Virus record (IMG/VR): IMGVR_UViG_3300045988_154803
Reading direction: 5' to 3' (one strand)
Source: a virus
Lineage: Duplodnaviria; Heunggongvirae; Uroviricota; Caudoviricetes
DNA length: 48,828 nucleotides
In this document: in pieces, positions 1-48,828 of the stretch
How the letters are laid out: every line of letters begins with the position of its first letter
How positions within the stretch are numbered: position 1 is the first letter of the stretch
Notes under the pieces: model-generated
Told to the model about the DNA's origin: nothing
Databases searched by the model: none
The model's input: the letters and a program-made list of their open reading frames with translations, nothing else
Program-made: the position numbers and the translations under genes

Positions 1-51
1 AGATCTACACCTATTAAGTCGTCGGCAGCGTCAGATGTGTATAAGAGACAG
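1..51. other. Sequencing adapter remnant (Illumina P5 tail AGATCTACAC + 8-nt index-like CTATTAAG + Nextera read-1/Tn5 mosaic end TCGTCGGCAGCGTCAGATGTGTATAAGAGACAG); not biological
   Basis: Exact match to the canonical Nextera read-1 adapter and ME sequence as known; genomic sequence resumes at base 52. Confidence 0.9.
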
Positions 52-109
52 ATATAATTCTATGACACTTGCCAGAGAGCATCATGCAATTGGATACCTC
101 CATTGCACT
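52..109. repeat. Terminal overlap: identical to 48771-48828 (circular contig closure)
   Basis: Direct comparison of the first post-adapter 58 bases with the last 58 bases of the window. Confidence 0.9.
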
Positions 110-647
110 GGTTGCCCCAGCCATGCCAGCCATCAGGTAAATCACCGCGAGCAAACAGCTCAATACGAGGAACATCACCTAACAGCCTTACCAGCTTGTC
201 ACGGACCACATCAGGCTTCCGAGAATGCTCCAGACGAGGCGATGTAAACGACTGAATGATCCCCGCATCAAGACGTGTCGGTAGTTTGCCTTTCACTGCA
301 AACAAGCAATCTTCACTGTTTGCACGAGTCATATGCCCCATCCCCATCACCAGCTTATCTGGTTGTCGGCTACCACATTTGTTCCATGTGAAGCCCTTCA
401 TGGTCATCAGCCTGAATCCCCATGCTTTCACCACCAGCAACGCTTCTTCTGGCTGAGTCGGAACCCACCACATGGCCAACAAACACGATTCAGGATTAGC
501 AAGCTGCCAGACAGGAATACGAGCAATCTCCTCAGCTTTCATCGTTGGATACTTAAAACCAGCGCCACGATTCCCATCCTTACACTTGTCTTTGTATTCC
601 CAGGGGGGATCTGCATAAATCAGATTAAACAATGCAATTGCCTCCAT
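60..647 (-). CDS. MT-A70 family (Dam-like) N6-adenine DNA methyltransferase
   Basis: 195 aa; catalytic DPPW motif in context LIYADPPWEY typical of MT-A70-type adenine methyltransferases. Confidence 0.65.
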   Translation of the reverse strand: MEAIALFNLIYADPPWEYKDKCKDGNRGAGFKYPTMKAEEIARIPVWQLANPESCLLAMWWVPTQPEEALLVVKAWGFRLMTMKGFTWNKCGSRQPDKLVMGMGHMTRANSEDCLFAVKGKLPTRLDAGIIQSFTSPRLEHSRKPDVVRDKLVRLLGDVPRIELFARGDLPDGWHGWGNQCNGGIQLHDALWQVS

Positions 648-955
648 GTTAGTTGTGCCTCCGGCGCTTATCTCCGGCAGTCATAACGCTGGTCAGCCCT
701 ACAGCAAACACAACGAAAAGGGCACTAACCAGACTGATTAATGCCCTTGCCTGTTGTGTGCCGGATATCGCCCGACAACGCTGTTTTGGTAACACGGCTA
801 CAGTTCCGCGCCGCTCCAGCTTTTACCCCTTTGCGGATAACAGGCCCTGCCTGTAACTTAGCCCCACGTTCGCCCGAAATGCGCACCAGGCACGCATAAA
901 GATGAGCACGAAGGAAGTAACTCCACCGCGCTTATCTTTATGTGTGAGAGTGAAT

Positions 956-1031
956 TGGTGGCCCCTACCGGATTTGAACCGATGACCGTGCGATTATGAG
1001 TCGCCTGCTCTAACCACTGAGCTAAGGGGCC
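956..1031 (-). tRNA. tRNA with CAU anticodon, ileX/ileY-like (probable tRNA-Ile2 reading AUA after lysidine modification; tRNA-Met not excluded)
   Basis: 76-nt cloverleaf read by hand: acceptor GGCCCCU/AGGGGCC, D arm GCUC-AGUGGUU-AGAGC, anticodon loop CUCAUAA, T arm AUCGG-UUCAAAU-CCGGU, 3' CCA; 5' half matches E. coli ileX as recalled. Confidence 0.85.
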
Positions 1032-1041
1032 ATATTTGATC

Positions 1042-1124
1042 TGTTTGTCTGGTGTGGCGCCGCGCACGAAAATCCCAGCCAATAAATTCAGGATTTTTGG
1101 GCGCGGCGGCATATCAGACAAACA
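1042..1124. repeat. Large imperfect inverted repeat (two ~34-bp arms, ~15-nt spacer) between lysis cassette and tRNA
   Basis: Arm tgtttgtctggtgtggcgccgcgcacgaaaatcc vs reverse complement of ggatttttgggcgcggcggcatatcagacaaaca; about 29 of 34 positions pair. Confidence 0.6.
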
Positions 1125-1200
1125 TGGTTGATGCGTGCGCTCATGAGAAAAGCGCATAGAATGTTGTAACTATATATTTATATAATTATAGAAATATATA

Positions 1201-1410
1201 TTACTTGGGGCAGTTGATTTCCCATGCCCTGTTATGAGCCAGAATATCTTTCTTTGTCTGGCGGTCCATAACATCGATATCGTGATCAGTCAGGTAGATG
1301 GGCTTTACCCAATCACAGGCGGTATCAACCACCACCGGGACGCTTCCACGACTCCCGCAGCTCGCGATCAACATCGTCATCAGCCATATGGTTAACACTC
1401 TGCTGTACAT
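1201..1410 (-). CDS. o-spanin (Rz1-like outer-membrane lipoprotein); true start probably internal (MTMLIASCG)
   Basis: Lipobox LIASC followed by short Pro-rich periplasmic segment; overlaps 3' end of the i-spanin in another frame. Confidence 0.55.
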   Translation of the reverse strand: MYSRVLTIWLMTMLIASCGSRGSVPVVVDTACDWVKPIYLTDHDIDVMDRQTKKDILAHNRAWEINCPK

Positions 1411-1603
1411 TCCCCACCTCTTTTGTCACTTCTATACGCCGCTCCGCAGTGGCTTTTACGGCGGCTGCATTCTCATTAATGCGCTGCTTTTCAGCTTCAT
1501 CTTCGGCCTTTTCTCGCCCCTTCATACGACCAAAACCAAATGCGCCGAATGCAACCAATATAATGGTGCCGATAAATGACAAAACGGCTTTCAAACCAGT
1601 CAT
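1325..1603 (-). CDS. i-spanin (Rz-like, N-terminal TM helix plus charged coiled-coil segment)
   Basis: 92 aa; hydrophobic N-terminus IGTIILVAFGAFGF then K/E-rich helix; directly downstream of endolysin. Confidence 0.5.
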   Translation of the reverse strand: MTGLKAVLSFIGTIILVAFGAFGFGRMKGREKAEDEAEKQRINENAAAVKATAERRIEVTKEVGNVQQSVNHMADDDVDRELRESWKRPGGG

Positions 1604-2142
1604 ACCACCACTCGCTCTTTCATCCAGCCATAGACAAACGACTCATTTGCTTCGCGTTTCTCCGCCAGGTCCAGATAACGGTCGCCCTGCGTACAGTTAA
1701 GGGCCGTCAGCATTACCCGTTCGCCGTCTTTTCCCCGATTCCCAAGATAAGCACGTAATGCCGCAATGGTGCGCGGGCCGATTCGCCCATCCACATCCAT
1801 ATCTGGATACAACTTCCCGCCACGGTTGAAAACATTCAGCCAACGTTGAAGCATCTTCGTAGCCACAGTCGGCCCCATGTTGACGCCCGTATCGCACATC
1901 TCAGCCGCAATATCAGGGGAAAATTGCGCCACCTGGTCAAAACGAGGCCCATACCAATAATCACCTTCAAGAATCATCAGAGCCTGTTCTCGCGTCAGAT
2001 CTCGCATATCGCCACGGTATCCGTGAGCACGGGCAGTATTCTGAGTGATGCCCCACATTGTTGGGCCTCCCTTGTCGTCAGGGTGATCAACATAACCGCC
2101 CTCTTTTCCAAGAATGCTGTTAAAAATCTCATCTTTGGTCAT
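1600..2142 (-). CDS. Endolysin, GH108-type muramidase with C-terminal peptidoglycan-binding domain
   Basis: N-terminal GGYVDHPDDKGGPTMWGIT signature of GH108; C-terminal region resembles PG_binding_3. Confidence 0.85.
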   Translation of the reverse strand: MTKDEIFNSILGKEGGYVDHPDDKGGPTMWGITQNTARAHGYRGDMRDLTREQALMILEGDYWYGPRFDQVAQFSPDIAAEMCDTGVNMGPTVATKMLQRWLNVFNRGGKLYPDMDVDGRIGPRTIAALRAYLGNRGKDGERVMLTALNCTQGDRYLDLAEKREANESFVYGWMKERVVV

Positions 2143-2461
2143 GATTAAATCCTAATGCGTCAACTATCCGCGCCAGATTGCCCCTGAAATACAGAACAAC
2201 GATGCAGATAATCAGATTTCCAATAACCACCAGCCAGTGGGATTCTTGATAAAGACCGAACACATAACGGAAGGGAACATTGGCGTATACAATGACGTAG
2301 ATATAAGCCAGAAAGGAAACAAATGGACGATGCCTGGAGTCTTTCCGTCGATAAAGCATCAGCGCCATTACTATTACTGTGCAAAGCACCGCATTAATCA
2401 GTGCTGACGGGTCACTGCTTACCATTTGAACCCCCTCCACGTAAGCGGGAAAGCATTCCAA
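2129..2461 (-). CDS. Lysis-associated membrane protein (holin/antiholin candidate)
   Basis: 110 aa, multiple hydrophobic helices; located between holin candidate and endolysin. Confidence 0.4.
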   Translation of the reverse strand: MECFPAYVEGVQMVSSDPSALINAVLCTVIVMALMLYRRKDSRHRPFVSFLAYIYVIVYANVPFRYVFGLYQESHWLVVIGNLIICIVVLYFRGNLARIVDALGFNHDQR

Positions 2462-2807
2462 AGATGCTACCGAGATCCTGGCTGTTTACGAACGTGAGGA
2501 TTTTAATGGTCAATGCAGCCACAATAACCGCACCAAGCGCATCCAGAGGACGATCGTTGTAGCTGGTCCATTTGGCAAGAAATGAGCCAACTAACGGCGC
2601 TCCAATCACTCCAACAATGAACGATGTAAAGAAATAGCCAATCAGCTTGAGACGGCTAATATTCACCGCTGTAGCAACATAGAAAACAGCGCCAGCAAAT
2701 GCCCCGAATACAACGCCGTAATCAATACCAGTTGCAATACCAAAAACGCTGGCACCCATCAGGCCACCAGCAGCAACGGCCGTACCGGAAATTGGTTCTG
2801 CTGACAT
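2412..2807 (-). CDS. Putative holin
   Basis: 131 aa, Gly/Ala-rich predicted TM helices, first gene of lysis cassette. Confidence 0.5.
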   Translation of the reverse strand: MSAEPISGTAVAAGGLMGASVFGIATGIDYGVVFGAFAGAVFYVATAVNISRLKLIGYFFTSFIVGVIGAPLVGSFLAKWTSYNDRPLDALGAVIVAALTIKILTFVNSQDLGSIFGMLSRLRGGGSNGKQ

Positions 2808-2819
2808 TGAAATCCTCGT

Positions 2820-2852
2820 TAAAAAAAAAGCCCCGCCGAAAAAGGCAGGGCT
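2820..2852 (-). terminator. Intrinsic terminator (hairpin plus U9 on minus strand) immediately upstream of holin RBS
   Basis: Minus-strand reading gccctgcc-ttttt-cggcggggc followed by nine T; only ~13 nt before holin start. Confidence 0.65.
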
Positions 2853-3193
2853 TCATAAAGCAACAAATTACGCGGTAATCGCTTAACGCAGTTTTACTAC
2901 GTTAAATGAAACACTACACCCAGTTACCATCTAAAACAAGGTTTTCTCATAAAAAAACCTTCAAATCGTGGTTAATCGATCAATAAAAAAACAATACTCA
3001 ACTTTTTGCCAAACGAACATCCCGGCCAGGACTTCCATAATATTCGCCGATATGCCACTGCTTAAGTTGAGTAATCTTCTCCAACTTAACTCCCATAGAG
3101 TCCAGTTTCTGCCATGTTTTCGGTTGTATGTGCTTCATTATCCGCTCTGAATATCTGAATACTGCTCGTAATCGCATGGCTTCTCACTACAGC

Positions 3194-3637
3194 TTATATA
3201 TGTTCACGACTGGACTTCCAGAATATCCACGCCAGATCAACATTCGGGTCCTGGTAATTCATCCCTTCGTTGGCACGAAGCAATAATGTTTCATGGTCTT
3301 TATCACCCGCATGAAACCTGACAAGTGCTTCGAACTTTTCGCGACCATCATCCGGCACTACCGGCTCTGGTTGGATAGTGACGTTGGCAAAGGCAGCACG
3401 CAAACCGGCCTTAATTTCCTCTACTTCATCAGCGCCTAGCGATGAATCTGACAATGCGTGATGGAATGCGTAAGCCATGTCGTCGTTTACTGCAACCGGC
3501 TCGACTTCCAGCGCTGCCAGAGCAATTCGTGCCAGTTCTTCCGCTTCTTCTGCTGGCAGTACAACGTTGCTACTAGGTCCGTATGTTTCGCGCCACTGCT
3601 TGATTGTCAGTAGTCGCTCTTTGGTAATAGTAATCAT
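3194..3637 (-). CDS. Hypothetical acidic protein
   Basis: 147-aa ORF in early operon; no motif recognised. Confidence 0.45.
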   Translation of the reverse strand: MITITKERLLTIKQWRETYGPSSNVVLPAEEAEELARIALAALEVEPVAVNDDMAYAFHHALSDSSLGADEVEEIKAGLRAAFANVTIQPEPVVPDDGREKFEALVRFHAGDKDHETLLLRANEGMNYQDPNVDLAWIFWKSSREHI

Positions 3638-4227
3638 GCCGCGTTTCCTTCTTTCTTATTAACAATTACACCGTCATATATTTCATTAAGGTGCCCTCTC
3701 AACTCCATGCGCCTTAATGCAGATAACATGTAATCGCATTCAACCTGCTTATTTCCAGTAAATGGCTTATCGTCAGGATTACCCCAACAGCAATTTCCCT
3801 TGGGCCACCCATGTACTTTCCGTACTCTTCCGTTAACAACGTGAAGTAATCCCCAGCCGGGAGGTAAATCCTCAACTGAAATAATTCCCGGCTCACTAAT
3901 AAAGAATCGCCAGTCGCCCATGCCAAGTGAGGGATTTTTACGGAAACGCTTTTTGCTATCTGCCAACAAGTCAGCACGAGAACACTTTGCCTCTATCAGG
4001 CATGATGCTGAATTTCTGAATCCCATAGCATCTGGCTGTTCTCCGGTACTGGTTACAGCTATAAAGCGGTCATGAAAGCAAACCTTGAACCCGTTGCGCT
4101 TAAGGAACTTGTACGCAATCTGACAGAGTTCGCGGTGTGTTAACGCCATCTCACTCTCCTTTAGTGCGCAGATAACAGTGGTTTTTCCAGCGGTTTTGCG
4201 CCGCGCTGGGCTTTTTGCAAAAACCAC
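3634..4227 (-). CDS. Hypothetical protein, possible PD-(D/E)XK nuclease-like
   Basis: 197 aa; PDAMGF ... LIEAK arrangement resembles PD-(D/E)xK core; several Cys near C-terminus. Confidence 0.35.
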   Translation of the reverse strand: MVFAKSPARRKTAGKTTVICALKESEMALTHRELCQIAYKFLKRNGFKVCFHDRFIAVTSTGEQPDAMGFRNSASCLIEAKCSRADLLADSKKRFRKNPSLGMGDWRFFISEPGIISVEDLPPGWGLLHVVNGRVRKVHGWPKGNCCWGNPDDKPFTGNKQVECDYMLSALRRMELRGHLNEIYDGVIVNKKEGNAA

Positions 4228-4331
4228 AATCCATCATCCCGTAATGTTTCATTAACCCCATCCGTCGGTTGCTGAGTCTCACCCACTGCCAGACGCCAGG
4301 AGCGTTTCTACGAACTAACAGAATCTTTGCT

Positions 4332-4619
4332 TTACGGTTTTTCATCGTTTGCCCCCTGCTTTTCTGCCCTTAACACCATGCGAGAACCATCATCCAGCTC
4401 CCAATTGATTTCACCGCCTTCTGCCATGACAAGATGCCAAACGAGTTGTGCGGCCTCGTTGGTTACATCACGACCGCGATCATTGCCTACACGGCGTTTT
4501 GTTCCGTCACCTAAATCGCGCATTTTGGCCAACACGATGGTTTTTGATAGCGGTGAAAAACCAAGCTGTAGCCGTGCGGAATTACTCACTGTTTGCCCCC
4601 TGAATACGTTTAAACTCAA
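4332..4619 (-). CDS. Hypothetical protein
   Basis: 95-aa ORF, codirectional in operon. Confidence 0.3.
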   Translation of the reverse strand: MSLNVFRGQTVSNSARLQLGFSPLSKTIVLAKMRDLGDGTKRRVGNDRGRDVTNEAAQLVWHLVMAEGGEINWELDDGSRMVLRAEKQGANDEKP

Positions 4620-5274
4620 TTACCCATACCCACGGGTTAGATAGCCAGTTCTCTTGCCCGTAAATACCGCGCCAGATATCACCAAAACCAACACGATAAA
4701 CAGCTTCCGGCGGCGTAATCTTGTACGTTGCCGGAGATGCGCCTTCCGCTTTGGCATCTGCCTCGCTCATGTCATGCAGCCGCTCCACACGCACGTCGGT
4801 AATTTCCAGCAAAATTCGCGATGCCCATCTCGGCATGTGAATTGACGGGGTCCAGCCCTCAGATGGCTTGCTACTATCTGAGTAATCAGCCTTGTAATCA
4901 CACAGTTCAGAAGCCAGAGAGACACCATCTTTGATTTCCTGAATAACATCGTCATCCAGCCAAAAAGCGTTGAATGTCTCACGTACCCATATGCGATCAC
5001 CAACGTTACCGAACGGGCATAAGCCATGCTCAGGTGCATCCATAACGTGGGTATAGACACCATTGCGTTTCTTTGTCGGTTTACTGATAACCAGGCAGTT
5101 ATCGGCCCTGACATTTTTTACAGGTCGACGAGTCTGCGTCTTCCTGCCTTCGAGGATGGCTCGGACCATCTCATCATTAAAAATCATGCCGCGCTCTTTC
5201 ACCTTGCTCACTTCAACTCCTCCCGACGACGTTCCTGAAGCTCTAGCATTGCAGCTCGGAAATCCTGCCACCAT
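4582..5274 (-). CDS. Hypothetical phage protein (possible ASCH/PUA-like fold); start probably internal at MIFNDEM
   Basis: Motif MIFNDEMVRAILEGRKTQTRR recalled from ASCH-like phage proteins. Confidence 0.45.
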   Translation of the reverse strand: MVAGFPSCNARASGTSSGGVEVSKVKERGMIFNDEMVRAILEGRKTQTRRPVKNVRADNCLVISKPTKKRNGVYTHVMDAPEHGLCPFGNVGDRIWVRETFNAFWLDDDVIQEIKDGVSLASELCDYKADYSDSSKPSEGWTPSIHMPRWASRILLEITDVRVERLHDMSEADAKAEGASPATYKITPPEAVYRVGFGDIWRGIYGQENWLSNPWVWVIEFKRIQGANSE

Positions 5275-5573
5275 TCCTCATCTGCAACGGGGGTGTTTCG
5301 CTCCAGCACCTTGTCCGCATCAGCGATCAGGTTTGCCAGACTATTGTCTGAAATCTTCGTTACCGGAGTCGTTGGTTGCTCAACCTGCCCGATAGGTTTT
5401 ATCGTGCTCAAAAGGAGGCGACGGCGGGAAAGTGGTGCCCCACAACGACGGCCATCTTCCTTGCGATATGTTTCTTTCGGACCAACACACCAGGTTGTCG
5501 GCGTTTCACGCAACTTCACTCTTTTCTCACCATCATTGGTAATGATTATTCCGGTATGGGTTTTGATGCTCAT
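5208..5573 (-). CDS. Hypothetical protein
   Basis: 121-aa ORF; overlaps neighbour in a different frame. Confidence 0.35.
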   Translation of the reverse strand: MSIKTHTGIIITNDGEKRVKLRETPTTWCVGPKETYRKEDGRRCGAPLSRRRLLLSTIKPIGQVEQPTTPVTKISDNSLANLIADADKVLERNTPVADEEWWQDFRAAMLELQERRREELK

Positions 5574-5872
5574 GCCACAGCCCCTCTCAACGGCTTAACT
5601 TTGGCTAATAAGGTGTTAAACAACATGGAGTTAGGATTCATGCCAAATGGCAATTCCGGTTTAGCGGAGTAGTACAGGCAACCATTTATTTTCCTGGTTG
5701 TTATCTGTCCTTCGGCAACCATGCTTCTCAGTCTGCAACGCATAGAGTTCTGCGACACACCAATGTGCTCCGCGATTACGTCCACTTTTGAACATGGGTG
5801 ATCGGTCAGGAAATTAATCACATCTTGGGGGTTAATAATTTTGCGTTTCATTGTCGAGGCGTCCTTATACAT
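5570..5872 (-). CDS. Small winged-helix-like DNA-binding protein (candidate regulator)
   Basis: 100 aa; helix-turn-helix-like VIAEHIGVSQNSMRCRLRSMVAEG; preceded by AT palindrome promoter. Confidence 0.4.
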   Translation of the reverse strand: MYKDASTMKRKIINPQDVINFLTDHPCSKVDVIAEHIGVSQNSMRCRLRSMVAEGQITTRKINGCLYYSAKPELPFGMNPNSMLFNTLLAKVKPLRGAVA

Positions 5873-5897
5873 TTATATAAATATATAATTCTATATA

Positions 5898-5917
5898 CGG
5901 CGGGAGACGTCCCGCCG
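5898..5917 (-). terminator. Hairpin terminator after DUF3560-like gene
   Basis: cggcggga-gacg-tcccgccg perfect 8-bp stem followed by AT-rich palindromic tract. Confidence 0.45.
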
Positions 5918-5928
5918 TAGGCTTACTG

Positions 5929-6996
5929 TCAGGCTTTCAATAGCGATTCTTTTAGATATCGGGCATCAGCCAGGGCGTTTGGAGTAATCTTGCGAACCCA
6001 TGCATTACGGGTTGGACTCCACTTAAAGGCGCGTGATTTAAGCAGCGAACGAATGTTTGCCTCTGGTTTGCCAGGGAAATAAAACAGGATGCGGTTATCC
6101 TCTGGATCTATCTCCATAGAAAAGCCGTCGTATTCTTCGCGCTGTGCTCCTGTTACAGACTTGACCGATTCAAGCTCCTTAATACGGCTCTGTAGTCGTT
6201 TGATTTCGGCGTTATTGTTGCTCAGTGCGTATGAAGGGAATCCGATGCGCCCACAGAAATCTCCGGCCAGTAACTCTTTGGCTTCGCTTTCTGTAAACCT
6301 GAGATCGATTAATGCAGAAAGCTGCTGTAATTGGTCTTTTTTGTATTTGCGAATGGCCTTATTTGCGGCCTTCATTTTGACGTGTGACTTCATGCAGCCT
6401 TGCAGCTTACGAAGCAACTTAAATAGCGCATCAGGATCATCAGACGAAATTCCATTACGACCAACACCTGCGGCTTTGCTCTCGTAGTGTGATGCTTTAC
6501 TTTCGCATTCAACAAACGCTTTTCTTAATAACGCATCAGCTTTAGACAAACGGCGGCGATGGCCTTTCGCGCTATAATGGTCAACTAAAATCGGCTGGCC
6601 TAACGGGATCACATCCAACAGGTCATGCGCTCGCTTATGCGCTACCGCACCTTCTTTTCTGGCTTTTTCTGCACGAGCAATATATCGGGCAAGACGCGCG
6701 TTCTGGCGTTCCTGATAGGTGTTTACGTAATCATCTCCGCGCTGCTGCTGTTCAAGCCATGCTTTGCGCAGATCTTCTGTTACGTCCACCAGCTCCGCAG
6801 GGATACAACCAGTTTGGGCTTCATAAGAGTAACCATCCTCATAGATGCGCCCATCGTCTTCAACAAAGAAAAAGGTTTCGTGCTCATCGCTTTTGACCAT
6901 ACGACCATTAACATGGCGTAATAGGTAGCCAGTATCAGTGCTTAACAGGCTGTTAGGGTTGTTGATCCAGTCAGAAATAATTTCTTGTTTATTCAT
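5929..6996 (-). CDS. DUF3560-like protein (unknown function; family seen on plasmids)
   Basis: 355 aa; motif GQPILVDHYSAKGHRRR recalled from DUF3560; first gene after leader cassette A. Confidence 0.5.
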   Translation of the reverse strand: MNKQEIISDWINNPNSLLSTDTGYLLRHVNGRMVKSDEHETFFFVEDDGRIYEDGYSYEAQTGCIPAELVDVTEDLRKAWLEQQQRGDDYVNTYQERQNARLARYIARAEKARKEGAVAHKRAHDLLDVIPLGQPILVDHYSAKGHRRRLSKADALLRKAFVECESKASHYESKAAGVGRNGISSDDPDALFKLLRKLQGCMKSHVKMKAANKAIRKYKKDQLQQLSALIDLRFTESEAKELLAGDFCGRIGFPSYALSNNNAEIKRLQSRIKELESVKSVTGAQREEYDGFSMEIDPEDNRILFYFPGKPEANIRSLLKSRAFKWSPTRNAWVRKITPNALADARYLKESLLKA

Positions 6997-7112
6997 CAGA
7001 TTTCTCCGGTTTAACCAGGGCGGGTATCGCTCGGTTTCGGGTATAACCTTAGGAAATTTTTTCCCACCTGTAAAGCGCTTTTTATATAAATCTATAATTA
7101 TATATTTATAGA
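6997..7112 (-). promoter_or_regulatory. Conserved promoter/5' leader cassette, copy A
   Basis: Near-identical to 16461-16580 and 48667-48785; ends at the start codon with GGAG RBS; contains TATAATTATA palindrome. Confidence 0.6.
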
Positions 7113-7165
7113 TTTTCGATGTTACCGATGTCTACACACCATCAAAACAGCTCAAAATGACACTT

Positions 7166-7543
7166 TTACTCTCTTCGCTTTTTCAAATAGTCGACAACAT
7201 ACGCCCTGGCTTTTGCCAGCTTCCGGCGATACTGTCTGAGACTAAGAGAAAGGGCGTGGGCTTTATCAATATGCGGTGCATTTATGTCGAGGCCCCGAAT
7301 CTCCCACGCCCCGTATTCAATTCGGACAACCAGCGCCGCAGTCTCATCAACTACCGTGAGGGCCGTCACCGCTCCCTCGATACTGGTTTCCAGTGAGTCA
7401 TTTGGTGCGCCGCCCCCTCCGGTAAACTGGCAGCGCGTAACCATCATCATTTCTAACATCGACGCGAAACCGCTACGGGCGTTGCAGCCATTGCGCACCC
7501 ACAGCGCCCATAGCTCAAACAAGCTATCCAGATCGCGTCTCAC
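7166..7543 (-). CDS. Possible Q-like antiterminator (Phage_antitermQ-like)
   Basis: 125 aa; N-terminal LFELWALWV resembles LERWGAWA start of small Q-family proteins (recalled); sits immediately upstream of leader cassette A. Confidence 0.4.
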   Translation of the reverse strand: MRRDLDSLFELWALWVRNGCNARSGFASMLEMMMVTRCQFTGGGGAPNDSLETSIEGAVTALTVVDETAALVVRIEYGAWEIRGLDINAPHIDKAHALSLSLRQYRRKLAKARAYVVDYLKKRRE

Positions 7544-7546
7544 TGT

Positions 7547-7879
7547 TCAGATCTCCCGTATCGTGACGGGATAAAGCGCCTCTACCTGCTTTTTCTTCAT
7601 GATGTAGACGTCTGTTCGCACACCTTTAGTGTCGACACAATCAATCGTCCCATCGTCATAAAACACCATGAAATCAAGTTTATAAACGACACCACCTGGC
7701 AGATGAAAAGGCACCTGCATAAGAAACGTCACAACGCGGCCAGCTTTTCTCAGTAGCTTCAGTTCGCAGTAGTAATCAGCCTCTTTTTTGCTATCAAAAG
7801 AGATATCATCGACAACAGTTTTTTTATTGCCGTATTTGCTTTTCCTGGTCGCTGGTTTGCGAAAGCCGGTATATCTCAT
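7547..7879 (-). CDS. DUF1064 family protein (PD-(D/E)XK-like)
   Basis: SKYGNKKTVVDDISFDSKKEADYY signature typical of DUF1064. Confidence 0.6.
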   Translation of the reverse strand: MRYTGFRKPATRKSKYGNKKTVVDDISFDSKKEADYYCELKLLRKAGRVVTFLMQVPFHLPGGVVYKLDFMVFYDDGTIDCVDTKGVRTDVYIMKKKQVEALYPVTIREI

Positions 7880-8280
7880 TTGGTATCCCCTGGTACTTCA
7901 CCAAGACTAAGATCAAACCCAATTTCGTCTTTAACTGACTGCGGCAACAGCTCCCACGTCTGCGCACACAAAAATTCATCGGTGCCATAACGCTCAACAA
8001 AGCGAGCACAATTACTCAGGGGAGGGTGACGAACGGCAATATGCGGAGGCACGCGCCCACCACCAGGCACAACACCGCGATGATGTGGTGCGCACAACCC
8101 AAAGCTATGGAAGTGGCAATTCTCATCAACGCTGCCGTAATCAGGATCGTGATGTAGCTCCGTCCACAGCTCTGGATTATCAATTTCACGGCCATCAATA
8201 ATGCAAGCTATGCAACCCACGTGAGTGAGCACCGCTTGTATATAAAGTTTCTCTTTCTTCGTTGGTGTACGTCCGTTCAT
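7876..8280 (-). CDS. Cys/His-rich protein, possible zinc-binding HNH-like nuclease
   Basis: CIACIIDG ... HH ... DENCHFHSFGLCAPHH. Confidence 0.35.
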   Translation of the reverse strand: MNGRTPTKKEKLYIQAVLTHVGCIACIIDGREIDNPELWTELHHDPDYGSVDENCHFHSFGLCAPHHRGVVPGGGRVPPHIAVRHPPLSNCARFVERYGTDEFLCAQTWELLPQSVKDEIGFDLSLGEVPGDTK

Positions 8281-8513
8281 CAGCGCCCCTTACCATTGAT
8301 AAAGAGGTTGAACTCGTTGATTAACTGGACATACATGCTTCTGGCCGCGTAGTTCTTTGCCAGCTCTTTACGGGATGAGATCCCGCAAAACTCACGCAGA
8401 ATCACAGAGGCCTCAGAACTGTTTGAAACGTTCTTCCCTGTTTTACTGGTCAGAAAGCGCCAGAATTGGGGATTCTGGCAATGCATCGCAGCACCGCGAA
8501 CATAACTACTCAT
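8280..8513 (-). CDS. Hypothetical protein
   Basis: 77-aa ORF with start/stop overlap to neighbours. Confidence 0.35.
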   Translation of the reverse strand: MSSYVRGAAMHCQNPQFWRFLTSKTGKNVSNSSEASVILREFCGISSRKELAKNYAARSMYVQLINEFNLFINGKGR

Positions 8514-9025
8514 TGATGGCCCCCGTCATTTCTGGTGCTTTTCACCGTGCGGCTTCTTAAAAACCTGCCATCACGAACAACAGACACTTCTCGTTTACCC
8601 AACCTCATTTCACGGCGGTAACATTCAGAAAATGCCTCGTCCGGCATCATATAAATGCGACGCTTCGCCTCCGTATCCAGAAGGGAACGGCTTGGGGTTA
8701 CATATAAAAACGACTCATCAATAGGGACAAAACCACGAGCAAGAATTGCTGGCAGAATGCCAGGAAGAACGCAGAAAACAGCTCCACGATGCAGCAACAT
8801 CTGGTACTCCATGACCTCCGTTATCCCCGTGACTACTGTTACGGTGTCACGTCTGTTACGGCTGGCAACCAGTCGCTGCACACGTCCAATTTTCTGATCT
8901 ACAGATAGATGTTTGCTATCGTTATCAATATGATCGATAACAAACCCTTTAATCGTTTGATCAAGGTAGTGCACCACCTTCGATTGAATCTGGTGATTAT
9001 CACCAAAGAAGGCCAGAATCATCAT
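8510..9025 (-). CDS. Hypothetical early protein
   Basis: 171-aa ORF, operon position downstream of cro-like gene. Confidence 0.4.
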   Translation of the reverse strand: MMILAFFGDNHQIQSKVVHYLDQTIKGFVIDHIDNDSKHLSVDQKIGRVQRLVASRNRRDTVTVVTGITEVMEYQMLLHRGAVFCVLPGILPAILARGFVPIDESFLYVTPSRSLLDTEAKRRIYMMPDEAFSECYRREMRLGKREVSVVRDGRFLRSRTVKSTRNDGGHQ

Positions 9026-9516
9026 TCCTCAAGCCTCCCAAGTGCTGAACGCCGGGCGTTGCTAATCTCCTTATGAATCAGCTCGATATCGCTGGAATCT
9101 TTATTCTTAAACTCCAGCATGGCAATCGCATCACGAACCTCTGAAACGGTTACGTGTGAGTGTTTCCAGCGAGCAATGAATCGCGGACCGCGTAGATTGC
9201 AACGCTCCGCAGGCATCCCCAGCTCAGAGAAAACCGCTTTCAGCCTTGATAAGCAGTTAACAGGGAGATTCCCTTTGATCTTGTTCTGCCGAACCGATGT
9301 GCCATCGCTACGCTGGCGCTGACGTTCGGCAAAATCTGCCGCCCATTGCTGGACGTTAATCCGGCCTTCCGAATACGCCACCAGCAGCGTCAGGTTATCC
9401 GCACGAGGGAATCTCTCGAAGCGATACCAGGCACCAATCAGTGATGACGTAAAGCCAAACTTTCTGGCAACACCAATTTGGCCTCCATTCTCGTCAACCC
9501 ACTCCTGAAAGGTCAT
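9022..9516 (-). CDS. Cro/YdaS-like HTH regulator (N-terminal domain) with C-terminal extension
   Basis: GGQIGVARKFGFTSSLIGAWYRFERFP resembles YdaS/Cro-type HTH; divergent from CI across operator cluster. Confidence 0.5.
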   Translation of the reverse strand: MTFQEWVDENGGQIGVARKFGFTSSLIGAWYRFERFPRADNLTLLVAYSEGRINVQQWAADFAERQRQRSDGTSVRQNKIKGNLPVNCLSRLKAVFSELGMPAERCNLRGPRFIARWKHSHVTVSEVRDAIAMLEFKNKDSSDIELIHKEISNARRSALGRLEE

Positions 9517-9534
9517 TTAACGAACTCCAGTTAA

Positions 9535-9652
9535 ACCACGATATGTGGTATTAAAACCACATATTGTGAGTTTTTCAATGGGCGAAACAAAAAATAACCT
9601 TCTATTTGTGGTCCACCTCTCGTCTTACCATGTGAAAACCACTAAATGTGGT
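9535..9652. promoter_or_regulatory. Immunity operator/promoter region: three ACCAC-N5-GTGGT-type palindromes
   Basis: ACCACGATATGTGGT (9535-9549), ACCACATATTGTGAG (9556-9570), ACCACTAAATGTGGT (9638-9652). Confidence 0.6.
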
Positions 9653-9689
9653 AATGTATAAATAACCCACCATTCACGATTGATGAGAC

Positions 9690-10346
9690 ATGAAAAGCAA
9701 CGACGAGAACATCAAGAAAGAAATAGGTCTGCGCATTCAGACTCTACGGAAACAATCCGGCATGACTGCCGGAGATCTCCAGCAAGTCACTGGAATAGGC
9801 TTAAGCACCTTGCAGAACTATGAGGCCGGATTAAGACAACCATCTATACCTGCCATCAAGAAAATCGCGCACGCCCTGAAAGCATCAGCGCCTTATATCG
9901 CGTGCTTAACAGATAACCCGTTCCCACCCCAGAATACTAACGCTCCTGTTATTCCTGGGCTTGTAGCTATAAAAAATGACATAGCATCGCACGCCGGAGA
10001 AAAGCCAGTGCTGGCGATAGAACAGGAGATTCTACGAAGCAAGAACATCAACCCATCGTCTCTGTCAGTTCTCCAGAGCAACGATGAGTTAATGTCACCA
10101 ACAATATCCCCAGGCTCCCAAGTCCTGATTAATACAGACGATACAGAGATTCATGAGGGGATCTATGCCCTTGAAGACAGAAATGGCCCGGTTGTTTTGA
10201 GGCACTGTAGAGTCATACCGGGTGACAATGCTGTTATGCTGTCAACCGAAAGGGATGCTGAAATGAACACTAAGCATCTGAATAACGAGGAATTTAAGCG
10301 TTATAAAGTTCTGGGCCGCGTAGTTAGTGTTGTCAACTGGTTATGA
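9690..10346 (+). CDS. CI-like phage repressor (XRE HTH + S24/LexA-like C-terminal domain)
   Basis: N-terminal IGLRIQTLRKQSGMTAGDLQQVTGIGLSTLQNYEAG; C-terminal domain alignable to S24 fold. Confidence 0.8.
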   Translation: MKSNDENIKKEIGLRIQTLRKQSGMTAGDLQQVTGIGLSTLQNYEAGLRQPSIPAIKKIAHALKASAPYIACLTDNPFPPQNTNAPVIPGLVAIKNDIASHAGEKPVLAIEQEILRSKNINPSSLSVLQSNDELMSPTISPGSQVLINTDDTEIHEGIYALEDRNGPVVLRHCRVIPGDNAVMLSTERDAEMNTKHLNNEEFKRYKVLGRVVSVVNWL

Positions 10347-10438
10347 TACACAGCACGGCGAAAGCCGTGCATTTCTACGCTCAAAAAAACCACGCTTTGT
10401 GGTTTTGACAACATGTGAAAGTATAAAAGAGGCTACGC

Positions 10439-10813
10439 ATGGAATTACATACAGCCAATAAAAACGAAACTCTGATCACTGCTGGAATCGAAATCCAAGC
10501 GTTGAACATAGCGATTGAGTGTATGTTATGCCAAATCATTGATAATGAGAAAGATATCGACTGGATAGAATCTATCCTTCATCTGGCATCAGAACAAAAA
10601 GTCTGCCTCAAAACGGCCTTACAATACGATGTGCCAGCGGTATCGAAGCTGTGCCAGCCATTGATGGCATATAACAGGGCTATTATTTCTGTATGCCTCA
10701 TGATTCTCGATGAAACCCCCCCTCTTAGCGACCGCTCAGAAGCTGCTCTAACCCTCTCACGTAAACAGCGACAGCTAGCAAATCAACTGATATCAACGAT
10801 AGCTGACCTCTGA
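10439..10813 (+). CDS. Hypothetical protein downstream of cI
   Basis: 124-aa ORF; position analogous to exclusion genes in other phages (inference only). Confidence 0.4.
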   Translation: MELHTANKNETLITAGIEIQALNIAIECMLCQIIDNEKDIDWIESILHLASEQKVCLKTALQYDVPAVSKLCQPLMAYNRAIISVCLMILDETPPLSDRSEAALTLSRKQRQLANQLISTIADL

Positions 10814-10830
10814 CTGCAAGCGGGCTAACG
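10809..10830 (+). terminator. Putative terminator hairpin after cI operon
   Basis: aagcgggc-taac-gcccgctt stem-loop followed by AT-rich tract. Confidence 0.4.
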
Positions 10831-10842
10831 CCCGCTTATATG

Positions 10843-10948
10843 ATTATAGATTTATATAATTATATAAAACGCTTTTCATCAGCCAAAAAGTTGGTTATGC
10901 TTACCTCGTTCTATAAATATAGATTTATAGAATTATATAACCAAACAC
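10843..10948. promoter_or_regulatory. parA upstream region with AT palindromes (candidate centromere/operator)
   Basis: Perfect 16-bp palindrome TTATATAATTATATAA at 10843-10858 and a related repeat CTATAAATATAGATTTATAGAATTATATAA. Confidence 0.5.
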
Positions 10949-11617
10949 ATGGAGTCTCGACAAATGACTATCTCTGTAGGTATTTTCAACGGAAAAGGCG
11001 GCGTAACCAAATCAACAATTGCCCGTGCTTTAGCAGTTGCTTATGCAAAGGCTGGCTGGAATGTATGCCTGATCGATATGGATGTGCTTAACGGAACGGT
11101 AACGCGTTGGGTACAACGCAGAATGGCCAACAATATCGAACCAGCAATCGCGGCGCAGCCGTGCGGCACACCATCACAAGTCCAGAAAATCATCGAATCA
11201 GAAGTATACGACCTGGTTATCGTTGATGGCGGTGCCTACGCATCTGAATCAGTACCGAAGCTCTCTGAATTTCTGGATATGGTTATTTTGCCAACCAGAT
11301 TCTCTACCGATGACCTGGAAACCACCGTTAACACAGCTCACGGCATCGTTAAAAAGGGTGTACCAATCAAGAAAATTTGCATGGTGTTTTCCGGCGCGGC
11401 TGAAAACGAAGCTGACTATATTGAAGCCCAAGAGTACCTGGCTAATACGCCATACTTTGTTGTCGATAAGTACATTCCCCACAAGCCAGCTCTGAGCAAA
11501 GCTCAGGATAAGGGCTTAAGCCTCATTGAGTGCTCATACGTTGCGCCACGCAAAAAGGCAGACGACGTTATTCAGGGGATTATCAACCAGCTTGAGGCTC
11601 TGACTACTGCCGCGTAA
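10949..11617 (+). CDS. parA: ParA-family partition ATPase (small, type Ib-like); likely start at 10964
   Basis: Deviant Walker A GKGGVTKST; ~217 aa without N-terminal HTH. Confidence 0.85.
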   Translation: MESRQMTISVGIFNGKGGVTKSTIARALAVAYAKAGWNVCLIDMDVLNGTVTRWVQRRMANNIEPAIAAQPCGTPSQVQKIIESEVYDLVIVDGGAYASESVPKLSEFLDMVILPTRFSTDDLETTVNTAHGIVKKGVPIKKICMVFSGAAENEADYIEAQEYLANTPYFVVDKYIPHKPALSKAQDKGLSLIECSYVAPRKKADDVIQGIINQLEALTTAA

Positions 11618-11629
11618 TATATAATTATA
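11618..11629. repeat. TATATAATTATA palindrome between parA and downstream RHH gene
   Basis: Perfect 12-bp palindrome. Confidence 0.6.
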
Positions 11630-11660
11630 GTTTTATAGATTTATATAAGAGGGGATACAC

Positions 11661-11909
11661 ATGGCCGCACCATCAAAACCACCAAAGAAGAACAGCAAAG
11701 GCGTACCGCCATCGATCGAACAACCGCAGGTTTTCGACCCGACTGAAACGCCAACCAGAACCAAATCAGGTGGGGCACAAATGGCGTTTAACGTCGACCC
11801 TGAATTTAAACGCGAGTACAAAACGTTCGCCAGCTCAATGGATATGTCATTGAAAGAAGTGCTGACAAAATCTTTTGAGTTACTCAAGGCTCAATACAAC
11901 CAGAAGTAA
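11661..11909 (+). CDS. Small ribbon-helix-helix-like protein, ParG-like centromere-binding partner
   Basis: 82 aa; basic disordered N-terminus then AFNVDPEFKREYKTFASSMDMSLKEVL pattern. Confidence 0.55.
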   Translation: MAAPSKPPKKNSKGVPPSIEQPQVFDPTETPTRTKSGGAQMAFNVDPEFKREYKTFASSMDMSLKEVLTKSFELLKAQYNQK

Positions 11910-11938
11910 GAGAAGGTGACGGCCTCCAGCGCCAACTG

Positions 11939-12121
11939 TTGGCCGTCGCGACACAACAAGGGGAATTTGTTATGTCCGAGCAACAATATACACGGTTACT
12001 AAAAACTCGTCTAATAGACCTCAAACGGCTGCAAGCTGGCCGCTTATTTGCCCTGCTATCCACCAGGCCAGAATGGGTACGTGAAGCAGTTCTGAAAGGC
12101 TTAATGCGCTCCAGCGTTTAA
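11939..12121 (+). CDS. Small hypothetical protein
   Basis: 60-aa ORF following partition genes. Confidence 0.3.
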   Translation: MAVATQQGEFVMSEQQYTRLLKTRLIDLKRLQAGRLFALLSTRPEWVREAVLKGLMRSSV

Positions 12122-12129
12122 ATTCAACC

Positions 12130-12153
12130 ATAAAAAAGCCCCCGAAGGGGCCT
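12130..12153. terminator. Hairpin terminator (U-run on minus strand, A-run on plus)
   Basis: gcccccgaaggggc stem-loop flanked by A6 on plus strand. Confidence 0.5.
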
Positions 12154-12725
12154 AATCGCTACTTGCTGCTAATGTTTATCGTCACATTCAGAGCGTTATC
12201 AGTAATCTTCCAACCCTCCCCATGTGGCGTAAACAAAGCTCCAGTAACAACGATAAAAATACACATACAGTATTTTTTCATTGTATGGCCCTTACAGGCC
12301 GTTTCACGGCATCCCCACCGACGAAAACAACGCGAGAGCAAGCACGGCTGCTTGTGCTTGCATGTACGGCAACGGAGAATCCTCCCCTAAAGTCGGTGCC
12401 CGGGTGCGAATCGGCGGGAAGGTCCACAGGTATTTTACGATTATTTTAAGATTAGTAATAGGAAAGAAATTAAACGAAAAAACTCGTTTATTTTCACAAA
12501 ATCAGTAACCTACCCACAATCTGTGAGTTTGCAGGCACAACAAGAACCACAATTTTTTGAAGCATAATAGTGGACTATTATTACCTTTTGGGTAAAATTA
12601 ACTTGCTGCTTGTGCTTGCGTGGTTGTTTATACAACAACGTAATGCTGAAAGGACCGCGAATCCGATCAGCACGAAAGAACCGTCCTCAATAGGGCGGTT
12701 TTTTTGTTTCTGCCTACCAATAAAC

Positions 12726-12738
12726 CCACGCTATGTGG
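12726..12738. promoter_or_regulatory. Fourth CCAC-N5-GTGG operator-like palindrome
   Basis: CCACGCTATGTGG abutting candidate -35 TTGTCT. Confidence 0.5.
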
Positions 12739-12773
12739 TTGTCTCTGTTAAAATCCCGCCGTATTGACATGAA

Positions 12774-12873
12774 TGCGCCATTGGTGGACACTTTCCGAGC
12801 CGTAGCAAAATCTACGGCCGGGATTGGAACCCCGATAATCATCATGGCGCATACCGCGTTAGCGGTTTTTTTA
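12774..12873 (+). ncRNA. Candidate small RNA (~100 nt) ending at intrinsic terminator
   Basis: Candidate promoter TTGTCT-N17-TATTGA; internal hairpin ccgtagcaaaatctacgg; terminator ccgc-gtta-gcgg + T7 at 12854-12872. Confidence 0.3.
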
Positions 12874-13037
12874 TGCGTAAAGCACTGCTACACCCAAATT
12901 ATGGTGGGGCGTGCGGGGGAGTCGTAAGACTCGCCGGATTCCATGGTGACCGGTAGTTCCAACCCTGTACGTCTCACCACCCAATGATTGGAACCAGACG
13001 GTGGTGAGTATCCTTAACCTTTAAGGGAACTATCACC

Positions 13038-13229
13038 ATGACAAACTTACCCCATGACTATTACGTCAACCTCGTAAAGATCCTTCTCAAGAAAGCCTCA
13101 TACGCCGATAAACTCCGCCTGGCTGAAATCATCGAGCGCGAAGCTATGCGCATCGCCAGCAACGATAACGCTGTTTCTGACGCAAAAATCTCCCTCGTAA
13201 CCAAAGTAGTTATGGGAGGTACAAAATGA
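13038..13229 (+). CDS. Small protein upstream of antirepressor
   Basis: 63-aa ORF with stop/start overlap (ATGA) to antirepressor. Confidence 0.4.
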   Translation: MTNLPHDYYVNLVKILLKKASYADKLRLAEIIEREAMRIASNDNAVSDAKISLVTKVVMGGTK

Positions 13230-14368
13230 AAACGCTTCCGACCGTTAACACCCTACAGCCTATCCTGCATAACCAGATCCCCGTTATCACTAGTGAACTT
13301 CTGGCGCAGTTATACGGAACAAAAATCAAAAACATTTCTGATAACTTTCTGAACAACACGACGCGATTCATAGCCGGAAAGCATTACTTTAAAATTGAAA
13401 AAAACGAATTACGCGAGTTCAAGAACAGACCTGAAACAATCGGGTTAGTTGGTAAAAATGCCCGCTCCCTAATTCTCTGGACCGAACACGGAGCAGCCCG
13501 TCACGCCAAAATGCTCGAAACCGATCAGGCTTGGGATGTGTTCGAAAAACTGGAAGACTGCTATTTCAACCAGAACGCACAAACGGCCGCGACCGTAACC
13601 GTCTCACCAAACAATGCTCGTGAGGTTGTCGATACGCTCAACGCCAAACCGATGTTTTACATTAAAGTGTGCAACAACGAGCCACTCACAACCTCAGCCG
13701 ATGTTGCCCAGGCATTCAGCACCACAAACAATTCCATCGTTATGGCCATCGATGCGTTACGCATTCCTCGCACAGCTGCGGCGCGTCATTTCTTTAAAGA
13801 GCAACGACCGTTGGAAGGAAGCGACCGCGAAATAACAATCTATCGCATGACAAAAGACGGATTTACCTTGCTCATGGAAAGTATCGACGGTCCAGGCGTG
13901 AAGGATATCAAGCTGGCCTACATTGAAGCCTTTAACGCTATCAGCAGCGTGTTAAAAACACAGTACGAGCGCGATCTGGCTAAACGACTGTACCAGGAAA
14001 AAACGATTATCCGCGCGGCAACAGAGCATAATCGGCTATTAACGGAACCGAACTACAGGAAGGAACTAATCAAGGAGTTTGACAAGGCAACAGGGAAAAC
14101 CAAAGCGGCGCTAAGTCTGCCAGCAATGACTCAGGAAAATGTGATATCAGCCTTACTTCTTGATCTGCTCAGAAACGCCAGAGCACTTATCAGCTTTGAC
14201 GAAAACCTGAATCCTCAGCTCAAGCTACTACCACCGACAGGCAAAGTAGTCGACCAGGCTGATCACAACAGCATACTCAGCGTACTGGATGCAAACCTGC
14301 CAGCCAGGACACTACAGGATCTGATAAAAACATGTGCTGATAAGCTGGCACAGAAAAGCAGACCATAA
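13226..14368 (+). CDS. ant: Antirepressor-like protein (ORF6N/KilA-N-type N-terminal domain + Rha-like domain)
   Basis: N-terminal IPVITSELLAQLYGTKIKNISDNFLNNTTRFIAGKHYF; central PLTTSADVAQAFSTTNNSIVMAIDAL. Confidence 0.7.
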   Translation: MKTLPTVNTLQPILHNQIPVITSELLAQLYGTKIKNISDNFLNNTTRFIAGKHYFKIEKNELREFKNRPETIGLVGKNARSLILWTEHGAARHAKMLETDQAWDVFEKLEDCYFNQNAQTAATVTVSPNNAREVVDTLNAKPMFYIKVCNNEPLTTSADVAQAFSTTNNSIVMAIDALRIPRTAAARHFFKEQRPLEGSDREITIYRMTKDGFTLLMESIDGPGVKDIKLAYIEAFNAISSVLKTQYERDLAKRLYQEKTIIRAATEHNRLLTEPNYRKELIKEFDKATGKTKAALSLPAMTQENVISALLLDLLRNARALISFDENLNPQLKLLPPTGKVVDQADHNSILSVLDANLPARTLQDLIKTCADKLAQKSRP

Positions 14369-14600
14369 CTACAAGGGGCTACGGCCCCTTACTCTTTTCT
14401 CTCTTATCAACACCAGAGACTTTCTGAAAATCCTTTCGAATAGCGTCAGCGTCACGCGCCAAGCCCATACTCGAACGTGTCGCCATATGACGAAAATGAT
14501 CAACTGCCGGAAACAAAGAAATAATGGACCCAATAGCTTGCAGCAAACTCGCTTTTCTACGCATCATAATTCCACCATAACCGATAACCACCCTTCAGAC

Positions 14601-14627
14601 ACACCCCCCCTCCCCCCATACAGGGTG
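14601..14627. repeat. Homopolymeric tract C7-T-C6 (G7-A-G7 on minus strand)
   Basis: acaccccccctccccccatacag read directly. Confidence 0.9.
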
Positions 14628-15103
14628 CCCTTTACCGGAGTTCCGGCCCCTTCTCAAAAGCATCAAAAAAAGCTCGAGATCGAGTACCGGAACTCATGCC
14701 ACCAGATAGCTCCACATCGTTTCCAATGCTTCGCCGCCGTGTGCGCCCTGTGGCCCACAATCATGCCATTGGTCGTCTGATATACCTTCTTCTGCTCATA
14801 GAGCACAGGCGAGTTGTCGCACTCCTGCCTTTCTCAGACTCGACTTAGTTTAGATCGCTGTTCCTGGCTTGCGTCAGCACACTTTCCCCTTGTACGCATA
14901 CCCGCGCGCAACTTCGCCCAAAAACACCGAACCCAACGAAGTGGCAAAGACAACGACGCGAGCGTGAGTCTGAAATGGGCACCAGTAAAAAAGGGGTTGC
15001 AGGCGCAAAAAGATTTGATTATCTTTAGACGCAAGAAAGCCGCCCCAATCAAGAGGTGTCTTTTTAAATCCAGCCTACCAAGCAAGATTTAAATTTCAGA
15101 CTG

Positions 15104-15130
15104 AAAACCGCCCGGCAAGGCGGTTTTTGT
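15104..15130. terminator. Bidirectional hairpin terminator
   Basis: ccgcc-cggcaa-ggcgg with A-run before and T5 after. Confidence 0.55.
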
Positions 15131-15176
15131 CTTTCTGGCGCTTACATTACACCACCATAAAACGATCCGTAAAGGA

Positions 15177-15449
15177 TCATTTGATCCCTTGTTCCAATTC
15201 TGCCGACACTTTAACCTTTTCCCATACAAGGGTTTGCAGCCTTAACAGAATCGCATCTTTATCAAGGTGTGAAAGATCCTTAACCATATCGTCAAACGAC
15301 AGAACGCGAATGGCCATCTCAATGACCCTCGGCGGCTCCCCCTTCTCATATCGCTTATATGTAGCCAACGATATCCCAAACTCTTCGGCTGCTCGCTCCT
15401 GCGTCCAGTTCATCCCACGACGCCATAATTTCAATTCGTAACCCGTCAT
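15177..15449 (-). CDS. XRE-family HTH transcriptional regulator
   Basis: LKLWRRGMNWTQERAAEEFGISLATYKRYEKG. Confidence 0.6.
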   Translation of the reverse strand: MTGYELKLWRRGMNWTQERAAEEFGISLATYKRYEKGEPPRVIEMAIRVLSFDDMVKDLSHLDKDAILLRLQTLVWEKVKVSAELEQGIK

Positions 15450-15550
15450 TACATCCTCTACCTTTCCCTAGATATTCAATAAATTAGACATAGCCACTCA
15501 CGACAAAATAAGATGTATTAACAATCCAATCTTTAGGCTTTAGGTAAAAA

Positions 15551-15976
15551 ATGAGTTCATCTGCTTTTGTCACCGTGGTCACTGGTGTAAGTGTTTTTGT
15601 TCTAGGCCAACTCATCGTCAAAGGAGCTATTGAGCCTTACATTTCATTCAGGGAACAACTAGGGAAAATATCCAATCTGTTATTATGTAACCAAGCAAAA
15701 ATAGTGAATCCTGGCTCGAACTTAAAGCCAGAAATCATTCATGATCTAAAAGATTCCGCAGCACAGTTAATGGCGAAATATTCCACTTTACCTTTCTATA
15801 TCAAAAAGTTACATATCGGCTTTCGTCTTGTTCCATCAGCCACCGAGATTCTTGGGGCAGCTCAAAATTTGAACTATATAGCGTCAATACATGAAGGTAA
15901 GACTGGGGAGAATCCATCTAAGCATCTCGAAGAGATTGGCCATATGCTCAAAATACCAACTACCTATTCAAGCTAA
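15551..15976 (+). CDS. Membrane-anchored hypothetical protein
   Basis: 141 aa; N-terminal hydrophobic helix AFVTVVTGVSVFVLGQLIV; divergent from HTH regulator. Confidence 0.45.
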   Translation: MSSSAFVTVVTGVSVFVLGQLIVKGAIEPYISFREQLGKISNLLLCNQAKIVNPGSNLKPEIIHDLKDSAAQLMAKYSTLPFYIKKLHIGFRLVPSATEILGAAQNLNYIASIHEGKTGENPSKHLEEIGHMLKIPTTYSS

Positions 15977-16045
15977 CCCAATGTAAGTTATCGGCTTGCC
16001 CCACAATAAGTTATCTATCTTCAAACGCCCCCTATATTAACACTC

Positions 16046-16070
16046 GCAAAGTGTCAAAATGACACTTTGC
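16046..16070. terminator. Perfect 11-bp-arm palindrome between convergent genes
   Basis: gcaaagtgtca-aaa-tgacactttgc. Confidence 0.5.
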
Positions 16071-16079
16071 GCATTGTGT

Positions 16080-16460
16080 TTACTTAACGAGGAATAAAAA
16101 TGGTTTATTGTTCGGCGGTGTAATCGGGGCTGGCTCGCTTTTGCTCATGCGATCAGTGTACCAGGCCAACTCCTTGTCAAAGTAAGCCTGATTAAAATAG
16201 GCCATGAATGTAGTTTCAAATCCATAACGACCGCTAATACGCAGCATCTGATTGCCGTTCTCTGTTTCCAGATATACCTGGGCACGTTCCTGATTCTCCT
16301 TCAGCCAGGTTAAAGCCTCATCGCATGAGGACACACGATACTCATCATCGTAGCAGTCATCGATGCGGCTTGAGGAAGAACGGCAAATCACGCCAACAGA
16401 ACCAGCCAGGATAGTTTGAATTTTAAGGAAAGCGTTTTTGCGGATTTTAATCATGCTCAT
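16080..16460 (-). CDS. Hypothetical protein (first gene after leader cassette B)
   Basis: 126-aa ORF starting exactly at end of conserved leader. Confidence 0.5.
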   Translation of the reverse strand: MSMIKIRKNAFLKIQTILAGSVGVICRSSSSRIDDCYDDEYRVSSCDEALTWLKENQERAQVYLETENGNQMLRISGRYGFETTFMAYFNQAYFDKELAWYTDRMSKSEPAPITPPNNKPFLFLVK

Positions 16461-16580
16461 CGGGTTATCTCCGGTTTAACCAGGGCGGGTATCGCTCGGT
16501 TTCGGGTATAACCTTAGGAATTTTTTTCCCACCTGTAAAGCACTTTTTATATAAATATATAATTATATAATTCTATGAGC
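16461..16580 (-). promoter_or_regulatory. Conserved promoter/5' leader cassette, copy B
   Basis: Near-identical to copies A and C; palindrome TATATAATTATATA at 16556-16569. Confidence 0.6.
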
Positions 16581-16582
16581 AC

Positions 16583-16607
16583 AAAAAAGCCCCTTTGCAA
16601 CAGGGGC
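16583..16607 (-). terminator. Intrinsic terminator after higA-like gene
   Basis: Minus strand gcccc-tgttgcaaa-ggggc followed by T6. Confidence 0.55.
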
Positions 16608-16623
16608 TTATCATTCGTTCTGA

Positions 16624-16923
16624 TCAGATGTTAAACGCTATTCGTTTTCCTGTGGGAAGCTCAACATCCAGGCTTAATTTGCCTCCCATAGCTTCAACGT
16701 AACGCTTTAATGTCGCCAGCTTTAAATCATTTCCGCGCTGCTCCAGCTTTGTTACTGCTGGCTGGCTTATACCCATCGCCTCAGCAACCTGTTTTTGTGA
16801 TAACTGGAGTTCTTCACGCATCATCTGCAAGCCGACCTCAAGAATCATCTCATCTGCCATTTCTTTAATTCGCGCCTGGCTTTCCGGTGAACGGCTGGCA
16901 ATCGCCTCATCTAATGTTCTCAT
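16624..16923 (-). CDS. higA: HigA-like XRE HTH antitoxin
   Basis: QKQVAEAMGISQPAVTKLE HTH; immediately downstream of and overlapping toxin gene. Confidence 0.65.
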   Translation of the reverse strand: MRTLDEAIASRSPESQARIKEMADEMILEVGLQMMREELQLSQKQVAEAMGISQPAVTKLEQRGNDLKLATLKRYVEAMGGKLSLDVELPTGKRIAFNI

Positions 16924-17276
16924 TACTTGCTCTCCAGTGTGTTCAGATGTGCTGCAAACTCATCCTCAGCTATACGCACCAGTTTTTCATAAAACCGCTT
17001 ATCGTTACTTTTGTCTCCTGCACAAAGAACGATGGCCCGGCGAATCGGATCGAACGCATAAAAGGCTCTTATCGGACGGCCAGAAAACTGAACGCGAAGC
17101 TCTTTCATATTTTTGTACCGAGAACCTTTTACGGTATCGGCATATGGCCTGGGTAACTCAGGTCCGTAAACCTGTAGCTTTTTCAAATCAGCCAAAACCT
17201 TTTCCTGAAGAGCGTCTTCTTGCTCATTTAGCCAGTCGTCAAATCGCTGGCTAAAAAGTACCGTCCACATGCTCAA
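16923..17276 (-). CDS. higB: HigB-like RelE/ParE-superfamily toxin (Gp49-like)
   Basis: 117 aa; toxin-first arrangement with HTH antitoxin; sequence pattern recalled from Gp49/HigB family. Confidence 0.65.
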   Translation of the reverse strand: MSMWTVLFSQRFDDWLNEQEDALQEKVLADLKKLQVYGPELPRPYADTVKGSRYKNMKELRVQFSGRPIRAFYAFDPIRRAIVLCAGDKSNDKRFYEKLVRIAEDEFAAHLNTLESK

Positions 17277-17325
17277 TCCTATAACCTGTAGTTTATATCA
17301 CTAACTATATAACCTGTGAGTTATA
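17277..17325. promoter_or_regulatory. Direct repeats TATAACCTGT upstream of higB (candidate autoregulatory operator)
   Basis: cctataacctgtag ... tatataacctgtgag. Confidence 0.45.
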
Positions 17326-17514
17326 ATTTCAAGAAAAACGGGGCTATTTAACATAATGGACGTTATCGGCACCACCGGATCACCGTTCATTGTCGGATCT
17401 AAAAAATCCGCGCAAAAGATCATGTTTTCCTGGGCGTTTTCCACTGTTTTTTATGTTGCTTATTTGTTAATGAAATCTCGTTTTCAGTTTCGCCTCATTT
17501 TCGACACGAAAGCC

Positions 17515-17805
17515 CTATTTTTGTGACTTTACTCCTGGCATATGGACTTCCCAGCGACGAATCCCCATAGCTGCGCAAAAATCAGCCACATAATTCAATC
17601 CCGCCCATTCGCGGATACCACCACGGGCTTTTTCAATGAAAACGGCAATCCCTTTTTTATTGAGAGCAAAAAGCCGCCAGCTTTTTGTCACTTCGTCCTG
17701 GGTAGCCACAACACAAGTGAAAGCTCCCATGCGATACAGGTCCAAGAACTCTTTGCGTGTTTTGCGTACAAGTTCCATAACAAACCTCATATTTGCATGT
17801 TTCAA
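17515..17805 (-). CDS. Hypothetical protein
   Basis: 96-aa ORF adjacent to origin region. Confidence 0.35.
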   Translation of the reverse strand: MKHANMRFVMELVRKTRKEFLDLYRMGAFTCVVATQDEVTKSWRLFALNKKGIAVFIEKARGGIREWAGLNYVADFCAAMGIRRWEVHMPGVKSQK

Positions 17806-18101
17806 ACATCTGTTTTGTTATCAATGAAGATTAACCCTAACCCAGCGAAGTAACACAGCAGCGCCCAGGCTGCATACGGAATGCTGGATCTGGATGTGGA
17901 CTCCTTTAACATCTGCCAGTTGCGAACATTGCGACTATCTTTTAAGCCTAGTTTTTTGGCCAACTGCGAGCCGCTCATTCCGGTCAGGCCAATGACTGCC
18001 CGAACTTCTCCACATGTAGGAGATTCCCATTCATCCGCTTTTTTTAAACAAGCCGGATTCAACATTTTTAAAACAGTATCTTTATCCATAACCATCTCCA
18101 T
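17802..18101 (-). CDS. Hypothetical protein with HTH-like segment and hydrophobic C-terminus
   Basis: VIGLTGMSGSQLAKKLGL; C-terminal AAWALLCYFAGLGLIFI. Confidence 0.35.
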   Translation of the reverse strand: MEMVMDKDTVLKMLNPACLKKADEWESPTCGEVRAVIGLTGMSGSQLAKKLGLKDSRNVRNWQMLKESTSRSSIPYAAWALLCYFAGLGLIFIDNKTDV

Positions 18102-18732
18102 TTATTATATCTACGATGGTAGGAAATCTTTTCCTATGTGGCAATAGAAATTTACTACATTGCGTATAAGACAAGTTTTCTATGTCTAATAGGAAATGAT
18201 GTTTCTTACGTTTTGTCGCGTTCTGATGGCTACTGTGTGCGTATTTATCGACGTTTATTGATAAGGCCCGCCCCTTCCTCCTGCAAAGCTCGGCCGTAGG
18301 CCTTATTTCGGCCTTATATAAATTGATTTTGTATAGTTCGAAACGCGCCGTTTCGAAAAGGATGATCAGGCTGCTCCATGCCTCCGGCAAGTGCCGGAGG
18401 AGGTATATTTGAGCGTAGCGACTCGAACCGGCGCGAGCTTTAGCTCGCTGCAAGGGCGAACATATTCACAGGCAAAGCCTGCGTAAGTTAAATAAAGAAA
18501 GTCTTAATAAAAGAAAGTGATTTTGCATTTATTTGTTTAGTGCATCTATTATAAAAAACCATTTGCATATACATATCAAAACTGTGGATAACTTTATTAG
18601 CCGATGCCTGTAAAGACGATATTTTTGCTGTGTTCAGGTTTAGAGAAAATTAATTTAGACTATTTTTTGAACAGATATTTTATTGCGACGTAGATAATCC
18701 TCCGGTAAAACCGGATTCATCATTCAGGTGGG
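18102..18732. other. Candidate plasmid replication origin (AT-rich, DnaA box, GC hairpins) downstream of repA
   Basis: DnaA box TGTGGATAA at 18583-18591; hairpins cgaaacg-cgc-cgtttcg, ctccggca-agt-gccggag, gcgagc-ttta-gctcgc; no credible ORF. Confidence 0.5.
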
Positions 18733-19713
18733 TTAATGTTGGAGTGATTTCCAGGTCTTTCTTAGCCTGTTATAACGCTGCTCAACGAGGGATCGTAAAT
18801 ATGCAAGGTCAGCACCTGGATACATGCCATCAGCAAATTCCTGGCTAACCTCTCTAGTGATTTGATGACGAAGTTCGGCCTCTCCCTTTTCCTGAACAAG
18901 ACGCGCAGCTCTCTCCGCTGCTTTCTGTTTTGCCTTTATCTCTCTGGCCGTCTTCCTCTGACGCCATACATTCTCCATCTGCTCCTGAATAACAATACGC
19001 TTATAATCAGCCTCCGTTATCGCTTTTTTAAGCCGTTCGCTATTCTTCGCATTGAAGTAATTAAGTTTCTGGCTAACCGCACGTCTCCATGCTTGTTCAG
19101 TAATACCAACGATTTCCAGCAGTTGATCACGAATCTCTATTTTCGCTGGCCAATACTGTTTATTCACCCGATCCCAGCGACGTTCATAATCAATAAAACC
19201 TAACGCTTTCAGTTGCGACAACGCCCTTGTACAGCGCGTTATAGACTTGTTCCCAGCTTCGGATACGGTAGACAGGCCGCAAAAATCAGCCAACGCCTCA
19301 GCACTGGCCAGAACCCGCTTAGAAATGATGTTTACATGGTGCAAAATCGCAGCAATCACAGCATTAATCGCCCGACGACGATGCTCGTTTATCCGGCGTT
19401 TCCGCTCTGACGGTTGATTAACGTAGAACGCAACCTCACACGTAAGATCACGACCATTAATGCGCTGTAAAGCATCAGATAACACCAGCGGCAGCTTGTG
19501 CGTATGGTGCTTTGGAGGCTGGAACTCCGGCGACAAATTACAAACGTAAGCTGAACGTAGAGACGGCATTGGTCTATCCATATGTTCGCTCTTGCGTCCA
19601 CGGAAAACCAACGTATAATGGGAGTTGTCGAGGCGCCCATGGATTGTTTTTGTTGGTTTTCCGTGGATGTCGCAAGAAGCCCGCAGATTTATCTGCGGGC
19701 TTTTTGTTTCCAT
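18733..19713 (-). CDS. repA: IncFII-type RepA replication initiator (RepA1-like); true start possibly internal
   Basis: RRRAINAVI...GLSTVSEAGNKSITRCTRALSQLKALGFIDY aligns by eye to R1/R100 RepA1 block RRRAIDALL...GLATESAAGKLSITRATRALTFLSELGLITY (recalled). Confidence 0.8.
   Translation of the reverse strand: METKSPQINLRASCDIHGKPTKTIHGRLDNSHYTLVFRGRKSEHMDRPMPSLRSAYVCNLSPEFQPPKHHTHKLPLVLSDALQRINGRDLTCEVAFYVNQPSERKRRINEHRRRAINAVIAAILHHVNIISKRVLASAEALADFCGLSTVSEAGNKSITRCTRALSQLKALGFIDYERRWDRVNKQYWPAKIEIRDQLLEIVGITEQAWRRAVSQKLNYFNAKNSERLKKAITEADYKRIVIQEQMENVWRQRKTAREIKAKQKAAERAARLVQEKGEAELRHQITREVSQEFADGMYPGADLAYLRSLVEQRYNRLRKTWKSLQH
19679..19710 (+). terminator. Plus-strand intrinsic terminator antisense to repA 5' region (candidate CopA-like RNA 3' end)
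   Basis: gcccgcag-atttat-ctgcgggc followed by TTTTTGTTT. Confidence 0.4.
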
Positions 19714-19894
19714 ATCTGGTCATTTTCCAACCAGACACCCACAATCATAACCACGTTACGTGGTTTTCAGAGAACTCTACCACAACACTTTCGGTCATGC
19801 ACGAAGTCTCTCACTGATCGAACGATAATCCACCAGTAAAAGGATCTAAATTGGATCTCGTTTTGCGAGCATCATACTACTGGCCTAACTCCAG

Positions 19895-20449
19895 TCAATG
19901 ATTCCCAGCCGGAAACCTGCGGTAAAGCGTGGATAAGGTAACATCGAAGATAATCGCTATCCGCTTACGTGAAACACCATTCGCAATAAGCCTTCCGATC
20001 TGTTCCCATTGCTCTGGTGCCAATTTTGAGCGGCGTCCTCCTATCCTGCCGTTAGCCCTTGCCACCGCCAATCCTGCACGCGTTCTTTCAATCATATTTT
20101 CCCGCTCCATCTCTGCGACTGCACTCAGCATCGTGTAGGCAAAGCGGCCAATTGAAGTGCTAATTTTTATCCCTTCCGTAATCGAAATAAACTCAATGTT
20201 GTTTGATAAAAAATGGTTAAGTAAATCAACAAGATGAATCAGAGAACGCCCCATTCGGTCCAGCTTCCAGACAATAACCGTATCGCCCGGCCGTAACACC
20301 TTAAGTAGCTTATCAAGTCCTGGTCGTTTTGATTTAGCACCGGATATTTTATCTTCAAAAATCTGGTCACATCCTGAACTCCTGAGCGCCTCCAGTTGTA
20401 ATTCCAAATTCTGGTCAAAAGTTGACACCCTCGCATAACCATATTGCAT
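19895..20449 (-). CDS. Gin/Hin/Cin/Pin-family serine DNA invertase
   Basis: 184 aa; YARVSTFDQ catalytic Ser motif, WKLDRMGRS, C-terminal HTH; alignable along full length to Mu Gin as recalled. Confidence 0.95.
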   Translation of the reverse strand: MQYGYARVSTFDQNLELQLEALRSSGCDQIFEDKISGAKSKRPGLDKLLKVLRPGDTVIVWKLDRMGRSLIHLVDLLNHFLSNNIEFISITEGIKISTSIGRFAYTMLSAVAEMERENMIERTRAGLAVARANGRIGGRRSKLAPEQWEQIGRLIANGVSRKRIAIIFDVTLSTLYRRFPAGNH

Positions 20450-20513
20450 ACTTTCTAAACCGCGATTGTTGCTAAAAGCGGAAAAAAATATCGTTCAGAC
20501 GACACAGAGGCAA

Positions 20514-20539
20514 TTCGCAAAAACCTCGGTTTACAGGAA
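20514..20539. repeat. Left inversion crossover site (gix/hix-like, inverted orientation)
   Basis: Reverse complement reads TTCCTGTAAACCGAGGTTTTTGCGAA; inverted repeat of right site. Confidence 0.8.
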
Positions 20540-20563
20540 ACGGTAAACCGAGCCGGGAACGCC

Positions 20564-21400
20564 GTGCAAAAAAATGGCGATACCTTGTCCGGTGGACTTA
20601 CTTTTGAAAACGACTCAATCCTTGCCTGGATTCGAAATACTGACTGGGCAAAGATTGGATTTAAAAATGATGCCGACAGCGATACTGATTCATATATGTG
20701 GTTTGAAACAGGTGACAACGGCAATGAATATTTCAAATGGAGAAGCCGCCAGAGTACCACAACAAAAGACCTGATGACGCTGAAATGGGATGCACTAAAT
20801 ATTCTTGTTAATGCCGTCATTAATGGCTGTCTTGGAGTTGGTACGACGAATGCACTAGGTGGTAGCTCTATTGTCCTTGGTGATAATGATACCGGATTTA
20901 AACAGAATGGAGACGGTATTCTTGATGTTTATGCTAACAGTCAGCGTGTATTCCGTTTTCAGAATGGAGTGGCTATTGCTTTTAAAAATATTCAGGTAGG
21001 GGATAGTAAAAAGTTCTCGCTATCCAGCTCTAACACATCCACGAAGAATATTACCTTTAATTTATGGGGTGCTTCCAACCGTCCAGTGGTTGCAGAGTTA
21101 GGCGATGAGTCCGGATGGCATTTCTATAGCCAGCGAAATACAGATAACTCGGTAATATTTGCTGTTAATGGTCAGATGCAACCCAGCAACTGGGGGAATT
21201 TTGATTCCCGCTATGTGAAAGATGTTCGCCTGGGTACGCGAGTTGTTCAATTGATGGCGCGAGGTGGTCGTTATGAAAAAGCCGGACACACGATTACCGG
21301 ATTAAGAATCATTGGTGAAGTAGATGGCGATGATGAAGCCATCTTCAGGCCGATACAAAAGTACATCAATGGCACATGGTATAACGTTGCGCAGGTGTAA
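20564..21400 (+). CDS. Alternative tail-fibre C-terminal variable domain (promoterless; fused to constant N-terminus after inversion)
   Basis: Frame open from crossover site; C-terminus ...RPIQKYINGTWYNVAQV parallels expressed fibre C-terminus ...RPIQYCINGTWYNAGSI. Confidence 0.75.
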   Translation: MQKNGDTLSGGLTFENDSILAWIRNTDWAKIGFKNDADSDTDSYMWFETGDNGNEYFKWRSRQSTTTKDLMTLKWDALNILVNAVINGCLGVGTTNALGGSSIVLGDNDTGFKQNGDGILDVYANSQRVFRFQNGVAIAFKNIQVGDSKKFSLSSSNTSTKNITFNLWGASNRPVVAELGDESGWHFYSQRNTDNSVIFAVNGQMQPSNWGNFDSRYVKDVRLGTRVVQLMARGGRYEKAGHTITGLRIIGEVDGDDEAIFRPIQKYINGTWYNVAQV

Positions 21401-21403
21401 GTT

Positions 21404-21931
21404 ATGCAGCATTTAAAGAACATTAAGTCAGGTAATCCAAAAACAAAAGAACAATATCAGCTAACAAAGAATTTTGATGTTATCTGGTTATGGTCCGAAG
21501 ACGGTAAAAACTGGTATGAGGAAGTAAATAACTTTCAGGACGACACCATAAAGATTGTATACGACGAAAATAATATTATTGCCGCCATCACCAAAGATGC
21601 CTCCACGCTTAACCCTGAAGGTTTTAGCGTTGTCGAGGTTCCTGATATTACCGCCAACCGACGTGCTGATGACTCAGGTAAATGGATGTTTAAGGATGGT
21701 GCTGTGATTAAGCGGATTTATACGGCTGACGAACAGCAACAACAGGCCGAATCACAAAAGGCCGCGTTGATTTCCGAAGCTGAATCAGTCATCCAGCCGC
21801 TGGAACGCGCTGTCAGGCTGAATATGGCAACAGACGAGGAACGCACACGACTGGAAGCATGGGAACGCTACAGCGTTCTGGTCAGCCGTGTGGATACGGC
21901 AAATCCTGAATGGCCACAAAAGCCTGAATAA
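21404..21931 (+). CDS. Tail fibre assembly chaperone (alternative orientation)
   Basis: Paralog of 21960-22493 product ([22 protein letters not shown] vs [22 protein letters not shown]). Confidence 0.75.
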
Positions 21932-21959
21932 AAATTAAGGCCCGATAGCGGGCCTTGTT

Positions 21960-22493
21960 TCATTCTGGTTGTTCTGGAAACGTTACTGGCAGGCTGGAGG
22001 TGTCTGTGGATTCGACCTTCTGCGCATAGAGCATCCACTCGGTTAATTTTTGTTTATTCTCGTTGGAAATGATACCCAGCCGTAGCTGTGAGTCCCATAG
22101 CTGGGTTTTATCCCTGACGAGCTGTAGCAGGCTTTGCTTTTCATTTTCCGCTTGTTGCCTCTGCTCTTCCTCGGTATAAGTTCGCTTTATCACTACGCCA
22201 TCTTTGAACAACCATTTCCCCGAAATATCAGCCCGGCGATTTGCTGTAATATCAGGTAATTCAACGACGCTTGCGCCTTCCGGATTAATTGCTGAAACAT
22301 CCTTTTCAATACAAATAATAACGCCGTTATGGTCATAGACCATTTTCAAAGTGTCTGGCTGGAAATTCTTTTGTTCCTCATACCAGTTTTTTCCATCATC
22401 TGAATAAAGCCATTTGATGTTAAATTGCTTTGTTAGCTGGTATTGCTCTTTTGTTTTAGGGTTGCCAGCAGTAATGTTTTTTAAGTGCATCAT
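21960..22493 (-). CDS. Tail fibre assembly chaperone (currently expressed orientation)
   Basis: Immediately downstream of tail fibre gene; Tfa-like sequence. Confidence 0.8.
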   Translation of the reverse strand: MMHLKNITAGNPKTKEQYQLTKQFNIKWLYSDDGKNWYEEQKNFQPDTLKMVYDHNGVIICIEKDVSAINPEGASVVELPDITANRRADISGKWLFKDGVVIKRTYTEEEQRQQAENEKQSLLQLVRDKTQLWDSQLRLGIISNENKQKLTEWMLYAQKVESTDTSSLPVTFPEQPE

Positions 22494-22495
22494 CG

Positions 22496-24814
22496 TTAAA
22501 TACTCCCCGCGTTATACCACGTCCCATTAATGCAATACTGAATTGGCCTTGCCTGTGTTGTATCAATTAATTCATCACGGTTTCCGTTAACTGAACCCGT
22601 AACGACATAACCTGACCTGTCAGACCAGCCGGGGCCATTCCATGTCTGAACAGATGACAGACCGCCAAGGCGAATACCTGTAATAAACCTTGAGTTACAT
22701 TCTGCCTGCGTATATGCACCAACATCTCCCGCAGAGGGTTTGCGGGTTGTGGTGTAAAACTCTGACCAGTCAGCTTCAAAGCCATAACCATCACGCGCTG
22801 AACGATAAAAGATTCCGCCATTTCTGTAATTCACGCGGAACTGTGCAGCAGGGCAGCTCCCCGTATTCATATTGAAGTGGAGGATTAATGTCGATGCGCC
22901 ACCAATATTTGCGTTATAGACCCCGCTATTCCAGTTCCAGCCAACAGCTTTATCATTTCCGACAGTGCTTCCTGTTTGCCCTAAAGCAAATGCAGGTTGT
23001 TGATTTTTCGTGTTGTAGTCTCGTCGCCAGCCAGGAGCGTAAGCATCACCATGATTAATATAAGTGAATTGAGCGTTAGTAATTCCTCCACCGCTGGACG
23101 TGCTCGGCGTGGTAACGCGTATGGTCATTGCGCCGCGAGTGCCAATAACTTCCACCACAGCACCTGCAAGACAAATATTTCCGCAACCTGTATCTGTAAT
23201 GACCTTATTATTTGCATAAGCCCATGAGCCTTTGCACATCCAGTAAGGATGGTTAAATGCTCCCTGACTCTCCAGCCACGAAATAAATTGCGCGGTTGTC
23301 CAGACCTGACTATCGCCACCAATATCCAGCCATGCGCTATATGCGCGGCAGGCCCCAATATTTTTGGTGAAGGTATCTTTTCCCGGAATATCTGCGCCGT
23401 TCTGGTTTTTCTGTAATGCGCCAGAAGCCTGATTTACCGTTTCCTGTAAACCGAGGTATTCGATAACGGCAGCAACGGTCGATTTCGCAAGAATATCCCG
23501 CCCGACTTTTGTCAGGGTTGCCAGGCTGGCGACATCATTCCCCGTAAAATACGGAAACTTGTCTGCCGCAGTAGCAAGCCCGGCCAGCGCCGTCAGGGTG
23601 GCATCTTTCGGTTGCTTACCCGCAAGCGCGTTAGTCATGGTGGTCGCAAAATTCGGGTCGTTTCCCAGCGCCGCCGCTAACTCGTTCAGCGTATTCAGTG
23701 CGTCAGGTGACGAGTCCACGAGGGCAGCGATCGCAGCCATAACGAAAGCCGTGCTTGCGATTTGGGTATTATTCGTTCCCTGTCGCGCAGTTGGCGTTGT
23801 TGGCGTTCCGGTCAACGCAGGACTGTTTAAGGGCGCTTTCTTGTTCGTTTCATCCATTACCGCCTTGACCGCTTTCGATGTCGCGGCCAGTGTTTCAGAC
23901 GTGCTGTTGGTGGAACTACTGAGCTGAGTTATTCCCCTTACAGTCAGTGAAGCTACAGGCACATTTGTTATCTGCTCCCACGAATGCGTGTGATTGGACG
24001 GAGCCTTTCCGGCCGCAAGATCATACGCTGCCTTAACAGCCTTTGGTGTTGCTGCTAGCGTTTCAGACGTGCTGTTGGTGGCACTACTGAGCTGAACAAT
24101 CCCTTTTCGCGCTGTGGTAGCGTCCTGTGCGGTGTATTTGCCATTAGCCAGGTCATATGCTGCCTTAACAGCCTTAGGCGTCGCAGCAAGCGTTTCAGAC
24201 GAGCTATTGGTGGCGCTGCTAAGTTGAACAAAGCCTTTTGAGGTTAAAGTTGCATCAGGATGATTACGTGATTGTTCATGTTTCACAATGGCTTGCTTAA
24301 GCCGCTTTGCTGAAACAGCAAGGGAATCATCTGTACCGTCATCAATTTCTTGTTCATTGGCAAATCTTGCAACCCCAACAACAGTTTCGGTTGCGGGAGG
24401 ATTAATAAACTCAATATCACCAAATGTAATATTTTTAGTATCAAGAGTCTTGATTGCTATGTCACTTGATATTAAAGCAATAGTAGATGATGCTTTATTT
24501 ATTATTGCTTGTTCTTGCGAGTATACAGCAAACAACGTTCCCTTATTTGTATACAATCCTATTGTATGGACAACATACTCATCTTTACTATCATCCTTCG
24601 CCGTTACATGAATTGTATCAGGGGAAACAACTTTGCCACCTATTGTGGTAAGTCGTTTTATTTCGTTTGTTATATTTGTTTGTGAAGTTGACGTGACATA
24701 ATATCTACTACCTAAACCAACAGAAACAATCTCAACTTTATTTGTTCCTGTTTTGTTGGCATTAACCAGCTCCTGACGCCCGGCGTCAGTCATCGTAAAT
24801 AATAATTTACTCAC
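22496..24814 (-). CDS. Tail fibre protein (constant N-terminal ~450 aa outside, variable C-terminus inside invertible segment)
   Basis: 772 aa; repeated SSATNS(T/S)SETLAATPKAVKAAYD collar-like motifs; crossover site lies inside the ORF. Confidence 0.85.
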   Translation of the reverse strand: MSKLLFTMTDAGRQELVNANKTGTNKVEIVSVGLGSRYYVTSTSQTNITNEIKRLTTIGGKVVSPDTIHVTAKDDSKDEYVVHTIGLYTNKGTLFAVYSQEQAIINKASSTIALISSDIAIKTLDTKNITFGDIEFINPPATETVVGVARFANEQEIDDGTDDSLAVSAKRLKQAIVKHEQSRNHPDATLTSKGFVQLSSATNSSSETLAATPKAVKAAYDLANGKYTAQDATTARKGIVQLSSATNSTSETLAATPKAVKAAYDLAAGKAPSNHTHSWEQITNVPVASLTVRGITQLSSSTNSTSETLAATSKAVKAVMDETNKKAPLNSPALTGTPTTPTARQGTNNTQIASTAFVMAAIAALVDSSPDALNTLNELAAALGNDPNFATTMTNALAGKQPKDATLTALAGLATAADKFPYFTGNDVASLATLTKVGRDILAKSTVAAVIEYLGLQETVNQASGALQKNQNGADIPGKDTFTKNIGACRAYSAWLDIGGDSQVWTTAQFISWLESQGAFNHPYWMCKGSWAYANNKVITDTGCGNICLAGAVVEVIGTRGAMTIRVTTPSTSSGGGITNAQFTYINHGDAYAPGWRRDYNTKNQQPAFALGQTGSTVGNDKAVGWNWNSGVYNANIGGASTLILHFNMNTGSCPAAQFRVNYRNGGIFYRSARDGYGFEADWSEFYTTTRKPSAGDVGAYTQAECNSRFITGIRLGGLSSVQTWNGPGWSDRSGYVVTGSVNGNRDELIDTTQARPIQYCINGTWYNAGSI
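23441..23466. repeat. Right inversion crossover site (gix/hix-like)
   Basis: TTCCTGTAAACCGAGGTATTCGATAA, close to Mu gixL as recalled. Confidence 0.85.
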
Positions 24815-24844
24815 GCTTAATTCCTTGAATTAACAAATTGCGAA

Positions 24845-25426
24845 TTAGCACTCGCCAATTAATCGTACATAAGACACAGGCTGACAAGCACCAACAATAC
24901 CGACACCACCAGAAACATTGGCTGCTTGCGAAAATGTAAATAATGTTCTTGCCGACTTTGCGCTCTTGATACTTCTTAACGTATCTTCCAACATCTCTTT
25001 CGAAGGAACGGCACCATCAAAAGAGTTAATCGAAGCAACAATTGAGGCTGTATATGGTTCGCCAGGTGGTGATGTTTCAAACCATTCTGTTATGTTTACC
25101 TCTCCACCCAAGCTATTTACTACATCTTCAACCGCTGCCCTTGTACCCTTTATTCGCTTTGTTCGTATTATTGATTTAAAAACAGAACGCTTTAACGATA
25201 CAGGCCAACTATCCCTCCATGTATCAGCATTCCATTGCCAAGCTAAATGATCGAGAACAACTGAGTCCAGGTTATCAACAACGCTATATATTTCTGTCTT
25301 ATATATTAAATTGTTAATTGCTTGTAGTTCATCATCAATAGCTTTCGACATAGCTATCACGTTGGGATCTCTAGCTAAGTTAGGAGGTAAAACATCCAAC
25401 AAGCTAACATTAAAGATATCAGCCAT
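24845..25426 (-). CDS. Baseplate protein, P2 gpI-like
   Basis: Operon position between gpJ-like and tail fibre; 193 aa. Confidence 0.65.
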   Translation of the reverse strand: MADIFNVSLLDVLPPNLARDPNVIAMSKAIDDELQAINNLIYKTEIYSVVDNLDSVVLDHLAWQWNADTWRDSWPVSLKRSVFKSIIRTKRIKGTRAAVEDVVNSLGGEVNITEWFETSPPGEPYTASIVASINSFDGAVPSKEMLEDTLRSIKSAKSARTLFTFSQAANVSGGVGIVGACQPVSYVRLIGEC

Positions 25427-26543
25427 CCTCTAACCCCGCATACTGGCAATTTATATTTCTCTCTCTGGCGACCTGCGTCTCTCCAACTACAGTAAATACA
25501 GGACTTGATATTTCTAATCTTTTAGCCCCGGCATTTTTTAAACGTTGAATAATTTCATCTGGATTTATATATCTTCCCATAACCGAACGTTGCCATTGTT
25601 TATACTCATCAAGAGCTTTCTCAACCTCACTTTGAATTAACGTTGTTCTGTTTTTGTCCGATGAGTTAATCCAGTATTTAATTATTATATCGTATTCAAT
25701 GCTCTCTGGTTTCTTAACAAGAACTTTATCTGTGAATGGTCGAATATTAGTTGCAGAGAGAACGCTATTTATCTGCTCTAATAGTTCATCAGAAGGTATA
25801 TCCCCGTTCTCTAACAAAGAACGGATTTCTACAGTTCCGGGCGATGGTGTATATACATTCACATCTTTTATATTCTGATTGGCTGTTCTTGTCCAATATT
25901 TATAAGAATCCTCCGGCCCTGCTGTAGACAGTTTTTCCGGCGACAGTTTTATTCTTTCAGCATAATTATCATCTGACTCTGTATCAGCACCAGAATTAGA
26001 TGTTGTTAGATTCCTTACGCTGGAAACATACGGCAACGGAGTCACCAACTCGTTTATTTGCCCAGGTAAAAATCCATTCCCCGATAAGCCAGGTATAACA
26101 GCATATCCTGAGACTGTACCAACTGTTTTCCCAGCTGGTATTTCCAACAAAACATCTGTTTGGAAAATAACACTATTTCCAGTTGAAATTTGAGTGCCAG
26201 CAGGTATTGTATATATCCCCGATAATTTTGTTGACAGATTAAACTCAAATGTAGTCAAGGCAGATTGAGCTTCCAGCCTAGGCGTATCCGTCAGATAGCC
26301 TATATGGTCGAGATATTCACCCCCACCATATGTAAGAAGGTTTTGTTTTGCAGAAAAATCGATAGCTTTTCTTTGCTGTATAATAATCTCACACAATGAC
26401 AAGATGAATAATCTACGTGGATCAGCAGGTGCTAATGTTTCACCTGTTATACTCTCAAAAGCCCTGATTGAACGAGTTGTTATATCAGTCGGGTTAGAAT
26501 CTGCGAAAGTAATATCTGGCAAACCACCGCGCGGCAACGTCAT
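25419..26543 (-). CDS. Baseplate protein, P2 gpJ-like
   Basis: 374 aa; position and size. Confidence 0.7.
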   Translation of the reverse strand: MTLPRGGLPDITFADSNPTDITTRSIRAFESITGETLAPADPRRLFILSLCEIIIQQRKAIDFSAKQNLLTYGGGEYLDHIGYLTDTPRLEAQSALTTFEFNLSTKLSGIYTIPAGTQISTGNSVIFQTDVLLEIPAGKTVGTVSGYAVIPGLSGNGFLPGQINELVTPLPYVSSVRNLTTSNSGADTESDDNYAERIKLSPEKLSTAGPEDSYKYWTRTANQNIKDVNVYTPSPGTVEIRSLLENGDIPSDELLEQINSVLSATNIRPFTDKVLVKKPESIEYDIIIKYWINSSDKNRTTLIQSEVEKALDEYKQWQRSVMGRYINPDEIIQRLKNAGAKRLEISSPVFTVVGETQVARERNINCQYAGLEDG

Positions 26544-26860
26544 TCTCTAACTCCTATCACAAGTTTTGGCCTAATAAAACCATCAGAAACGTCCGTTCTT
26601 TCAAAAGTAACAGAATGGATAATCGCTCTAGGCTCAAACTCACTAATTTTTTGAATTATTTCTCGTGTTGCTGTAGCAATAAAAATTGGGCTAGGGCTAT
26701 CAACAAGACTTGAATTAACTCCTAATTTTCTGGCATATGGTACAGTGCCAATCTGAGTATTAATAATAGTAGAGACATTTTGCAAAACTTCTTCTACAAC
26801 TGTTTTGGGCGACCAATCAATCGAGTAAGAAGGTGATGATATGGTAAACGTATTATTCAT
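26540..26860 (-). CDS. Baseplate protein, gpW/gp25-like
   Basis: 106 aa; position upstream of gpJ-like. Confidence 0.6.
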   Translation of the reverse strand: MNNTFTISSPSYSIDWSPKTVVEEVLQNVSTIINTQIGTVPYARKLGVNSSLVDSPSPIFIATATREIIQKISEFEPRAIIHSVTFERTDVSDGFIRPKLVIGVRE

Positions 26861-27324
26861 AATAATTTACCTAACGCACTTCTAGTTTTTGACTCTATAT
26901 TGCCAGCAATATCAACTAATGCTTCTTTCAGAGAGGTCTGTCCGACTTCCTGTAATTTAATGCCGACGATAATCACTCGTGGATTCCCAGTTGGACCGAA
27001 ATAAGTCCATGATTCCTCTATATCTGTAATTATAAAATTACCAAAATACTGAATACCAATTACAACAGGATTTACTTCCTGAATTGATTGCATTGTCCTA
27101 AGTAATGAAAGCGCAGCCAATGGAACAATGCCAAGTGTTGTATCCAACCGCATATTAAAACTAACTTCATCCAGATCTGGACCTATATCCTCCAGAACAG
27201 GTTTAAGCCCAATAACATCATGGCGCGCTACACGACGCTTTGACGTCCTTTTAAAATTGTTGAACGTATTCACCACTATTGATGAGGCAACAAAAGGCAT
27301 TGTACCAAGCATACCCACAATCAT
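26857..27324 (-). CDS. Putative baseplate/tail protein
   Basis: 155-aa ORF with coupled start/stop in baseplate operon. Confidence 0.35.
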   Translation of the reverse strand: MIVGMLGTMPFVASSIVVNTFNNFKRTSKRRVARHDVIGLKPVLEDIGPDLDEVSFNMRLDTTLGIVPLAALSLLRTMQSIQEVNPVVIGIQYFGNFIITDIEESWTYFGPTGNPRVIIVGIKLQEVGQTSLKEALVDIAGNIESKTRSALGKLL

Positions 27325-27941
27325 GCCTGAGCCTCCGTTGTCGGAGCGTATTCCCCCTGAGCCGTGTGATGGTGGCCTTTAGATTTAATCCCATCAACAT
27401 CTATATCACCACCAACAACCTTAACATCCCCAGAAATTGTAGCTGCAACACCTCCAGCAGAAGATCCTTTCATTCCACCTTTGAAGGTTAGTAATCCTTC
27501 AACTGTAGCATTTCCGGTAATGATGGTTTCTGGAGCATCAATAGTTACGGTTCCTGTAGCCTTAACGGTTACATCTCCGACAGCATCAACAAGGAGTAAA
27601 TTAGATTCTCTGTCTACCTCAATACGAGTTCCGTTATTAAATCTAATGACGCGTTTATTAACAGTATTAGATGGCGGCTTCTGTGTTTCATCATAAAAAC
27701 TACCAAGAATAAAACCTTGTTGCGGCCCTGCGGGATGAAAGATACACAAAACTTGCTCACCAATATCTGGCATCCAGTAATCAGCATTCTTATCCGTATT
27801 TTTCACAATAACTGATAACTTTGCCGAAGTGACGTTATCCTGATCATCGAAAGTAACTCTTGCTGTAACATCACCATCATCAATATCAGAAACAACGCCA
27901 ACTCTTATAGTCTGACGTAATAATGTTTCTAAATCATTCAT
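27321..27941 (-). CDS. Baseplate spike/hub protein, gpV-like
   Basis: 206 aa; Gly-rich beta-helix-like C-terminus with HHH. Confidence 0.65.
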   Translation of the reverse strand: MNDLETLLRQTIRVGVVSDIDDGDVTARVTFDDQDNVTSAKLSVIVKNTDKNADYWMPDIGEQVLCIFHPAGPQQGFILGSFYDETQKPPSNTVNKRVIRFNNGTRIEVDRESNLLLVDAVGDVTVKATGTVTIDAPETIITGNATVEGLLTFKGGMKGSSAGGVAATISGDVKVVGGDIDVDGIKSKGHHHTAQGEYAPTTEAQA

Positions 27942-27943
27942 AA

Positions 27944-28945
27944 TTAATACCCATTAATTACTCTTCGGACATCAATCGAGGTGGTATAACCACTAGCCCC
28001 AATTGAATGCACAGCTTTCGATATAAGATATTTTCCAGAAAATGAACCGAATCCGTCCAGATTTATAGTTACACCAGCTACCAATCTGGTGTCTCCAACC
28101 AATACTAAAGATCCTGTATTTTGATATCTATTTTTAAGCCGCAAAGCAGCCTTTGCCTTACGTTTTGCTTCATCTAAATTAGCTACCAGTTTTCTTATCT
28201 TAAGATTCGACCCTTCTTCTACGGATGGATCTACCCAAGTATACGAAAGCGACTTTCTTTTTTTAGGTACGCGATATTTGCACGTGCAACTTTTATACAA
28301 ATCTGTAGATTGTGTGCTAAAGCTATATCTGATTATCTCATCAATACCTAACGTAAGCGTAGCGATAGGATCTTTTTGCTCAAACATCTCTTGAGCAAAT
28401 ATTATTAATTGGCTATCAGTGACCTTTAACGACAACCCTTCATCCTGGCATAGTCGATGGAGAAATTTTAAATCGCTTTCCTCCATTTGATCTTCACGCG
28501 CATAATATGGATTACTATCACCATCAATAAGAAACAACAGTTCAAGGTTAGCTAATTTAGCTATAGAGGTTGCTATATCTTTAAGAGTTGTTTTTTCCCA
28601 TGCATTACTTTTTAAATCACGTCTAATGCCTGATGAAACAGGAACAGAAACAGCAGTCACCTCAACAACAGAAGGTGGTCCAGAGCAAGTTATGCCATCT
28701 ACCTGGAATTTCCCGCACTCAAGGACGATTTGATTTATAGGCTTAAAGCTCAAATCAATAAAATCACCCTTTTTAGGTGTCCAGTCTCCAGACCATTTCC
28801 CATCATCATTTTTTAATATAATAGAAATATCATCGACCTGACCATCTTCATTATCTGTATAAGACATTGACAAAACATCAGGTGACATATGAGCGGTAAT
28901 ATTTACATTCTGATATATAACATCAAAAAGCGTTTTACGTAACAC
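27944..28945 (-). CDS. Tail protein gpD-like (late control D / baseplate hub)
   Basis: 333 aa; position between gpX-like and spike. Confidence 0.7.
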   Translation of the reverse strand: MLRKTLFDVIYQNVNITAHMSPDVLSMSYTDNEDGQVDDISIILKNDDGKWSGDWTPKKGDFIDLSFKPINQIVLECGKFQVDGITCSGPPSVVEVTAVSVPVSSGIRRDLKSNAWEKTTLKDIATSIAKLANLELLFLIDGDSNPYYAREDQMEESDLKFLHRLCQDEGLSLKVTDSQLIIFAQEMFEQKDPIATLTLGIDEIIRYSFSTQSTDLYKSCTCKYRVPKKRKSLSYTWVDPSVEEGSNLKIRKLVANLDEAKRKAKAALRLKNRYQNTGSLVLVGDTRLVAGVTINLDGFGSFSGKYLISKAVHSIGASGYTTSIDVRRVINGY

Positions 28946-29153
28946 TATTGCGTCTCCACGGAGGCAAATTGTTTACTGATATTGGCATAACCGGAGCATC
29001 AGGAACTTTAAGAATAATTCCCGCAGAAAAAAGCACCGTAAAGCGGTGCTCAGTATTAGCATCAATAAGAAGATAAGACAGGTACTCATTACCATACAAC
29101 TTTAACGCGATACTATCCCATGAGTCCCCTTGAACCGTTCTATAATCATCCAA
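28935..29153 (-). CDS. Tail protein X-like (LysM-like)
   Basis: 72 aa; TVQGDSWDSIALKLYG LysM-like motif. Confidence 0.6.
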   Translation of the reverse strand: MDDYRTVQGDSWDSIALKLYGNEYLSYLLIDANTEHRFTVLFSAGIILKVPDAPVMPISVNNLPPWRRNSVT

Positions 29154-31938
29154 AACTTAATCTCCGTTGTTGGAACATATGAGCACTCAATTTCTTCTCA
29201 AAATCAGAATATCCCGCATCTAATGCTCTTTTAGCTGCCGCCTCAGTTTCCTTTGGTGAACCAGCCGGAAGATTGATTACAGGTGAATAGGTTATTCCAC
29301 CAGTCACAGCATTAACGTTCTGGCGAGGTCCAGAAGTCCCGGCGGCAGATATCCCGTGAGGTGATAAATTTGATTGCCCGAACTTGGTTGCTATTGCATT
29401 CTGTAAGCTGTTATTCCTGCTAACGCCTGATGCCAGAGTAGTCATTATTGCACCACCTGACTTTGTTAGCTGTGAGAATGGACCTTTTTTCGCGTCAGAG
29501 AACGGTAAATACTCACGTACAGAAGAAAAAACGCCTTTCACTTCATTAATTAAAGCATTTGCTTTTGATTTTATCCCAGTGATTAACGTCTCAATTATTT
29601 TTGCGCCTGACTCACTCCAGTTTATTCCAGACAAATAAGCCGTTACAGATTGGAATGCTCTTATAAAGAGTCCAACTGGTGAAAAACGCATAAAAACAGA
29701 TACCAGTGTATCTATGATTTTCTTTCCTGTTTCGCTCCAGTTAATACCAGAAAGGTAATTTGTTGTAAGTTTAAATGCTTTAATTAAGAACGGAAGCGGA
29801 GACATCCATTTAAAAGCACTAATTAATGTACTGTAAATTCTTACTCCTGCCGAACTCCAGTTTATGTTGGAAAGATAATCCCATGCTTTACCAAACATAG
29901 ATATAATCCATCCATTGAGATCAAAGTTTAAGATAAAGTTTTTTATAGCTTCAAACGATTTAACTGTATATTCCTTAACAGAAGGCCAAACTCTGACAGC
30001 ATAATCTCTGATCTTATCCCAGTTCTGATAGAGCAATATTCCTGCGGCAACCAGCGCAGATATAGCCATCTGAATCCACCCGAAGGGTGTTAGCTTTGTC
30101 GCTACAGATAAAGCCAGCATAGCTACCCTACACGCTATAACCACACTTTTCATGGTTAGAAACGCACCTGCCGCCATCACAATCTGAGACACAAAATTGG
30201 GGTTGTTAGCTACAAATTCACTAATTTTTGTAATCAGCGGAACCAAAACACTAAGCGCGGCATTCAAAGCAGGTTGCAAGGCCTGACCAAAACTTAATGA
30301 TGCATTGCTAGCCTGAATACGTAATTGTTTCAATCGCTCCGCATTGTCTTTCGTTATGTTGGCAAAATCGCGGTCAATAACAGCACTTCCAGCACCAAGA
30401 GATGTTGCTTTGATTCTCTGGTATTCCTTCCAGTTTTGAATCATCGGACGAACAAAGTTCTGAACCTGCATATCGCCAAATAGCTCACCAAGTAACTTCT
30501 GATCTCCGTTCTTAGTCATTTTCATGACAGAATGCATTGCAGCTTCGAATGGATTCTTCCCTTTTTTCTGCGCTGTTGTGACAATTTTATATAAATCTAC
30601 ACCGAAATTTTTCTTTGCTTTTTTTAGTGTTTCAGGGGAAAGTATTTTCGCCAAAAAGTTGTTCATATTATTAGCAGCCTCATCCGAAGTTGCAGCACCT
30701 TTGCGAGCTATCTGCAAAGCTGCCCCCATCGTCGCGGCGGCTTCTTTACCTCCCATTTTTAATGCCTGGAACTGAGCACCAAGCACAGGAAGATTTTTGG
30801 CCATATCTTTAAATTCAAAGTTTCCCTCTTTCCCTGCCTGAACCAGAATCCCCATTGCAGACTTCATTTGAGATGGATCAATCTTCAATGAGTCACTTAA
30901 TGTAAATGATGCTTTCGAGACATCGAGGATATCAGAGCCAGTAGCTGTAGCTGTTCGCCCAATAGTTAGTAGATTCGCCTGAGCCTCTTTATAATCCTGC
31001 CCAGCAGCGACGAGAAAACCCTGAGCGGCCTGAATATCAGATGCAAACTGGTTGGTGGCCGTTCCGGTAACAAGCATCGCCTGCCCCATCGCCTGAACTT
31101 CTTCCGGCTTCATATCTGCCGTAAGACCAATCATTTTGTTTTCACGATTGAAATTTGCTGCATTGTTAGCAGCAGCAAATGCACCAGCCGCTACAGCACC
31201 AGTTTGTAATCCTGACCTTACAAGTTGACTCTTTGCCTCACCAAGATGCTCTCGCTTCAATTCACGCTGCCTTTCCAACGCGCGGTTTAACTCCTCCTGA
31301 GCACGTTTTACTGCAAGAACATTTTTCCGTGCTTCAGCCAACGCATTTTTATAGCTGTTAATTTTATCAATACGTTGTTTTTCTAATGCCCGGTTAAGTT
31401 CCTCCTGCTGTTTTTTCACTTGCTGAACATTTGCTCTGGCTAAAGCCAAAGCCGTTCTGTAGCGGTTAACCTGCTCAACGCTACGGACCTGAGCCTCACG
31501 ATTACGATCAATGCTGGCTTTAAGCTCTTTCTCTCTTGAGGCCAAAGCTCTGGCAGATGTATCAGCTCCCTGATAGGCAGACTTTAAAGCGGCCAGTTCT
31601 TCACGCTGAGAACGTAGTGATGCTCGTAAATTCGATGAATGTGTTTTTGCCTTCTCAAAGTCACGAAGCATCGCTCTGGTTGGATTGGCCGTGTTTTTTA
31701 TTTGCTTCTGTAACTCTTCAACGCGAGCGGCAGCTTTATGATATTCGAGGGCAGTCTGTCCAACCTTTACTTTTACAGATTGTAGCTTTTGAATTTCCCC
31801 ATGTTCTTTCGTTAATCCAGCAAGCTCGGCATTTAATTTAGCAACAGCCTGATTAGCTGTAGTAAAACTTTTGGGGAGAGAGGCGGCAACTTTGCCGCCA
31901 ATTTCAAAAGCCAGCTTAAAGTTCTTATTGCTGGCCAT
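29146..31938 (-). CDS. Tail tape measure protein
   Basis: 930 aa; N-terminal coiled-coil repeats, central hydrophobic segment, size and position after chaperone. Confidence 0.9.
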   Translation of the reverse strand: MASNKNFKLAFEIGGKVAASLPKSFTTANQAVAKLNAELAGLTKEHGEIQKLQSVKVKVGQTALEYHKAAARVEELQKQIKNTANPTRAMLRDFEKAKTHSSNLRASLRSQREELAALKSAYQGADTSARALASREKELKASIDRNREAQVRSVEQVNRYRTALALARANVQQVKKQQEELNRALEKQRIDKINSYKNALAEARKNVLAVKRAQEELNRALERQRELKREHLGEAKSQLVRSGLQTGAVAAGAFAAANNAANFNRENKMIGLTADMKPEEVQAMGQAMLVTGTATNQFASDIQAAQGFLVAAGQDYKEAQANLLTIGRTATATGSDILDVSKASFTLSDSLKIDPSQMKSAMGILVQAGKEGNFEFKDMAKNLPVLGAQFQALKMGGKEAAATMGAALQIARKGAATSDEAANNMNNFLAKILSPETLKKAKKNFGVDLYKIVTTAQKKGKNPFEAAMHSVMKMTKNGDQKLLGELFGDMQVQNFVRPMIQNWKEYQRIKATSLGAGSAVIDRDFANITKDNAERLKQLRIQASNASLSFGQALQPALNAALSVLVPLITKISEFVANNPNFVSQIVMAAGAFLTMKSVVIACRVAMLALSVATKLTPFGWIQMAISALVAAGILLYQNWDKIRDYAVRVWPSVKEYTVKSFEAIKNFILNFDLNGWIISMFGKAWDYLSNINWSSAGVRIYSTLISAFKWMSPLPFLIKAFKLTTNYLSGINWSETGKKIIDTLVSVFMRFSPVGLFIRAFQSVTAYLSGINWSESGAKIIETLITGIKSKANALINEVKGVFSSVREYLPFSDAKKGPFSQLTKSGGAIMTTLASGVSRNNSLQNAIATKFGQSNLSPHGISAAGTSGPRQNVNAVTGGITYSPVINLPAGSPKETEAAAKRALDAGYSDFEKKLSAHMFQQRRLSFG

Positions 31939-31943
31939 TAGTA

Positions 31944-32374
31944 TTAATCCTCATTAAACACATCAATCCATGCGACGATTCGCCTCAACCGAAGCGAAAG
32001 CCAGTAGGATATAGGTGTTGATTGAGATGATTGAGATAGAGAACTCGCGGCCCTCATTATTTGCTTATCAATAGGTTTTTGCTCATCAAAACCTACGAGA
32101 GCAAAAAATTCTGTACCTTTTGACAAACTTTAACAAAGTCTTTCGCTGGCAATCCATTCAGATACTCTATTGGACGGCCAATACAGCGAGCAGCCAAGGC
32201 TGCATGGACTTTATTATCAAGTGATGTTTGAACTGAAACATGCCCTTGAGATTGCAGTAAGTCCGATACCTCTAAAATATCACTGCCTTTTAGGTTGTCT
32301 AAATCAAGGTTGAGTTCAGTCACCGGCTCAAAGTCTTCAAAACGATATTCTTTACTTAATTTAACGGTTTCCAT
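31944..32374 (-). CDS. Tail assembly chaperone pair with programmed -1 frameshift (G/GT- or E/E'-like)
   Basis: 93-aa ORF (32093-32374) overlaps 60-aa ORF (31944-32126) in -1 frame; slippery T_TTT_TTG at 32102-32108 on minus strand. Confidence 0.7.
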
Positions 32375-32383
32375 TTTGTCACC

Positions 32384-32905
32384 TTATAAACCTAAATCAT
32401 CACGAACGCTTTTTAATATATCTTCACCATCAAAGATACAAATAAAGTTCAACTTATCAATTTCCAAGACTTCTTTTCCATCAATAAATAATTTGATATA
32501 GAGAACTTCAAATTCATTCTCTGAATCAGTAGCCTTTGCCACCTGTAGCGAACCTAAATCCAGTTTTTTAGGGTTTAGCTTCATTGAAGCCCGAATAGGA
32601 ACCGTTTTATATTTTCCTGTTCCTGCATCATAAACCTGCTGGCTACCGCGAAAATCTACCTGATGCGATGAGGATAGAAATAATTTTGTACCAGCAGAGG
32701 TCAGAGTTCGCCATTTAAGAGAGACAGTCATTGGTTTGAAATGCCCCAGCGTTCCGCTCTCAAGCTCTCCAGCGATACCTGCACCACTAACAGTTTCTGT
32801 CATCATCTCAATTGATGGCAGCTTTGCGTCAGCAACACCGATAATACGGTTTCCCTCACCGTATACTGTAAAGTTAATAAGTCTCTCAGGAATTTGATTG
32901 CTCAA
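32384..32905 (-). CDS. Tail tube protein (P2 FII-like)
   Basis: 173 aa; directly downstream of sheath. Confidence 0.75.
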   Translation of the reverse strand: MSNQIPERLINFTVYGEGNRIIGVADAKLPSIEMMTETVSGAGIAGELESGTLGHFKPMTVSLKWRTLTSAGTKLFLSSSHQVDFRGSQQVYDAGTGKYKTVPIRASMKLNPKKLDLGSLQVAKATDSENEFEVLYIKLFIDGKEVLEIDKLNFICIFDGEDILKSVRDDLGL

Positions 32906-32921
32906 AGCAACCTCCTATTAT

Positions 32922-34385
32922 TTATTCAGAAAACAAGTTCAGCAGATAATCAGGATTATATTCCATGACGAACTCTATATCTCTGGCAGGTGAGAATGGT
33001 GTCATTTTTACATGGAATTTAACAATCCCGTCCATCAATGACGTAATCGTGTTTTCAGATTGATCAAAGGTAACAACACCACCTGCAATATCCTGATTAC
33101 CTGTGAGGCCGTTAAGCCAAATATTCGCACTTGTAACAATCGATTCAATTAATCGACGGTTTGCAGGATTGTCTATTTTTGACCAATGCGAAAGAATTAA
33201 CGTATTACCCACCCAGTTAAACATACGTCGGCAAACACGAAATGCGTCTTTGGGGTCTGTAGATGTTGGATAAATAGCATTACGGTTTCCCCATGATTTC
33301 CAACCATCAAAATTAAGGCTTGTTACAATCCCCTGTCCATTTAAGTAGTTTGCCTGGCTAATGTTAAGCCATACTTCACTGCCATCTTTACGTACAGCAC
33401 CGTCCATCTGTAGTTTTATATTTGACGGAGAACGTGATGGAATATCACCATACTGACTATCCAGCAAGCATGTTGCGGCCGCTAAATGGGTTGAGTGATG
33501 GTAAATATTGTCACCAAGTTTCACCATCGGCCAGCACACTGTCTGGTTAGCGGCCATGTGATTATTGTTCTGTTTCCATTCAGGAACAGCCGAGTAATCA
33601 CTGATAGTAGATTTATCGGTCGGTGCATCAGTTATGGCTTCTGCTTTGAACAATTCACTAATCAACGCGGCTTTAGCCGCCATTAGCTGACCAACTTCAC
33701 TATCAGAACTAAATCCAGGCGCAATCACTTGTCCAGGAACCAACTTGAAGCGGGGATACACATCAGACAGTAACTCAAGCCCTGTATTGGCTTTAGTGTT
33801 GGAATCCACACCACCGATAATGTCATTTTTAGTTACGGCACCGGGATCAAGATGCGTATAACTAACCTTAAGAGTAGCGTCTTTTTCGGTAATTTTTCCT
33901 CCGCTAATAGCGGTAATGACCGTATAGCCATTATCATCCAGCGCCAGCACATAATCGGTGTCAACCGTTAATCCTGCCGAATCACCATCTGCTTTTTTCA
34001 CAACAACAGATTTATATAAGACACCATCGTTAGAGAGCGTACCTTTCCCGCCAGAAAGTTTTACTACCTCATCAGTTACGTCTTTCTTATGCTTTGCTGG
34101 ATCAAGCACATTAATAAATACAACTGGCGCAACACCATATATTCCAAATGCGACTTTAATTACTTCGCTTAAAGTATATTTCTCGAAGTTTGTGCTATAT
34201 CCTATTTTAGATACGGCCTCTGCGTATGTATAAGCAATGATAGGTTTATTTACCGCTGAGGCTGGATCTTCTAACTGATTAACAGGAGCTGTACCAAATG
34301 CGACAATCAACCCAGCACTAACTTGTACTGGAGGAGTTATAGATGTAGCCAGCTCAGATATATAAATACCGTGGCGATATCCCAT
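32922..34385 (-). CDS. Contractile tail sheath protein (P2 FI-like)
   Basis: 487 aa; position and size. Confidence 0.85.
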   Translation of the reverse strand: MGYRHGIYISELATSITPPVQVSAGLIVAFGTAPVNQLEDPASAVNKPIIAYTYAEAVSKIGYSTNFEKYTLSEVIKVAFGIYGVAPVVFINVLDPAKHKKDVTDEVVKLSGGKGTLSNDGVLYKSVVVKKADGDSAGLTVDTDYVLALDDNGYTVITAISGGKITEKDATLKVSYTHLDPGAVTKNDIIGGVDSNTKANTGLELLSDVYPRFKLVPGQVIAPGFSSDSEVGQLMAAKAALISELFKAEAITDAPTDKSTISDYSAVPEWKQNNNHMAANQTVCWPMVKLGDNIYHHSTHLAAATCLLDSQYGDIPSRSPSNIKLQMDGAVRKDGSEVWLNISQANYLNGQGIVTSLNFDGWKSWGNRNAIYPTSTDPKDAFRVCRRMFNWVGNTLILSHWSKIDNPANRRLIESIVTSANIWLNGLTGNQDIAGGVVTFDQSENTITSLMDGIVKFHVKMTPFSPARDIEFVMEYNPDYLLNLFSE

Positions 34386-34675
34386 TATTTAATCTCCATG
34401 ATAGAAGAAGAAACTCTAGAGTACATTACATACTCGACACTGGTTTTATCAGAAAGTCTTTTTTCTGCATCTGCAAAATCACTGGTTGCCACAAACAAAC
34501 ACTTTGCACCAGGAATATGTGATATTAATTTTTTACACTCTGGAGATAAACCATTCTTAAATAGTTTATGCTTCAAAATTGAGAGTTGAGGGATTGTTGG
34601 CCCTATATATACAAATGTTTGAGCAACATCTTCCTTCTTTTCTATATCTTCTTTACTACTTTTCTTATTAGCCAT
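34385..34675 (-). CDS. Hypothetical virion-module protein
   Basis: 96-aa ORF between head and tail blocks. Confidence 0.35.
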   Translation of the reverse strand: MANKKSSKEDIEKKEDVAQTFVYIGPTIPQLSILKHKLFKNGLSPECKKLISHIPGAKCLFVATSDFADAEKRLSDKTSVEYVMYSRVSSSIMEIK

Positions 34676-35161
34676 TTAGATAAACTCCTGAGACTGAATA
34701 TTCTGAGGCTTTAATACTAGCCACGTTCCAGTTGCTTCCGTTATCCAATATGGATATGGTTGATCATCAAACATTCGCCATCTGATATCACCCTGAAAGA
34801 GAAATTTCTCTTCAAGTAAAGGCTTCTCCTGAAAATGAAACATCATCCTTTCAAGAAGAGCCATTACCCATTCATATCCAGTATGGTCCTCACAAAAACC
34901 ACCTAGAAGAAACTTAACCTTAACTTCATCCGTTTCAGGCTGCATTCCTCCTTCCGTGGGCCTGATAATCACATGAGGAAATTCTGGCGGTTTATCTGGA
35001 GATGGTTGTGATTTAGGAGGCAAGTACCCTTTAAATATTGTTGGAACAAACAATTTAATATCGCTGTCTGTTTCATCATAAGGAGGCCCCTGCACTAATA
35101 AATCATGGAAAACCTCATGTTCCAACCGATTTTTTATTGCATCTATCAAAAGATTAATCAA
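34676..35161 (-). CDS. Putative tail completion/neck protein
   Basis: 161-aa ORF; position. Confidence 0.35.
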   Translation of the reverse strand: MINLLIDAIKNRLEHEVFHDLLVQGPPYDETDSDIKLFVPTIFKGYLPPKSQPSPDKPPEFPHVIIRPTEGGMQPETDEVKVKFLLGGFCEDHTGYEWVMALLERMMFHFQEKPLLEEKFLFQGDIRWRMFDDQPYPYWITEATGTWLVLKPQNIQSQEFI

Positions 35162-35502
35162 ATCGGCATTCCTCTGTTAGTATTAACAGTGAGAGTTATT
35201 TCCAATACACCAACATTATCTGATACTTCATCAATAATATAATTTTTACCGTTGATTTTCATTGACTGGTCTTTGACAGGGAGAACAGGAAAATCTTTTC
35301 TTGAAACAAATAATATTATTTGCCCCTGATTTATTCCCTCTGCAAACTCAGCATATGAGCGTTTATTCCGCTCATGAATAAGGTCTGTATCAATAACGGC
35401 AAGGATATCCTTGCCGTCTATGTTATATGTATCGGCAAACTCTTTTTCATTGAGGAATATTGCAGAAATATCTTGCGCTATAACCTCTTTGAAGGAGTTC
35501 AT
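35158..35502 (-). CDS. Putative head-tail joining protein
   Basis: 114-aa ORF; position. Confidence 0.35.
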   Translation of the reverse strand: MNSFKEVIAQDISAIFLNEKEFADTYNIDGKDILAVIDTDLIHERNKRSYAEFAEGINQGQIILFVSRKDFPVLPVKDQSMKINGKNYIIDEVSDNVGVLEITLTVNTNRGMPI

Positions 35503-35894
35503 TACTTCTTATTACCTTTTTTTTGCGTTGATTTTTTCGCATTACTGGTATCAGAAGTAGCTACAGATTCAGATGAATCATCAGCAACCGTTTCCTCATT
35601 GCCGCCATCATCCTCAAACTCAACCTCGAATACACAGCTACCCGCCTCCGTTCGCGTAATCAACCCCGCGTCCACAGCATCATTAACAGCAGATGCGTAT
35701 CCATGCTCAAAAGCTAACTTAGCAGCATCATAGCCCCCGGCCGATGCCAAATCACCATCCTCTTCGGTGGCAATAGCATGTCCTGACGCAATCAGTTCGG
35801 CAATTCTGGAGTTATCCATTAGCCCATTAAGCAAACGGCCCGCTTTTAGCGAGCCGTGGCTTATCGTATCAATGTTTTTAATCAGTCTGGCCAT
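35502..35894 (-). CDS. Hypothetical head-associated protein (acidic, K-rich tail)
   Basis: 130-aa ORF immediately after major capsid gene. Confidence 0.35.
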   Translation of the reverse strand: MARLIKNIDTISHGSLKAGRLLNGLMDNSRIAELIASGHAIATEEDGDLASAGGYDAAKLAFEHGYASAVNDAVDAGLITRTEAGSCVFEVEFEDDGGNEETVADDSSESVATSDTSNAKKSTQKKGNKK

Positions 35895-36938
35895 TTAAAC
35901 CACCTTAGCCACCAGATAGGCATCAGCCACACCAGGATTAGGCAGTGGAGATGACTTCATGGCAACATAACGGCCAGCCGGCTTACGAGTTACCCAGGTG
36001 TCTGGAACTCGTGGTGACTCAACAATCGTTAGAGTCTTTTCGGCGTCATCTACAAGCTCTACAGCACCATACAGCATCGTTCCTCGACCAGGAGAGCCAA
36101 AGAGGATCTTATCTTCCGGTACTAATGGTTCTGGTTTTCCTGTTTTATCATTGCGAATAAGTTCGTCGTAACCATAAAAATCGACACCTTCAAGATTGCC
36201 ATAATGAGTTACGCCTTCTTCTAACTCCTTAGGCTCAATATACCCAAGCTCTTTTCGGCGATTATCAAGATATTTAGTTACTGCTTCATTTTTAACGAAA
36301 GCATCAACAACTTTTGCGCCCATTACGGCAACACGAGGTGTAAAACCTGAAGTTAGTGATACCCGACGTTTCCAGTTGCGAACATTGACCAACGGATCTG
36401 ATTTTGCAGCACTCCATAAATCATCACCTGTCAGTTCAAGATATGGTTTATCTCCTTCCTCTTCAGGCCAAAAATAAACTGTGTCATCCACACCTTCACC
36501 AACAATATCAACCTGCCCCGTAAACAAGACTTGTGCACACATCCATTCTTCACGGCGGTTAACCATTTCATCAAGCTCAAGCAAATCTTTACCTAATTGC
36601 TCGGCGGCTCGTTCTGCTGGCGATTTTGCGTTGTAAATATTCTCACCCGGAAGCCTGTTTAAAAGCAGCTCTGCTGTTGTTACCAAATCAGGTGCAACAA
36701 GTGGTGGCTCCAGAGTTCTCGTTACAAAGCCGCGTCGCTCAACGGTTTTTGAGCCAAAACCTTTACCAACAAACGGAGCCATAGTACGGCCACCGCGAAC
36801 AAAATCCAGATCAACTTTCTTTGTATTAAAGGTCTGAACACCAGGAAAAAAGGTACGAAGAAGAAAACGACGAGCCTTGAAATTCTGAATAACAGGCTCA
36901 AGCATTGTACGTCGTTCAAAAATATCAATATTCGGCAT
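35895..36938 (-). CDS. Major capsid protein, lambda gpE-like
   Basis: 347 aa; N-terminal FLLRTFFP resembles lambda E LFLRLFF; position after decoration protein. Confidence 0.75.
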   Translation of the reverse strand: MPNIDIFERRTMLEPVIQNFKARRFLLRTFFPGVQTFNTKKVDLDFVRGGRTMAPFVGKGFGSKTVERRGFVTRTLEPPLVAPDLVTTAELLLNRLPGENIYNAKSPAERAAEQLGKDLLELDEMVNRREEWMCAQVLFTGQVDIVGEGVDDTVYFWPEEEGDKPYLELTGDDLWSAAKSDPLVNVRNWKRRVSLTSGFTPRVAVMGAKVVDAFVKNEAVTKYLDNRRKELGYIEPKELEEGVTHYGNLEGVDFYGYDELIRNDKTGKPEPLVPEDKILFGSPGRGTMLYGAVELVDDAEKTLTIVESPRVPDTWVTRKPAGRYVAMKSSPLPNPGVADAYLVAKVV

Positions 36939-36958
36939 AAAAATACGACCTCTTTATA

Positions 36959-37342
36959 TTATGCAGATGGATTTTGTTGTGCGGTGTTAAGGAATATCCC
37001 AACCTTCCGGCAAGCCAGATATACATCGGCAATCTTTGCTGATTCAGGAAGGATAACCGCATGTGCATTGAACATTCCGGTCAGCCATGCTGTTCCAACT
37101 TGCGCTGAATCAGTCGCATCAATACTGTGTTGAGCGATACAATACGGTTCTTTTGCCACCCCCTCACCAGAGAGATTTATTGGTGCTACAGTGACAACAT
37201 TTGTTGTCTGATCAATACTGACAAAAGCAAGCAACTCACCTCGATTTACTTTACCGCTGGCAAGTTTAATACTTGTTGTAATTGCTGGCATACCACCAGA
37301 AATAATCAGATTATCTGGTTCAAATGAAAAAGACTCTCGCAT
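36959..37342 (-). CDS. Head decoration protein, lambda gpD-like
   Basis: 127 aa; position between protease and capsid. Confidence 0.55.
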   Translation of the reverse strand: MRESFSFEPDNLIISGGMPAITTSIKLASGKVNRGELLAFVSIDQTTNVVTVAPINLSGEGVAKEPYCIAQHSIDATDSAQVGTAWLTGMFNAHAVILPESAKIADVYLACRKVGIFLNTAQQNPSA

Positions 37343-37351
37343 AAACTCACC

Positions 37352-38440
37352 TTAATTTTTATCGCGGTTTTTAAATACTGACCCAATAACATTTTTTACT
37401 ACTTCAGCTTGTTTATCTCCGTTGTTTTCTGGTTGATTAACATCAACTGAATCATTCACCTCATTTGCGTCTTCTTGCCGTTGATTAAGAAAGTTTTTGT
37501 TACGCGCTCGCTCTGCATTCATAATTTCCAAAGCAAGTTCAGCCGCAGAAACTCCCGTTTTGAATTTTGCATTCTTAACCAGGTCGTCATGACCTGGAAT
37601 CACGCTATTCTCGATTGTTTCAATGCGCTCGCGTTCTGATTTAACGCCCTCGTCTTTACCAGCATTAAAAACCTGATTGTATAATTCTGGATGTTTATTT
37701 TTTAATTCATCAAGAGTCACAACATCGTCCTCATTTTGTTCATTTAATTCAGTAGATAATTCATTTTTATTTTGTGGCAACTTTGCGAGCGAATCAGGTA
37801 ATTTTGAAAACCTTGATGCTTCAAAAGTTATTCCATTGAGCGAAAGCATCCCTTCCTTTATAGAAGCGGATAAGCGCATTGGTTTTTCAACTTCGTCAGC
37901 AAATCCAAGCTCTACAGCCTCTTCTGCATTTAGCCATGTTTCCTGATCCATTAGTTCAATTAATTTATCCTCAGAAAGCCCTGTTTTCTCCTTATATGCA
38001 GATAAAATACTATCTCGTATCTTATCCATCATCTCAGCAATATCACGTAGTTCATCCGCATCACCAGCAGCAAATGTCCACGGATTATGGATCATCATCA
38101 TAGCATTAGATGGGATAACAACTTTATCACCTGCCATTGCAATAATGGTTGCAGCCGATGCAGCAATACCATCAATATAAACAGTAATATTAGCCTTATG
38201 ACGTTTTAATGAAGAAAGAATAGCTTGAGCAGTAAAAACAGAACCACCATAACTATTAATTTTTACGTTGATAGCATTTGATGATATATCCTTTAATTTA
38301 TTAACTATGTCAGAAGAAGAAACCTCATCAAATTCGCCAATATATCCGTAGATTAAAAGTTCAGCCGGAGAGTCATCTTCACCCGTGCTATTTTTTATTT
38401 CCCACCAATTAGGCATCATCTGTCTCCATATTTTGTTCAT
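37352..38440 (-). CDS. Head maturation protease/scaffold (S49/ClpP-like, lambda gpC-like)
   Basis: INSYGGSVFTAQAILSSLKRHKANITVYIDGIAASAATIIAMAGDKVV protease core; acidic C-terminal half. Confidence 0.85.
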   Translation of the reverse strand: MNKIWRQMMPNWWEIKNSTGEDDSPAELLIYGYIGEFDEVSSSDIVNKLKDISSNAINVKINSYGGSVFTAQAILSSLKRHKANITVYIDGIAASAATIIAMAGDKVVIPSNAMMMIHNPWTFAAGDADELRDIAEMMDKIRDSILSAYKEKTGLSEDKLIELMDQETWLNAEEAVELGFADEVEKPMRLSASIKEGMLSLNGITFEASRFSKLPDSLAKLPQNKNELSTELNEQNEDDVVTLDELKNKHPELYNQVFNAGKDEGVKSERERIETIENSVIPGHDDLVKNAKFKTGVSAAELALEIMNAERARNKNFLNQRQEDANEVNDSVDVNQPENNGDKQAEVVKNVIGSVFKNRDKN

Positions 38441-39983
38441 TTACCTCAGAAACAGGAGGCGTAATCAGCCCCAACTCACGGCGAGCATTCTCTTCTCTGC
38501 CACAAATTTGTGCGGTTTCTTCCCAGTTAAGACCTGACATTTCAGCCGCTTCCTTTTCACGGGTAGAGAATGTTTCCTCAACACGCAGTTTTGCAGCTTT
38601 GACTTCTTTAAGGGGATCTAATTGGCCTTGTGATGGGCCATACCATTGAGCGCCACTCCATGCAGCGCGATATTCAGGCCCATAAAAAAAACCAGGGGCA
38701 ATAACACGACCTTTAGCAACGGCTTCGGCCAACCATTCCTCATAGATCGGTTGGCAAAATGACTGAACCATCCAGTCACGTCGCATACGGAACATTTTCC
38801 AGGCTTCAAGTAATGCGACCCTGCTTGCGCTATAACTTGCTGTAAAATGCTTTACCAAGAGTTCGTAAGGGAGTTCTAAAGCAGCCCCAATTTGACGGCA
38901 TATGGCGACAACAAAACCATCAAATGCCGTATTTGGTCGCCCGGGATTTGCTGTATCTATCGACTCACCTTCACCCAAACTTACTATGGAGCCATTCCCC
39001 ATTTCTTGGGTGTTATCATCATGGTTATCGATCTGCTCGTACTGAGGGATACCCGATTCACCGACTGGTCCATCAGGAGCGTCTGTTTTAATAAAGACAG
39101 TAAACATCCCTGACACAACCGCAGCAACCAATTCAGCATCGGTGTATCGTCCTAACTGCTTCAATGCTTCAATAACAGGAGCAAGGACAGGAACGCCACG
39201 ACGTTGCCCAGGCCTTTCAAAATCCTGCATGACATGCAGAATATTTCTTCTTCCTGTTTTACTCCCATATGCGGGAATACGTTCCCACTTGCGGGTTACA
39301 AAACCAGAAGTCCCGGCTGGGTGATGTTTTGCAACCCAGTACGCCACAGGCTCGCTAAATTCACCAACCTCTACGCCACCGTAAAGATTTGGTATAAAAC
39401 GATCCTCTGGATTGCAAACACGATCACCTTCAATTAAATAGACGCACAAATCATATATAACACCCTTACGCTTAATAACTGGTAGCGCAGCAAATATATC
39501 GCCAGATGTTAACGCAGATATTTGGACCAATGATTGCAATTGTCCAAAAGTACACATTCTTGATGCATCACAATTTGGAGAATCAGCCCATAATCTAAAC
39601 TCACGCTCAACATGCTTTTCCCATGCTCGCGCTTCTTCCTGCGTCATCCCCAAGAAATCGGCATCAATGTTCGCATTTAGTTTTAAACCGGAACCAACAA
39701 CGTTTGTCCTGATAGTTTTTATTGCGCCAACCGATAGCGGGTTTCCCATGAAGAGATCACGAGAACGCTCACGCAATTTATCTATATTTTTAACAATATC
39801 ATCATCAGGAGAACCAGCTTTACTAAACCAACCCCTTAATGATTTTTTATGAGTGCTTGCACCATGACGTGAATATCCAAGGTTATTAATACCTTCAAGT
39901 GCTTCTAACCGTTTTCTTGCCAAAGCTCGATTTAATGCCCTCTGAGGTGAAAACGGCGCAATAACTCGATCAAGAATATTCAT
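38409..39983 (-). CDS. Portal protein (lambda gpB-like)
   Basis: 524 aa; between gpW-like and protease. Confidence 0.8.
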   Translation of the reverse strand: MNILDRVIAPFSPQRALNRALARKRLEALEGINNLGYSRHGASTHKKSLRGWFSKAGSPDDDIVKNIDKLRERSRDLFMGNPLSVGAIKTIRTNVVGSGLKLNANIDADFLGMTQEEARAWEKHVEREFRLWADSPNCDASRMCTFGQLQSLVQISALTSGDIFAALPVIKRKGVIYDLCVYLIEGDRVCNPEDRFIPNLYGGVEVGEFSEPVAYWVAKHHPAGTSGFVTRKWERIPAYGSKTGRRNILHVMQDFERPGQRRGVPVLAPVIEALKQLGRYTDAELVAAVVSGMFTVFIKTDAPDGPVGESGIPQYEQIDNHDDNTQEMGNGSIVSLGEGESIDTANPGRPNTAFDGFVVAICRQIGAALELPYELLVKHFTASYSASRVALLEAWKMFRMRRDWMVQSFCQPIYEEWLAEAVAKGRVIAPGFFYGPEYRAAWSGAQWYGPSQGQLDPLKEVKAAKLRVEETFSTREKEAAEMSGLNWEETAQICGREENARRELGLITPPVSEVNEQNMETDDA

Positions 39984-40219
39984 AAATCTCTTATCACCAC
40001 TCGTTTAATTCGTGGGCCTCGGCGTATACCTGCTGATAATCTTTCTACTTCATTACGCCAGTAATCCATCTCTTTTCTGACTTCTGATAAATCCGCACGA
40101 GTTAACTGCCGCGTACCAAATTTATATGACTGACCGCCAATAGCAATAGCGCGATATGCTTCCCGCCAGACAGATAACATCTCTCTGGCTTCAGTCAGAG
40201 AAAATGCTTCATTGTTCAT
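39980..40219 (-). CDS. Head-tail joining protein, gpW-like
   Basis: 79 aa; immediately after terminase large subunit. Confidence 0.5.
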   Translation of the reverse strand: MNNEAFSLTEAREMLSVWREAYRAIAIGGQSYKFGTRQLTRADLSEVRKEMDYWRNEVERLSAGIRRGPRIKRVVIRDL

Positions 40220-40230
40220 TTATATTTCCT

Positions 40231-42087
40231 CTATATGGTTACGCCTTTACTTATAACTCTACGGCGTCTTCTACGTATACCTGACGAGTTCTGCACATAC
40301 ACATTACCTCGCATTTCCTGTTCGGCAAGCCAGTTAAAATTAGGGTTCAGAATTTCCATCGCGGCAGTTGCATAGTTACGGCAATCAAGAGGCTCGTTAC
40401 GCTCGTAGACTTTCACCCACTTTTCTTTTGTCTGCCCATTTTTATATTCAAATATTTTCTTCTCTGATAATAATCCTTTAAAGTATTCGGTATCATATCC
40501 TCTGTCAGAATCTAATGGGAAATGCATATAACCAGGACCAGGATCATGTAGTTTAATTCTTGCCATGATGGTCCCTTTACCATCATCAACCCCCAAATTA
40601 AACAACATAGCACCCACACGGTTATTATTACTTGGCTTTCCTATAAATGGTAAACCTACCCCACCACGCCCCCTGATAGAGTATATTCGCCTTGATTCTC
40701 TCGGCTTAGTAAAGCGATATACCTCTGTCGTAAAATGCCCACCAGAGTCAATACAAACGGAAGAAATCTGTAATTTTCGACCGTCACGGAATGACCAGCT
40801 ACGGAGTAAGTATTCATCAAGTTGTTTCCAGACAACATCTTGTGCGGGATCACCTGGGAATATTTTATATTCTATCCCCCATGACTCCTTACCTTTTCCC
40901 CAACCGACCAATTCACAAACTAAATACGTGTCCTGTACGTCAACACCAGCACTTAACAATAAAACATCATCTGGTAAAAACTCTTCAAACCTTATTCTGC
41001 GTTGCAACAAGTATTCAGGATCGATATCGTCTTTAGCATCCTCTTTCCATGGCTCACCCAGCTTAAGGTTAATAAACTCCATTAATCCATTTTTATCGCG
41101 GTTTCTGGTTGCTTCCGTAAATTCTTCAACCAGCTCTGACAATGCAACCCACGGGGAGTAAAGACTGTTAATATGAAAACCAACAATACCTTTAACTCCA
41201 GTATGTTCAGCTATCCATACCCCCTTCGCCAACCAATCAACGTCTGGTTTACCAGATCCGCGCATAATCCCGCCGCACTCACAGCACTCATATCTGGCCG
41301 TTTCCGGTAACGCCTCACCTGAATCGCTCTTATCCCATCTGACTTGCGACCATTTCATCACCTGCATGGTGCCACAACATGGGCAAGGAACATGGTAGTA
41401 ACGCTGATCGGAGAGCTTAAACCACTTGTGGATTTTGCTCGTTTCCTCCAAAACAGGAGTAGAAACAAAAACTTTCTTACGATTATGAAAGTTGGTAGTA
41501 CGCTGAATACCTAGTTTTAGTGGGTCGCCCTCCTGCGTCACACCGTAACGATCAATCTCATCAGCTAACAGTATTCGAATTGGCCTGGATGCAAGACCTG
41601 CTGGGGAATTAGCACCAACAAGTGCTATATATCCACCAGCGTAATGCTTCATACGTATAGTCGTGCTGGACTTTTTGGCTGCACCGCGCCCCTCTTTCCC
41701 TTCATGCAGCTTGTGTTTCAAACCAGGGGAATATTTGAACGTCGGATCAATACGCTCTTTTGAAAAAGCCTCAGCCGCCTCTACCGTTGGATAAATCATC
41801 AACTGAGGAGATGGCTCCTGATCTGCAAAGTAACCCATAACATTTAGCTGTAATTCGGATTTACCAATTTGCGAGCTACATTGCATCACTACTGTTTCTG
41901 TATCAGCGTCACCAATAACATCCATTGGTTCACGCAAATATGGCACTCGGCTTGTACGCCACGGCCCTGGCTCTGGAGACGTTCCCGGCGCTACATGACG
42001 ATACTTATCAGCCCATTCGGAAACAGTTAGCCGTGATTTAGGGCGAAGCGCACGGAAAAAAGCGGTGCTCCATACTGTTTCGCCCAT
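40231..42087 (-). CDS. Terminase large subunit (lambda gpA-like)
   Basis: 618 aa; N-terminal ...TVSEWADKYRHV resembles gpA ...TAVEWADANYYL; ATPase/nuclease size class. Confidence 0.9.
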   Translation of the reverse strand: MGETVWSTAFFRALRPKSRLTVSEWADKYRHVAPGTSPEPGPWRTSRVPYLREPMDVIGDADTETVVMQCSSQIGKSELQLNVMGYFADQEPSPQLMIYPTVEAAEAFSKERIDPTFKYSPGLKHKLHEGKEGRGAAKKSSTTIRMKHYAGGYIALVGANSPAGLASRPIRILLADEIDRYGVTQEGDPLKLGIQRTTNFHNRKKVFVSTPVLEETSKIHKWFKLSDQRYYHVPCPCCGTMQVMKWSQVRWDKSDSGEALPETARYECCECGGIMRGSGKPDVDWLAKGVWIAEHTGVKGIVGFHINSLYSPWVALSELVEEFTEATRNRDKNGLMEFINLKLGEPWKEDAKDDIDPEYLLQRRIRFEEFLPDDVLLLSAGVDVQDTYLVCELVGWGKGKESWGIEYKIFPGDPAQDVVWKQLDEYLLRSWSFRDGRKLQISSVCIDSGGHFTTEVYRFTKPRESRRIYSIRGRGGVGLPFIGKPSNNNRVGAMLFNLGVDDGKGTIMARIKLHDPGPGYMHFPLDSDRGYDTEYFKGLLSEKKIFEYKNGQTKEKWVKVYERNEPLDCRNYATAAMEILNPNFNWLAEQEMRGNVYVQNSSGIRRRRRRVISKGVTI

Positions 42088-42092
42088 GAGGT

Positions 42093-42653
42093 TTATTCTT
42101 CCTGCTTAATAAATCGGGATTCCTGGAGCGCCTGAAGCGCAAAATTAATCTCGTCTTCAATAATGCGTTCGATCTCCCTGGCTGTTTTGCCTTCACAACG
42201 GGGAGCTGCTCTTGGAGCAATACTAAATAAGCGGCTACGCAATTCATTAGCTGCCAGAAATGCATCATCCCTGACCGCATCTTTAGCGATGAGAGAGCCT
42301 TCCTTTTCTTCAAATTCAAGGCGTTTCAGCTTTGCCTGATAAATTTTTTCTGCGGTCTTAGCCTTGTTGAATTGCACCGCAACACCGGAAGTACCACCAG
42401 CTAATCCGGCATCATCAGCGGGTAACTCTGGTTGTTCCGAAGATATCCCATGCCCTCTTTTTCCATTTTCAGCAGATACCTCACGACCAACCTGTCGGCT
42501 CGCTTCATAAGCCGCACTGGCTTTATCAAAATCCAGCTTGCCGCTTTTCAGCACTGGAATGCGACCGGAACGACAGAGCTTCGTAACCATTGCCGGAGAA
42601 ATACCTTTCCGGCGAGCAAACTCTGACTTACTGACGATGGCCATTACTTGCAA
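42093..42653 (-). CDS. Terminase small subunit (N-terminal HTH)
   Basis: 186 aa; MAIVSKSEFARRKGISPAMVTKLCRSGRI HTH; upstream of large subunit. Confidence 0.6.
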   Translation of the reverse strand: MQVMAIVSKSEFARRKGISPAMVTKLCRSGRIPVLKSGKLDFDKASAAYEASRQVGREVSAENGKRGHGISSEQPELPADDAGLAGGTSGVAVQFNKAKTAEKIYQAKLKRLEFEEKEGSLIAKDAVRDDAFLAANELRSRLFSIAPRAAPRCEGKTAREIERIIEDEINFALQALQESRFIKQEE

Positions 42654-43234
42654 CCATTAGCAAGATACTGAACAAATCCCTCATGCGTTTCATGCGCGTC
42701 GTGGTACTGACGATAAACATCCAGCAACAATGCAATTTCCATATCCGTCGCGGGAATACGTTCTTTATCAATAGCCAGGTACTTAATTTGAACAACAGGG
42801 GAAGAATTATCGTCTTCTTCCTGCGGCTGTTCATCGCTTAACATTTCGTCAAGCTCTGCATCATTAAACCCAAGCAGATCAATATCAAAATCATCATCCA
42901 TTAACTCTTTGACTTCTTCGGCCAGAAGCTGCATATCCCAGCCAGCATTTAAGGCCAGCTTGTTATCTGCAATCCTGTAAGCCTTCTTCTGTTTTTCAGA
43001 AAGGTTACTCAACCGAATCGCCGGAACTTTATCCATTTCCAGAATTTCGGCTGCTGCAAGCCGACCATGCCCCGCAATCAGTTCATTCTTTTCATCGATC
43101 AGCACAGGATTAGTGAAACCGAACTCACGGATACTGTTCACCAACTGTTCAACCTGCTCATCTGAATGAGTCCGTGAATTTTTGGCGTATCTGAGCAGCT
43201 TACCGACTGGTAAATATTCGATTTTTAGAGCCAT
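42644..43234 (-). CDS. ParB-like nuclease domain protein (paralog 1)
   Basis: ParB/Srx N-domain: ...TNPVLIDEKNELIAGHGRLAAA...; paralogous to 45901-46524. Confidence 0.8.
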   Translation of the reverse strand: MALKIEYLPVGKLLRYAKNSRTHSDEQVEQLVNSIREFGFTNPVLIDEKNELIAGHGRLAAAEILEMDKVPAIRLSNLSEKQKKAYRIADNKLALNAGWDMQLLAEEVKELMDDDFDIDLLGFNDAELDEMLSDEQPQEEDDNSSPVVQIKYLAIDKERIPATDMEIALLLDVYRQYHDAHETHEGFVQYLANGCK

Positions 43235-43791
43235 TTTTTAACCGCCATAACACAACAGGTTAAAGAAAACTGTTTAACTTATTGATACTAAAAGAGAAAA
43301 ATGACGATCTTTTTACTCATAAAAAATCACACAAACCAGCATAATCATCTGATTTTATTAAGTTTTTATAAGTAAAAAGGATCTTGAGATGGTGTTTTGG
43401 TTAAAATATTGGATGTATTTGCATGATTTATAACGATTTTTATCAGAACAACATCACATTGGTTAAAGATCTGCGCGTATCTTGATGATCTAAAAGAAAA
43501 TTTTCTACTTTCTTTTTACCAGCACAAATACAGCAAAAAATCACGTTTTCCCGATATTTTTCAATGAGATGAGTAAATTTCTTTTACCGCAACTTTTAAC
43601 CTAACTTTTTTCACGTTTAGCTAGCCGAACATCGGGGTTCGAATGACCCGCATCCAACGCTTTTGGCCAGAAGGACCCAATTCTGCCGGACGATGAAACG
43701 ATGCTCGTGCTCCCCCACAGACAGCCAGCGAGCGACGCTACAGAACACAGTGAATACACTCTGCATAACAACACCATCAACCACACGATGA
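43235..43791. promoter_or_regulatory. AT-rich 557-bp non-coding region upstream of packaging operon (candidate late promoter and/or cos site)
   Basis: No credible ORF; AT-rich with homopolymer runs; lambda-type terminase implies a cos site nearby. Confidence 0.3.
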
Positions 43792-44511
43792 TTAACGAGA
43801 GAAGGTCTTAGAAAGAATGTCATCAATAGCCTTTGTGACTTCATCAGCAAACGCATCCTCACCAGCACGCAGCGCCACGCCATGCCAATCAAGACGCTGC
43901 GAATAGTTAGGTTGCTGGATAAACGTAAGGATCAACGTAGGACGCCGCCCAACGCGCTGCCAGACGCCTGGTTGAAGCGGGTTACTTGTACCAGGTCGAA
44001 CAACAAAAAACTCCGTAGGCTTGCCCTGACGGCGATTTTGATGCGCATCTCGCTGAACTCTTAGGCCAGATAAGACCTGCTGTAATTGCCCCCGCGAAAT
44101 ATTCCCGTATTTGTCCAGCTTTGCGCCGGGACCAGGAGCAAGCTGCCAGCCGTTAGGCAAATATCCACCAGCCCTTAGCGCCCCTTCTGAGCGTTTGTAC
44201 TGTCGTTGGCCACCTTCGATTTGCGGAGTCAACGTTACAGGGGCTGGCGTTCCTCCCCATTCACGAGCATACACAATGGCTGTAGGATCACTCTTCTTTG
44301 CGGCCAAAACGTAAGTAGAGTTCTGAATCCACGGCGTGGGCCTGTCAAATACCCGATTAATTTCATTCTTAATCGCAGCCTGAGAAGCCTTTGCCGTTCT
44401 GGTTGCCGCAAGCGCCATTGCGAACGGCAATTCGCGTTCTTCAAGGCGCTGGAGTTGTCGTTGAATATCCTGAGAAGAAAAATCCATCTTTATCTCAATT
44501 CTGTCAGCCAC
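43792..44511 (-). CDS. Hypothetical protein
   Basis: 239-aa ORF between methyltransferase fusion and non-coding region. Confidence 0.45.
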   Translation of the reverse strand: MADRIEIKMDFSSQDIQRQLQRLEERELPFAMALAATRTAKASQAAIKNEINRVFDRPTPWIQNSTYVLAAKKSDPTAIVYAREWGGTPAPVTLTPQIEGGQRQYKRSEGALRAGGYLPNGWQLAPGPGAKLDKYGNISRGQLQQVLSGLRVQRDAHQNRRQGKPTEFFVVRPGTSNPLQPGVWQRVGRRPTLILTFIQQPNYSQRLDWHGVALRAGEDAFADEVTKAIDDILSKTFSR

Positions 44512-44527
44512 CAGCGCCTCCTACACA

Positions 44528-45907
44528 CTACTTAATCAACGGCCGGAAAGCCGCCAGCACATCATCAGATCGTCCGATTGTTGAACCACCAGGCAACGGC
44601 AACTCAAACTCAAAACGAACAGCTTTCTCCAGACTCGCCCAACTAAGGGAATCATCGTTAATGACGTGCAAATACCAGCTCTTACAGTTGAATATTGACC
44701 GCTTAATCCTGAAACCATGTACACGACACAACTGCTTCACTTCATCATCAGAGTGAAACTTCTGGTAAAACCAGTGCCCCTTCCGGTACAACGCGGTAAA
44801 ACCGTTATGATCAATAAAATAAAGCCGGCTTTTGGAACTCGCCGCTTGTGTTTGCTTCAGGACTGTTTCCAGCTCTCCACGGCTACGACCAGAAAAGAAT
44901 ATTGACCCACCAGCTTTACACAGGCCTTTTAGAACCGTCAGAACGGACCATTCAGCCTCGACACTATCGACCGAGTTCAAAACGCTATCGCAAATCACGT
45001 AGTCGTAACGCCCTCGCGTTTTTAAGTCGTCCACCAGCGTATCAATCATCCGGTTTGTTGCGGCCCTATCCAGAGTGTTTCCAGCGCCCTTACGGCGGAA
45101 AAGCTCGAGATCATGCAGGTTATATCCCTTTGCCCTGAGCATTCGCGCGTAGTCTCCCTGCCCCGAACCAAAATCAATTCCTCTTGGCGTCTTGGCAATG
45201 ATCGGGAGGATCAACGACTCATACAGATTTGATTTCAGGCTGCCACCATTACGCAACCGCATAAGCTGCGCATACGTCTGGATGTATGTTGTTTTCTCCA
45301 GATGAGAATACTCAAATACACCATAAGTTTTATTCAGATAACTTTGGTATTTTTCCTTCTCAACATCAGGGATCACAAACACCGTTAGCGGTGTGCGCGT
45401 CATTTTCGCTGCTAATGCATACTGAGCACAGTGAATAACCTCACCAGACTGAGTAGCAACACAACCACCCCACGGACCATACTTGATAACCAGTTCCGCT
45501 ATGTTCTTTCGAACATATGCCATTTTCGCGCGCATATTGCCTGAGATCTGGCTTGCCGATACCTGAACAAAACCATGCTTATCTTCCAGACCGGACACCC
45601 TGCAACGCTCATCTCCGCTATCAAAATCCGTTCCGTTATGCAGTTGGTTAAACCGTACTTCGTCGTATACCGTCGTTTCACAGGGCAACACATACACCGC
45701 AGCACGCGTTATTCCCAACTTACGTAGCGCCTTCGTCCTTTGGTGTCCCGCCACCAGCAAATCGCCGCGCACTATCAATGGCTTCACAAGCCCCAGCTCC
45801 CTGACGCTTTCCGCCAGCCTCGCAAGATCATCCTCACCGATAAAACGCGGGTTATATTCCGCGCCGCGTAGGTGCGTTATGTCGTAATTGAGGTGAAGCA
45901 TCAGCAC
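44528..45907 (-). CDS. ParB N-domain fused to class I SAM-dependent methyltransferase
   Basis: N-terminal ...LVKPLIVRGDLLVAGHQRTKA (ParB-like); C-terminal GIDFGSGQGDYARML ... DYVICDSVL (Rossmann motif I/post-I); no DPPY/W motif. Confidence 0.65.
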   Translation of the reverse strand: MLMLHLNYDITHLRGAEYNPRFIGEDDLARLAESVRELGLVKPLIVRGDLLVAGHQRTKALRKLGITRAAVYVLPCETTVYDEVRFNQLHNGTDFDSGDERCRVSGLEDKHGFVQVSASQISGNMRAKMAYVRKNIAELVIKYGPWGGCVATQSGEVIHCAQYALAAKMTRTPLTVFVIPDVEKEKYQSYLNKTYGVFEYSHLEKTTYIQTYAQLMRLRNGGSLKSNLYESLILPIIAKTPRGIDFGSGQGDYARMLRAKGYNLHDLELFRRKGAGNTLDRAATNRMIDTLVDDLKTRGRYDYVICDSVLNSVDSVEAEWSVLTVLKGLCKAGGSIFFSGRSRGELETVLKQTQAASSKSRLYFIDHNGFTALYRKGHWFYQKFHSDDEVKQLCRVHGFRIKRSIFNCKSWYLHVINDDSLSWASLEKAVRFEFELPLPGGSTIGRSDDVLAAFRPLIK

Positions 45908-46524
45908 ACCTCCCCAGCCAGCAATGCGGATACAAATCCGATATAGCTGCCATTATCATCAACATAACGAGACACCGCGCAGTCAAAACGATCCGCTTCC
46001 TCATCCGTTGCCGGGATTTTATGACCTCCAAATGACAGGTACTGAACTTTTACGCCTGATTTGGCCTCATCCTTCTCAAATGGGATATCCATACCCTCTG
46101 TGTCATCGTAGACCGCCGCACTCAATAAGTTATCCAGTTCGCGCTGAGTAAAACCAATTGAGTCCAGAGCAAAATCATCGGCCGCAAGATCTGCAAGCTC
46201 CGCGCTTAACAGCTCTTCATCCCAACCAGCATTCAGCGGAATACGGTTGTCGGCCAGACGATATGCCTTCTTCTGATTCTCCGTTAGCCCTTCCAGAACA
46301 ATGCAGGGAACATCATCCATCCCCAACTGAGTGGCCGCAGCAATTCGACCATGACCAGCAATTACAACGTTGTTCTCGTCTATCAGGATCGGATTAGTCC
46401 ATCCGTACTCCTGTATGCTGGCAACAATCTGATCTACCTGCTCCACGGAGTGTGTGCGAGCGTTCTTTTCATAACCAATCAACACAGAAAGTGGTAAAGA
46501 AACCACATTAAGATGTTTTGTCAT
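45901..46524 (-). CDS. ParB-like nuclease domain protein (paralog 2)
   Basis: ...TNPILIDENNVVIAGHGRIAAA...; overlaps start of fusion gene (coupled). Confidence 0.8.
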   Translation of the reverse strand: MTKHLNVVSLPLSVLIGYEKNARTHSVEQVDQIVASIQEYGWTNPILIDENNVVIAGHGRIAAATQLGMDDVPCIVLEGLTENQKKAYRLADNRIPLNAGWDEELLSAELADLAADDFALDSIGFTQRELDNLLSAAVYDDTEGMDIPFEKDEAKSGVKVQYLSFGGHKIPATDEEADRFDCAVSRYVDDNGSYIGFVSALLAGEVC

Positions 46525-46669
46525 GCCGTTTATCCGCTAAAATCCCCTCGCTTGTGCAAGCAAGTGGGCCTCGGTTTGTATCCACGGCACCCTGTGGGTA
46601 TGAATGACTGTCGTCAGGTCGCAACTGACGGCGGTCGCCCACCTTCCAGTAATAAAAAAGCCACCAGCA

Positions 46670-46695
46670 TTAACTCCACAGCGAGCTGGAGTTAA
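46670..46695. repeat. Perfect 9-bp-stem hairpin in intergenic region
   Basis: ttaactcca-cagcgagc-tggagttaa. Confidence 0.6.
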
Positions 46696-46766
46696 TGAGG
46701 CAGCTTTGGTTTGCGCATTATCGCAGCCCCTGGTAAGCACAAGAGCTGCTGTAATGCTAAAAAAAC

Positions 46767-46788
46767 AAAACCACCCGCAGGTGGTTTT
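46767..46788. terminator. Bidirectional intrinsic terminator
   Basis: aaaccacc-cgca-ggtggttt with T-runs on both strands. Confidence 0.6.
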
Positions 46789-46816
46789 ATAAATAAATAG
46801 CAAACAGGTATCTGCA

Positions 46817-47260
46817 CTAATCAGATAAACCAAACTTCTTCTTTGCCAATGACTTGAGAAGTTCTACACCAACATCCTTCATAACAGCCAATGGCTCATT
46901 GCTAATTTCTTTTAGTCTAGCGAAAACATCTTTGCTCTCTAGTGCACAGGCAAAATCCTGTCCCTCTGTAGTCAATCTAATATCTACATCAACAGTCCTC
47001 ATTCCTGCCAAAAAATTAACATAGCCAAGACGCAGAGGATCACGCGTTTCCATCTTCATATTGCTGATAAAACCTTGCTCAATCAATTGCATATAATGAA
47101 ACATGCCCTTTTCTGAGGCTATATCAAACCCCGCGTCTCTTAGTTGATTTACTGTTATGAACGTGCTTTCTGAATCCAAAAACACAGTCAGCATCTTTTT
47201 TAGATAATCTAGATCGGTGCGCATTTTACCCTCCTTAAATGGAACGCAAATGTTACACAA
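46817..47260 (-). CDS. Hypothetical protein
   Basis: 147-aa ORF; probable start at internal MRTDLDYL. Confidence 0.4.
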   Translation of the reverse strand: MCNICVPFKEGKMRTDLDYLKKMLTVFLDSESTFITVNQLRDAGFDIASEKGMFHYMQLIEQGFISNMKMETRDPLRLGYVNFLAGMRTVDVDIRLTTEGQDFACALESKDVFARLKEISNEPLAVMKDVGVELLKSLAKKKFGLSD

Positions 47261-47311
47261 CCTTTAAAAAAAGACACATTGTTTTATTTATGCCTCATTT
47301 TAATCGACCAA

Positions 47312-47464
47312 TTACTGCCTAAATTTATCAATAAATAATTGCTCCCGCTTACGCCGAAAAGCTCTCTGCGCCACTAAGATGCGCCACAGGACACCAGCGA
47401 TAACCACCAGCGAGATACAAAAACACACGGCCACAACCATCAGAAAAATGCCAACACCATTCAT
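47312..47464 (-). CDS. Small hydrophobic peptide (50 aa; TM helix plus basic tail)
   Basis: Hand-translated MNGVGIFLMVVAVCFCISLVVIAGVLWRILVAQRAFRRKREQLFIDKFRQ; ATGA overlap with upstream ORF; below ORF-track cutoff. Confidence 0.3.
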   Translation of the reverse strand: MNGVGIFLMVVAVCFCISLVVIAGVLWRILVAQRAFRRKREQLFIDKFRQ

Positions 47465-47667
47465 GAAACTATCCATTCTTCAATGAATATCTCCAGTAAT
47501 GTCAAGAGATACGCCGTCCCCAGCGCGGTTCCTACCGATATAGCTAAGACAAACCTCAAAGATAACGAGGTGTCTTTCGCTTTTCTCCAGACGTAAGCGC
47601 CAGCCAGAAATACCAACAAATCTCTTATTGGAAGCGGAAACCAGAACAAATCACTCGGCAAGTCCAC
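47461..47667 (-). CDS. Small membrane protein
   Basis: 68 aa, two hydrophobic segments. Confidence 0.35.
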   Translation of the reverse strand: MDLPSDLFWFPLPIRDLLVFLAGAYVWRKAKDTSLSLRFVLAISVGTALGTAYLLTLLEIFIEEWIVS

Positions 47668-47669
47668 GG

Positions 47670-48125
47670 TTATATCCTTCCATTCATTTTTATCGGATGA
47701 CCAGATAGCCTTACGCAGTTGAGCTGTAAAGCTCCGGTATCAACTAAATAATCAACTAACATGATTAGAGATTCATATTCAGCCAGACAGCTAACCTGAC
47801 GCATTCGACCGCCGTTGTTCTCCAGAATGTCGGCCACCTTTGCAGCCAACTCGCTTAGACAGGAGAACTTATTCCCATATATCGTTTTATACTCGCGCTT
47901 CTGGCATTCTTCGGCTTGCGGCTGGTTATCGAGAGCTATCATCGACCGATAACTATCAAGGAAGTCCACAATCTCATTCAGGCACTCTTTGGCTGCCTCA
48001 TCGTGACTTTTTCCGTATGCTTCATGGAGGACTTTCATCCTCATCATTGCTCCGTCACACATAATCGAAAGCGCGTAAAGCACATCACTAATCGCCATTT
48101 CTTTTTTGGTGCTTGTCGAAGGCAT
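47670..48125 (-). CDS. Hypothetical protein
   Basis: 151-aa ORF with AGGAG RBS. Confidence 0.45.
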   Translation of the reverse strand: MPSTSTKKEMAISDVLYALSIMCDGAMMRMKVLHEAYGKSHDEAAKECLNEIVDFLDSYRSMIALDNQPQAEECQKREYKTIYGNKFSCLSELAAKVADILENNGGRMRQVSCLAEYESLIMLVDYLVDTGALQLNCVRLSGHPIKMNGRI

Positions 48126-48150
48126 CCCATGTTCTCCTTTGTCTGGATGT

Positions 48151-48178
48151 AAAAAAGCCCCGGCAATTGCCGAGGCTC
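48151..48178 (-). terminator. Intrinsic terminator ~25 nt upstream of next gene start
   Basis: Minus strand gcctcggcaattgccggggc followed by T6. Confidence 0.55.
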
Positions 48179-48199
48179 GTTGTTCGTTATCGTTACGGT

Positions 48200-48400
48200 T
48201 TAATGCTCGCGTCGTCCGGCGACAACTTCGGATTTGTATTTCAGATCGCCCAGCAAGAATTGCAGTTTAAGCATCTTTGCCGCCGTGTAGTTCCCTGATT
48301 CCACAACCTCTTTCATGAGGTCATAAACGGCCGCAACATCATCAGCCAGGAACTCTTTACGTTGCTGCTCAGTCGCACGTTTGAAGGAAATACGCATCAC
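48200..48400 (-). CDS. Small hypothetical protein
   Basis: 66-aa ORF coupled to upstream gene. Confidence 0.35.
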   Translation of the reverse strand: MMRISFKRATEQQRKEFLADDVAAVYDLMKEVVESGNYTAAKMLKLQFLLGDLKYKSEVVAGRREH

Positions 48401-48666
48401 TCATCATCTCCTGCCGCACATACAACCTCACAAAAAACATCAGCGGAATGTTTCTTTTTGAATGAATGGCGCTCAAAACCGCACTCAATATCAGGCGCAA
48501 AAACATCCACCACATACGGTCTTTCAGAATGTTTGTTTTCCCAACGATAAACCGTAGTGACGTTGAAATGTTTTAACGCTTCACGGAACTCAACGCTGCC
48601 AGTCAGGTTTTTTGAGGTCAGGTATTGCAGGAGGTTTTTTACTACTTCACGGTCTTGTACTTTCAT
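48397..48666 (-). CDS. Hypothetical protein (first gene after leader cassette C)
   Basis: 89-aa ORF starting exactly at end of conserved leader. Confidence 0.45.
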   Translation of the reverse strand: MKVQDREVVKNLLQYLTSKNLTGSVEFREALKHFNVTTVYRWENKHSERPYVVDVFAPDIECGFERHSFKKKHSADVFCEVVCAAGDDE

Positions 48667-48785
48667 CGGGTTATCTCCGGTTTAACCAGGGCGGGTATCG
48701 CTCGGTTCCGGGTATAACCTTAGGAAATTTTTTCCCACCTGTAAAGTACTTTTTATATAAATATATAATTATATAATTCTATGAC
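48667..48785 (-). promoter_or_regulatory. Conserved promoter/5' leader cassette, copy C
   Basis: Near-identical to copies A and B; palindrome TATATAATTATATA at 48762-48775. Confidence 0.6.
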
Positions 48786-48828
48786 ACTTGCCAGAGAGCA
48801 TCATGCAATTGGATACCTCCATTGCACT
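48771..48828. repeat. Terminal overlap identical to 52-109
   Basis: Direct comparison. Confidence 0.9.

Follow-up and report, generated by a model that had tools for sequence, protein, structure and literature searches.

A ParB-like protein and a ParB-methyltransferase fusion beside the packaging genes of an IncFII phage-plasmid: a probable DNA-modification cassette of the ParB-Tls type

We found that the region upstream of the terminase genes in this phage-plasmid is made up of two separable modules, the first of which, a stand-alone ParB-like protein of 207 amino acids (ParB-207) followed by a ParB-methyltransferase fusion, is probably a two-gene, late-expressed DNA-modification cassette of the ParB-Tls type that marks phage DNA before packaging, and the second of which runs p239-cos-ParB-196-TerS-TerL. 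In the papers that cite its original report (Iyer, Zhang, Burroughs & Aravind 2013, NAR 41:7635, as cited in PMC6536676 and PMC4738411), the ParB-Tls locus has a predicted role in packaging-linked modification of phage DNA. Neither this type of locus nor the architecture of the fusion is new to the literature, and the present locus, a member of that type, is a good example of it and not a discovery. New here are the near-obligate pairing of ParB and fusion, its placement upstream of terminases of four families, and the partners of related ParBs.

Genome setting and organization of the region

The window, i.e., the whole stretch of DNA analysed (48,828 nt), is a circular assembly that begins with a Nextera adapter (nt 1-51) and in which nt 52-109 repeat nt 48771-48828. 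It represents an IncFII phage-plasmid that encodes an IncFII RepA and its own ParA-like ATPase, and no tyrosine integrase was found in it. The region is carried by 62 PLSDB plasmids of 46-52 kb, and E. coli ATCC 25922, a strain in standard laboratory use, carries the element as a 48-kb plasmid. The relevant features are the following.

60..647, minus strand: MT-A70 family methyltransferase, 195 aa (Pfam MT-A70, E 2.4e-23)
10949-11617, strand opposite to the ParB genes: ParA-like gene, 222 aa, type Ib-sized, with an 82-aa ORF downstream
42087..40231, minus strand: TerL of the lambda gpA type (Pfam GpA_ATPase, E 7e-76; GpA_nuclease, E 1e-84)
42644..42093, minus strand: TerS, 183 aa from ATG 42644, N-terminal HTH (phrog_57, E 7.4e-42)
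43234..42644, minus strand: ParB-196 (Pfam ParB_N, 33.7 bits, above cut-off)
43235..43636, minus strand: AT-rich region with TTTAACC/GGTTAAA repeats, between cosN and ParB-196
43637..43648, minus strand: putative cosN, 12 nt, from phage record ends, conservation and terminase type
43791..43235: ORF-free gap of 557 bp between p239 and ParB-196
44511..43792, minus strand: 239-aa protein (p239), probable virion neck/head-tail protein
45901..44528, minus strand: fusion of ParB-N, middle domain and class I SAM methyltransferase, 457 aa from ATG 45901
46524..45901, minus strand: ParB-207, 207 aa (Pfam ParB_N; phrog_620, E 2.9e-74)
46765..46790, minus strand: terminator-like hairpin followed by a T-run (consensus scan; 11-pair stem and TTTTTTT, read in the sequence)

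All the genes listed in an earlier note on this DNA were found, in the order ParB-207, fusion, p239, cos, ParB-196, TerS and TerL, on the minus strand throughout. The note had taken them for one DNA-modification cluster, but a structural gene and a probable cos interrupt it and, because two related contigs (L096 and L097) have the second module with ParB-207 and the fusion absent, the region is better described as two modules than as one. The hairpin, located between a DUF2513 gene and ParB-207, marks the upstream boundary of the ParB-207/fusion/p239 unit. For TerS, HTH families of the Cox-like and AbiEi kinds also gave weak matches.

The stand-alone ParB-like proteins

ParB-207 and ParB-196 shared 48% identity over 201 columns (BLASTP, E 1e-61), confirming the paralogy proposed earlier and extending it from about 110 residues to the full length of the proteins. 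Both matched phrog_620 with E about 1e-74, and Pfam searches found ParB_N in all three ParB-like proteins, in the fusion just under the cut-off. In ParB-207, an N-terminal domain of the NTP-binding type is joined through a helical segment and an acidic linker to a small, conserved domain at the C-terminus; there is no HTH. In the family alignment A5, a conserved N-domain is followed by a helical segment, a variable acidic linker and a conserved C-terminal block; residues A5, N21, G57 and R60 (the latter two in Box II, GHGR) are invariant, as are E176, G196 and F197 of the C-terminal block, and D92 and N93 are almost invariant (at least 90%). The C-terminal domains of the ParBs gave no domain matches, and neither an HTH nor a ParB C-terminal Pfam domain was found in searches with the C-terminal halves, even at E <= 1.

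ParB-207 is the partner of the fusion, its stop overlapping the fusion start in the sequence TGATG. ParB-196 is likewise translationally coupled to TerS, by a TAATG overlap, and is the stand-alone ParB that the earlier note had seen abutting the small terminase subunit. Among close relatives of the two proteins, all 40 long ORFs were fusions of ParB with N6_N4_Mtase, and the genes next to 33 stand-alone relatives included those for Mom (10), TET-associated glycosyltransferase (8), N6_N4_Mtase (3), GNAT (3) and C5 DNA methylase (1). These partners are all DNA base-modifying enzymes or their close kin, which supports a role in DNA modification.

Conserved pairing and position before the terminase

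About 75 of the 80 IMG/VR loci encoding the fusion have, immediately upstream and in the same orientation, an ORF for a ParB-like protein of about 200 aa, which in most cases overlaps the start of the fusion; L053 and four loci with a fusion ORF truncated at the end of the contig (L036, L046, L055 and L073) depart from this. The pair is near-obligate, and homologous pairs are also present in chromosomal prophages and integrase-bearing phages. Bacteroides phage BS-TP3 has the matching order ParB (gp51), fusion (gp52), TerS (gp53) and TerL (gp54); a Brochothrix homologue with 27% identity has no partner ParB and is not adjacent to a terminase. When 42 of the loci were kept as a non-redundant subset, the next large ORF after the fusion commonly matched one of four terminase groups of Pfam, namely Terminase_6N (14), GpA (10), Terminase_3 (9) or TerL_ATPase (3), counts that may overlap between families. 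The place of the fusion immediately before the terminase is kept with terminases of four families and in three bacterial phyla.

The ParB-methyltransferase fusion

The ORF called mechanically from GTG (45907..44528) encodes 459 aa, the length given in the earlier note; the true start is most likely ATG 45901, with a GGGGAGG Shine-Dalgarno sequence, so that the overlap with ParB-207 stands and the protein is probably 457 aa long. Its predicted make-up, a ParB-like N-domain and a class I SAM-methyltransferase fold, is borne out by Pfam matches to ParB_N (PF02195; residues 9-70, 24.3 bits, just under the 26.3 cut-off) and Methyltransf_23 (PF13489; residues 234-400, 32.7 bits, cut-off 27), by a family profile that matches Spo0J, ParB and Noc structures, with B. 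subtilis Spo0J (6sdk) matching the N-domain at E 1.9e-8, and by a full-length match to PHROG 5475 (positions 1-457 of 458, E 1.6e-265). The AF2 model has a pLDDT of 93. Homologues number more than 700 (clusters), with members in Enterobacterales, Rhizobiales and Bacteroides prophages; the fusion is present in only seven cultured-phage records, none of them characterised. In an alignment of 43 homologues (A1), down to 45% identity, SAM motif I (D245-F-G-x-G), E268 and D307 are invariant, as are G54, H55, Q56 and R57 of Box II (residues 54-60, GHQRTKA) and the stretch F86-D94 (FNQLHNGTD, in which L89 is nearly so). No match was obtained for the middle domain (about residues 99-232), and no recognised DNA-binding domain was found in ParB-207 or the fusion.

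Strand 4 of the methyltransferase domain is followed by D307-S-V-L-N-S-V-D; no (D/N/S)PP(Y/F/W) motif IV or conserved PC is present in the fusion sequence or alignment A1, and no DNA-methylase family of Pfam (N6_N4_Mtase, MethyltransfD12, N6_Mtase, MT-A70 or DNA_methylase) matched it at E <= 0.01. With motif IV, the PC/ENV motifs and any such Pfam match lacking, identification as a classical N6A/N4C amino-methyltransferase or C5-methyltransferase was rejected. The domain instead matched Methyltransf_23, 11 and 12 and UbiG-like O-methyltransferases; by both sequence and fold, its closest solved relatives are UbiG, Trm9, glycine N-methyltransferase and natural-product methyltransferases, and no DNA methyltransferase was among its top 50 fold neighbours.

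The fold neighbours, which are methyltransferases of small molecules, tRNA (Trm9) and proteins, raise the alternative that the fusion methylates a target other than DNA. This could be a protein of the phage or host (for example, a part of the terminase, portal or capsid, or a factor in host defence), an RNA, a nucleotide or a small molecule; the ParB folds would then serve only as ATP-binding regulatory modules. ParB/Srx folds are indeed also known from enzymes with substrates other than DNA, e.g., SerK and sulfiredoxin (PMC12704722). We nevertheless consider this alternative rather unlikely, since the fusion is strictly coupled to a ParB subfamily otherwise partnered with DNA base-modifying enzymes, its place just before the terminase is kept across terminase families and phyla, and published surveys class it as a predicted DNA methyltransferase. 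Because the domain itself carries no DNA-methyltransferase signature, we infer DNA as its substrate from context only, namely from the partners of related ParBs.

p239, the putative cos and ParB-196

The earlier note had counted the 239-aa protein among the DNA-modification genes, an assignment that we did not retain: p239 shows a gp10-like fold and accompanies cos and the gpA-type terminase, not the cassette. Long helices at both termini flank a core resembling HK97 gp10, and p239 is probably a neck or head-tail protein of the virion. It had no match in Pfam or NCBIfam, and a Foldseek search against PDB returned nothing below E 1; the only match was to PHROG 1924, 'minor tail protein'. In contrast to the HK97 gp10 family, p239 is twice as long, has long N- and C-terminal helices and lacks a Pfam match, and its gene lies at the genome's far end, a short distance before cos, whereas genes of the HK97 gp10 type lie among the head-tail joining genes.

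The inferred 12-nt cohesive end, GGTCATTCGAAC, lies within a conserved near-palindrome, GGGGTCATTCGAACCCCG. Two Yersinia phages, vB_YpM_39 and vB_YpM_44, have records that begin at window positions 43648 and 43636, respectively, exactly 12 nt apart, and the cosN block is the most conserved part of the intergenic alignment A4, suggesting a cosN at 43637..43648 that would split the earlier note's cluster. Between 43237 and 43601 are five of the window's 13 matches to TTTAACC, and the related phage L021 has repeated TTGTTAACC motifs in the corresponding region between cosN and ParB-196; the TTTAACC/GGTTAAA repeats may be cosB-like sites at which the small terminase binds.

No other gene lies between the inferred cos and ParB-196, which overlaps the start of TerS, and the order ParB-196-TerS-TerL is retained in three relatives that lack the fusion (L096-L098). 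These data, together with the deposited annotation of the fusion as 'nuclease' in phage 613R2, would fit ParB-like proteins, ParB-196 above all, that are packaging accessory factors or nucleases aiding cos recognition or cutting, the methyltransferase being secondary. However, a Cox-type small-terminase-like gene is next in only one of the 33 related stand-alone ParBs, DNA-modifying enzymes being next in most, and no nuclease catalytic motif was identified. Moreover, gpA-type terminases, as in lambda, cut cos unaided, and we regard this explanation as quite improbable. In our reading, ParB-196 is a diverged duplicate that forms part of the packaging module cos-ParB-196-TerS-TerL, where it may tie a similar activity to the terminase/cos complex.

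In GenBank, phage 613R2 is annotated in a way that suggests centromere-binding partition proteins of a plasmid prophage, and the IncFII RepA, the ParA-like ATPase, the lack of a tyrosine integrase and the 62 PLSDB plasmids would fit this. For the ParB-like proteins such a role is nevertheless extremely improbable, since their TIGR00180 scores (31.0, 16.4 and 40.1 bits) are well under the 58.45 cut-off of canonical ParABS proteins, the HTH and the C-terminal dimerisation domain are lacking and the ParA-binding LG[KR]GL motif is absent from the sequence, the sole ParA-like gene is not adjacent but 31 kb away with a downstream ORF of its own, the ParB genes are in a late operon, and chromosomal prophages as well as integrase-encoding phages also have homologous pairs.

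Proposed function and comparison with known systems

For the ParB-207/fusion cassette, the DNA-modification reading may be spelled out as follows. ParB-207, with a ParB/Srx fold and no HTH, would be produced in step with the translationally coupled 457-aa enzyme, in which the ParB-fold N-domain may act as a nucleotide-binding switch and the C-terminal class I SAM methyltransferase domain would perform the chemistry. ParB-207 would serve this enzyme as its dedicated loader or activator, the two ParB N-domains probably engaging under nucleotide control, and may keep the methyltransferase on replicated phage dsDNA, so that this DNA would be methylated just before or during packaging by the terminase and protected from the nucleases of the next host; p239, as a presumed neck component of the virion, would be uninvolved. 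In this scheme, activation by a heteromer, the time of methylation and any gain against restriction are inferred. The targeted DNA modification around packaging suggested in the earlier note agrees with the ParB-Tls locus match and the comparative data, although the methyltransferase domain bears no DNA-methyltransferase signature. A more specific version, in which ParB-207 and the fusion form an ATP-gated heteromeric DNA clamp delivering a class I methyltransferase that is neither DPPY-type nor C5-type, and hence a mark other than 6mA, 4mC or 5mC, is speculative and in our view distinctly unlikely; if true, it would constitute a biochemically new kind of DNA methyltransferase that many prophages of Proteobacteria and Bacteroidota carry, with a mark outside what present methylome pipelines seek.

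As in the ParB-Tls loci outlined in the citing papers, the terminase genes are preceded by a ParB-like gene that is read in their direction; the modifying enzyme that those loci encode between ParB and TerL, or fused to ParB, would be represented here by the SAM methyltransferase. Going by those accounts, the enzymes of that type are classical DNA methylases, TET/JBP proteins and glycosyltransferases, whereas the present one is a generic class I Methyltransf_23 protein with its own divergent ParB domain beside a separate ParB; two ParB paralogues, a structural gene and cos within the locus also appear to set it apart. No TET/JBP member was found among the Pfam matches of the window ORFs, one search covering the best 25 of 34 families.

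Fusions of a ParB-CTPase domain with Methyltransf_23 (PF13489) are enriched in phages and prophages (Kaljevic et al., PNAS 2025, PMC12704722), and an alphaproteobacterial member with the Box II sequence GHQRTKA bound ATP in DRaCALA (PMC12704722 and supplement). The present fusion has the same architecture, enrichment and, judged by sequence, an identical Box II; an obligate upstream ParB partner, a terminase-side position and a substrate were not reported in that survey. In a phage, the DNA dioxygenase 5mYOX176 depends for its action on dsDNA on ParB176, its cognate stand-alone ParB, in which a DNA-binding domain is lacking (O'Toole et al., PNAS 2026, PMC13229309). Compared by description, ParB-207 likewise stands alone and adjoins its presumed cognate enzyme, and appears to resemble ParB176 in having an N-terminal nucleotide-binding domain, helical segment, long linker and small C-terminal domain with no DNA-binding domain, but 5mYOX176 is an Fe/2OG thymine dioxygenase and the partner here a SAM methyltransferase fusion. 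If the proposed dependence on ParB is true, it would extend the concept of ParB as an activator of DNA-modifying enzymes from dioxygenases to methyltransferases and, should the fusion methylate DNA, it would represent a class outside the families used for phage methylome prediction. Given the large family and its wide spread in prophages, any activity would be widely relevant to phage-host conflict and phage engineering.

The stand-alone ParBs also matched the N-terminal 150 aa of phrog_498 proteins (E 1e-51), fusions of ParB with N6_N4 DNA methylase such as the Paracoccus prophage methyltransferases (PMC6536676). These share the position upstream of the terminase, but their ParB is fused to a genuine DPPY amino-methyltransferase, whereas here it is separate and the methyltransferase is of another class. 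A classical DNA methyltransferase is nevertheless encoded in the element, the MT-A70 adenine methyltransferase at 60-647 noted earlier being upheld by its Pfam membership, and with the fusion it makes up the at least two distinct methyltransferases previously counted. Because the window is a circular assembly, the MT-A70 gene is located about 2 kb upstream of ParB-207 on the circular map, an order common to the related contigs L016-L020.

Organization of the ParB and methyltransferase genes

The genes for two stand-alone ParB-like proteins, ParB-207 and ParB-196 (named by their lengths in aa), and for the fusion, one polypeptide with a ParB-like N-domain, a middle domain and a class I SAM methyltransferase domain, are arranged with those for p239, a 239-aa protein, and the terminase subunits, apart from the gene for the MT-A70 methyltransferase:

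46524-45901, minus strand: ParB-207
45901 (likely ATG start, preceded by GGGGAGG; mechanical ORF from GTG 45907), minus strand: fusion
44511-43792, minus strand: p239
43234-42644, minus strand: ParB-196, its stop overlapping the TerS ATG as TAATG
directly after ParB-196, minus strand: TerS, small terminase subunit (phrog_57, E 7e-42)
after TerS, minus strand: TerL, lambda gpA-type large terminase subunit
60-647: MT-A70 methyltransferase

The ParB-like genes, the fusion and MT-A70 are present as the earlier note had described them, the last being a real gene for a separate methyltransferase, and the paralogy proposed for the stand-alone ParBs is borne out by 48% identity over their whole length (E 1e-61). 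The fusion, put at 459 aa in that note, keeps the architecture given there but not the length: almost certainly it begins at ATG 45901, which overlaps the ParB-207 stop as TGATG and gives 457 aa, matching deposited records. An ORF-free gap of 557 bp lies downstream of the p239 gene, before ParB-196. Upstream of ParB-207, a strong terminator-like hairpin (46790-46765, within 46525-46816) precedes a GC-rich leader, about 240 nt long, in which no promoter-like site was found; hairpin and leader together could be a late-regulation element.

The fusion protein and its conserved context

In Pfam, the fusion scored above threshold for Methyltransf_23 and just below it for ParB_N. A profile of 43 homologues agreed with both assignments, residues 5-82 matching Bacillus subtilis Spo0J (6sdk, E 1.9e-8) and residues 244-354 matching UbiG-type O-methyltransferases. 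The middle domain (about residues 99-232) had no Pfam match at E <= 1, nor had the C-terminal halves of ParB-207 and ParB-196; a second, degenerate ParB domain at 99-232 was rejected, with an hhalign probability of 0.4% between sub-alignments. The family comprises more than 700 clusters and is strongly conserved, at 45-60% identity from Enterobacterales to Bradyrhizobium. Invariant residues include ParB Box II (G54-H-Q-R57), the SAM motif D245-F-G-x-G, E268 and D307-x-V-x-N-S-x-D, together with F86-D94 (FNQLHNGTD), in which L89 is nearly invariant.

We found a ParB-like ORF of about 200 aa directly upstream of the fusion, on the same strand and mostly overlapping its start, in the 80 IMG/VR loci encoding the fusion, the exceptions being L053 and four loci (L036, L046, L055 and L073) whose contig ends inside the fusion ORF. 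This near-obligate pairing is a new addition here. In 42 non-redundant loci, the first large ORF downstream was commonly a terminase (Terminase_6N, 14; GpA, 10; Terminase_3, 9; TerL_ATPase, 3; these counts may overlap). Other metagenomic and genomic contexts were consistent with this pairing and position. Bacteroides phage BS-TP3 represents the minimal form, with ParB, fusion, TerS and TerL; the p239 gene, a second ParB and a window-type TerS occurred together only in the close relatives L014-L021.

Association of the ParB subfamily with DNA-modifying enzymes

The best evidence on function comes from the partners of the stand-alone ParBs. IMG/VR was scanned with an alignment of these proteins, for which the narrower A7 was used, A5 being too divergent. 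Half of the close relatives (50-60% N-domain identity) were long ORFs, and all 40 of those tested were fusions of ParB with N6_N4_Mtase. The gene that follows the ParB, mostly overlapping it, was examined for 33 stand-alone relatives; it belonged to the Mom family in 10 cases and encoded a TET-associated glycosyltransferase in 8, ABC/AAA ATPases in 4, N6_N4_Mtase and GNAT in 3 each, and a C5 DNA methylase and a Cox-type small-terminase-like match in 1 each. These associations point to a subfamily that partners DNA base-modifying enzymes in general, from which we take DNA to be the probable substrate of the Methyltransf_23 fusion as well.

A substrate other than DNA is the main rival explanation, which we regard as unlikely in view of these partners. 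The confident AlphaFold model of the fusion (pLDDT 93) has as fold neighbours generic class I methyltransferases of small molecules, tRNA and protein, with no DNA methyltransferase among the top 50, and both the (D/N/S)PP(Y/F/W) motif and a conserved PC motif are absent from the protein. On balance we lean towards a late-expressed, ParB-assisted methyltransferase cassette, which would act on phage DNA ahead of packaging or in the course of it.

The locus is of a described type. Its arrangement is that of the ParB-Tls locus of Iyer et al. (2013), as this is recounted in PMC6536676 and PMC4738411. Kaljevic et al. (2025; PMC12704722) list ParB-CTPase plus Methyltransf_23 among phage-enriched fusions and report that a member with the Box II sequence GHQRTKA binds ATP; residues 54-60 of the window fusion are identical to this sequence. 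In O'Toole et al. (2026; PMC13229309), a stand-alone phage ParB lacking a DNA-binding domain was required for its cognate thymine dioxygenase on dsDNA, and ParB-207 and ParB-196 resemble it in domain layout as described there. A literature search found no paper characterising the window phage or the fusion family. What we add to the described type is the ParB-fusion pairing, the DNA-modifying ParB partners, a new assignment for p239, the probable position of cos and the separability of two modules.

A probable cohesive end and two separable modules

Two Yersinia phages with more than 99% identity to the window, vB_YpM_39 and vB_YpM_44, have circular records that begin at 43648 and 43636 of the window, respectively. 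Since these breaks are exactly 12 nt apart, both lie inside GGGGTCATTCGAACCCCG, the best-conserved block of the gap, and the terminase is of the gpA type, 43637-43648 is a probable lambda-like 12-nt cohesive end, GGTCATTCGAAC. The right end of virion DNA would accordingly carry ParB-207, the fusion and p239, and its left end ParB-196, TerS and TerL. Five of the window's 13 TTTAACC/GGTTAAA motifs are clustered in the AT-rich segment of about 400 bp between cos and ParB-196 (43235-43636) and are candidate small-terminase sites; in the corresponding stretch of the related phage L021 there are six TTGTTAACC repeats. A sigma-70 scan of this segment found no promoter. About 85 nt of it (window 43421-43505), present in vB_YpM_39, are missing from vB_YpM_44, and this stretch is therefore dispensable. 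We found no paper describing vB_YpM_39, 41 or 44; HQ103 is an unrelated phage of 32 kb.

In two related contigs, L096 and L097 (TerL 88-91% identical), p239, the gap, ParB-196, TerS and TerL are kept and ParB-207 and the fusion are absent; the region thus consists of two separable modules. The single DNA-modification cluster of the earlier note is accordingly divided, both by the probable cos and by these contigs, which carry the packaging part without ParB-207 and the fusion. L096 also has a 389-aa ORF on the opposite strand (2253-3422, minus), inserted between the p239 gene and cos/ParB-196, which may be a mobile element or moron.

Nor does p239 belong to such a cluster. It had no Pfam or NCBIfam match and matched PHROG 1924, "minor tail protein" (E 2.5e-97); in phages with no ParB or methyltransferase nearby, its distant homologues (30-40% identity) directly precede Nu1/TerS and gpA-type TerL. 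The model (pLDDT 86) has a beta-rich core between long terminal helices, and we read p239 as a putative virion neck or head-tail protein that moves with the cos/gpA packaging module. In the window (43792-44511) and in L009, L010, L011, L096 and L097, the last gene ahead of cos and the Nu1/gpA terminase is consistently neck-protein-like (HK97 gp10 fold) and is located far from the other head-tail joining genes.

The phage-plasmid element

Nucleotides 1-51 are Illumina Nextera adapter (AGATCTACAC-CTATTAAG-TCGTCGGCAGCGTCAGATGTGTATAAGAGACAG), and nucleotides 52-109 repeat the last 58 nt (48771-48828). Adapter contamination apart, the window is an assembly whose ends overlap into a circle, with a true length of about 48.7 kb. 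This puts MT-A70 about 2 kb upstream of ParB-207, as is also the case in related contigs. Further features are:

9690-10346, plus strand: CI-type repressor
10949-11617, plus strand: ParA-like ATPase, 222 aa
11661-11909, plus strand: 82-aa ORF with the position and size of a ParG-like partner; no family match
18733-19713, minus strand: IncFII RepA (Pfam E 4e-44)

No tyrosine integrase was found in the window, and 62 circular PLSDB plasmids of 46-52 kb, including Escherichia coli ATCC 25922 plasmid NZ_CP009073.1, carry the region at 99% identity. The element is a phage-plasmid. That the ParB-like proteins are the partition ParBs of this element, with its ParA-like ATPase, was largely rejected, as they score far below the TIGR00180 cut-off, lack HTH and dimerisation domains and are encoded apart from parA, in the late operon. 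After parA and the 82-aa ORF, about 1.1 kb (11910-13040) without a convincing ORF on either strand could hold a centromere, origin or RNA gene.

Between the lysis genes and MT-A70, a mechanical 99-aa ORF (858-1157) encloses a tRNA-Met (CAT) gene (956-1031, minus). The 230-aa protein encoded at 4582-5274 (minus; phrog_874, annotated "unknown function") matches the ASCH domain weakly (E 0.008, short of the cut-off); ASCH domains are proposed readers of modified nucleic acids. At about 19.9-24.8 kb, a serine recombinase gene (Pfam Resolvase + HTH_7) and two tail-fibre assembly genes of the lambda-gpK type, as counted in a pooled scan over ORFs, adjoin a tail-fibre gene (772 aa) and an ORF of 278 aa on the plus strand, and in gene content this segment resembles a Mu/P1-type invertible switch for tail-fibre host range.

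Follow-up and report, generated by a model that had tools for sequence, protein, structure and literature searches.

Where on its genome does a phage with a lambda-type large terminase cut its DNA for packaging, and does the same place also hold the promoter of its late genes? The window, a 48,828-nt stretch of Caudoviricetes DNA (IMG/VR record IMGVR_UViG_3300045988_154803), contains a 557-bp gap (43235-43791) that is bounded on one side by the start codon of a ParB_N-domain gene and on the other by the stop codon of a minus-strand gene of 239 aa (43792-44511), and this gap had been proposed as the best candidate for both. We consider it highly probable, at roughly 85%, that the gap serves as cos for lambda-type cohesive-end packaging in a temperate myovirus of ~48.8 kb, which E. 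coli carries as a plasmid. A lambda-type cos is the biologically expected result for a gpA-type terminase.

Packaging genes and composition of the gap

The initial annotation had read the genes next to the gap as a ParB-TerS-TerL block with a lambda-type large terminase, and Pfam and phrog matches confirmed that reading. All three are minus-strand genes. The one nearest cos (42644-43234) encodes a protein with a ParB_N (ParB/Srx) domain (Pfam PF02195, E 4e-8; phrog_620). It is followed by the gene for the terminase small subunit, TerS (42093-42653; phrog_57, E 7e-42), and then by that for the large subunit, TerL (40231-42087), a member of the lambda gpA family (Pfam GpA_ATPase, E 7e-76; GpA_nuclease, E 1e-84). 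TerL is presumed to be the cosN nickase and the packaging motor, and TerS is presumed to be the reader of cosB. TerS is 43% identical to the TerS of Vibrio phage X29; it has no recognisable relation to lambda gpNu1, with no similarity in BLASTP (E 0.41) and no Nu1-family match in the Pfam results. Like lambda, the window has a gpA-family TerL and, in this order along one strand, lysis genes, cos and packaging genes. Unlike lambda, it has a ParB_N-domain gene between cosB and terS, and it is a contractile-tailed myovirus with a plasmid prophage.

The gap had further been described as AT-rich and non-coding. It holds no credible gene, but it is AT-rich only over its left two thirds. The GC content of the whole gap is 0.364 (window, 0.444), and this average covers two parts, 43235-43615 (381 nt) at 0.286 and a GC-normal part, 43616-43791 (176 nt), at 0.534. 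The former is the lowest-GC 381-nt stretch in the 48.8 kb (the runner-up reaches 0.331), and 43235-43600 is the window's longest stretch without an ORF of ≥60 aa in any of the six frames. Mechanical ORFs of 61 aa (43601-43786), 91 aa (43617-43892) and 42 aa (43663-43791) in the GC-normal part are not credible, because the indels that separate this part from ~62%-identical relatives (29 and 8 nt in one alignment, 14 and 16 nt in another) are not multiples of three. The spacer that runs from the stop codon of the 239-aa gene to cosQ (43679-43791, minus strand) likewise shows low identity and non-triplet indels. The initial annotation called the gap the sole sizeable stretch free of ORFs upstream of the packaging block; this holds locally, but at a 100-aa cut-off there are other same-strand gaps further upstream (47261-47669, 48126-48828 and 2808-3193).

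The proposed cohesive-end site

The proposed cos layout reads along the minus strand. cosQ, GGGTCCT (43672-43678), has the same seven bases as in lambda, and 23 nt separate it from the first nick downstream; the heptamer has two occurrences in the window, both strands counted, and is invariant among the ~62%-identical relatives. The 23-nt spacer between cosQ and cosN (43649-43671), TCTGGCCAAAAGCGTTGGATGCG, ends in GCG before the nick. Next comes cosN (43637-43648), where record ends and homology place a 12-nt cohesive end, 5'-GGTCATTCGAAC (plus strand GTTCGAATGACC), which had earlier escaped detection by eye. The two proposed nicks are at 43649/43648 (minus strand) and at 43637/43636 (plus strand). 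Within the window the 12-mer occurs once, and a literature search with it and its complement matched only an unrelated yeast paper. On its right, cosN is flanked by the conserved CCCGATGTTCGGCTAGCTAAACG (43614-43636, minus strand; compare CGCGGGTTTTCGCTATTTATG in lambda and CCCGCGTTTCGTCTAGCTACA in the Vibrio phages discussed below). In the ~62%-identical relatives, no part of the gap is better conserved than the block from cosQ to cosN.

The Feiss laboratory has described the anatomy of lambda cos (cosQ-cosN-cosB, with a gpNu1/gpA terminase; PMC4669245). The lambda sequence consists of GGGTCCT, 23 nt, GGGCGGCGACCT and CGCGGGTTTTCGCTA, and that of the window of GGGTCCT, 23 nt, GGTCATTCGAAC and CCCGATGTTCGGCTA; the lambda heptamer (48473-48479) is 23 nt from the lambda nick. 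The two therefore share a cohesive-end length of 12 nt, an identical cosQ heptamer and the 23-nt distance to the first nick. The nick context is lambda-like as well: CG|GG stands on its left side, and a TTCG-CTA element follows cosN on the right. The cohesive end itself is identical to that of lambda at 3 of 12 positions, so the window falls outside the Feiss definition of 'lambda-like cohesive ends' (PMC4669245). A T-loop-like GGTTCGAAT inside cosN had suggested a tRNA or att site, which was ruled out with ARAGORN and Rfam, neither of which placed an RNA family in the gap (no Rfam match better than E 0.9 over 43100-43900); the window's sole tRNA is a tRNA-Met at 956-1031.

The ends of related records fall at the proposed nicks. 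The window is the same phage as the isolated Yersinia myoviruses vB_YpM_39, 41 and 44 (OR545053-55), with 97-99% identity over most of its length; TerL is 100% identical in all three and the cos region is identical, with 90 nt of cosB absent from vB_YpM_44. The vB_YpM_39 and 41 records start at 43648 (GGTCATTCGAAC|CCCGATG), and the vB_YpM_44 record starts with CCCGATG at 43636 and ends with GGTCATTCGAAC. The start points are thus exactly 12 nt apart, one at each proposed nick. Virions of the element form plaques on Yersinia pestis EV76. Of 5426 complete E. coli genomes, 72 contain the gap; in 71 cases it lies on a plasmid (~48 kb), among them the plasmid of the reference strain ATCC 25922. The element is common in E. 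coli, yet its packaging site is unannotated in the records inspected, where the annotation of the gap is 'none' or 'hypothetical'; the 613R2 preprint does not mention cos.

More distant relatives give a similar picture. The Vibrio myophages X29, phi 2, Rostov 7 and vB_VpaM_XM1, of the proposed family 'Weiviridae' (PMC11432961), have TerL proteins 63-65% identical to that of the window and share the ParB-like/TerS/TerL order, which follows directly after the left end of the genome. Their cos core is homologous (TTTGGGTCCT...GCG|GGTGCTCGCGAC|CCCG..TTTCGTCTAGCTA), with the 12-mer GGTGCTCGCGAC in place of the window's GGTCATTCGAAC. This 12-mer stands at both ends of the XM1 record. X29, published as having defined ends, has a record that ends in ...GCGGGTGCTCGCGA and starts with CCCCGG, at the homologous position, and the permuted Rostov 7 record runs straight through the homologous site. 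The publications found on these four phages describe no cos site, and that on XM1 does not discuss the termini. The 12-mer is kept at record and contig ends (Vibrio records and viral contigs), and end repair fills in a 5' overhang and trims a 3' overhang; library-preparation logic is thus one of the two grounds on which the overhang is probably 5'-ended, homology to lambda being the other.

We also scanned IMG/VR with the pattern TTTGGGTCCT-N17-23-GCGGGT, which returned at least 120 loci. A tblastn TerL match was found in 72 of the loci listed, and in all 72 TerL lies downstream on the same strand. Among the matches listed, the cosQ-cosN spacing is 20-25 nt (mode 23) in 44 viral loci with a downstream TerL, the majority sequence following the nick across 35 distinct viral loci is CCC(G), and seven contigs stop 11-14 nt beyond the homologous nick. 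Because the pattern itself specified GCG|GGT, the conservation of that motif is no independent evidence. A scan of IMG/VR with the exact 25-mer next to cosN retrieved four contigs only, none of them ending at the site. The signature cosQ(GGGTCCT)-N(20-25)-GCG|GGT may help to locate cos sites of the lambda type among viral contigs from metagenomes.

The earlier placement of cos in the gap is thereby supported by the cosQ-cosN-cosB layout, by the gpA-family TerL and by the record ends of relatives at the proposed nicks; for the cut sites the evidence is indirect, though drawn from several independent sources. At the level of sequence, the comparison establishes the position and 12-nt length of cosN, the identity and spacing of cosQ, the repeats described below together with their conservation, and the family of TerL. 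Base-level assignment of cosQ, cosN and cosB allows the genome to be oriented correctly. A known cos also makes the virion ends predictable, which aids read-based detection of induction, and defines the minimal DNA for transduction or cosmid-like mobilisation by the phage-plasmid.

The putative cosB and competing readings of the gap

Between cosN and the first gene of the packaging module lies an AT-rich segment of ~400 bp (43235-43636, minus strand) that probably serves as cosB. It carries nine GGT(A/T)AAA(A/G)-type repeats within 43234-43602, the last of which overlaps the start region of the ParB-like gene. Five are direct (43592-43602, 43579-43589, 43511-43521, 43306-43318 and 43234-43244) and four inverted (43460-43470, 43398-43408, 43370-43383 and 43257-43267). 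Strict matches to the repeat number 7 in the region against 0.16 expected, and 0 of 3000 dinucleotide shuffles reach 7, a post hoc statistic in that the motif was defined from the same sequence. Three of the four copies of GTAAAAAG in the whole window fall in this segment, and eight of the nine repeats lie in conserved columns of the ~62%-identical relatives.

An IHF-like site, AATCAGATGATTA (43342-43354, minus strand; one mismatch to WATCAANNNNTTR), stands between the members of an inverted pair, GTAAAAAG(G)ATC, located at 43370-43383 on the plus strand and 43306-43318 on the minus strand; the two arms form an imperfect palindrome (z = -3.8). In relatives the site reads AATCAGACAATTA, AATCAGTCAATTA and AATCAGTGTATTA, with the consensus positions kept and the N positions varying. 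A second IHF-like site, TATCAATAAGTTA (43275-43287, minus strand), is a perfect consensus match and is partly conserved, Salmonella-type relatives having TTTCATTGGGTTA there.

As in lambda, the proposed cosB lies between cosN and the terminase genes and has repeats in both orientations, with an IHF-like site between an inverted pair; the repeats begin ~35 nt from cosN, the place of lambda R3. Its ~400 bp and nine AT-rich 8-mer repeats contrast with the ~120 bp and three R sites of lambda. It is also far longer than in the Vibrio relatives, where ~140 nt separate cosN from the ParB-like gene and hold five copies of GTTAACA(C/G), all direct, in ~100 nt. By analogy, the segment would be the region recognised by TerS and IHF; TerS has no BLASTP or Pfam similarity to lambda Nu1, so the mechanism proposed for cosB is one of analogy and not homology. 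Part of this AT-rich DNA may have another role. In the alignment, the stretch missing from vB_YpM_44 corresponds to 43420-43509 (minus strand) and holds one repeat copy (43460-43470) and two GATC sites; vB_YpM_44 is an isolated phage, so these 90 nt are dispensable for plaque formation.

The AT-rich repeats (43235-43615) could instead be the replication origin of the plasmid prophage or a parS-like partition site, read by the ParB_N-domain protein and not by TerS. Four GATC sites, the IHF-like site, the high AT content and the multiple short repeats in either orientation give the region an origin- or centromere-like look, three ParB_N-domain genes flank the gap, and the region is about three times as long as lambda's ~120-bp cosB and the ~140 nt of the Vibrio phages. 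In addition, no replication initiator or origin was recognised elsewhere in the window, where we found a primase-like DUF3560 protein, ParA, a CI-like repressor and an anti-repressor. Against this, the gap has no DnaA box (TTWTNCACA search), no initiator gene adjoins it (Pfam, phrog), and the ParA gene (10949-11617) is 32 kb off, with its own small downstream ORF, which probably encodes the partition partner of ParA. In the lytic Vibrio relatives, which were isolated as phages, a repeat array and a ParB-like gene occupy the corresponding position beside cosN, the start of the window's repeats coincides with the place of R3, and a ParB-like gene right after cos in at least 13 unrelated viral loci points to a phage rather than a plasmid function. 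An origin or partition site is therefore highly improbable here, and the short repeats are better explained as cosB than as iterons. Barely credible is that the record ends reflect assembly or annotation conventions and that the phage packages by headful (pac) or cuts elsewhere. The Yersinia records are flagged 'circular', and we found no publication on their terminus analysis that would say how their start points were chosen. The two start points, however, lie exactly 12 nt apart within the most conserved block of the gap, Vibrio records from independent laboratories stop at the homologous base (XM1 with a terminal repeat of 12 nt, X29 with ends published as defined), and at least seven metagenomic contigs end at the homologous place. 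cosQ agrees with lambda in all seven bases and in its spacing, and a TerL of the gpA family also counts against headful packaging.

The late promoter that the initial annotation had expected beside cos did not emerge: we found no sigma-70-like promoter in the gap and nothing promoter-like that is conserved upstream of cosQ. A consensus scan of 43000-44000 (-35/-10, 16-18 nt spacing, gene strand) gave 0 sigma-70-like promoters against 2.0 in shuffles, the best promoter-like pair seen on inspection of the gap's minus strand matched at 4/6 + 4/6, and the stretch from the 239-aa gene to cosQ is the least conserved part of the gap. An intrinsic-terminator scan of 43000-44000 found none; the upstream genes share the strand of the packaging genes and no terminator separates them from the gap, so transcription running through from upstream, as in lambda, suffices as the simpler model and a promoter in the gap is not required. 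On the other side, the gap is very AT-rich and no larger intergenic space lies directly upstream of the packaging genes, and the Vibrio relatives have, on a by-eye reading, a terminator-like hairpin followed by CTTTATAAT just upstream of cosQ, which, if real, would make a promoter through cos plausible in that lineage. Activator-dependent late promoters often have no consensus -35 element, and a non-consensus promoter of this kind may be present in the gap. On balance, we regard it as unlikely that the gap, alone or with cos, holds the late promoter of the ParB-like/terS/terL/structural operon. Two better candidates lie on the same strand. The first is the 2808-3193 gap, in which a strong terminator (2854-2827) immediately precedes the holin gene; the second, at ~48700-48790, is a repeated element of 85 nt that carries TTATATAA arrays. 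The ORFs next to the former (3194-3637 and 3634-4227) match only families of unknown function, with no Q-type antiterminator among them, so this candidate stays speculative.

A model of cos recognition

If the gap is a cos site, its parts are arranged on the minus strand in the order cosQ, 23-nt spacer, cosN, cosB, ParB-like gene, terS and terL, and a packaging cycle can be proposed from this arrangement. TerS would bind the GGT(A/T)AAA(A/G) repeats of cosB on concatemeric DNA, probably assisted by IHF, which would bend the DNA at AATCAGATGATTA between the inverted pair. The gpA-type TerL nuclease would thus be placed at cosN and would introduce two nicks 12 nt apart. Packaging would then proceed from the cosB end, presumably toward decreasing window coordinates, until the next cos supplies the cosQ for the terminating cut. 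The resulting virion DNA would have 12-nt cohesive ends, with 5'-GGTCATTCGAAC at the terminase-gene end, and the genome would re-circularise after injection.

The ParB/Srx-like protein may have a part in this process. It could form a three-component recognition system with the long cosB and TerS, in which it loads on the GGT(A/T)AAA(A/G) repeats and acts as a packaging-specificity or anti-hijacking factor, or in which cos doubles as a centromere-like site of the plasmid; we put this forward as a conjecture with rather long odds. Were it true, a ParB-like three-component system would be a widespread, undescribed accessory of lambda-type terminases: the ParB-like gene occupies the same position in the Vibrio phages X29 and XM1 as well as in the 13 or more unrelated viral loci.

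Gap architecture and the element that carries it

The 557-bp gap at 43235–43791 is bounded by a 239-aa gene (43792–44511) on one side and, on the other, by a ParB_N-domain gene (42644–43234), TerS (42093–42653; phrog_57) and TerL (40231–42087; Pfam GpA_ATPase and GpA_nuclease). A ParB_N-methyltransferase fusion (44528–45907) and another ParB_N protein (45901–46524) also lie upstream, and every gene near the gap is carried on the minus strand. By GC content the gap is bipartite (0.286 at 43235–43615 and 0.534 at 43616–43791). Its annotation as AT-rich and non-coding was confirmed: 43235–43600 is the longest run in the window lacking an ORF of ≥ 60 aa, and 43235–43615 is the window's lowest-GC 381-nt stretch (runner-up 0.331, window mean 0.444). 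Small ORFs in the GC-normal part were rejected as not credible because relatives show non-triplet indels there.

We found the gap at ≥ 95% identity in 72 of 5426 complete Escherichia coli genomes, including ATCC 25922, and in 71 cases it was located on a ∼48–50-kb plasmid. The window also shares 97–99% identity over most of its length, and a 100% identical TerL, with the isolated Yersinia myoviruses vB_YpM_39, 41, and 44. These matches identify the element as a temperate phage that is carried on a plasmid and produces infectious virions.

Genome ends and a probable lambda-type cos

The record breakpoints of all three Yersinia phages fall inside the gap. The vB_YpM_39 and 41 records start with GGTCATTCGAAC|CCCGATG... 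at window position 43648 (minus strand) and finish with ...GGATGCG, and the vB_YpM_44 record starts with CCCGATG... at 43636 and finishes with ...GCGGGTCATTCGAAC. These starts lie exactly 12 nt apart, the pattern given by a 12-nt cohesive end (cosN, 43637–43648) whose duplicate was trimmed from either side. Among distinct phages, TerL is closest (63–65% identity) to that of the Vibrio myophages X29, phi 2, XM1, R19R, PVP-XSN, R20L, and Rostov 7, and the X29, XM1, and Rostov 7 records share the ParB-like/TerS/TerL order of the window. Two of these records, X29 and XM1, are linear, with starts ∼140–150 nt ahead of the ParB-like gene; XM1 has GGTGCTCGCGAC at each end, and X29 finishes with ...GCGGGTGCTCGCGA and starts with CCCCGG.... 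The permuted Rostov 7 record runs continuously across the site (...TTTGGGTCCTCCCAGC...AGAGCG GGTGCTCTCGAC CCCGCCTTTCGTCTAGCTAC) and aligns base for base with the window (TTGGGTCCTTCTGGCC...GGATGCG GGTCATTCGAAC CCCGATGTTCGGCTAGCTAA).

The same layout is found at the right end of lambda (...GGGTCCT TTCCGGTGATCCGACAGGTTACG | GGGCGGCGACCT | CGCGGGTTTTCGCTATTTATG), where GGGTCCT at 48473–48479 is cosQ, the termination subsite. The window shares the identical heptamer (43672–43678), its 23-nt distance to the nick, and the CG|GG nick context, and a related TTCG-CTA element follows cosN on the right. The 7-bp cosQ is highly conserved, and cos is organized as cosQ, cosN, and cosB, the latter with R3-I1-R2-R1 (PMC4669245). 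The initial proposal of a cos site in the gap is supported and can be placed to the base, through the 12-nt offset of the Yersinia records, the homologous Vibrio ends, and the lambda-identical cosQ and spacing. This convergent evidence makes headful packaging, or arbitrary record starts, very unlikely. Judged by sequence, the gap site is a lambda-type cos that would work as lambda's does. On two narrow criteria the window falls outside "lambda-like" phages in the sense of Feiss: of the 12 cohesive-end bases only 3 are identical to those of lambda, and TerS is not recognizably Nu1-like.

Scanning IMG/VR with TTTGGGTCCT-N17-23-GCGGGT returned at least 120 loci; with only 16 bases fixed by the pattern, some of these must have arisen by chance. 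Among the matches listed, 72 loci had a tblastn match to the window TerL, in all 72 downstream of, and on the same strand as, the putative nick, and the match lay within 4 kb in 44 of the 56 loci having ≥ 4 kb of downstream DNA. GGGTCCT-to-nick spacing in the listed matches was 20–25 nt (mode 23), and seven contigs end 11–14 nt past the nick (e.g. GGTAATTCGGAC, GGTCCGCGAGC, and GGTAACGCGCGAC), suggesting that overhang length differs among lineages from 11 to 14 nt. Contigs and records keep the overhang sequence at their ends, the outcome that end-repair fill-in of 5' extensions gives, and we take this as support for a putative 5'-ended overhang. Many diverse viral contigs having a downstream gpA-type TerL are recovered with the signature (GGGTCCT, 20–25 nt, GCG|GGT).

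Three ParB_N (ParB/Srx) paralogues flank cos (42644–43234, 44528–45907, and 45901–46524), one with a methyltransferase domain. The Vibrio phages X29 and XM1 likewise have a ParB-like gene directly separating cos from terS, as do, among the matches listed, 13 otherwise diverse IMG/VR loci (36–86% identity).

Repeats and conservation in the proposed cosB

From cosN to the ParB-like start codon, in the putative cosB (43235–43636), we identified nine GGT(A/T)AAA(A/G)-type elements, five direct and four inverted. Strict matches numbered 7 against 0.16 expected, and when the region was shuffled 3000 times with dinucleotides preserved, no shuffle reached this count, for a motif chosen post hoc. We aligned three lineages only ∼62% identical across this region (the window, Salmonella plasmids with related IMG/VR contigs, and IMG/VR locus L092). 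Invariant were cosQ–cosN, the right flank.CG.CTAGCT.AACG, TTAGGTTAAAAGT, GGTAAAA, and an inverted pair, GATCC.TTTAC ... G.GTAAAAAGAT, which forms an imperfect palindrome (z = −3.8). Between its arms sits AATCAG-NNNN-ATTA, conserved across the alignment at IHF-consensus positions and variable at N positions; a repeat pair around an IHF-like site mirrors the R3-I1-R2 logic of lambda cosB.

The Vibrio relatives instead carry five copies of GTTAACA(C/G) in the same place, and their TerS helix-turn-helix region diverges from that of the window, the joint pattern expected for lineage-specific packaging specificity. The isolated, viable vB_YpM_44 has a clean 90-nt deletion of window 43420–43509, a segment with one copy of the repeat and two GATC sites; these 90 nt and that copy are therefore dispensable for growth. 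That part of the AT-rich DNA is a replication origin or partition site is conceivable but unlikely: the gap has no DnaA box, ParA is 32 kb distant, and the layout recurs in Vibrio relatives isolated as phages.

The AT-rich putative cosB contains four GATC (Dam) sites (43306–43309, 43380–43383, 43468–43471, and 43487–43490), two of them adjoining the inverted GTAAAAAG(G)ATC pair; GATC is largely conserved beside the inverted element in aligned relatives, and beside the direct element in 3 of 6 sequences. Methylation-sensitive recognition of cosB is conceivable, because the phage encodes several methyltransferases. Lineage-own short tandem repeats occur ∼40–60 nt beyond cosN in IMG/VR loci L020–L139 (e.g. 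GGTTGGTTGTTGTT and CACTGTGCACTGTGC).

Late transcription and other window features

The late promoter also proposed for the gap was not borne out: neither a sigma-70-like promoter nor an intrinsic terminator was detected in 43000–44000, and conservation within the gap is lowest from the 239-aa gene to cosQ. As in lambda, holins, endolysin, and spanin (1325–2807) are followed on one strand by accessory genes, cos, and packaging genes. Directly upstream of the first holin gene (2412–2807), within a 386-nt gap (2808–3193), lies a strong intrinsic terminator (2854–2827, minus strand; 11-bp stem, 7 G-C pairs, T9 tail), a layout resembling lambda pR'-tR', and this gap is a candidate for late transcription under antitermination control. 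No Q-family protein was recognized; the adjoining ORFs (3194–3637 and 3634–4227) match only families of unknown function.

Two nearly identical ∼85-nt minus-strand elements, each containing a fourfold TTATATAA array followed by GGTGGGAAAAAATTTCCTAAGGTTATACCCG, lie at ∼48700–48790, overlapping a promoter-like site, and at ∼16500–16590, directly after a terminator hairpin. Upstream of parA is a related palindromic array (10836–10867), and all three may function as common operators or promoters. The 2808–3193 gap and the ∼85-nt elements are better putative promoter candidates than 43235–43791.

Rfam matches to ryfA (12132–12427, minus), isrK (12799–12872, plus), and C4 antisense RNA (12897–12984, plus) lie just upstream of a gene for an anti-repressor (Ant/Rha-like; 13226–14368, plus). 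We read this as a putative C4-ant immunity module in the style of P1/P7, carried by a phage whose head and packaging system are otherwise lambda-type. A tRNA-Met (CAT) gene (956–1031, minus) separates the lysis cassette from an MT-A70 methyltransferase gene (60–647) and is followed by a terminator-like hairpin (748–718).

Follow-up and report, generated by a model that had tools for sequence, protein, structure and literature searches.

Six small genes behind a repeated promoter cassette of a p-p47-type phage-plasmid look like ordinary late-operon accessory genes

What is the role of a block of six small genes that lies directly behind a regulated promoter and between DNA-modification genes of a tailed phage? 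The block occupies positions 46817-48666 of the window, the whole stretch of 48,828 nucleotides that was analyzed, and the initial annotation read it as a set of anti-defence or host-takeover genes, transcribed first from a shared promoter. The window is a circular phage-plasmid of approximately 48.7 kb that belongs to the recently named E. coli "p-p47" family; the element, a plasmid-prophage, has a contractile tail of the P2/Mu-like kind and a GpA-type (cos) terminase. Phage-plasmids of this family were found in 72 of 5,426 complete genomes in this analysis and occur commonly in E. coli of clinical and animal origin, and all 21 loci recovered in an IMG/VR search came from the p-p47-type family. 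Resistance genes can ride on p-p47 phage-plasmids (bioRxiv 10.64898/2026.08.19.745698), and the same preprint makes no mention of the block region. A literature search found no paper on DUF2513, vB_YpM_39, or the RefSeq protein accessions. To our knowledge, the regulation and accessory genes of p-p47 elements have not been studied so far.

The block is preceded on the minus strand by cassette C (48667..48784), which ends at the ATG of gp89. The cassette consists of 8-bp units in an AT-rich array, a -35 hexamer (TTTACA), a 17-bp spacer holding the inverted repeat TGGGAAA-N3-TTTCCTA, a -10 hexamer (TAAGGT), a leader of approximately 45 nt, and a GGAG ribosome-binding site. The leader cassette described initially is real: the 122-nt element is present in three copies in the window (A, B, and C), which are 87-100% identical. 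Relatives carry 40 copies, and the gene downstream is always DUF3560, a 126-aa gene, or gp89. In the -10 hexamer, T1, A2, and T6 stay constant among the copies and positions 3-4 vary; a promoter scan of the cassette in the diverged relative L015 called TTTACA-17-TATGGT. Cassette C is predicted to be a sigma-70-type promoter, the spacer of which holds an operator-like inverted repeat, and a fourth copy of the repeat lies in front of the gene for a 95-aa HTH protein. An exact-pattern scan for the leader in one genome per species gave no match. A leader RNA structure is not claimed, as the predicted outer helix is not kept between cassettes or lineages.

Cassettes A, B, and C jointly head nearly all lytic functions. 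Downstream of cassette A are the lysis genes (the lysis cassette, with two holins and a GH108 endolysin, is at 1325-2807), and downstream of cassette C are the packaging, head, and tail genes. The cassette C unit runs from the block through ParB/methyltransferase genes and a probable cos region to the terminase (small subunit gene at 42093-42653, beyond a 557-nt AT-rich gap), head, and tail genes. Besides the cassettes, no other conserved promoter was seen for the packaging, head, tail, and lysis genes. A candidate late-promoter motif common to the pre-holin gap and the gap before the second ParB/Srx and terminase genes (TTTTTATGAG...) was unconvincing and was dropped. It was correctly noted at the outset that the block comes first behind a shared promoter cassette, which is clearly regulated; methyltransferase genes flank it, MT-A70 upstream and ParB-MTase downstream. 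An early timing of the cassette promoters is not supported by the arrangement of the cassettes, which head the lysis (A) and packaging/head/tail (C) units.

Terminators split the block into three modules, namely gp89-gp66, gp151-gp68-gp50, and gp135. The strong intrinsic terminator T1 (48155-48178, minus strand, -18.8 kcal/mol) follows gp66 and has a 10-bp stem with 7 GC pairs and then a U-run. It has nearly the same sequence in L015 (7949-7972), where the pre-holin terminator of the cassette A unit is also kept. Only 30 nt separate T1 from the start of gp151, and there is therefore no room for a promoter between them. After gp50, a weak hairpin with a 7-U run (47265-47296, minus strand) was found with RNAfold and not called by the terminator scan; it may be a leaky terminator. 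The strong intrinsic terminator T2 (46765-46790, minus strand, -15.4 kcal/mol) is directly 3' of gp135, and a long, terminator-like hairpin with a U-run (46651-46707, minus strand, -27.5 kcal/mol) lies beyond it. T1, T2, and T3 of the cassette C unit are predicted promoter-proximal terminators upstream of late genes, and the approximately 25 kb of late genes beyond T1 have no other recognizable promoter. Thus, the statement that intrinsic terminators separate the genes applies after gp66, gp50 (weakly), and gp135 but not at every junction, as other genes overlap or abut. Of the block, gp89 and gp66 alone precede the first strong terminator; the other four genes would need read-through and be made along with late genes.

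All six minus-strand genes proposed initially are real: every ORF was recovered, with support from selection, homologues, and intact reading frames. Sizes of 89, 151, and 68 aa were retained, whereas the product given as 147 aa was shortened to 135 aa (ATG instead of TTG start), that of 66 aa became 65 or 66 aa, and that of about 50 aa became 50 or 54 aa. The first gene, gp89 (48397-48666, minus strand), encodes a soluble protein of 89 aa (phrog_6143) that is under purifying selection (pN/pS 0.09-0.25 versus relatives) and was found only in the p-p47-type phage-plasmid family in large protein searches. Its N-terminal part of about 40 aa is kept in a 97-aa homologue in L015. Many relatives have an in-frame deletion that leaves a 73-aa fusion of the first 8 gp89 codons with gp66, and gp89 is dispensable in nature. 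The start of gp66 (48200-48397/48400, minus strand; phrog_6621) overlaps the gp89 stop; initiation at ATG 48397 gives a product of 65 aa and initiation at GTG 48400 one of 66 aa, a basic protein (pI 9) for which no membrane segment is predicted. All 56 PLSDB plasmids with the gene have it at 98.5% identity or higher, it is under purifying selection (pN/pS 0-0.21), and L015 has a 64-aa homologue; judged by this conservation, gp66 belongs to the strictly conserved core of the family. A type II toxin-antitoxin pair was considered for gp89/gp66 and rejected, as it has no defining feature and is driven by the shared cassette with no promoter of its own; no toxin-antitoxin family match was obtained in Pfam, NCBIfam, or PADLOC. 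The only hints of such a pair are the overlap and the frequent loss of gp89 with gp66 kept.

The second module begins with gp151 (47670-48125, minus strand; 151 aa, phrog_14707), which has a helical hairpin at its N terminus, a variable middle, and a C-terminal domain (about 70 aa) that is conserved. Homologues in the same slot of the diverged relatives L015 and L018 have 251 and 323 aa, respectively, with the N- and C-terminal parts conserved, and in a common 99-aa allele the C-terminal domain is replaced. Homologues are limited to the phage-plasmid family except for one 94-aa protein that corresponds to the C-terminal domain alone and is encoded in the lysis-terminase interval of a phage that carries Q. 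A weak wHTH-like match was obtained (DUF7343, E = 0.03), the AlphaFold model was unusable (pLDDT 46.8), and two apparent distant matches (P0052 and P0055) were discarded as eukaryotic repeat proteins.

The genes gp151 and gp68 abut, and gp68 and gp50 overlap. The GTG-initiated gp68 (47461-47667, minus strand; 68 aa) is missing from GenBank and RefSeq annotation. Its ORF is intact in all E. coli-type relatives, its start codon is kept in two different upstream contexts, and a 47% identical homologue is called as a gene in L018. Hydropathy gives at least one clearly hydrophobic segment, and inspection of the sequence by eye suggests two membrane helices. The last gene of the module (47312-47464/47476, minus strand) encodes 50 aa from ATG 47464, a start in ATGA overlap with the gp68 stop, or 54 aa from ATG 47476, the form having an 'MD' N-terminus in common with L018. 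The product is predicted to cross the membrane once and has a basic C-terminal tail (pI 11.4), and homologues are found in all lineages, including L018 (50 aa) and L015 (55 aa, unannotated). Neither gp68 nor gp50 matched a holin or spanin family in Pfam, PHROGs, or NCBIfam, and no canonical lipobox was seen by eye. A holin, antiholin, or spanin role was rejected, as defining features are lacking and the lysis cassette is elsewhere. The ratio of non-synonymous to synonymous changes was 13:6 in gp151 compared with 23:43 in neighboring genes (p = 0.016), and the pooled ratio for gp151, gp68, and gp50 was 26:15 compared with the same 23:43 (p = 0.005), an excess that is based on few substitutions and may reflect relaxed instead of diversifying selection.

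The third module consists of gp135 (46817-47224, minus strand; 135 aa), the most likely start of which, ATG 47224, is behind TAAGGAGG and agrees with the RefSeq start and with that of every homologue. The RefSeq/PGAP name for its orthologue is DUF2513 protein; the match to DUF2513 (PF10711) is below the gathering threshold (19.4 bits with a cutoff of 29.6, E = 0.0014), with residues 4-110 aligned to profile positions 3-96 of 100, and the match to phrog_585 has an E-value of 9.5e-26. We know of no function for DUF2513. The topology, a helix-turn-helix followed by a beta-hairpin wing, is that of a winged-helix fold, and the winged-helix regulators used for comparison were MarR, HxlR, PadR, and TubR. 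Foldseek gave E-values of 0.07 or worse and TM-scores of about 0.4, and gp135 differs from MarR proteins in an extra, highly conserved C-terminal helix (EPLSVIKDVGVELLKSYAKKKFGL) that has no counterpart in them. The gene is under purifying selection (pN/pS 0.13-0.27) and has a GC content of 39% versus 45-50%. A weak -10-like hexamer (TAACAT, TAAAAT, TACATT, or TAATAT) is found 25-30 nt before the ATG in four contexts, without a convincing -35 element, and was not called by the promoter scan.

Among related loci, gp135 is present in the window and in L001-L004, and an unrelated phrog_1935 gene occupies its slot in L005-L007, L015, L018, L022, L027, L030, and L031; in the genome sequences compared, most family members thus carry an unrelated gene at this position. 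Homologues with 49-81% identity follow Rz and precede the terminase; those of Citrobacter and Pantoea lie downstream of Q, and the one E. coli prophage has a faint Q-family match only. The prophages that carry these homologues have at least three different terminase types. A terminator is directly 3' of the homologue in L008-L010 and L013, and a hairpin is found approximately 60 nt downstream in L011 and L012. By its patchy distribution, own terminator, deviant GC content, and occurrence in unrelated phages, gp135 is probably a horizontally acquired, low-GC, moron-like insert.

Searches of Pfam, PHROGs, and NCBIfam with the six proteins returned function-unknown phrogs and the sub-threshold DUF2513 match only. 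The initial statement that no motif could be assigned therefore holds as far as functional families are concerned and needs amendment for gp135, which is weakly related to DUF2513 and belongs with phrog_585. No match to structural or housekeeping proteins was obtained for the six proteins in the profile searches, in agreement with the initial expectation. PADLOC defence models gave zero matches at E <= 1, and no match to known anti-defence families (such as ArdA, Ocr, KlcA/ArdB, Acr, Tad, Gad, or Acb) was found in Pfam, NCBIfam, function-assigned PHROGs, or PDB sequences; the anti-defence assignment thus receives no backing from similarity to known defence or anti-defence families. Searches of PDB sequences with gp135, gp151, and the family profiles of both yielded nothing significant, and a profile-profile comparison showed no relation between the gp151 and gp135 families.

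With moderate confidence, the block is interpreted as a promoter-proximal accessory segment of the long lysis/packaging/morphogenesis transcription unit of a p-p47-type phage-plasmid. Polymerase starting at cassette C, with its operator-like repeat in the spacer and the leader common to cassettes A and B, would encounter three to four terminators on its way to the ParB/methyltransferase genes, the probable cos region, and the terminase. The sole products made without read-through would be gp89 and gp66. In the second module, a soluble gp151 would be translationally coupled to the membrane proteins gp68 and gp50, with fast evolution at the protein level, and the third module would be a swap slot that here holds gp135 with its own terminator. 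The second and third modules would be made with the late genes, via antitermination or read-through of cassette-started transcripts, and their products would probably be non-essential and act on the host, competitors, or timing rather than as parts of the virion or replication machinery. The membrane pair might have exclusion or envelope effects, and gp135 might be a DNA-binding regulator. In lambdoid phages, genes related to gp135 and to the gp151 C-terminal domain are located in the lysis-terminase interval of the late operon, which is moron territory and not an early region. The description of the block as an accessory, promoter-proximal segment holds, and its variability among relatives is partial: some of the block is allelic or mosaic, but gp66, the gp151 and gp50 families, and the gp89 N-terminus are found family-wide. 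The six genes look like ordinary late-operon accessory genes, not a proven early anti-defence cluster.

Under the original proposal, the block proteins would be made first after infection and would protect the incoming DNA or shut down the host. The location directly behind a regulated promoter with methyltransferase genes on both flanks, the narrow distribution of these small ORFans, the allelic replacement within the block, and the raised non-synonymous to synonymous ratio in gp151, gp68, and gp50 are consistent with this proposal. In addition, the operator-like inverted repeat in the spacer would permit immediate firing in a repressor-free cell; if a repressor acts at this repeat, the cassettes could therefore fire at once on infection and gp89 and gp66 would be true early genes. 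However, these two are the only genes before the strong, conserved T1, and gp89 is often deleted. Lysis and virion genes stand behind promoters of this same type, the relatives of gp135 and the gp151 C-terminal domain are at late-operon positions in lambdoid phages, and no anti-restriction, Acr, or other anti-defence match was found in Pfam, NCBIfam, or PADLOC. A late-made protein could still serve if it were packaged in virions, but nothing supports packaging here, and we consider the proposal unlikely. It is quite unlikely that gp89 and gp66, and possibly gp151, form a lytic timing switch in which an antiterminator or late regulator carries polymerase past the conserved terminators in the manner of lambda N or Q. 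The nearly invariant, basic gp66 core and the succession of promoter, conserved leader, short coding region, strong conserved terminator, and approximately 25 kb of promoterless late genes would suit such a switch, and no Q- or N-family match was found in the six block proteins or in the scanned cassette-near proteins, including the product of the 125-aa gene upstream of cassette A. Yet gp66, gp89, and gp151 have no similarity to antiterminator or DNA/RNA-binding families and no arginine-rich motif when their sequences are read by eye, and the 125-aa gene, the 126-aa cassette B product, and the 95-aa HTH protein are equally plausible candidates for the role.

The recurrence of gp135 and gp151 relatives between lysis and terminase genes would also be explained if one or both proteins were DNA-binding helpers of cos recognition or packaging, and the winged-helix fold of gp135, the weak DUF7343 match of gp151, and the GpA-type (cos) terminase of the window phage are compatible with this role. 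We regard it as very unlikely, given that most family members have the same terminase and a phrog_1935 gene in place of gp135, that the own terminator and low GC content of gp135 are typical moron traits, that gp135-carrying prophages span at least three terminase types, and that the common 99-aa allele of gp151 has its C-terminal domain replaced. Some of the ORFs, chiefly gp68 and gp50, might be chance non-coding frames, as gp68 was not called by PGAP or by GenBank submitters, its exact sequence is missing from a collection of 15 billion proteins, and pN/pS is 0.5-1 or higher. This is extremely improbable in view of the gp68 ORF being intact in every relative examined, the start codon kept in two junction contexts, the ATGA overlap that couples gp68 to gp50, and the 47-48% identical homologues with the same hydrophobic pattern in diverged relatives. 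Finally, the segment could represent an undescribed lytic-switch design of three identical operator-bearing cassettes and conserved terminators, with gp89/gp66 as a new timing or antitermination factor and gp151-gp68-gp50 as a new late-made, membrane-associated counter-defence or superinfection-exclusion device for the progeny or lysogen, a combination that we consider rather doubtful.

The interpretation as an accessory segment of the late unit can be compared with known phage systems. In lambdoid phages, morons and other accessory genes such as lambda bor and Stx phage cargo are located in the lysis-to-terminase junction of the late operon. The block is similarly downstream of lysis genes and upstream of cos/terminase within the late unit, gp135 is patchy among collinear genomes with its own terminator and deviant GC content, and its homologues are found at this very junction in prophages of Citrobacter, Pantoea, and E. 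coli. The block differs from lambdoid morons in that it resides on a plasmid-prophage whose contractile tail is P2/Mu-like, has a second promoter cassette in front of it, and contains gp66 and the gp151 and gp50 families, which are conserved family-wide and not patchy. The antitermination units of lambda are PR'-qut-tR', which depends on Q, and pL/pR-nut-tL1/tR1, which depends on N. As in these units, a promoter with a conserved initial transcribed region is followed shortly by a strong terminator and by a very long lysis/virion operon, and the terminators are kept in diverged relatives. Unlike lambda, the p-p47 element has three promoter-leader copies, two protein genes before the first terminator in the block, no Q or N protein, and no recognizable boxA/boxB, and we infer antitermination here from the arrangement.

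Temperate phages also express DNA-modification and anti-restriction functions late, as in Mu mom and the P1 dar operon. The MT-A70 and ParB-MTase genes are likewise in the late unit beside small uncharacterized genes, and late expression would be compatible with protection of progeny DNA or virion loading; homology to Mom, Dar, or Ulx proteins is absent. Small phage membrane proteins such as T4 Imm/Sp and HK97 gp15 block superinfection or modulate lysis. The products of gp68 and gp50 may be likened to them in being small, hydrophobic, co-translated, fast-evolving, and non-structural, a resemblance by analogy only, as there is no sequence similarity to any such family.

The analysis yields a corrected map of the segment, with an unannotated membrane gene, a new start codon, three terminator-bounded modules, and a distinction between core and swapped genes, and resolves what had been a vaguely defined hypothetical block into a few units open to testing. 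As they stand, these are typical phage ORFans in a typical accessory position. If the terminator-gated interpretation is true, the segment is a handle on late-expression timing in the p-p47 family, and if any module acts on host defences or competing phages, it would represent a new family.

Downstream of T2, a non-coding leader (46525-46764, minus strand) precedes the ParB/Srx gene and holds the hairpin at 46651-46707 together with further hairpins. It had no Rfam match, and a search of 46480-48828 against Rfam at a relaxed threshold gave sub-threshold chance matches only. The leader is highly conserved even in L015, with a few compensatory changes among four sequences from two lineages.

The minus-strand block at 46817-48666 was best explained as a family-specific accessory segment that heads a lytic late unit and is gated by terminators, and whose swap slot now holds a moron also circulating in lambdoid late operons. 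All six open reading frames reported in the initial annotation were found on the minus strand and are referred to, in order of transcription, as gp89, gp66, gp151, gp68, gp50, and gp135. The last gene, previously called as 147 aa, most likely encodes 135 aa from an ATG at 47224 that is preceded by TAAGGAGG, and terminators, which had been placed between all of the genes, were found to delimit three modules only (gp89-gp66, gp151-gp68-gp50, and gp135). Purifying selection was clear for gp89, gp66, and gp135, homologues of gp50 were present in all lineages, and the positional homologues of gp151 in diverged relatives were 251 and 323 aa in length. The gp68 gene (47461-47667, minus strand) is a conserved gene for a small hydrophobic protein with a GTG start; it was unannotated in the GenBank and RefSeq records of the family that were inspected, and its exact sequence was not found in a collection of 15 billion proteins. 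Its reading frame was unbroken in every relative, its start codon was retained across two different upstream junctions, it overlaps the following gene via ATGA, and its homologue in the diverged relative L018 was 47% identical. No match was obtained in Pfam, NCBIfam, or PADLOC for gp89, gp66, gp151, gp68, or gp50, nor in PDB sequence searches with gp135 and gp151, and the PHROG families matched by the block proteins were those without an assigned function.

The contig represents a circular element, with an overlap from assembly and contaminating adapter sequence. Nucleotides 52-109 are an exact duplicate of 48771-48828, an overlap from circular assembly, and nucleotides 1-51 are an Illumina Nextera adapter, including its index and P5 tail (minus-strand reading CTGTCTCTTATACACATCTGACGCTGCCGACGA...); the element is therefore a circle of approximately 48.7 kb. 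Yersinia phage vB_YpM_39 was 99% identical to the window across the queried region. Matching plasmids of approximately 48 kb were detected in 72 of 5,426 complete E. coli genomes, where 212 of the 215 matching places were on plasmids. A RefSeq relative encodes RepA, ParA, a HigBA-type toxin-antitoxin pair, an XRE/S24 repressor, a c4/isrK-ant immunity region, and a complete myovirus gene set. These elements can almost certainly be equated with the "p-p47 family" of a 2026 preprint (bioRxiv 10.64898/2026.08.19.745698). CP032086, given there as a member, was among the matches in this analysis; the block is not mentioned in that preprint.

The more interesting biology was found around the block, in the triplicated promoter-leader cassette with its putative operator and the conserved terminators, and also in a conserved, structured leader that precedes the ParB gene and in AT-rich repeats that the cassettes have in common with the partition locus. 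The three cassettes, of 122 nt each, have in common an array of AT-rich 8-bp units, a promoter (-35 TTTACA, 17-bp spacer, -10 TAWGGT), a ~45-nt leader, and GGAG as the ribosome-binding site; one of them, cassette C (48667..48784, minus strand), ends at the gp89 start codon. Among 40 cassette copies from relatives, T1, A2, and T6 of the -10 hexamer were retained while positions 3 and 4 varied, and the only genes that followed were those for a DUF3560 protein, a 126-aa protein (16080-16460 in the window), and gp89 or a derivative of it. The spacers contain the inverted repeat TAGGAAA-N3-TTTCCTA (7050-7066, 16515-16531, and 48721-48737), and a 17-bp promoter spacer is the usual place of repressor action. 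A promoter-like site (TTGCCA-17-TACCAT, 18144-18116, minus strand) carries a fourth, perfect copy in its spacer (18120-18136) and is directly followed by a 95-aa ORF (~17802-18089) that encodes an HTH-like motif; 8 matches to the repeat were counted against 0.86 expected. This ORF is a candidate autoregulated regulator of the lytic promoters. Arrays of the AT-rich unit TTATAKAW (1162-1209, 5857-5902, 7075-7119, 10836-10948, 11617-11656, 16539-16586, and 48745-48790) make up the upstream half of every cassette and also lie on both sides of parA and at two more intergenic sites. A single DNA-binding protein may serve both the lytic promoters and the partition locus; N15 SopB is a reported parallel for a protein shared between partition and promoters.

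In minus-strand order, an early operon that diverges from the repressor is followed by cassette A, the DUF3560 gene and several small genes, a strong terminator, holins and endolysin, a tRNA, the MT-A70 methyltransferase gene (60-647, directly upstream of cassette C), cassette C, and the block. Genes for a ParB/Srx protein, a ParB-MTase, and a protein of 239 aa come next. A non-coding, AT-rich gap of 557 nt (43235-43791) separates them from a second ParB/Srx gene, after which come terS, terL, portal, head, tail, and fibre genes. Thus, the cassettes head units with lysis and virion genes, for which no conserved promoter other than the cassettes was detected. The gap at 43235-43791 is probably the cos region, because the terminase is of the GpA type. 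The terminator after gp66 (48155-48178) is just 30 nt upstream of gp151, and its copy in the diverged relative L015 was almost identical in sequence. Within the cassette A unit, a strong intrinsic terminator (2827-2854, minus strand, -20.5 kcal/mol), also retained in L015 (3719-3744), lies directly before the holin genes, and therefore the lysis genes also seem to need read-through. For late genes to be expressed, polymerase started at a cassette would have to become terminator-resistant or leak through. The layout of promoters, terminators, and late genes is like that of lambda, and a scan of the block and cassette-adjacent proteins detected no Q or N homologue. The gene for a 125-aa protein (phrog_5285, 7166-7543, minus strand), immediately upstream of cassette A, has the same position relative to it as Q has to PR' in lambda; this protein gave no Q-family match.

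Beyond the block, a non-coding leader of approximately 240 nt (46525-46764, minus strand) precedes the ParB/Srx gene. In a comparison of four sequences from two lineages, L015 included, it was better conserved than the adjoining genes, and its hairpins, which include a long, terminator-like one at 46651-46707 (-27.5 kcal/mol), showed a few compensatory changes. An Rfam search with this leader was without match.

In the first module, gp66 was carried by 56 PLSDB plasmids, with an identity of at least 98.5% in every one of them. Its homologue in L015 is 64 aa, and only the N-terminal ~40 residues of gp89 are retained there. In many family members (for example L003, L006, and L030; protein clusters P0074, P0075, and P0079) an in-frame deletion joins the first 8 codons of gp89 to gp66, and the resulting 73-aa protein was found on hundreds of contigs. 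Since gp89 was frequently lost in this way, it is dispensable, while gp66 was always kept.

In the second module, gp151 was restricted to the phage-plasmid family, with the exception of one 94-aa protein that corresponds to its C-terminal domain alone and is encoded between holin-proximal (probable lysis) and terminase genes in a Q-bearing phage. A common 99-aa allele of gp151 has this domain replaced, with the junction exactly at the start of gp68. Codon variants among unique alleles of gp151-gp68-gp50 comprised 26 non-synonymous and 15 synonymous changes, compared with 23 and 43 in five pooled neighbouring genes (Fisher p = 0.005; gp151 alone, p = 0.016); this excess, based on small numbers, may reflect relaxed or diversifying selection. 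One clearly hydrophobic stretch was identified in gp68, a second membrane helix being suggested only by eye, and gp50 has one hydrophobic stretch and a basic tail.

The third module, gp135, has its own terminator and a GC content of 39%, compared with 45-50% in its neighbours. Its slot holds an unrelated phrog_1935 gene in most relatives, diverged lineages included, and gp135 is therefore a replacement. Homologues with 49-81% identity were found in Citrobacter, Edwardsiella, Pantoea, Pectobacterium, Serratia, Hafnia, and E. coli, after a spanin gene and before terminase in every context inspected, in prophages with three different terminase types. A Q antiterminator was located upstream in Citrobacter and Pantoea, and the E. 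coli context gave a faint Q-family match only. A terminator directly follows the homologue in four prophage contexts (L008-L010 and L013), and in two others (L011 and L012) the nearest hairpin is ~60 nt downstream.

The initial annotation was right that the block genes are uncharacterised, promoter-proximal, and non-structural; its proposal that they serve early anti-defence or host takeover, made from position alone, is weakened. The positions of the terminators argue against it, as do the late-type genes carried by the cassette units and the fact that gp135 and the gp151 C-terminal domain have relatives that reside in late operons. In its favour, the repeat at a repressor-type position and the fourth copy before an HTH-like gene mean that the cassettes might become active immediately in a naive cell, in which case gp89 and gp66 would be true early products; a protein made late could, if it were carried in virions, still take effect when the next cell is infected. 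A genuine alternative is that gp66 and gp89 have a regulatory function in the late switch. For gp135, a function as a packaging helper is unlikely because most family members are without it. The block consists of accessory, moron-type late-operon genes, which are of a known kind.

Elsewhere in the window, Rfam matches above the gathering score were obtained for ryfA, isrK, and a P1/P7-type C4 antisense RNA (12132-12427, 12799-12872, and 12897-12984) upstream of an ORF6N antirepressor gene; this region of a non-P1 phage-plasmid is a P1-like ImmI module.

Follow-up and report, generated by a model that had tools for sequence, protein, structure and literature searches.

Class I holins, such as S105/S107 of phage lambda, have three transmembrane (TM) helices with the N-terminus outside and the C-terminus inside, and end in a basic tail. 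Superinfection-exclusion membrane proteins, e.g. Imm and Sp of phage T4 and SieA of phage P22, are short proteins of the inner membrane that have one or two helices. The hok/mok/sok locus of plasmid R1 is a type I toxin locus with an upstream gating frame. A further system, Rst_2TM_1TM_TIR, is a candidate defence system of PADLOC-DB, found in hotspots of P2-like prophages.

Here we analyze two small overlapping open reading frames (ORFs), A and B, which follow a gene designated X in a phage-plasmid, and compare them with these systems. The products of A and B do not qualify as canonical holins, spanins or killer toxins of type I. The reading that we tentatively prefer, taken as a whole statement, is that A and B may constitute a late-expressed accessory inner-membrane complex, which would modulate what happens at the envelope as the lytic cycle ends.

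The element and its relatives

The window, meaning the whole stretch of 48,828 nucleotides that was analyzed (IMG/VR record IMGVR_UViG_3300045988_154803), is a circularly assembled contig with a 58-nt terminal overlap. Bases 52-109 repeat bases 48771-48828 exactly and bases 1-51 are Illumina Nextera/Tn5 adapter, from which it follows that the true element is ~48.7 kb. Over 47250-48200 the window shares 100% identity with E. fergusonii plasmid pRHB23-C02_4, and it is 94-99.9% identical to approximately 70 plasmids, which measure 46-52 kb apart from a single record of 31 kb. Matches to the window were found in 69 of 5,426 complete E. coli genomes, including ATCC 25922, where the plasmid (NZ_CP009073) is 48.5 kb, and in 58 PLSDB plasmids; carriers include E. 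albertii and one Klebsiella aerogenes plasmid. With a frequency of ~1.3% among complete E. coli genomes, a reference strain included, a functional result for this lineage would apply widely.

The nearest cultured phages are the Yersinia phages vB_YpM_39, vB_YpM_41 and vB_YpM_44, and our literature searches for these phages and for the protein accessions found no papers. A RefSeq relative carries RepA, ParA and a RelE/ParE module together with a lambda-like head, a P2-like contractile tail and a lysis cassette; since replication and partition genes are combined with head, tail and lysis genes, the element is a phage-plasmid. The plasmid pSLy3 belongs to a different, 114-kb SSU5-type group. Searches of IMG/VR and of metagenomes recovered the A/B locus only from the same Escherichia/Salmonella phage-plasmid lineage, and no A/B locus was found in the GTDB species-representative genomes.

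Open reading frames and their overlap

All of the relevant genes, A and B included, are located on the minus strand. The reading frames are as follows.

47670..48125, minus strand: gene X, 151 aa, phrog_14707
47461..47667, minus strand: ORF A, GTG start at 47667 and TGA stop at 47463-47461, 68 aa
47312..47476, minus strand: ORF B, TAA stop at 47314-47312, 54 aa from the ATG at 47476 and 50 aa from the ATG at 47464
47461..47476, minus strand: overlap of A and B, 16 nt when counted from the ATG at 47476

The B start codon at 47464-47462 forms the sequence ATGA with the stop codon of A and yields a 50 aa product beginning MNGVGIF. A second in-frame start, the ATG at 47476, is positioned 12 nt upstream and yields a 54 aa product beginning MDSFMNGVG. 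This upstream ATG is contained within the conserved GAATGGAT, where the E-W-I/M codons of A are read as the M-D of B. Both starts are plausibly usable in the window. Most orthologues have kept the upstream start, namely the Escherichia alleles, the Salmonella types L025 and L028 and the plasmid of Salmonella subsp. salamae. Of the two Met codons, only the downstream one occurs in the serovar Weltevreden plasmid, and only the upstream one in L028 and the salamae plasmid. Two in-frame ATGs are thus confined to the Escherichia alleles and L025, and three of the four Salmonella types possess a single Met. In an E. fergusonii allele (L018) A ends four codons earlier, which moves the ATGA onto the upstream ATG of B. 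The overlap itself is retained in every lineage that has A, measuring 16, 13, 28 and 28 nt.

Two other interpretations of the overlapping frames were rejected. Relative to A, B is read in the -1 frame; a programmed -1 frameshift generating an A-B fusion, however, would need a slippery heptamer of the form X XXY YYZ, and none occurs in the overlap of any lineage. Likewise, orthologues do not preserve the plus-strand ORFs at 47379..47486 and 47483..47596 as open frames, which argues against antisense coding.

An earlier note on this DNA, which named no strand, had reported that the stop of the 68-aa ORF overlaps the start of a 50-aa ORF as ATGA, and on the minus strand the exact sequence bears this out. 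The 50-aa frame that it described opens with ATG 47464; the start found in most orthologues is the second ATG, 47476, with 54 aa in the window. It had further described the shorter ORF as missed by the ORF track; this is true of that track, but the situation is reversed in RefSeq, where the PGAP pipeline calls B (50 aa, annotated 'hypothetical protein', e.g. WP_021542835.1) and omits A in every record inspected. Under-annotation of small membrane proteins is systematic, and A, conserved across Escherichia and Salmonella phage-plasmids, exemplifies it.

Conservation of the two reading frames

The length of an ORF is by itself uninformative here, because the window holds dozens of spurious ORFs of 40-78 codons. 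Given so many spurious frames of similar length, and given that PGAP does not call A, one or both of the ORFs might be chance open frames which are not expressed. The distribution and sequence of A and B speak otherwise. With tblastn, B was covered to at least 80% in 59/59 related plasmid records. A was covered to 97-100% in the 58 Escherichia-type plasmids, and to 81%, with 47% identity, in the S. Weltevreden plasmid, so that A too reaches at least 80% in 59/59. Both frames are open in 12/12 Escherichia-type metagenome loci.

The Salmonella orthologues have diverged to 34-49% amino-acid and 52-58% nucleotide identity, and their A and B frames are open still; among the four lineages sharing 52-58% nucleotide identity, A and B are the only frames that stay open in all. 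Differences in length between orthologues are in-frame (A ranges over 67-72 aa and B over 50-55 aa). In the serovar Weltevreden plasmid, X (260 aa) overlaps A (67 aa) as ATGA, A overlaps B (50 aa) by 13 nt, and B is followed by a terminator. In two Salmonella types known from Logan contigs A is 70 or 72 aa and B is 55 aa, with 28-nt overlaps. From the subsp. salamae plasmid CP053324 A is absent, and B (55 aa) comes directly after X (251 aa). Amino-acid motifs are conserved in both proteins (in short form LLVFLAGAYVW.K in A and RI[LF]V[AT]Q...RE in B). Those of A that are common across lineages are LL[VM]F[LM]A[GA]A[YM]VW.K and LSLRF, and the tail of B has the invariant motif R-I-[LF]-V-[AT]-Q-R/K-x-x-x-x-[KR]-R-E.

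Substitution patterns were also examined. The ratio pN/pS is 0.65 for X, 0.47 for A and 1.9 for the helix of B, compared with 0.04-0.37 for neighbouring genes, hence protein-level change is faster in the X-A-B cassette than in the genes around it. A value above 1 in the B helix could be taken to favour a non-coding frame; as such a value is uninformative on coding, codon-position bias and the deep orthologues were used instead. Within Escherichia, the variable sites in the B helix fall at codon positions 1, 2 and 3 in the numbers 9, 0 and 3, respectively. Hydrophobic residues in the helix are swapped freely, and the middle base, which makes the codon a hydrophobic one, never changes. Taking these observations together we consider it extremely improbable that either ORF is a chance frame, and we are highly confident that A and B are real, coupled membrane-protein genes.

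Membrane character of the A and B proteins

In B, residues 8-30 form one strong TM helix, with a summed Hessa dG of -4.1 and a mean Kyte-Doolittle (KD) hydropathy of 3.1 in a 19-residue window. The N-terminus of B is short and acidic, and its tail is Arg-rich and weakly amphipathic, with a net charge of +4 to +6. By the positive-inside rule B is predicted to be a bitopic inner-membrane protein oriented N-out, C-in. Hydropathy therefore upholds the earlier description of B as a single hydrophobic helix followed by a basic tail.

A contains a clear TM helix, spanning roughly residues 39-62 (dG ~0.4, KD 1.9-2.4), and a marginal hydrophobic segment at residues 7-27, inside which R15 and D16 are found (summed dG +4.6 to +7.9). 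Because this first segment is marginal, the topology of A is uncertain. A basic loop, RKAKD, separates the two segments, and the C-terminus is acidic. The AF2 model of A is all-helical and weak (pLDDT 61.8). With one clear and one marginal helix predicted for A, the characterization of the locus as a pair of small hydrophobic proteins is sound.

Variation within Escherichia is concentrated in the second helix of A and in the helix of B, while the N-terminal half of A and the tail of B are nearly invariant; it follows that the constrained surfaces are those facing the cytoplasm. Neither protein has the lipobox Cys of an o-spanin lipoprotein or a sizeable periplasmic domain, such as the coiled coil that in i-spanins follows an N-terminal TM helix, and no paralogues of A or B were found within the window.

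Translation signals and coupling

A single well-placed ribosome-binding site was identified for the pair, ahead of A.

47675..47681, minus strand: Shine-Dalgarno-like GGAAGGA, 7 nt upstream of the GTG of A, duplex energy -5.5 kcal/mol

For the first ATG of B (47476) there is a GGAG that is mis-spaced at 13 nt, and for the second (47464) the best duplex reaches only -3.1 kcal/mol. For comparison, the corresponding values are -8.7 kcal/mol for X and -12.6 kcal/mol for the DUF2513 gene downstream of B. In the salamae plasmid, which has no A, B begins immediately after the stop of X and has a GGAG 6 nt upstream. Since in the window B lacks a ribosome-binding site that it could use by itself, it is probably translated by ribosomes that terminate on A, and translational coupling of B to A is plausible from these signals. 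The stop of X is located 2 nt before the GTG of A in the window, and X and A overlap as ATGA in the Weltevreden plasmid. X, A and B thus appear to be three coupled genes of which A is optional, being missing from one Salmonella plasmid. The coupling suggested earlier fits the overlap, which is real, and the poorly placed Shine-Dalgarno sequences of B; however, it was suggested for a pair, and the unit comprises the three genes X-A-B.

Genomic neighbourhood, lysis cassette and expression

The block that contains A and B is delimited by the following features.

48155..48178, minus strand: strong intrinsic-terminator-like hairpin, ~30 nt upstream of the ATG of X
46817..47224, minus strand: DUF2513 gene, 135 aa from the ATG at 47224, weak DUF2513 match, phrog_585
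46765..46790, minus strand: terminator-like hairpin, closing the X-A-B-DUF2513 block

The hairpin upstream of X is conserved in the Salmonella relatives as well, and in these a terminator is found directly after B. The listed ORF of the DUF2513 gene starts at a TTG at 47260 and is 147 aa long; in most relatives this gene is swapped for genes of the phrog_1935 family. Upstream of A/B the conserved N-terminal ~60 aa of X are never missing. Towards its C-terminus X is mosaic, with total lengths of 76 to 260 aa in relatives. A single-sequence AF2 model of X was unusable (pLDDT 46.7), and a profile of X searched against the PDB found nothing.

Followed in the direction of transcription, the unit starts with a strong terminator (2854..2827), a Phage_holin_8 holin, a Phage_holin_3_7 holin and a GH108 endolysin. 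After the endolysin come an Rz-like pair, namely an i-spanin (phrog_1026), overlapped by an o-spanin (phrog_1275, lipobox LIASC), a tRNA gene and a terminator, then an MT-A70 methylase gene, genes of 89 and 66 aa, the terminator at 48178..48155 and X, A and B. X-A-B is followed by the DUF2513 gene, the terminator at 46790..46765, ParB/Srx and ParB-methyltransferase genes and the terminase genes. The lysis cassette is therefore complete, with two Pfam holins, the GH108 endolysin and both i- and o-spanins, and X-A-B lies on the strand of the lysis and packaging genes and runs in their direction. As the contig is circular, A and B are only ~2.3 kb downstream of the lysis cassette and in the same orientation, with the tRNA gene, the methylase gene and the two small genes between the o-spanin and X-A-B. 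The earlier note had placed the pair away from the lysis cassette, an artefact of the point at which the circle was linearized.

Terminators are thus located before the first holin, after the tRNA gene, before X and after the DUF2513 gene. No sigma-70-like promoter was found before X, either in the ~30 nt between hairpin and ATG in the window or in the longer spacer of the Salmonella type L025, by a scan that was a crude consensus match and could miss a weak or activator-dependent promoter. With one terminator before X, another downstream and no promoter detected, X-A-B would be expressed mainly by late terminator read-through, during the lytic cycle. The terminator-studded unit, with a terminator ahead of its first holin, looks similar to lambdoid late operons, which rely on antitermination. 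No antiterminator gene was recognized by family; a candidate just upstream of the holin terminator is without family annotation.

In the preferred reading, X-A-B would be a tightly packed, coupled cassette in the unit running rightward to the packaging genes (the late unit) of a ~48.7-kb contractile-tail phage-plasmid. B would be inserted N-out, C-in, with the Arg-rich juxtamembrane tail in the cytoplasm as its constrained part, and A would be a small helical membrane protein with its basic loop in the cytoplasm. If ribosomes that finish A go on to make B, the A:B ratio would be fixed, as for subunits of one small complex. The most likely role for such a complex would be modification of the inner membrane late in infection, e.g. 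fine-tuning of lysis timing or blocking the entry of further phage DNA. Either role is drawn from architecture and position, and is put forward, as tentatively as before, solely as part of the late-complex statement.

Mosaicism and dispensability

Recombination junctions were located at the start of A (47660/47661) and inside the 3' end of B (~47337). Owing to the latter junction, B has alternative C-termini (LFIDKFRQ, MRLD[FL]YRK or LRSGCVSFKSMR) which travel with the downstream gene. In phages vB_YpM_41 and vB_YpM_44, both of which form plaques, a 1-nt deletion at window position 47385 truncates B just past its helix, and frameshifted B variants are present among assembled contigs also. The X-A-B cassette is dispensable for plaque formation. 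From the broken B of plaque formers, the missing A of one Salmonella plasmid and the mosaicism it follows that the cassette is accessory.

The state in which the element was propagated is of interest in this respect. B is intact in all 59/59 plasmid-state copies and broken in 2/3 lytically propagated phage isolates, which could point to a role in the carrier state. X-A-B might accordingly be a carrier-state defence or superinfection-exclusion module, with X as a cytoplasmic sensor or partner that has a variable C-terminal domain, and A and B as a membrane effector or blocker that would stop phage DNA at the inner membrane or bring about an abortive-infection membrane collapse. Such a module would be at home in the locus: a small membrane pair stands beside a cytoplasmic protein of mosaic make-up, the element is temperate and the region is one of its variable ones, X, A and the B helix evolve faster at the protein level than neighbouring genes, and the flanking terminators give the insulated layout of a moron. 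However, the crude consensus scan found no promoter-like site between the upstream terminator and X, neither in the window nor in the longer Salmonella spacer. Furthermore, X has no TIR or other effector domain, and the PADLOC HMMs gave zero matches at E<=1 for X, A and B, for the alternative neighbouring genes and for the 251-aa X. We regard the carrier-state module as rather unlikely, and tentatively retain the late-expressed complex as the preferred reading.

Comparison with known systems

No significant match was obtained for A or B in Pfam, PHROGs, PADLOC, NCBIfam or PDB sequences. A HMMER profile of A searched against 1.84 billion representatives gave 6 matches and one of B against 5.8 billion proteins gave 23, all of them within this lineage. 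Joined A+B sequences from four lineages were also searched against Pfam and PHROGs; these gave non-significant matches only, none to a holin family, with a repeated weak match to phrog_944 ('membrane protein, moron') at non-significant E-values of 0.02-0.66. The same Pfam and PHROG searches do recognize the genome's own holins. Of the three classes that the earlier note had offered for the pair (small membrane toxin, holin/antiholin and superinfection exclusion), none was confirmed.

Class I holins are, like the A and B proteins as we read them, small, late inner-membrane proteins. If both segments of A span the membrane, A would be N-out/C-out, and A plus B would then reproduce the three-TM, N-out/C-in layout with a basic cytoplasmic C-terminal tail. 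A TM helix with a charged cytoplasmic C-terminal tail is predicted in B, the Escherichia alleles of B have two close in-frame ATGs, four codons apart, reminiscent of the dual start of the lambda holin, and A/B and the lysis genes have a late unit in common. From this it could be proposed that A and B are a split, three-helix class I-like holin/antiholin added to the two holins of the cassette, B having a dual start. Several differences make this proposal very doubtful. A and B are two polypeptides, show no similarity to any holin family even when joined end to end, and are separated from the endolysin by the tRNA gene and three other genes; the cassette already encodes Phage_holin_8 and Phage_holin_3_7 proteins. 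The dual start is not conserved, with a single Met in 3/4 Salmonella types, and the MDSF extension of the longer B adds acidic rather than basic charge. Lastly, truncation of B is tolerated in plaque-forming phages.

The hok/mok/sok locus resembles B in other respects. B is a small hydrophobic peptide of less than 60 aa (50-54 aa in the window), with the N-terminal TM helix and charged tail that are the general shape of type I toxins, and its translation appears to be tied to an upstream overlapping frame. It is carried on a plasmid, an element that needs stable inheritance, and B could thus be a Hok-like killer peptide, serving addiction or host killing and gated by A as hok is by mok. In contrast to a throw-away leader, however, A is a conserved membrane protein, which abuts B with an overlap of only 13-28 nt instead of overlapping along its length, and B sits within a multi-gene operon. 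No toxin family in Pfam or NCBIfam (Hok/Gef, Ldr, TisB, Ibs etc.) matched A or B. Within 46700-48828 no Rfam antisense family was found at E<=1 among described RNA families, and no plus-strand promoter-like site of consensus type faces A or B. In addition, relatives carry a separate RelE/ParE module, and a ryfA-family locus is present in the window away from A/B. A killer-peptide function for B is hence highly improbable.

Among named families the best score for B was obtained with CcmD (heme exporter protein D; TIGR03141/PF04995), at 19.0 bits against a cut-off of 25.95 bits, and Pfam CcmD gave E=3.5. CcmD likewise consists of one TM helix and, after it, a cytoplasmic helix rich in Arg and Gln; B, however, has no ccm gene context. 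With the score below the cut-off, the resemblance is compositional and gives no ground for proposing homology.

T4 Imm and Sp and P22 SieA share with A and B a short, phage-encoded inner-membrane form, an accessory status and fast evolution. They differ in that no homology to them was detected in PHROGs or Pfam, and in that no promoter suited to the prophage state was found at this locus. Rst_2TM_1TM_TIR shows a comparable arrangement of genes, in which a protein with two TM helices, one with a single TM helix and a third protein are encoded side by side, and like A/B it is associated with phages having a P2-like tail. Its third protein sets it apart, since X has no TIR domain, and none of the PADLOC HMMs matched X, A or B at E<=1.

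Drawing on features of several of these systems, one could go further and propose that X, A and B make up a three-part membrane module that is specific to this lineage and has not been described before. A variable cytoplasmic X would then act with a hetero-oligomer formed by the coupled two-helix and one-helix proteins, a 'split' three-helix pore-former, as an exclusion or abortive-infection effector or as a new type of controller of lysis timing, and an arms race would account for the fast evolution of the helices of A and B (pN/pS up to 1.9). We consider this stronger proposal distinctly unlikely, and tentatively hold to the late-expressed accessory complex. Placed beside the described systems, A and B are a lineage-restricted family belonging to the familiar class of small phage membrane proteins, and are an ordinary accessory gene pair. 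If the cassette controls exclusion or lysis timing, it would add a lineage-restricted family to the phage membrane effectors.

Variation and recombination around ORFs A and B

Within the transmembrane helix of the small membrane protein encoded by ORF B (47384-47464, minus strand), the variable sites number 9, 0 and 3 at codon positions 1, 2 and 3, respectively. The pN/pS ratio of this helix is approximately 1.9, as against 0.04-0.37 in the neighbouring genes, and the variation may reflect either relaxed or diversifying selection. Two junctions of recombination between phage-plasmid variants were located, one at approximately 47660, at the start codon of ORF A (the adjoining 68-aa membrane protein gene), and the other at approximately 47337, inside the last codons of ORF B. 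Because the latter lies within the coding sequence, B carries alternative C-termini, at least three in number, each tied to its own downstream gene.

When the A and B proteins were joined and compared with PHROGs, all four joined sequences (window, S. Weltevreden plasmid, L025 and L028, the latter two being Salmonella-type contigs) gave weak, individually non-significant matches (E 0.02-0.66) to phrog_944, whose annotation reads 'membrane protein; moron, auxiliary metabolic gene and host takeover'. All of these matches fall on one region of the family, approximately 113-192 of 235.

Non-coding sequences and small RNA matches

At 48154-48238 (minus strand), and again in L025 at 749-820, Rfam gave a match to isrJ that falls below threshold, with 22 bits where the gathering score is 37. 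In both sequences its position is that of the terminator just upstream of X, the 151-aa gene preceding A, and the match is probably an effect of the terminator hairpin. The intergenic gap between a 64-aa gene and X spans approximately 335 nt in L025 (512-847) and L028 (522-857), and contains a non-coding spacer of approximately 250 nt flanked by two strong terminators. The corresponding gap in the Escherichia-type window is 75 nt and lacks this spacer. Searches of the Salmonella-type spacer for a promoter and for a significant Rfam match found neither.

Three Rfam matches at gathering level lie away from A and B:

12132-12427, minus strand, ryfA RNA (138 bits)
12799-12872, plus strand, isrK (72 bits)
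12897-12984, plus strand, C4 antisense RNA (84 bits)

C4 antisense RNA is part of P1/P7-type immunity. In Salmonella ryfA encodes a small toxic peptide, and the phage-plasmid may therefore carry a type I-toxin-like locus outside A/B.

Contig ends and the lysis region

Positions 1-51 are Illumina Nextera/Tn5 adapter (AGATCTACAC-CTATTAAG-TCGTCGGCAGCGTCAGATGTGTATAAGAGACAG), and positions 52-109 are identical to the final 58 bases (48771-48828). The contig is therefore circular and adapter-contaminated, and the real size of the element is approximately 48,719 bp.

Features of the lysis region are as follows:

1201-1410, minus strand, o-spanin, 69 aa, lipobox LIASC (phrog_1275)
1325-1603, minus strand, i-spanin, 92 aa (phrog_1026)
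2827-2854, minus strand, strong terminator hairpin, upstream of the first of the two holin genes by approximately 20 nt

The two spanin genes overlap, and in the relatives examined PGAP called only the i-spanin gene, labelled 'hypothetical', omitting that of the o-spanin. Approximately 340 nt of non-coding DNA precedes the hairpin, and this layout, a non-coding stretch followed by a terminator before the first holin gene, resembles lambda pR'-tR', which suggests control by antitermination. The neighbouring 147-aa gene (3194..3637) is without family annotation.

Follow-up and report, generated by a model that had tools for sequence, protein, structure and literature searches.

The 58-bp terminal repeat of a 48,828-nt phage-plasmid contig as the assembly overlap of a circular 48,719-bp genome

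The stretch of DNA analysed here (the window, 48,828 nt in all) carries genes of both phage and plasmid type (Table 1). The plasmid functions comprise an IncFII-type replication initiator, a ParA-type partition ATPase and, in the annotation of the collinear Escherichia coli plasmid p48, a RelE/ParE toxin-antitoxin pair belonging to the maintenance module. The phage functions include an XRE/S24 repressor-like immunity gene, the large and small terminase subunits (TerL and TerS), and a head module with a portal, a ClpP-like protease and capsid E. The annotation of p48 adds a tail module with sheath, tube, tape measure, baseplate and fibres, and a lysis module with holins and an endolysin. Neither the RefSeq annotation of p48 nor domain scans of the open reading frames of the window revealed an integrase or a protelomerase; the sole recombinase is a Hin-type invertase. 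The window thus combines virion, packaging and lysis genes with plasmid replication and partition, lacks an integrase in these scans, and has relatives that are recorded as autonomous plasmids. The replicon is a phage-plasmid, kept in enterobacteria as a circular, non-mobilizable plasmid.

The packaging genes are of the lambda type, with a GpA-family TerL adjacent to TerS. The module resembles those of lambda and of N15-type cos phages by its TerL, its lambda-family portal, its ClpP-like protease, its capsid E and its lambda gene order. It differs from these by its contractile tail (sheath and tube genes), by a TerL only ~28% identical to the lambda-like genes annotated as 'terminase DNA packaging protein A' (tblastn), and by the lack of a protelomerase. 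Since a lambda-type GpA terminase implies packaging at a cos site, the DNA is probably packaged from such a site into a contractile-tailed virion. We also considered an N15-like linear plasmid and rejected it: no protelomerase was found in the p48 annotation or in the large open reading frames that were scanned, and the records of p48 and of the Yersinia phage vB_YpM_39 are circular.

Table 1. Coordinates of the features of the window, in order of position.
Feature	Position	Strand	Basis or remark
Adapter remnant	1-51	+	1-10 P5 tail AGATCTACAC; 11-18 i5 index '518' CTATTAAG; 19-51 Tn5ME-A TCGTCGGCAGCGTCAGATGTGTATAAGAGACAG
58-mer, true genomic position	52-109	+	distal end of cassette C (52-65) plus the final codons of MT-A70
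Non-redundant circular unit, complete phage-plasmid genome	52-48770	.	48,719 bp; collinear with p48 and vB_YpM_39
MT-A70 family DNA methyltransferase	60-647	-	Pfam PF05063, E=2.4e-23; same annotation in relatives
tRNA gene	956-1031	-	anticodon CAT
Gene headed by cassette A	5929-6996	-	DUF3560/primase-like; start 6996
Cassette A	~6983-7110	-	self-BLAST, alignment
XRE/S24 repressor-like gene (immunity)	9690-10346		
ParA-type partition ATPase	10949-11617	+	Pfam CbiA/ParA/MipZ; 'ParA family protein' in p48
ryfA RNA	12132-12427	-	Rfam
isrK RNA	12799-12872	+	Rfam
C4 antisense RNA	12897-12984	+	Rfam
ORF6N/Rha antirepressor-like gene	13226-14368	+	
Gene headed by cassette B	16080-16460	-	phrog_8090; start 16460
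Cassette B	~16457-16585	-	self-BLAST, alignment
IncFII-type RepA replication initiator	18733-19713	-	Pfam PF02387, E=4.2e-44; repA in p48
Hin-type invertase, 184 aa	19895-20449	-	domain scan
Invertible tail-fibre segment	~20550-23460		
Tail-fibre-assembly gene	21404-21931	+	
Tail-fibre-assembly gene	21960-22493	-	
Portal protein, lambda family	38409-39983	-	Pfam PF05136, E=1.5e-100
Terminase large subunit, lambda gpA type	40231-42087	-	Pfam GpA_ATPase 7e-76, GpA_nuclease 1e-84
Terminase small subunit	42093-42653	-	phrog_57, E=7e-42
ParB_N-domain (ParB/Srx) protein	42644-43234	-	
AT-rich intergenic region, candidate cos region (a guess)	43235-43791		557 bp
ParB_N-domain (ParB/Srx) protein	44528-45907	-	
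ParB_N-domain (ParB/Srx) protein	45901-46524	-	
Gene headed by cassette C	48397-48666	-	phrog_6143, 89 aa; start 48666
Cassette C	48653-48770 into 52-65	-	self-BLAST, alignment
58-mer, redundant second copy, read as assembler overlap, to trim	48771-48828	+	exact identity; simulation; single copy in relatives

The junction of the two ends of the window cuts through one copy of a cassette of ~125 nt that occurs three times, each time directly upstream of a gene and including its ribosome-binding site and ATG. The cassette holds a perfect 14-nt AT palindrome (TATATAATTATATA), and its leader is predicted to fold better than shuffled sequences (z = -3.6). Copy B follows an intrinsic terminator (16609-16587), and a consensus scan found no sigma-70 promoter in this copy. 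The cassette resembles a regulated promoter with its leader, common to the three genes. It might be an uncharacterised module, controlled by an activator or a repressor, that switches three operons of the lineage in concert, a tentative proposal that we hold somewhat less probable than its opposite.

The last 58 bases of the window repeat positions 52-109. A self-comparison confirmed the identity reported in the sequence-only reading at 58 of 58 bases, for which the chance expectation in 48.8 kb is about 1e-26 (~1.4e-26). No longer suffix of the window recurs anywhere in it, and the non-redundant unit contains no exact repeat longer than 53 nt. The right copy is flush with the last base of the window, while the left copy begins at the first base that does not belong to an adapter (see below). 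The 58-mer covers the 3' end of the MT-A70 gene, whose TAG stop codon lies at 60-62 on the minus strand, and joining the ends places this gene next to cassette C, as had been noticed from the letters of the window. The relatives have a single copy of the 58-mer: it was found at 22 places in 22 related plasmid records (single copy in 22/22), once each in p48 and vB_YpM_39 in whole-window alignments, and once in each of the three Yersinia phage records, of which vB_YpM_39 is one.

That the repeat begins on the left at position 52 rather than at position 1 is explained by the first 51 bases, which are assembled adapter read-through. By its sequence, this segment is contamination, the remnant of an Illumina Nextera i5 adapter, and not part of the genome; it had been overlooked in the sequence-only reading. 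Its parts follow in the order of the adapter, from the P5 tail through the 8-nt i5 index and TCGTCGGCAGCGTC to the 19-nt Tn5 mosaic end, which occurs only once in the window, at 33-51. The Tn5ME-A oligonucleotide of Nextera tagmentation, printed verbatim in PMC4248319, equals the 33 nt at 19-51. The i5 index primer '518' is printed in PMC8225968 as AATGATACGGCGACCACCGAGATCTACAC-CTATTAAG-TCGTCGGCAGCGTC, and its end equals the first 32 nt of the window. The agreement with the published oligonucleotides for index 518 is base for base over the 51 nt, with the difference that the 29-nt P5 segment is cut down to its last 10 nt, and hence that the contig starts inside the adapter. None of the aligned relatives has a match to these bases, all alignments beginning at position 52.

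We then asked for the genomic context of the joined ends with a 2-kb junction query, made of the 1 kb ending at 48770 and the 1 kb starting at 52, in three collections and with a coverage of at least 80% in one place. The junction is contiguous, as one BLAST piece, in 55 plasmid records of PLSDB and in 64 complete genomes of E. coli. The top matches cover the query entirely in a single piece with 98-99% identity. Among the matches listed, the records covering the junction are plasmid records of 46-57 kb, not chromosomes, and all PLSDB matches are typed as non-mobilizable. The junction is also contiguous in the records of three Yersinia phages, vB_YpM_39, 41 and 44. The whole window is a collinear circular permutation of p48, where window position 52 corresponds to 19489 and 48770 to 19490, and likewise of vB_YpM_39, where the junction falls at 44081/44082. 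Both records were deposited as circular. The window itself provides internal evidence for the join: a 37-nt string spanning the junction, ACTTTTTATATAAATATATAATT followed by ATATAATTCTATGA, recurs unbroken at 16542, in copy B of the cassette, so that the cassette reads through the junction as it does in the internal copy. Subtracting the adapter (51) and the overlap (58) from 48,828 leaves a unit of 48,719 bp. The closed circular replicon of about 48.7 kb proposed in the sequence-only reading is therefore supported by the contiguity of its joined ends in relatives, and its length can be refined to this value.

The closest relatives show that the replicon is of a known kind. Plasmid p48 of E. 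coli (NZ_CP023368.1, 48,774 bp, circular) aligns to it in segments that are mostly 96-99.9% identical, with one 1.6-kb tail-fibre block at 90%. Like p48, dozens of non-mobilizable plasmids of 46-51 kb in Escherichia, Shigella, Salmonella and Klebsiella are collinear with the window over most of the genome. The features in common with p48 include RepA, ParA, the RelE/ParE toxin-antitoxin pair, the lambda-type head, the contractile tail and the Hin-type invertase. Relative to p48-type plasmids, blocks are replaced at ~3.2-5.2 kb, at ~20.8-23.4 kb (the tail-fibre region) and at 46.76-47.34 kb. The segments 3203-5203, 46757-47337 and 47660-47953 have no megablast-level alignment to p48 and/or vB_YpM_39, and stand as mosaic replacements in a backbone of 96-99.9% identity. 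The Yersinia phages (OR545053-55, ~49 kb, unclassified) are ~99% identical to the window over nearly the whole unit. One of them, vB_YpM_39 (OR545053.1, 49,027 bp, circular), differs by small indels and by the opposite orientation of the tail-fibre segment 21194-23457, which has the same orientation in p48 as in the window. These near-identical genomes were deposited as phages, with Y. pestis EV76 as the host of isolation, which suggests that the lineage makes infective particles. Overall, the replicon is one more isolate of a lineage for which dozens of samples exist, and the result overturns no open question.

We searched the literature for descriptions of this lineage. No paper describing vB_YpM_39, 41 or 44 was found, and we retrieved no published group name for the ~48-kb lineage from a search that included the work on phage-plasmids and on C4 antisense RNA. 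The name vB_EcoM-613R2 is mentioned once in this literature, as a ParB-carrying prophage. The Y. pestis myophage vB_YpM_HQ103, described as 'plasmid-like pseudolysogenic', is unrelated, being a 32-kb peduovirus. SSU5-type elements are presumably ~100 kb long, compared with 48.7 kb for the replicon described here. We tentatively dropped pSLy3 as a group name on account of this difference in size, since papers place it in the SSU5 supergroup.

These observations lead us to interpret the repeat as an assembly overlap. With a probability of about 0.95, the 58 bp result from a de Bruijn-graph assembler writing a closed cycle of 48,719 bp as a linear string. A k-mer overlap at the ends of contigs is the usual criterion to call viral and plasmid contigs 'complete circular'. 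The commonest SPAdes settings are 55, 77 and 127, and 58 is not known as an overlap that they leave. Since 58 = 59-1, it is a consistent guess that the assembler used k=59. Since no exact repeat in the unit exceeds 53 nt, the graph of the replicon is one unbranched cycle when k is at least 55. Under the scenario that we propose, a few untrimmed reads from short inserts would have continued into the Nextera i5 adapter, and would carry ...CTGTCTCTTATACACATCT adjacent to base 52 of the genome. These reads would form a dead-end 'tip' joining the cycle at this base. The node 52-109 would then be the sole branch node in the graph, so that the cycle would be opened there, with unitigs beginning and ending at this node. 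The 51-nt adapter tip would be prepended, and the 58-nt sequence of the node (k-1 for k=59) would be left at both ends.

To simulate this process, we took the circle from the window itself, added a single read carrying the adapter, and constructed a toy de Bruijn graph whose nodes are 58 nt long (k=59). Two unitigs result, of 109 and 48,777 nt, and the long one starts and ends with the 58-mer. Merging them yields a string of 48,828 nt that is identical to the window, base for base. At k of 54 or less, the toy graph breaks at cassettes A and B. The simulation shows that the tip explanation is sufficient, not that it is necessary. The adapter-tip model accounts for the exactness of the repeat, independent of its length, and for its position flush with the adapter. 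The repeat resembles the overlaps left by assemblers in circular contigs in being exact, terminal, single-copy in independent assemblies and of a fixed length unrelated to biology, and it is unlike the usual ones in that its left copy was pushed 51 nt inward by the adapter tip. A 77-bp repeat closing a phage circle was similarly attributed by its authors to assembly (PMC11177050). That the repeat marks an assembler closing a circle had been suggested from the sequence, and the exactness, the end-flush position, the single copies in relatives and the simulation all agree with it.

The form of the DNA that was sequenced is a separate matter. The template may have been linear, cos-ended virion DNA or replication concatemers. 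The repeat would still be an assembly artefact and the map circular, while the ends of the molecule would lie elsewhere, and the assembly would close only by the annealing or ligation of the cos ends, or by way of concatemers. The lambda-type TerL, the TerS, the portal and the capsid E are consistent with this scenario, as is the deposition of near-identical genomes as phages isolated on Y. pestis. Furthermore, the records of these phages all begin at window position 43648/43649, in an AT-rich intergenic stretch that precedes the terminase cluster, a location typical of cos sites. We nevertheless regard a virion template as rather unlikely, since most relatives, by a large margin, were deposited as circular plasmids of bacterial isolates, and the window itself is silent on which form was sequenced. 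A virion template is compatible with the assembly overlap as the main explanation of the repeat. Whether the template was plasmid or cos-ended virion or concatemer DNA, the interpretation of the repeat is unchanged.

Other interpretations of the repeat would change the nature of the molecule. If the 58 bp were a genuine direct terminal repeat in the style of T7, the genome would be linear, from 52 to 48828. An assembly of such a genome would indeed show exact terminal repeats, and the single copy in plasmid relatives is not sufficient to exclude it, given that a direct terminal repeat collapses to one copy on circularisation. However, the TerL combines GpA_ATPase and GpA_nuclease domains, as in the lambda cos type, and is not the enzyme of phages with direct terminal repeats. 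The left edge of the repeat abuts the Tn5 mosaic end, i.e. an internal cut by the transposase and not a natural DNA end. The junction lies within a conserved cassette present in three copies, 8 nt from the stop codon of MT-A70 and ~5 kb from the cos-like terminase region in which the three phage records begin, and these records themselves hold one copy of the 58-mer. A direct terminal repeat is thus very improbable, and with it the fallback offered in the sequence-only reading, a terminally redundant phage genome. Flanking direct repeats are also the signature of integrated elements, and the 58 bp could in principle border a linear insert, as the attL/attR of a prophage or as a target-site duplication, the window being an excised or mis-trimmed chromosomal segment. 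We give this even less credit. No integrase was found in the p48 RefSeq annotation or in the domain scans of the window, host DNA is absent outside the repeats (the left copy is preceded by adapter), the listed relatives covering the junction are all plasmid records of 46-57 kb and none is chromosomal, and the 58-mer is single-copy in every relative.

The assembly-overlap interpretation establishes that the window is a single complete genome, 48,719 bp long, and it is of practical more than of scientific value. There is nothing new in the repeat itself, which is an artefact that correctly signals a complete circular map. Positions 1-51 (adapter) and 48771-48828 (duplicate) need to be trimmed before deposition, gene calling or comparison. 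If they are left in place, the record has a spurious partial copy of the 3' end of MT-A70 and a foreign 5' end. The replicon is a member of a widespread and apparently unnamed lineage of ~48-kb phage-plasmids in Escherichia and its relatives, which according to the deposited records also infects Y. pestis EV76.

Several other loci of the window deserve mention. Upstream of the ParB_N, TerS and TerL genes, the AT-rich intergenic region of 557 bp contains reiterated motifs of the AAAAG type. It is a candidate cos region, whose position is a guess based on the start of all three Yersinia phage records there, and reading it by eye did not identify a cos site in it. Separate genes for three ParB_N-domain (ParB/Srx) proteins form a cluster beside the terminase genes. 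In one of the proteins, of 459 aa, a methyltransferase domain is fused to the ParB_N domain, and none of the three genes adjoins parA. The single tRNA gene is a tRNA-Met according to ARAGORN and to the phage record, and a tRNA-Ile according to RefSeq in related plasmids; it may be a lysidine-modified tRNA-Ile2. An ORF6N/Rha antirepressor-like gene is directly preceded by ryfA, isrK and a C4 antisense RNA, all identified with Rfam. This layout of C4 RNA and antirepressor is reminiscent of the immI region of phages P1 and P7, in which C4 controls an antirepressor. Finally, an invertible tail-fibre segment is accompanied by the invertase gene and contains two opposed tail-fibre-assembly genes that are 68% identical. 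The alternative C-termini of the fibre and the opposed assembly genes resemble the host-range switches Mu G and P1 C.
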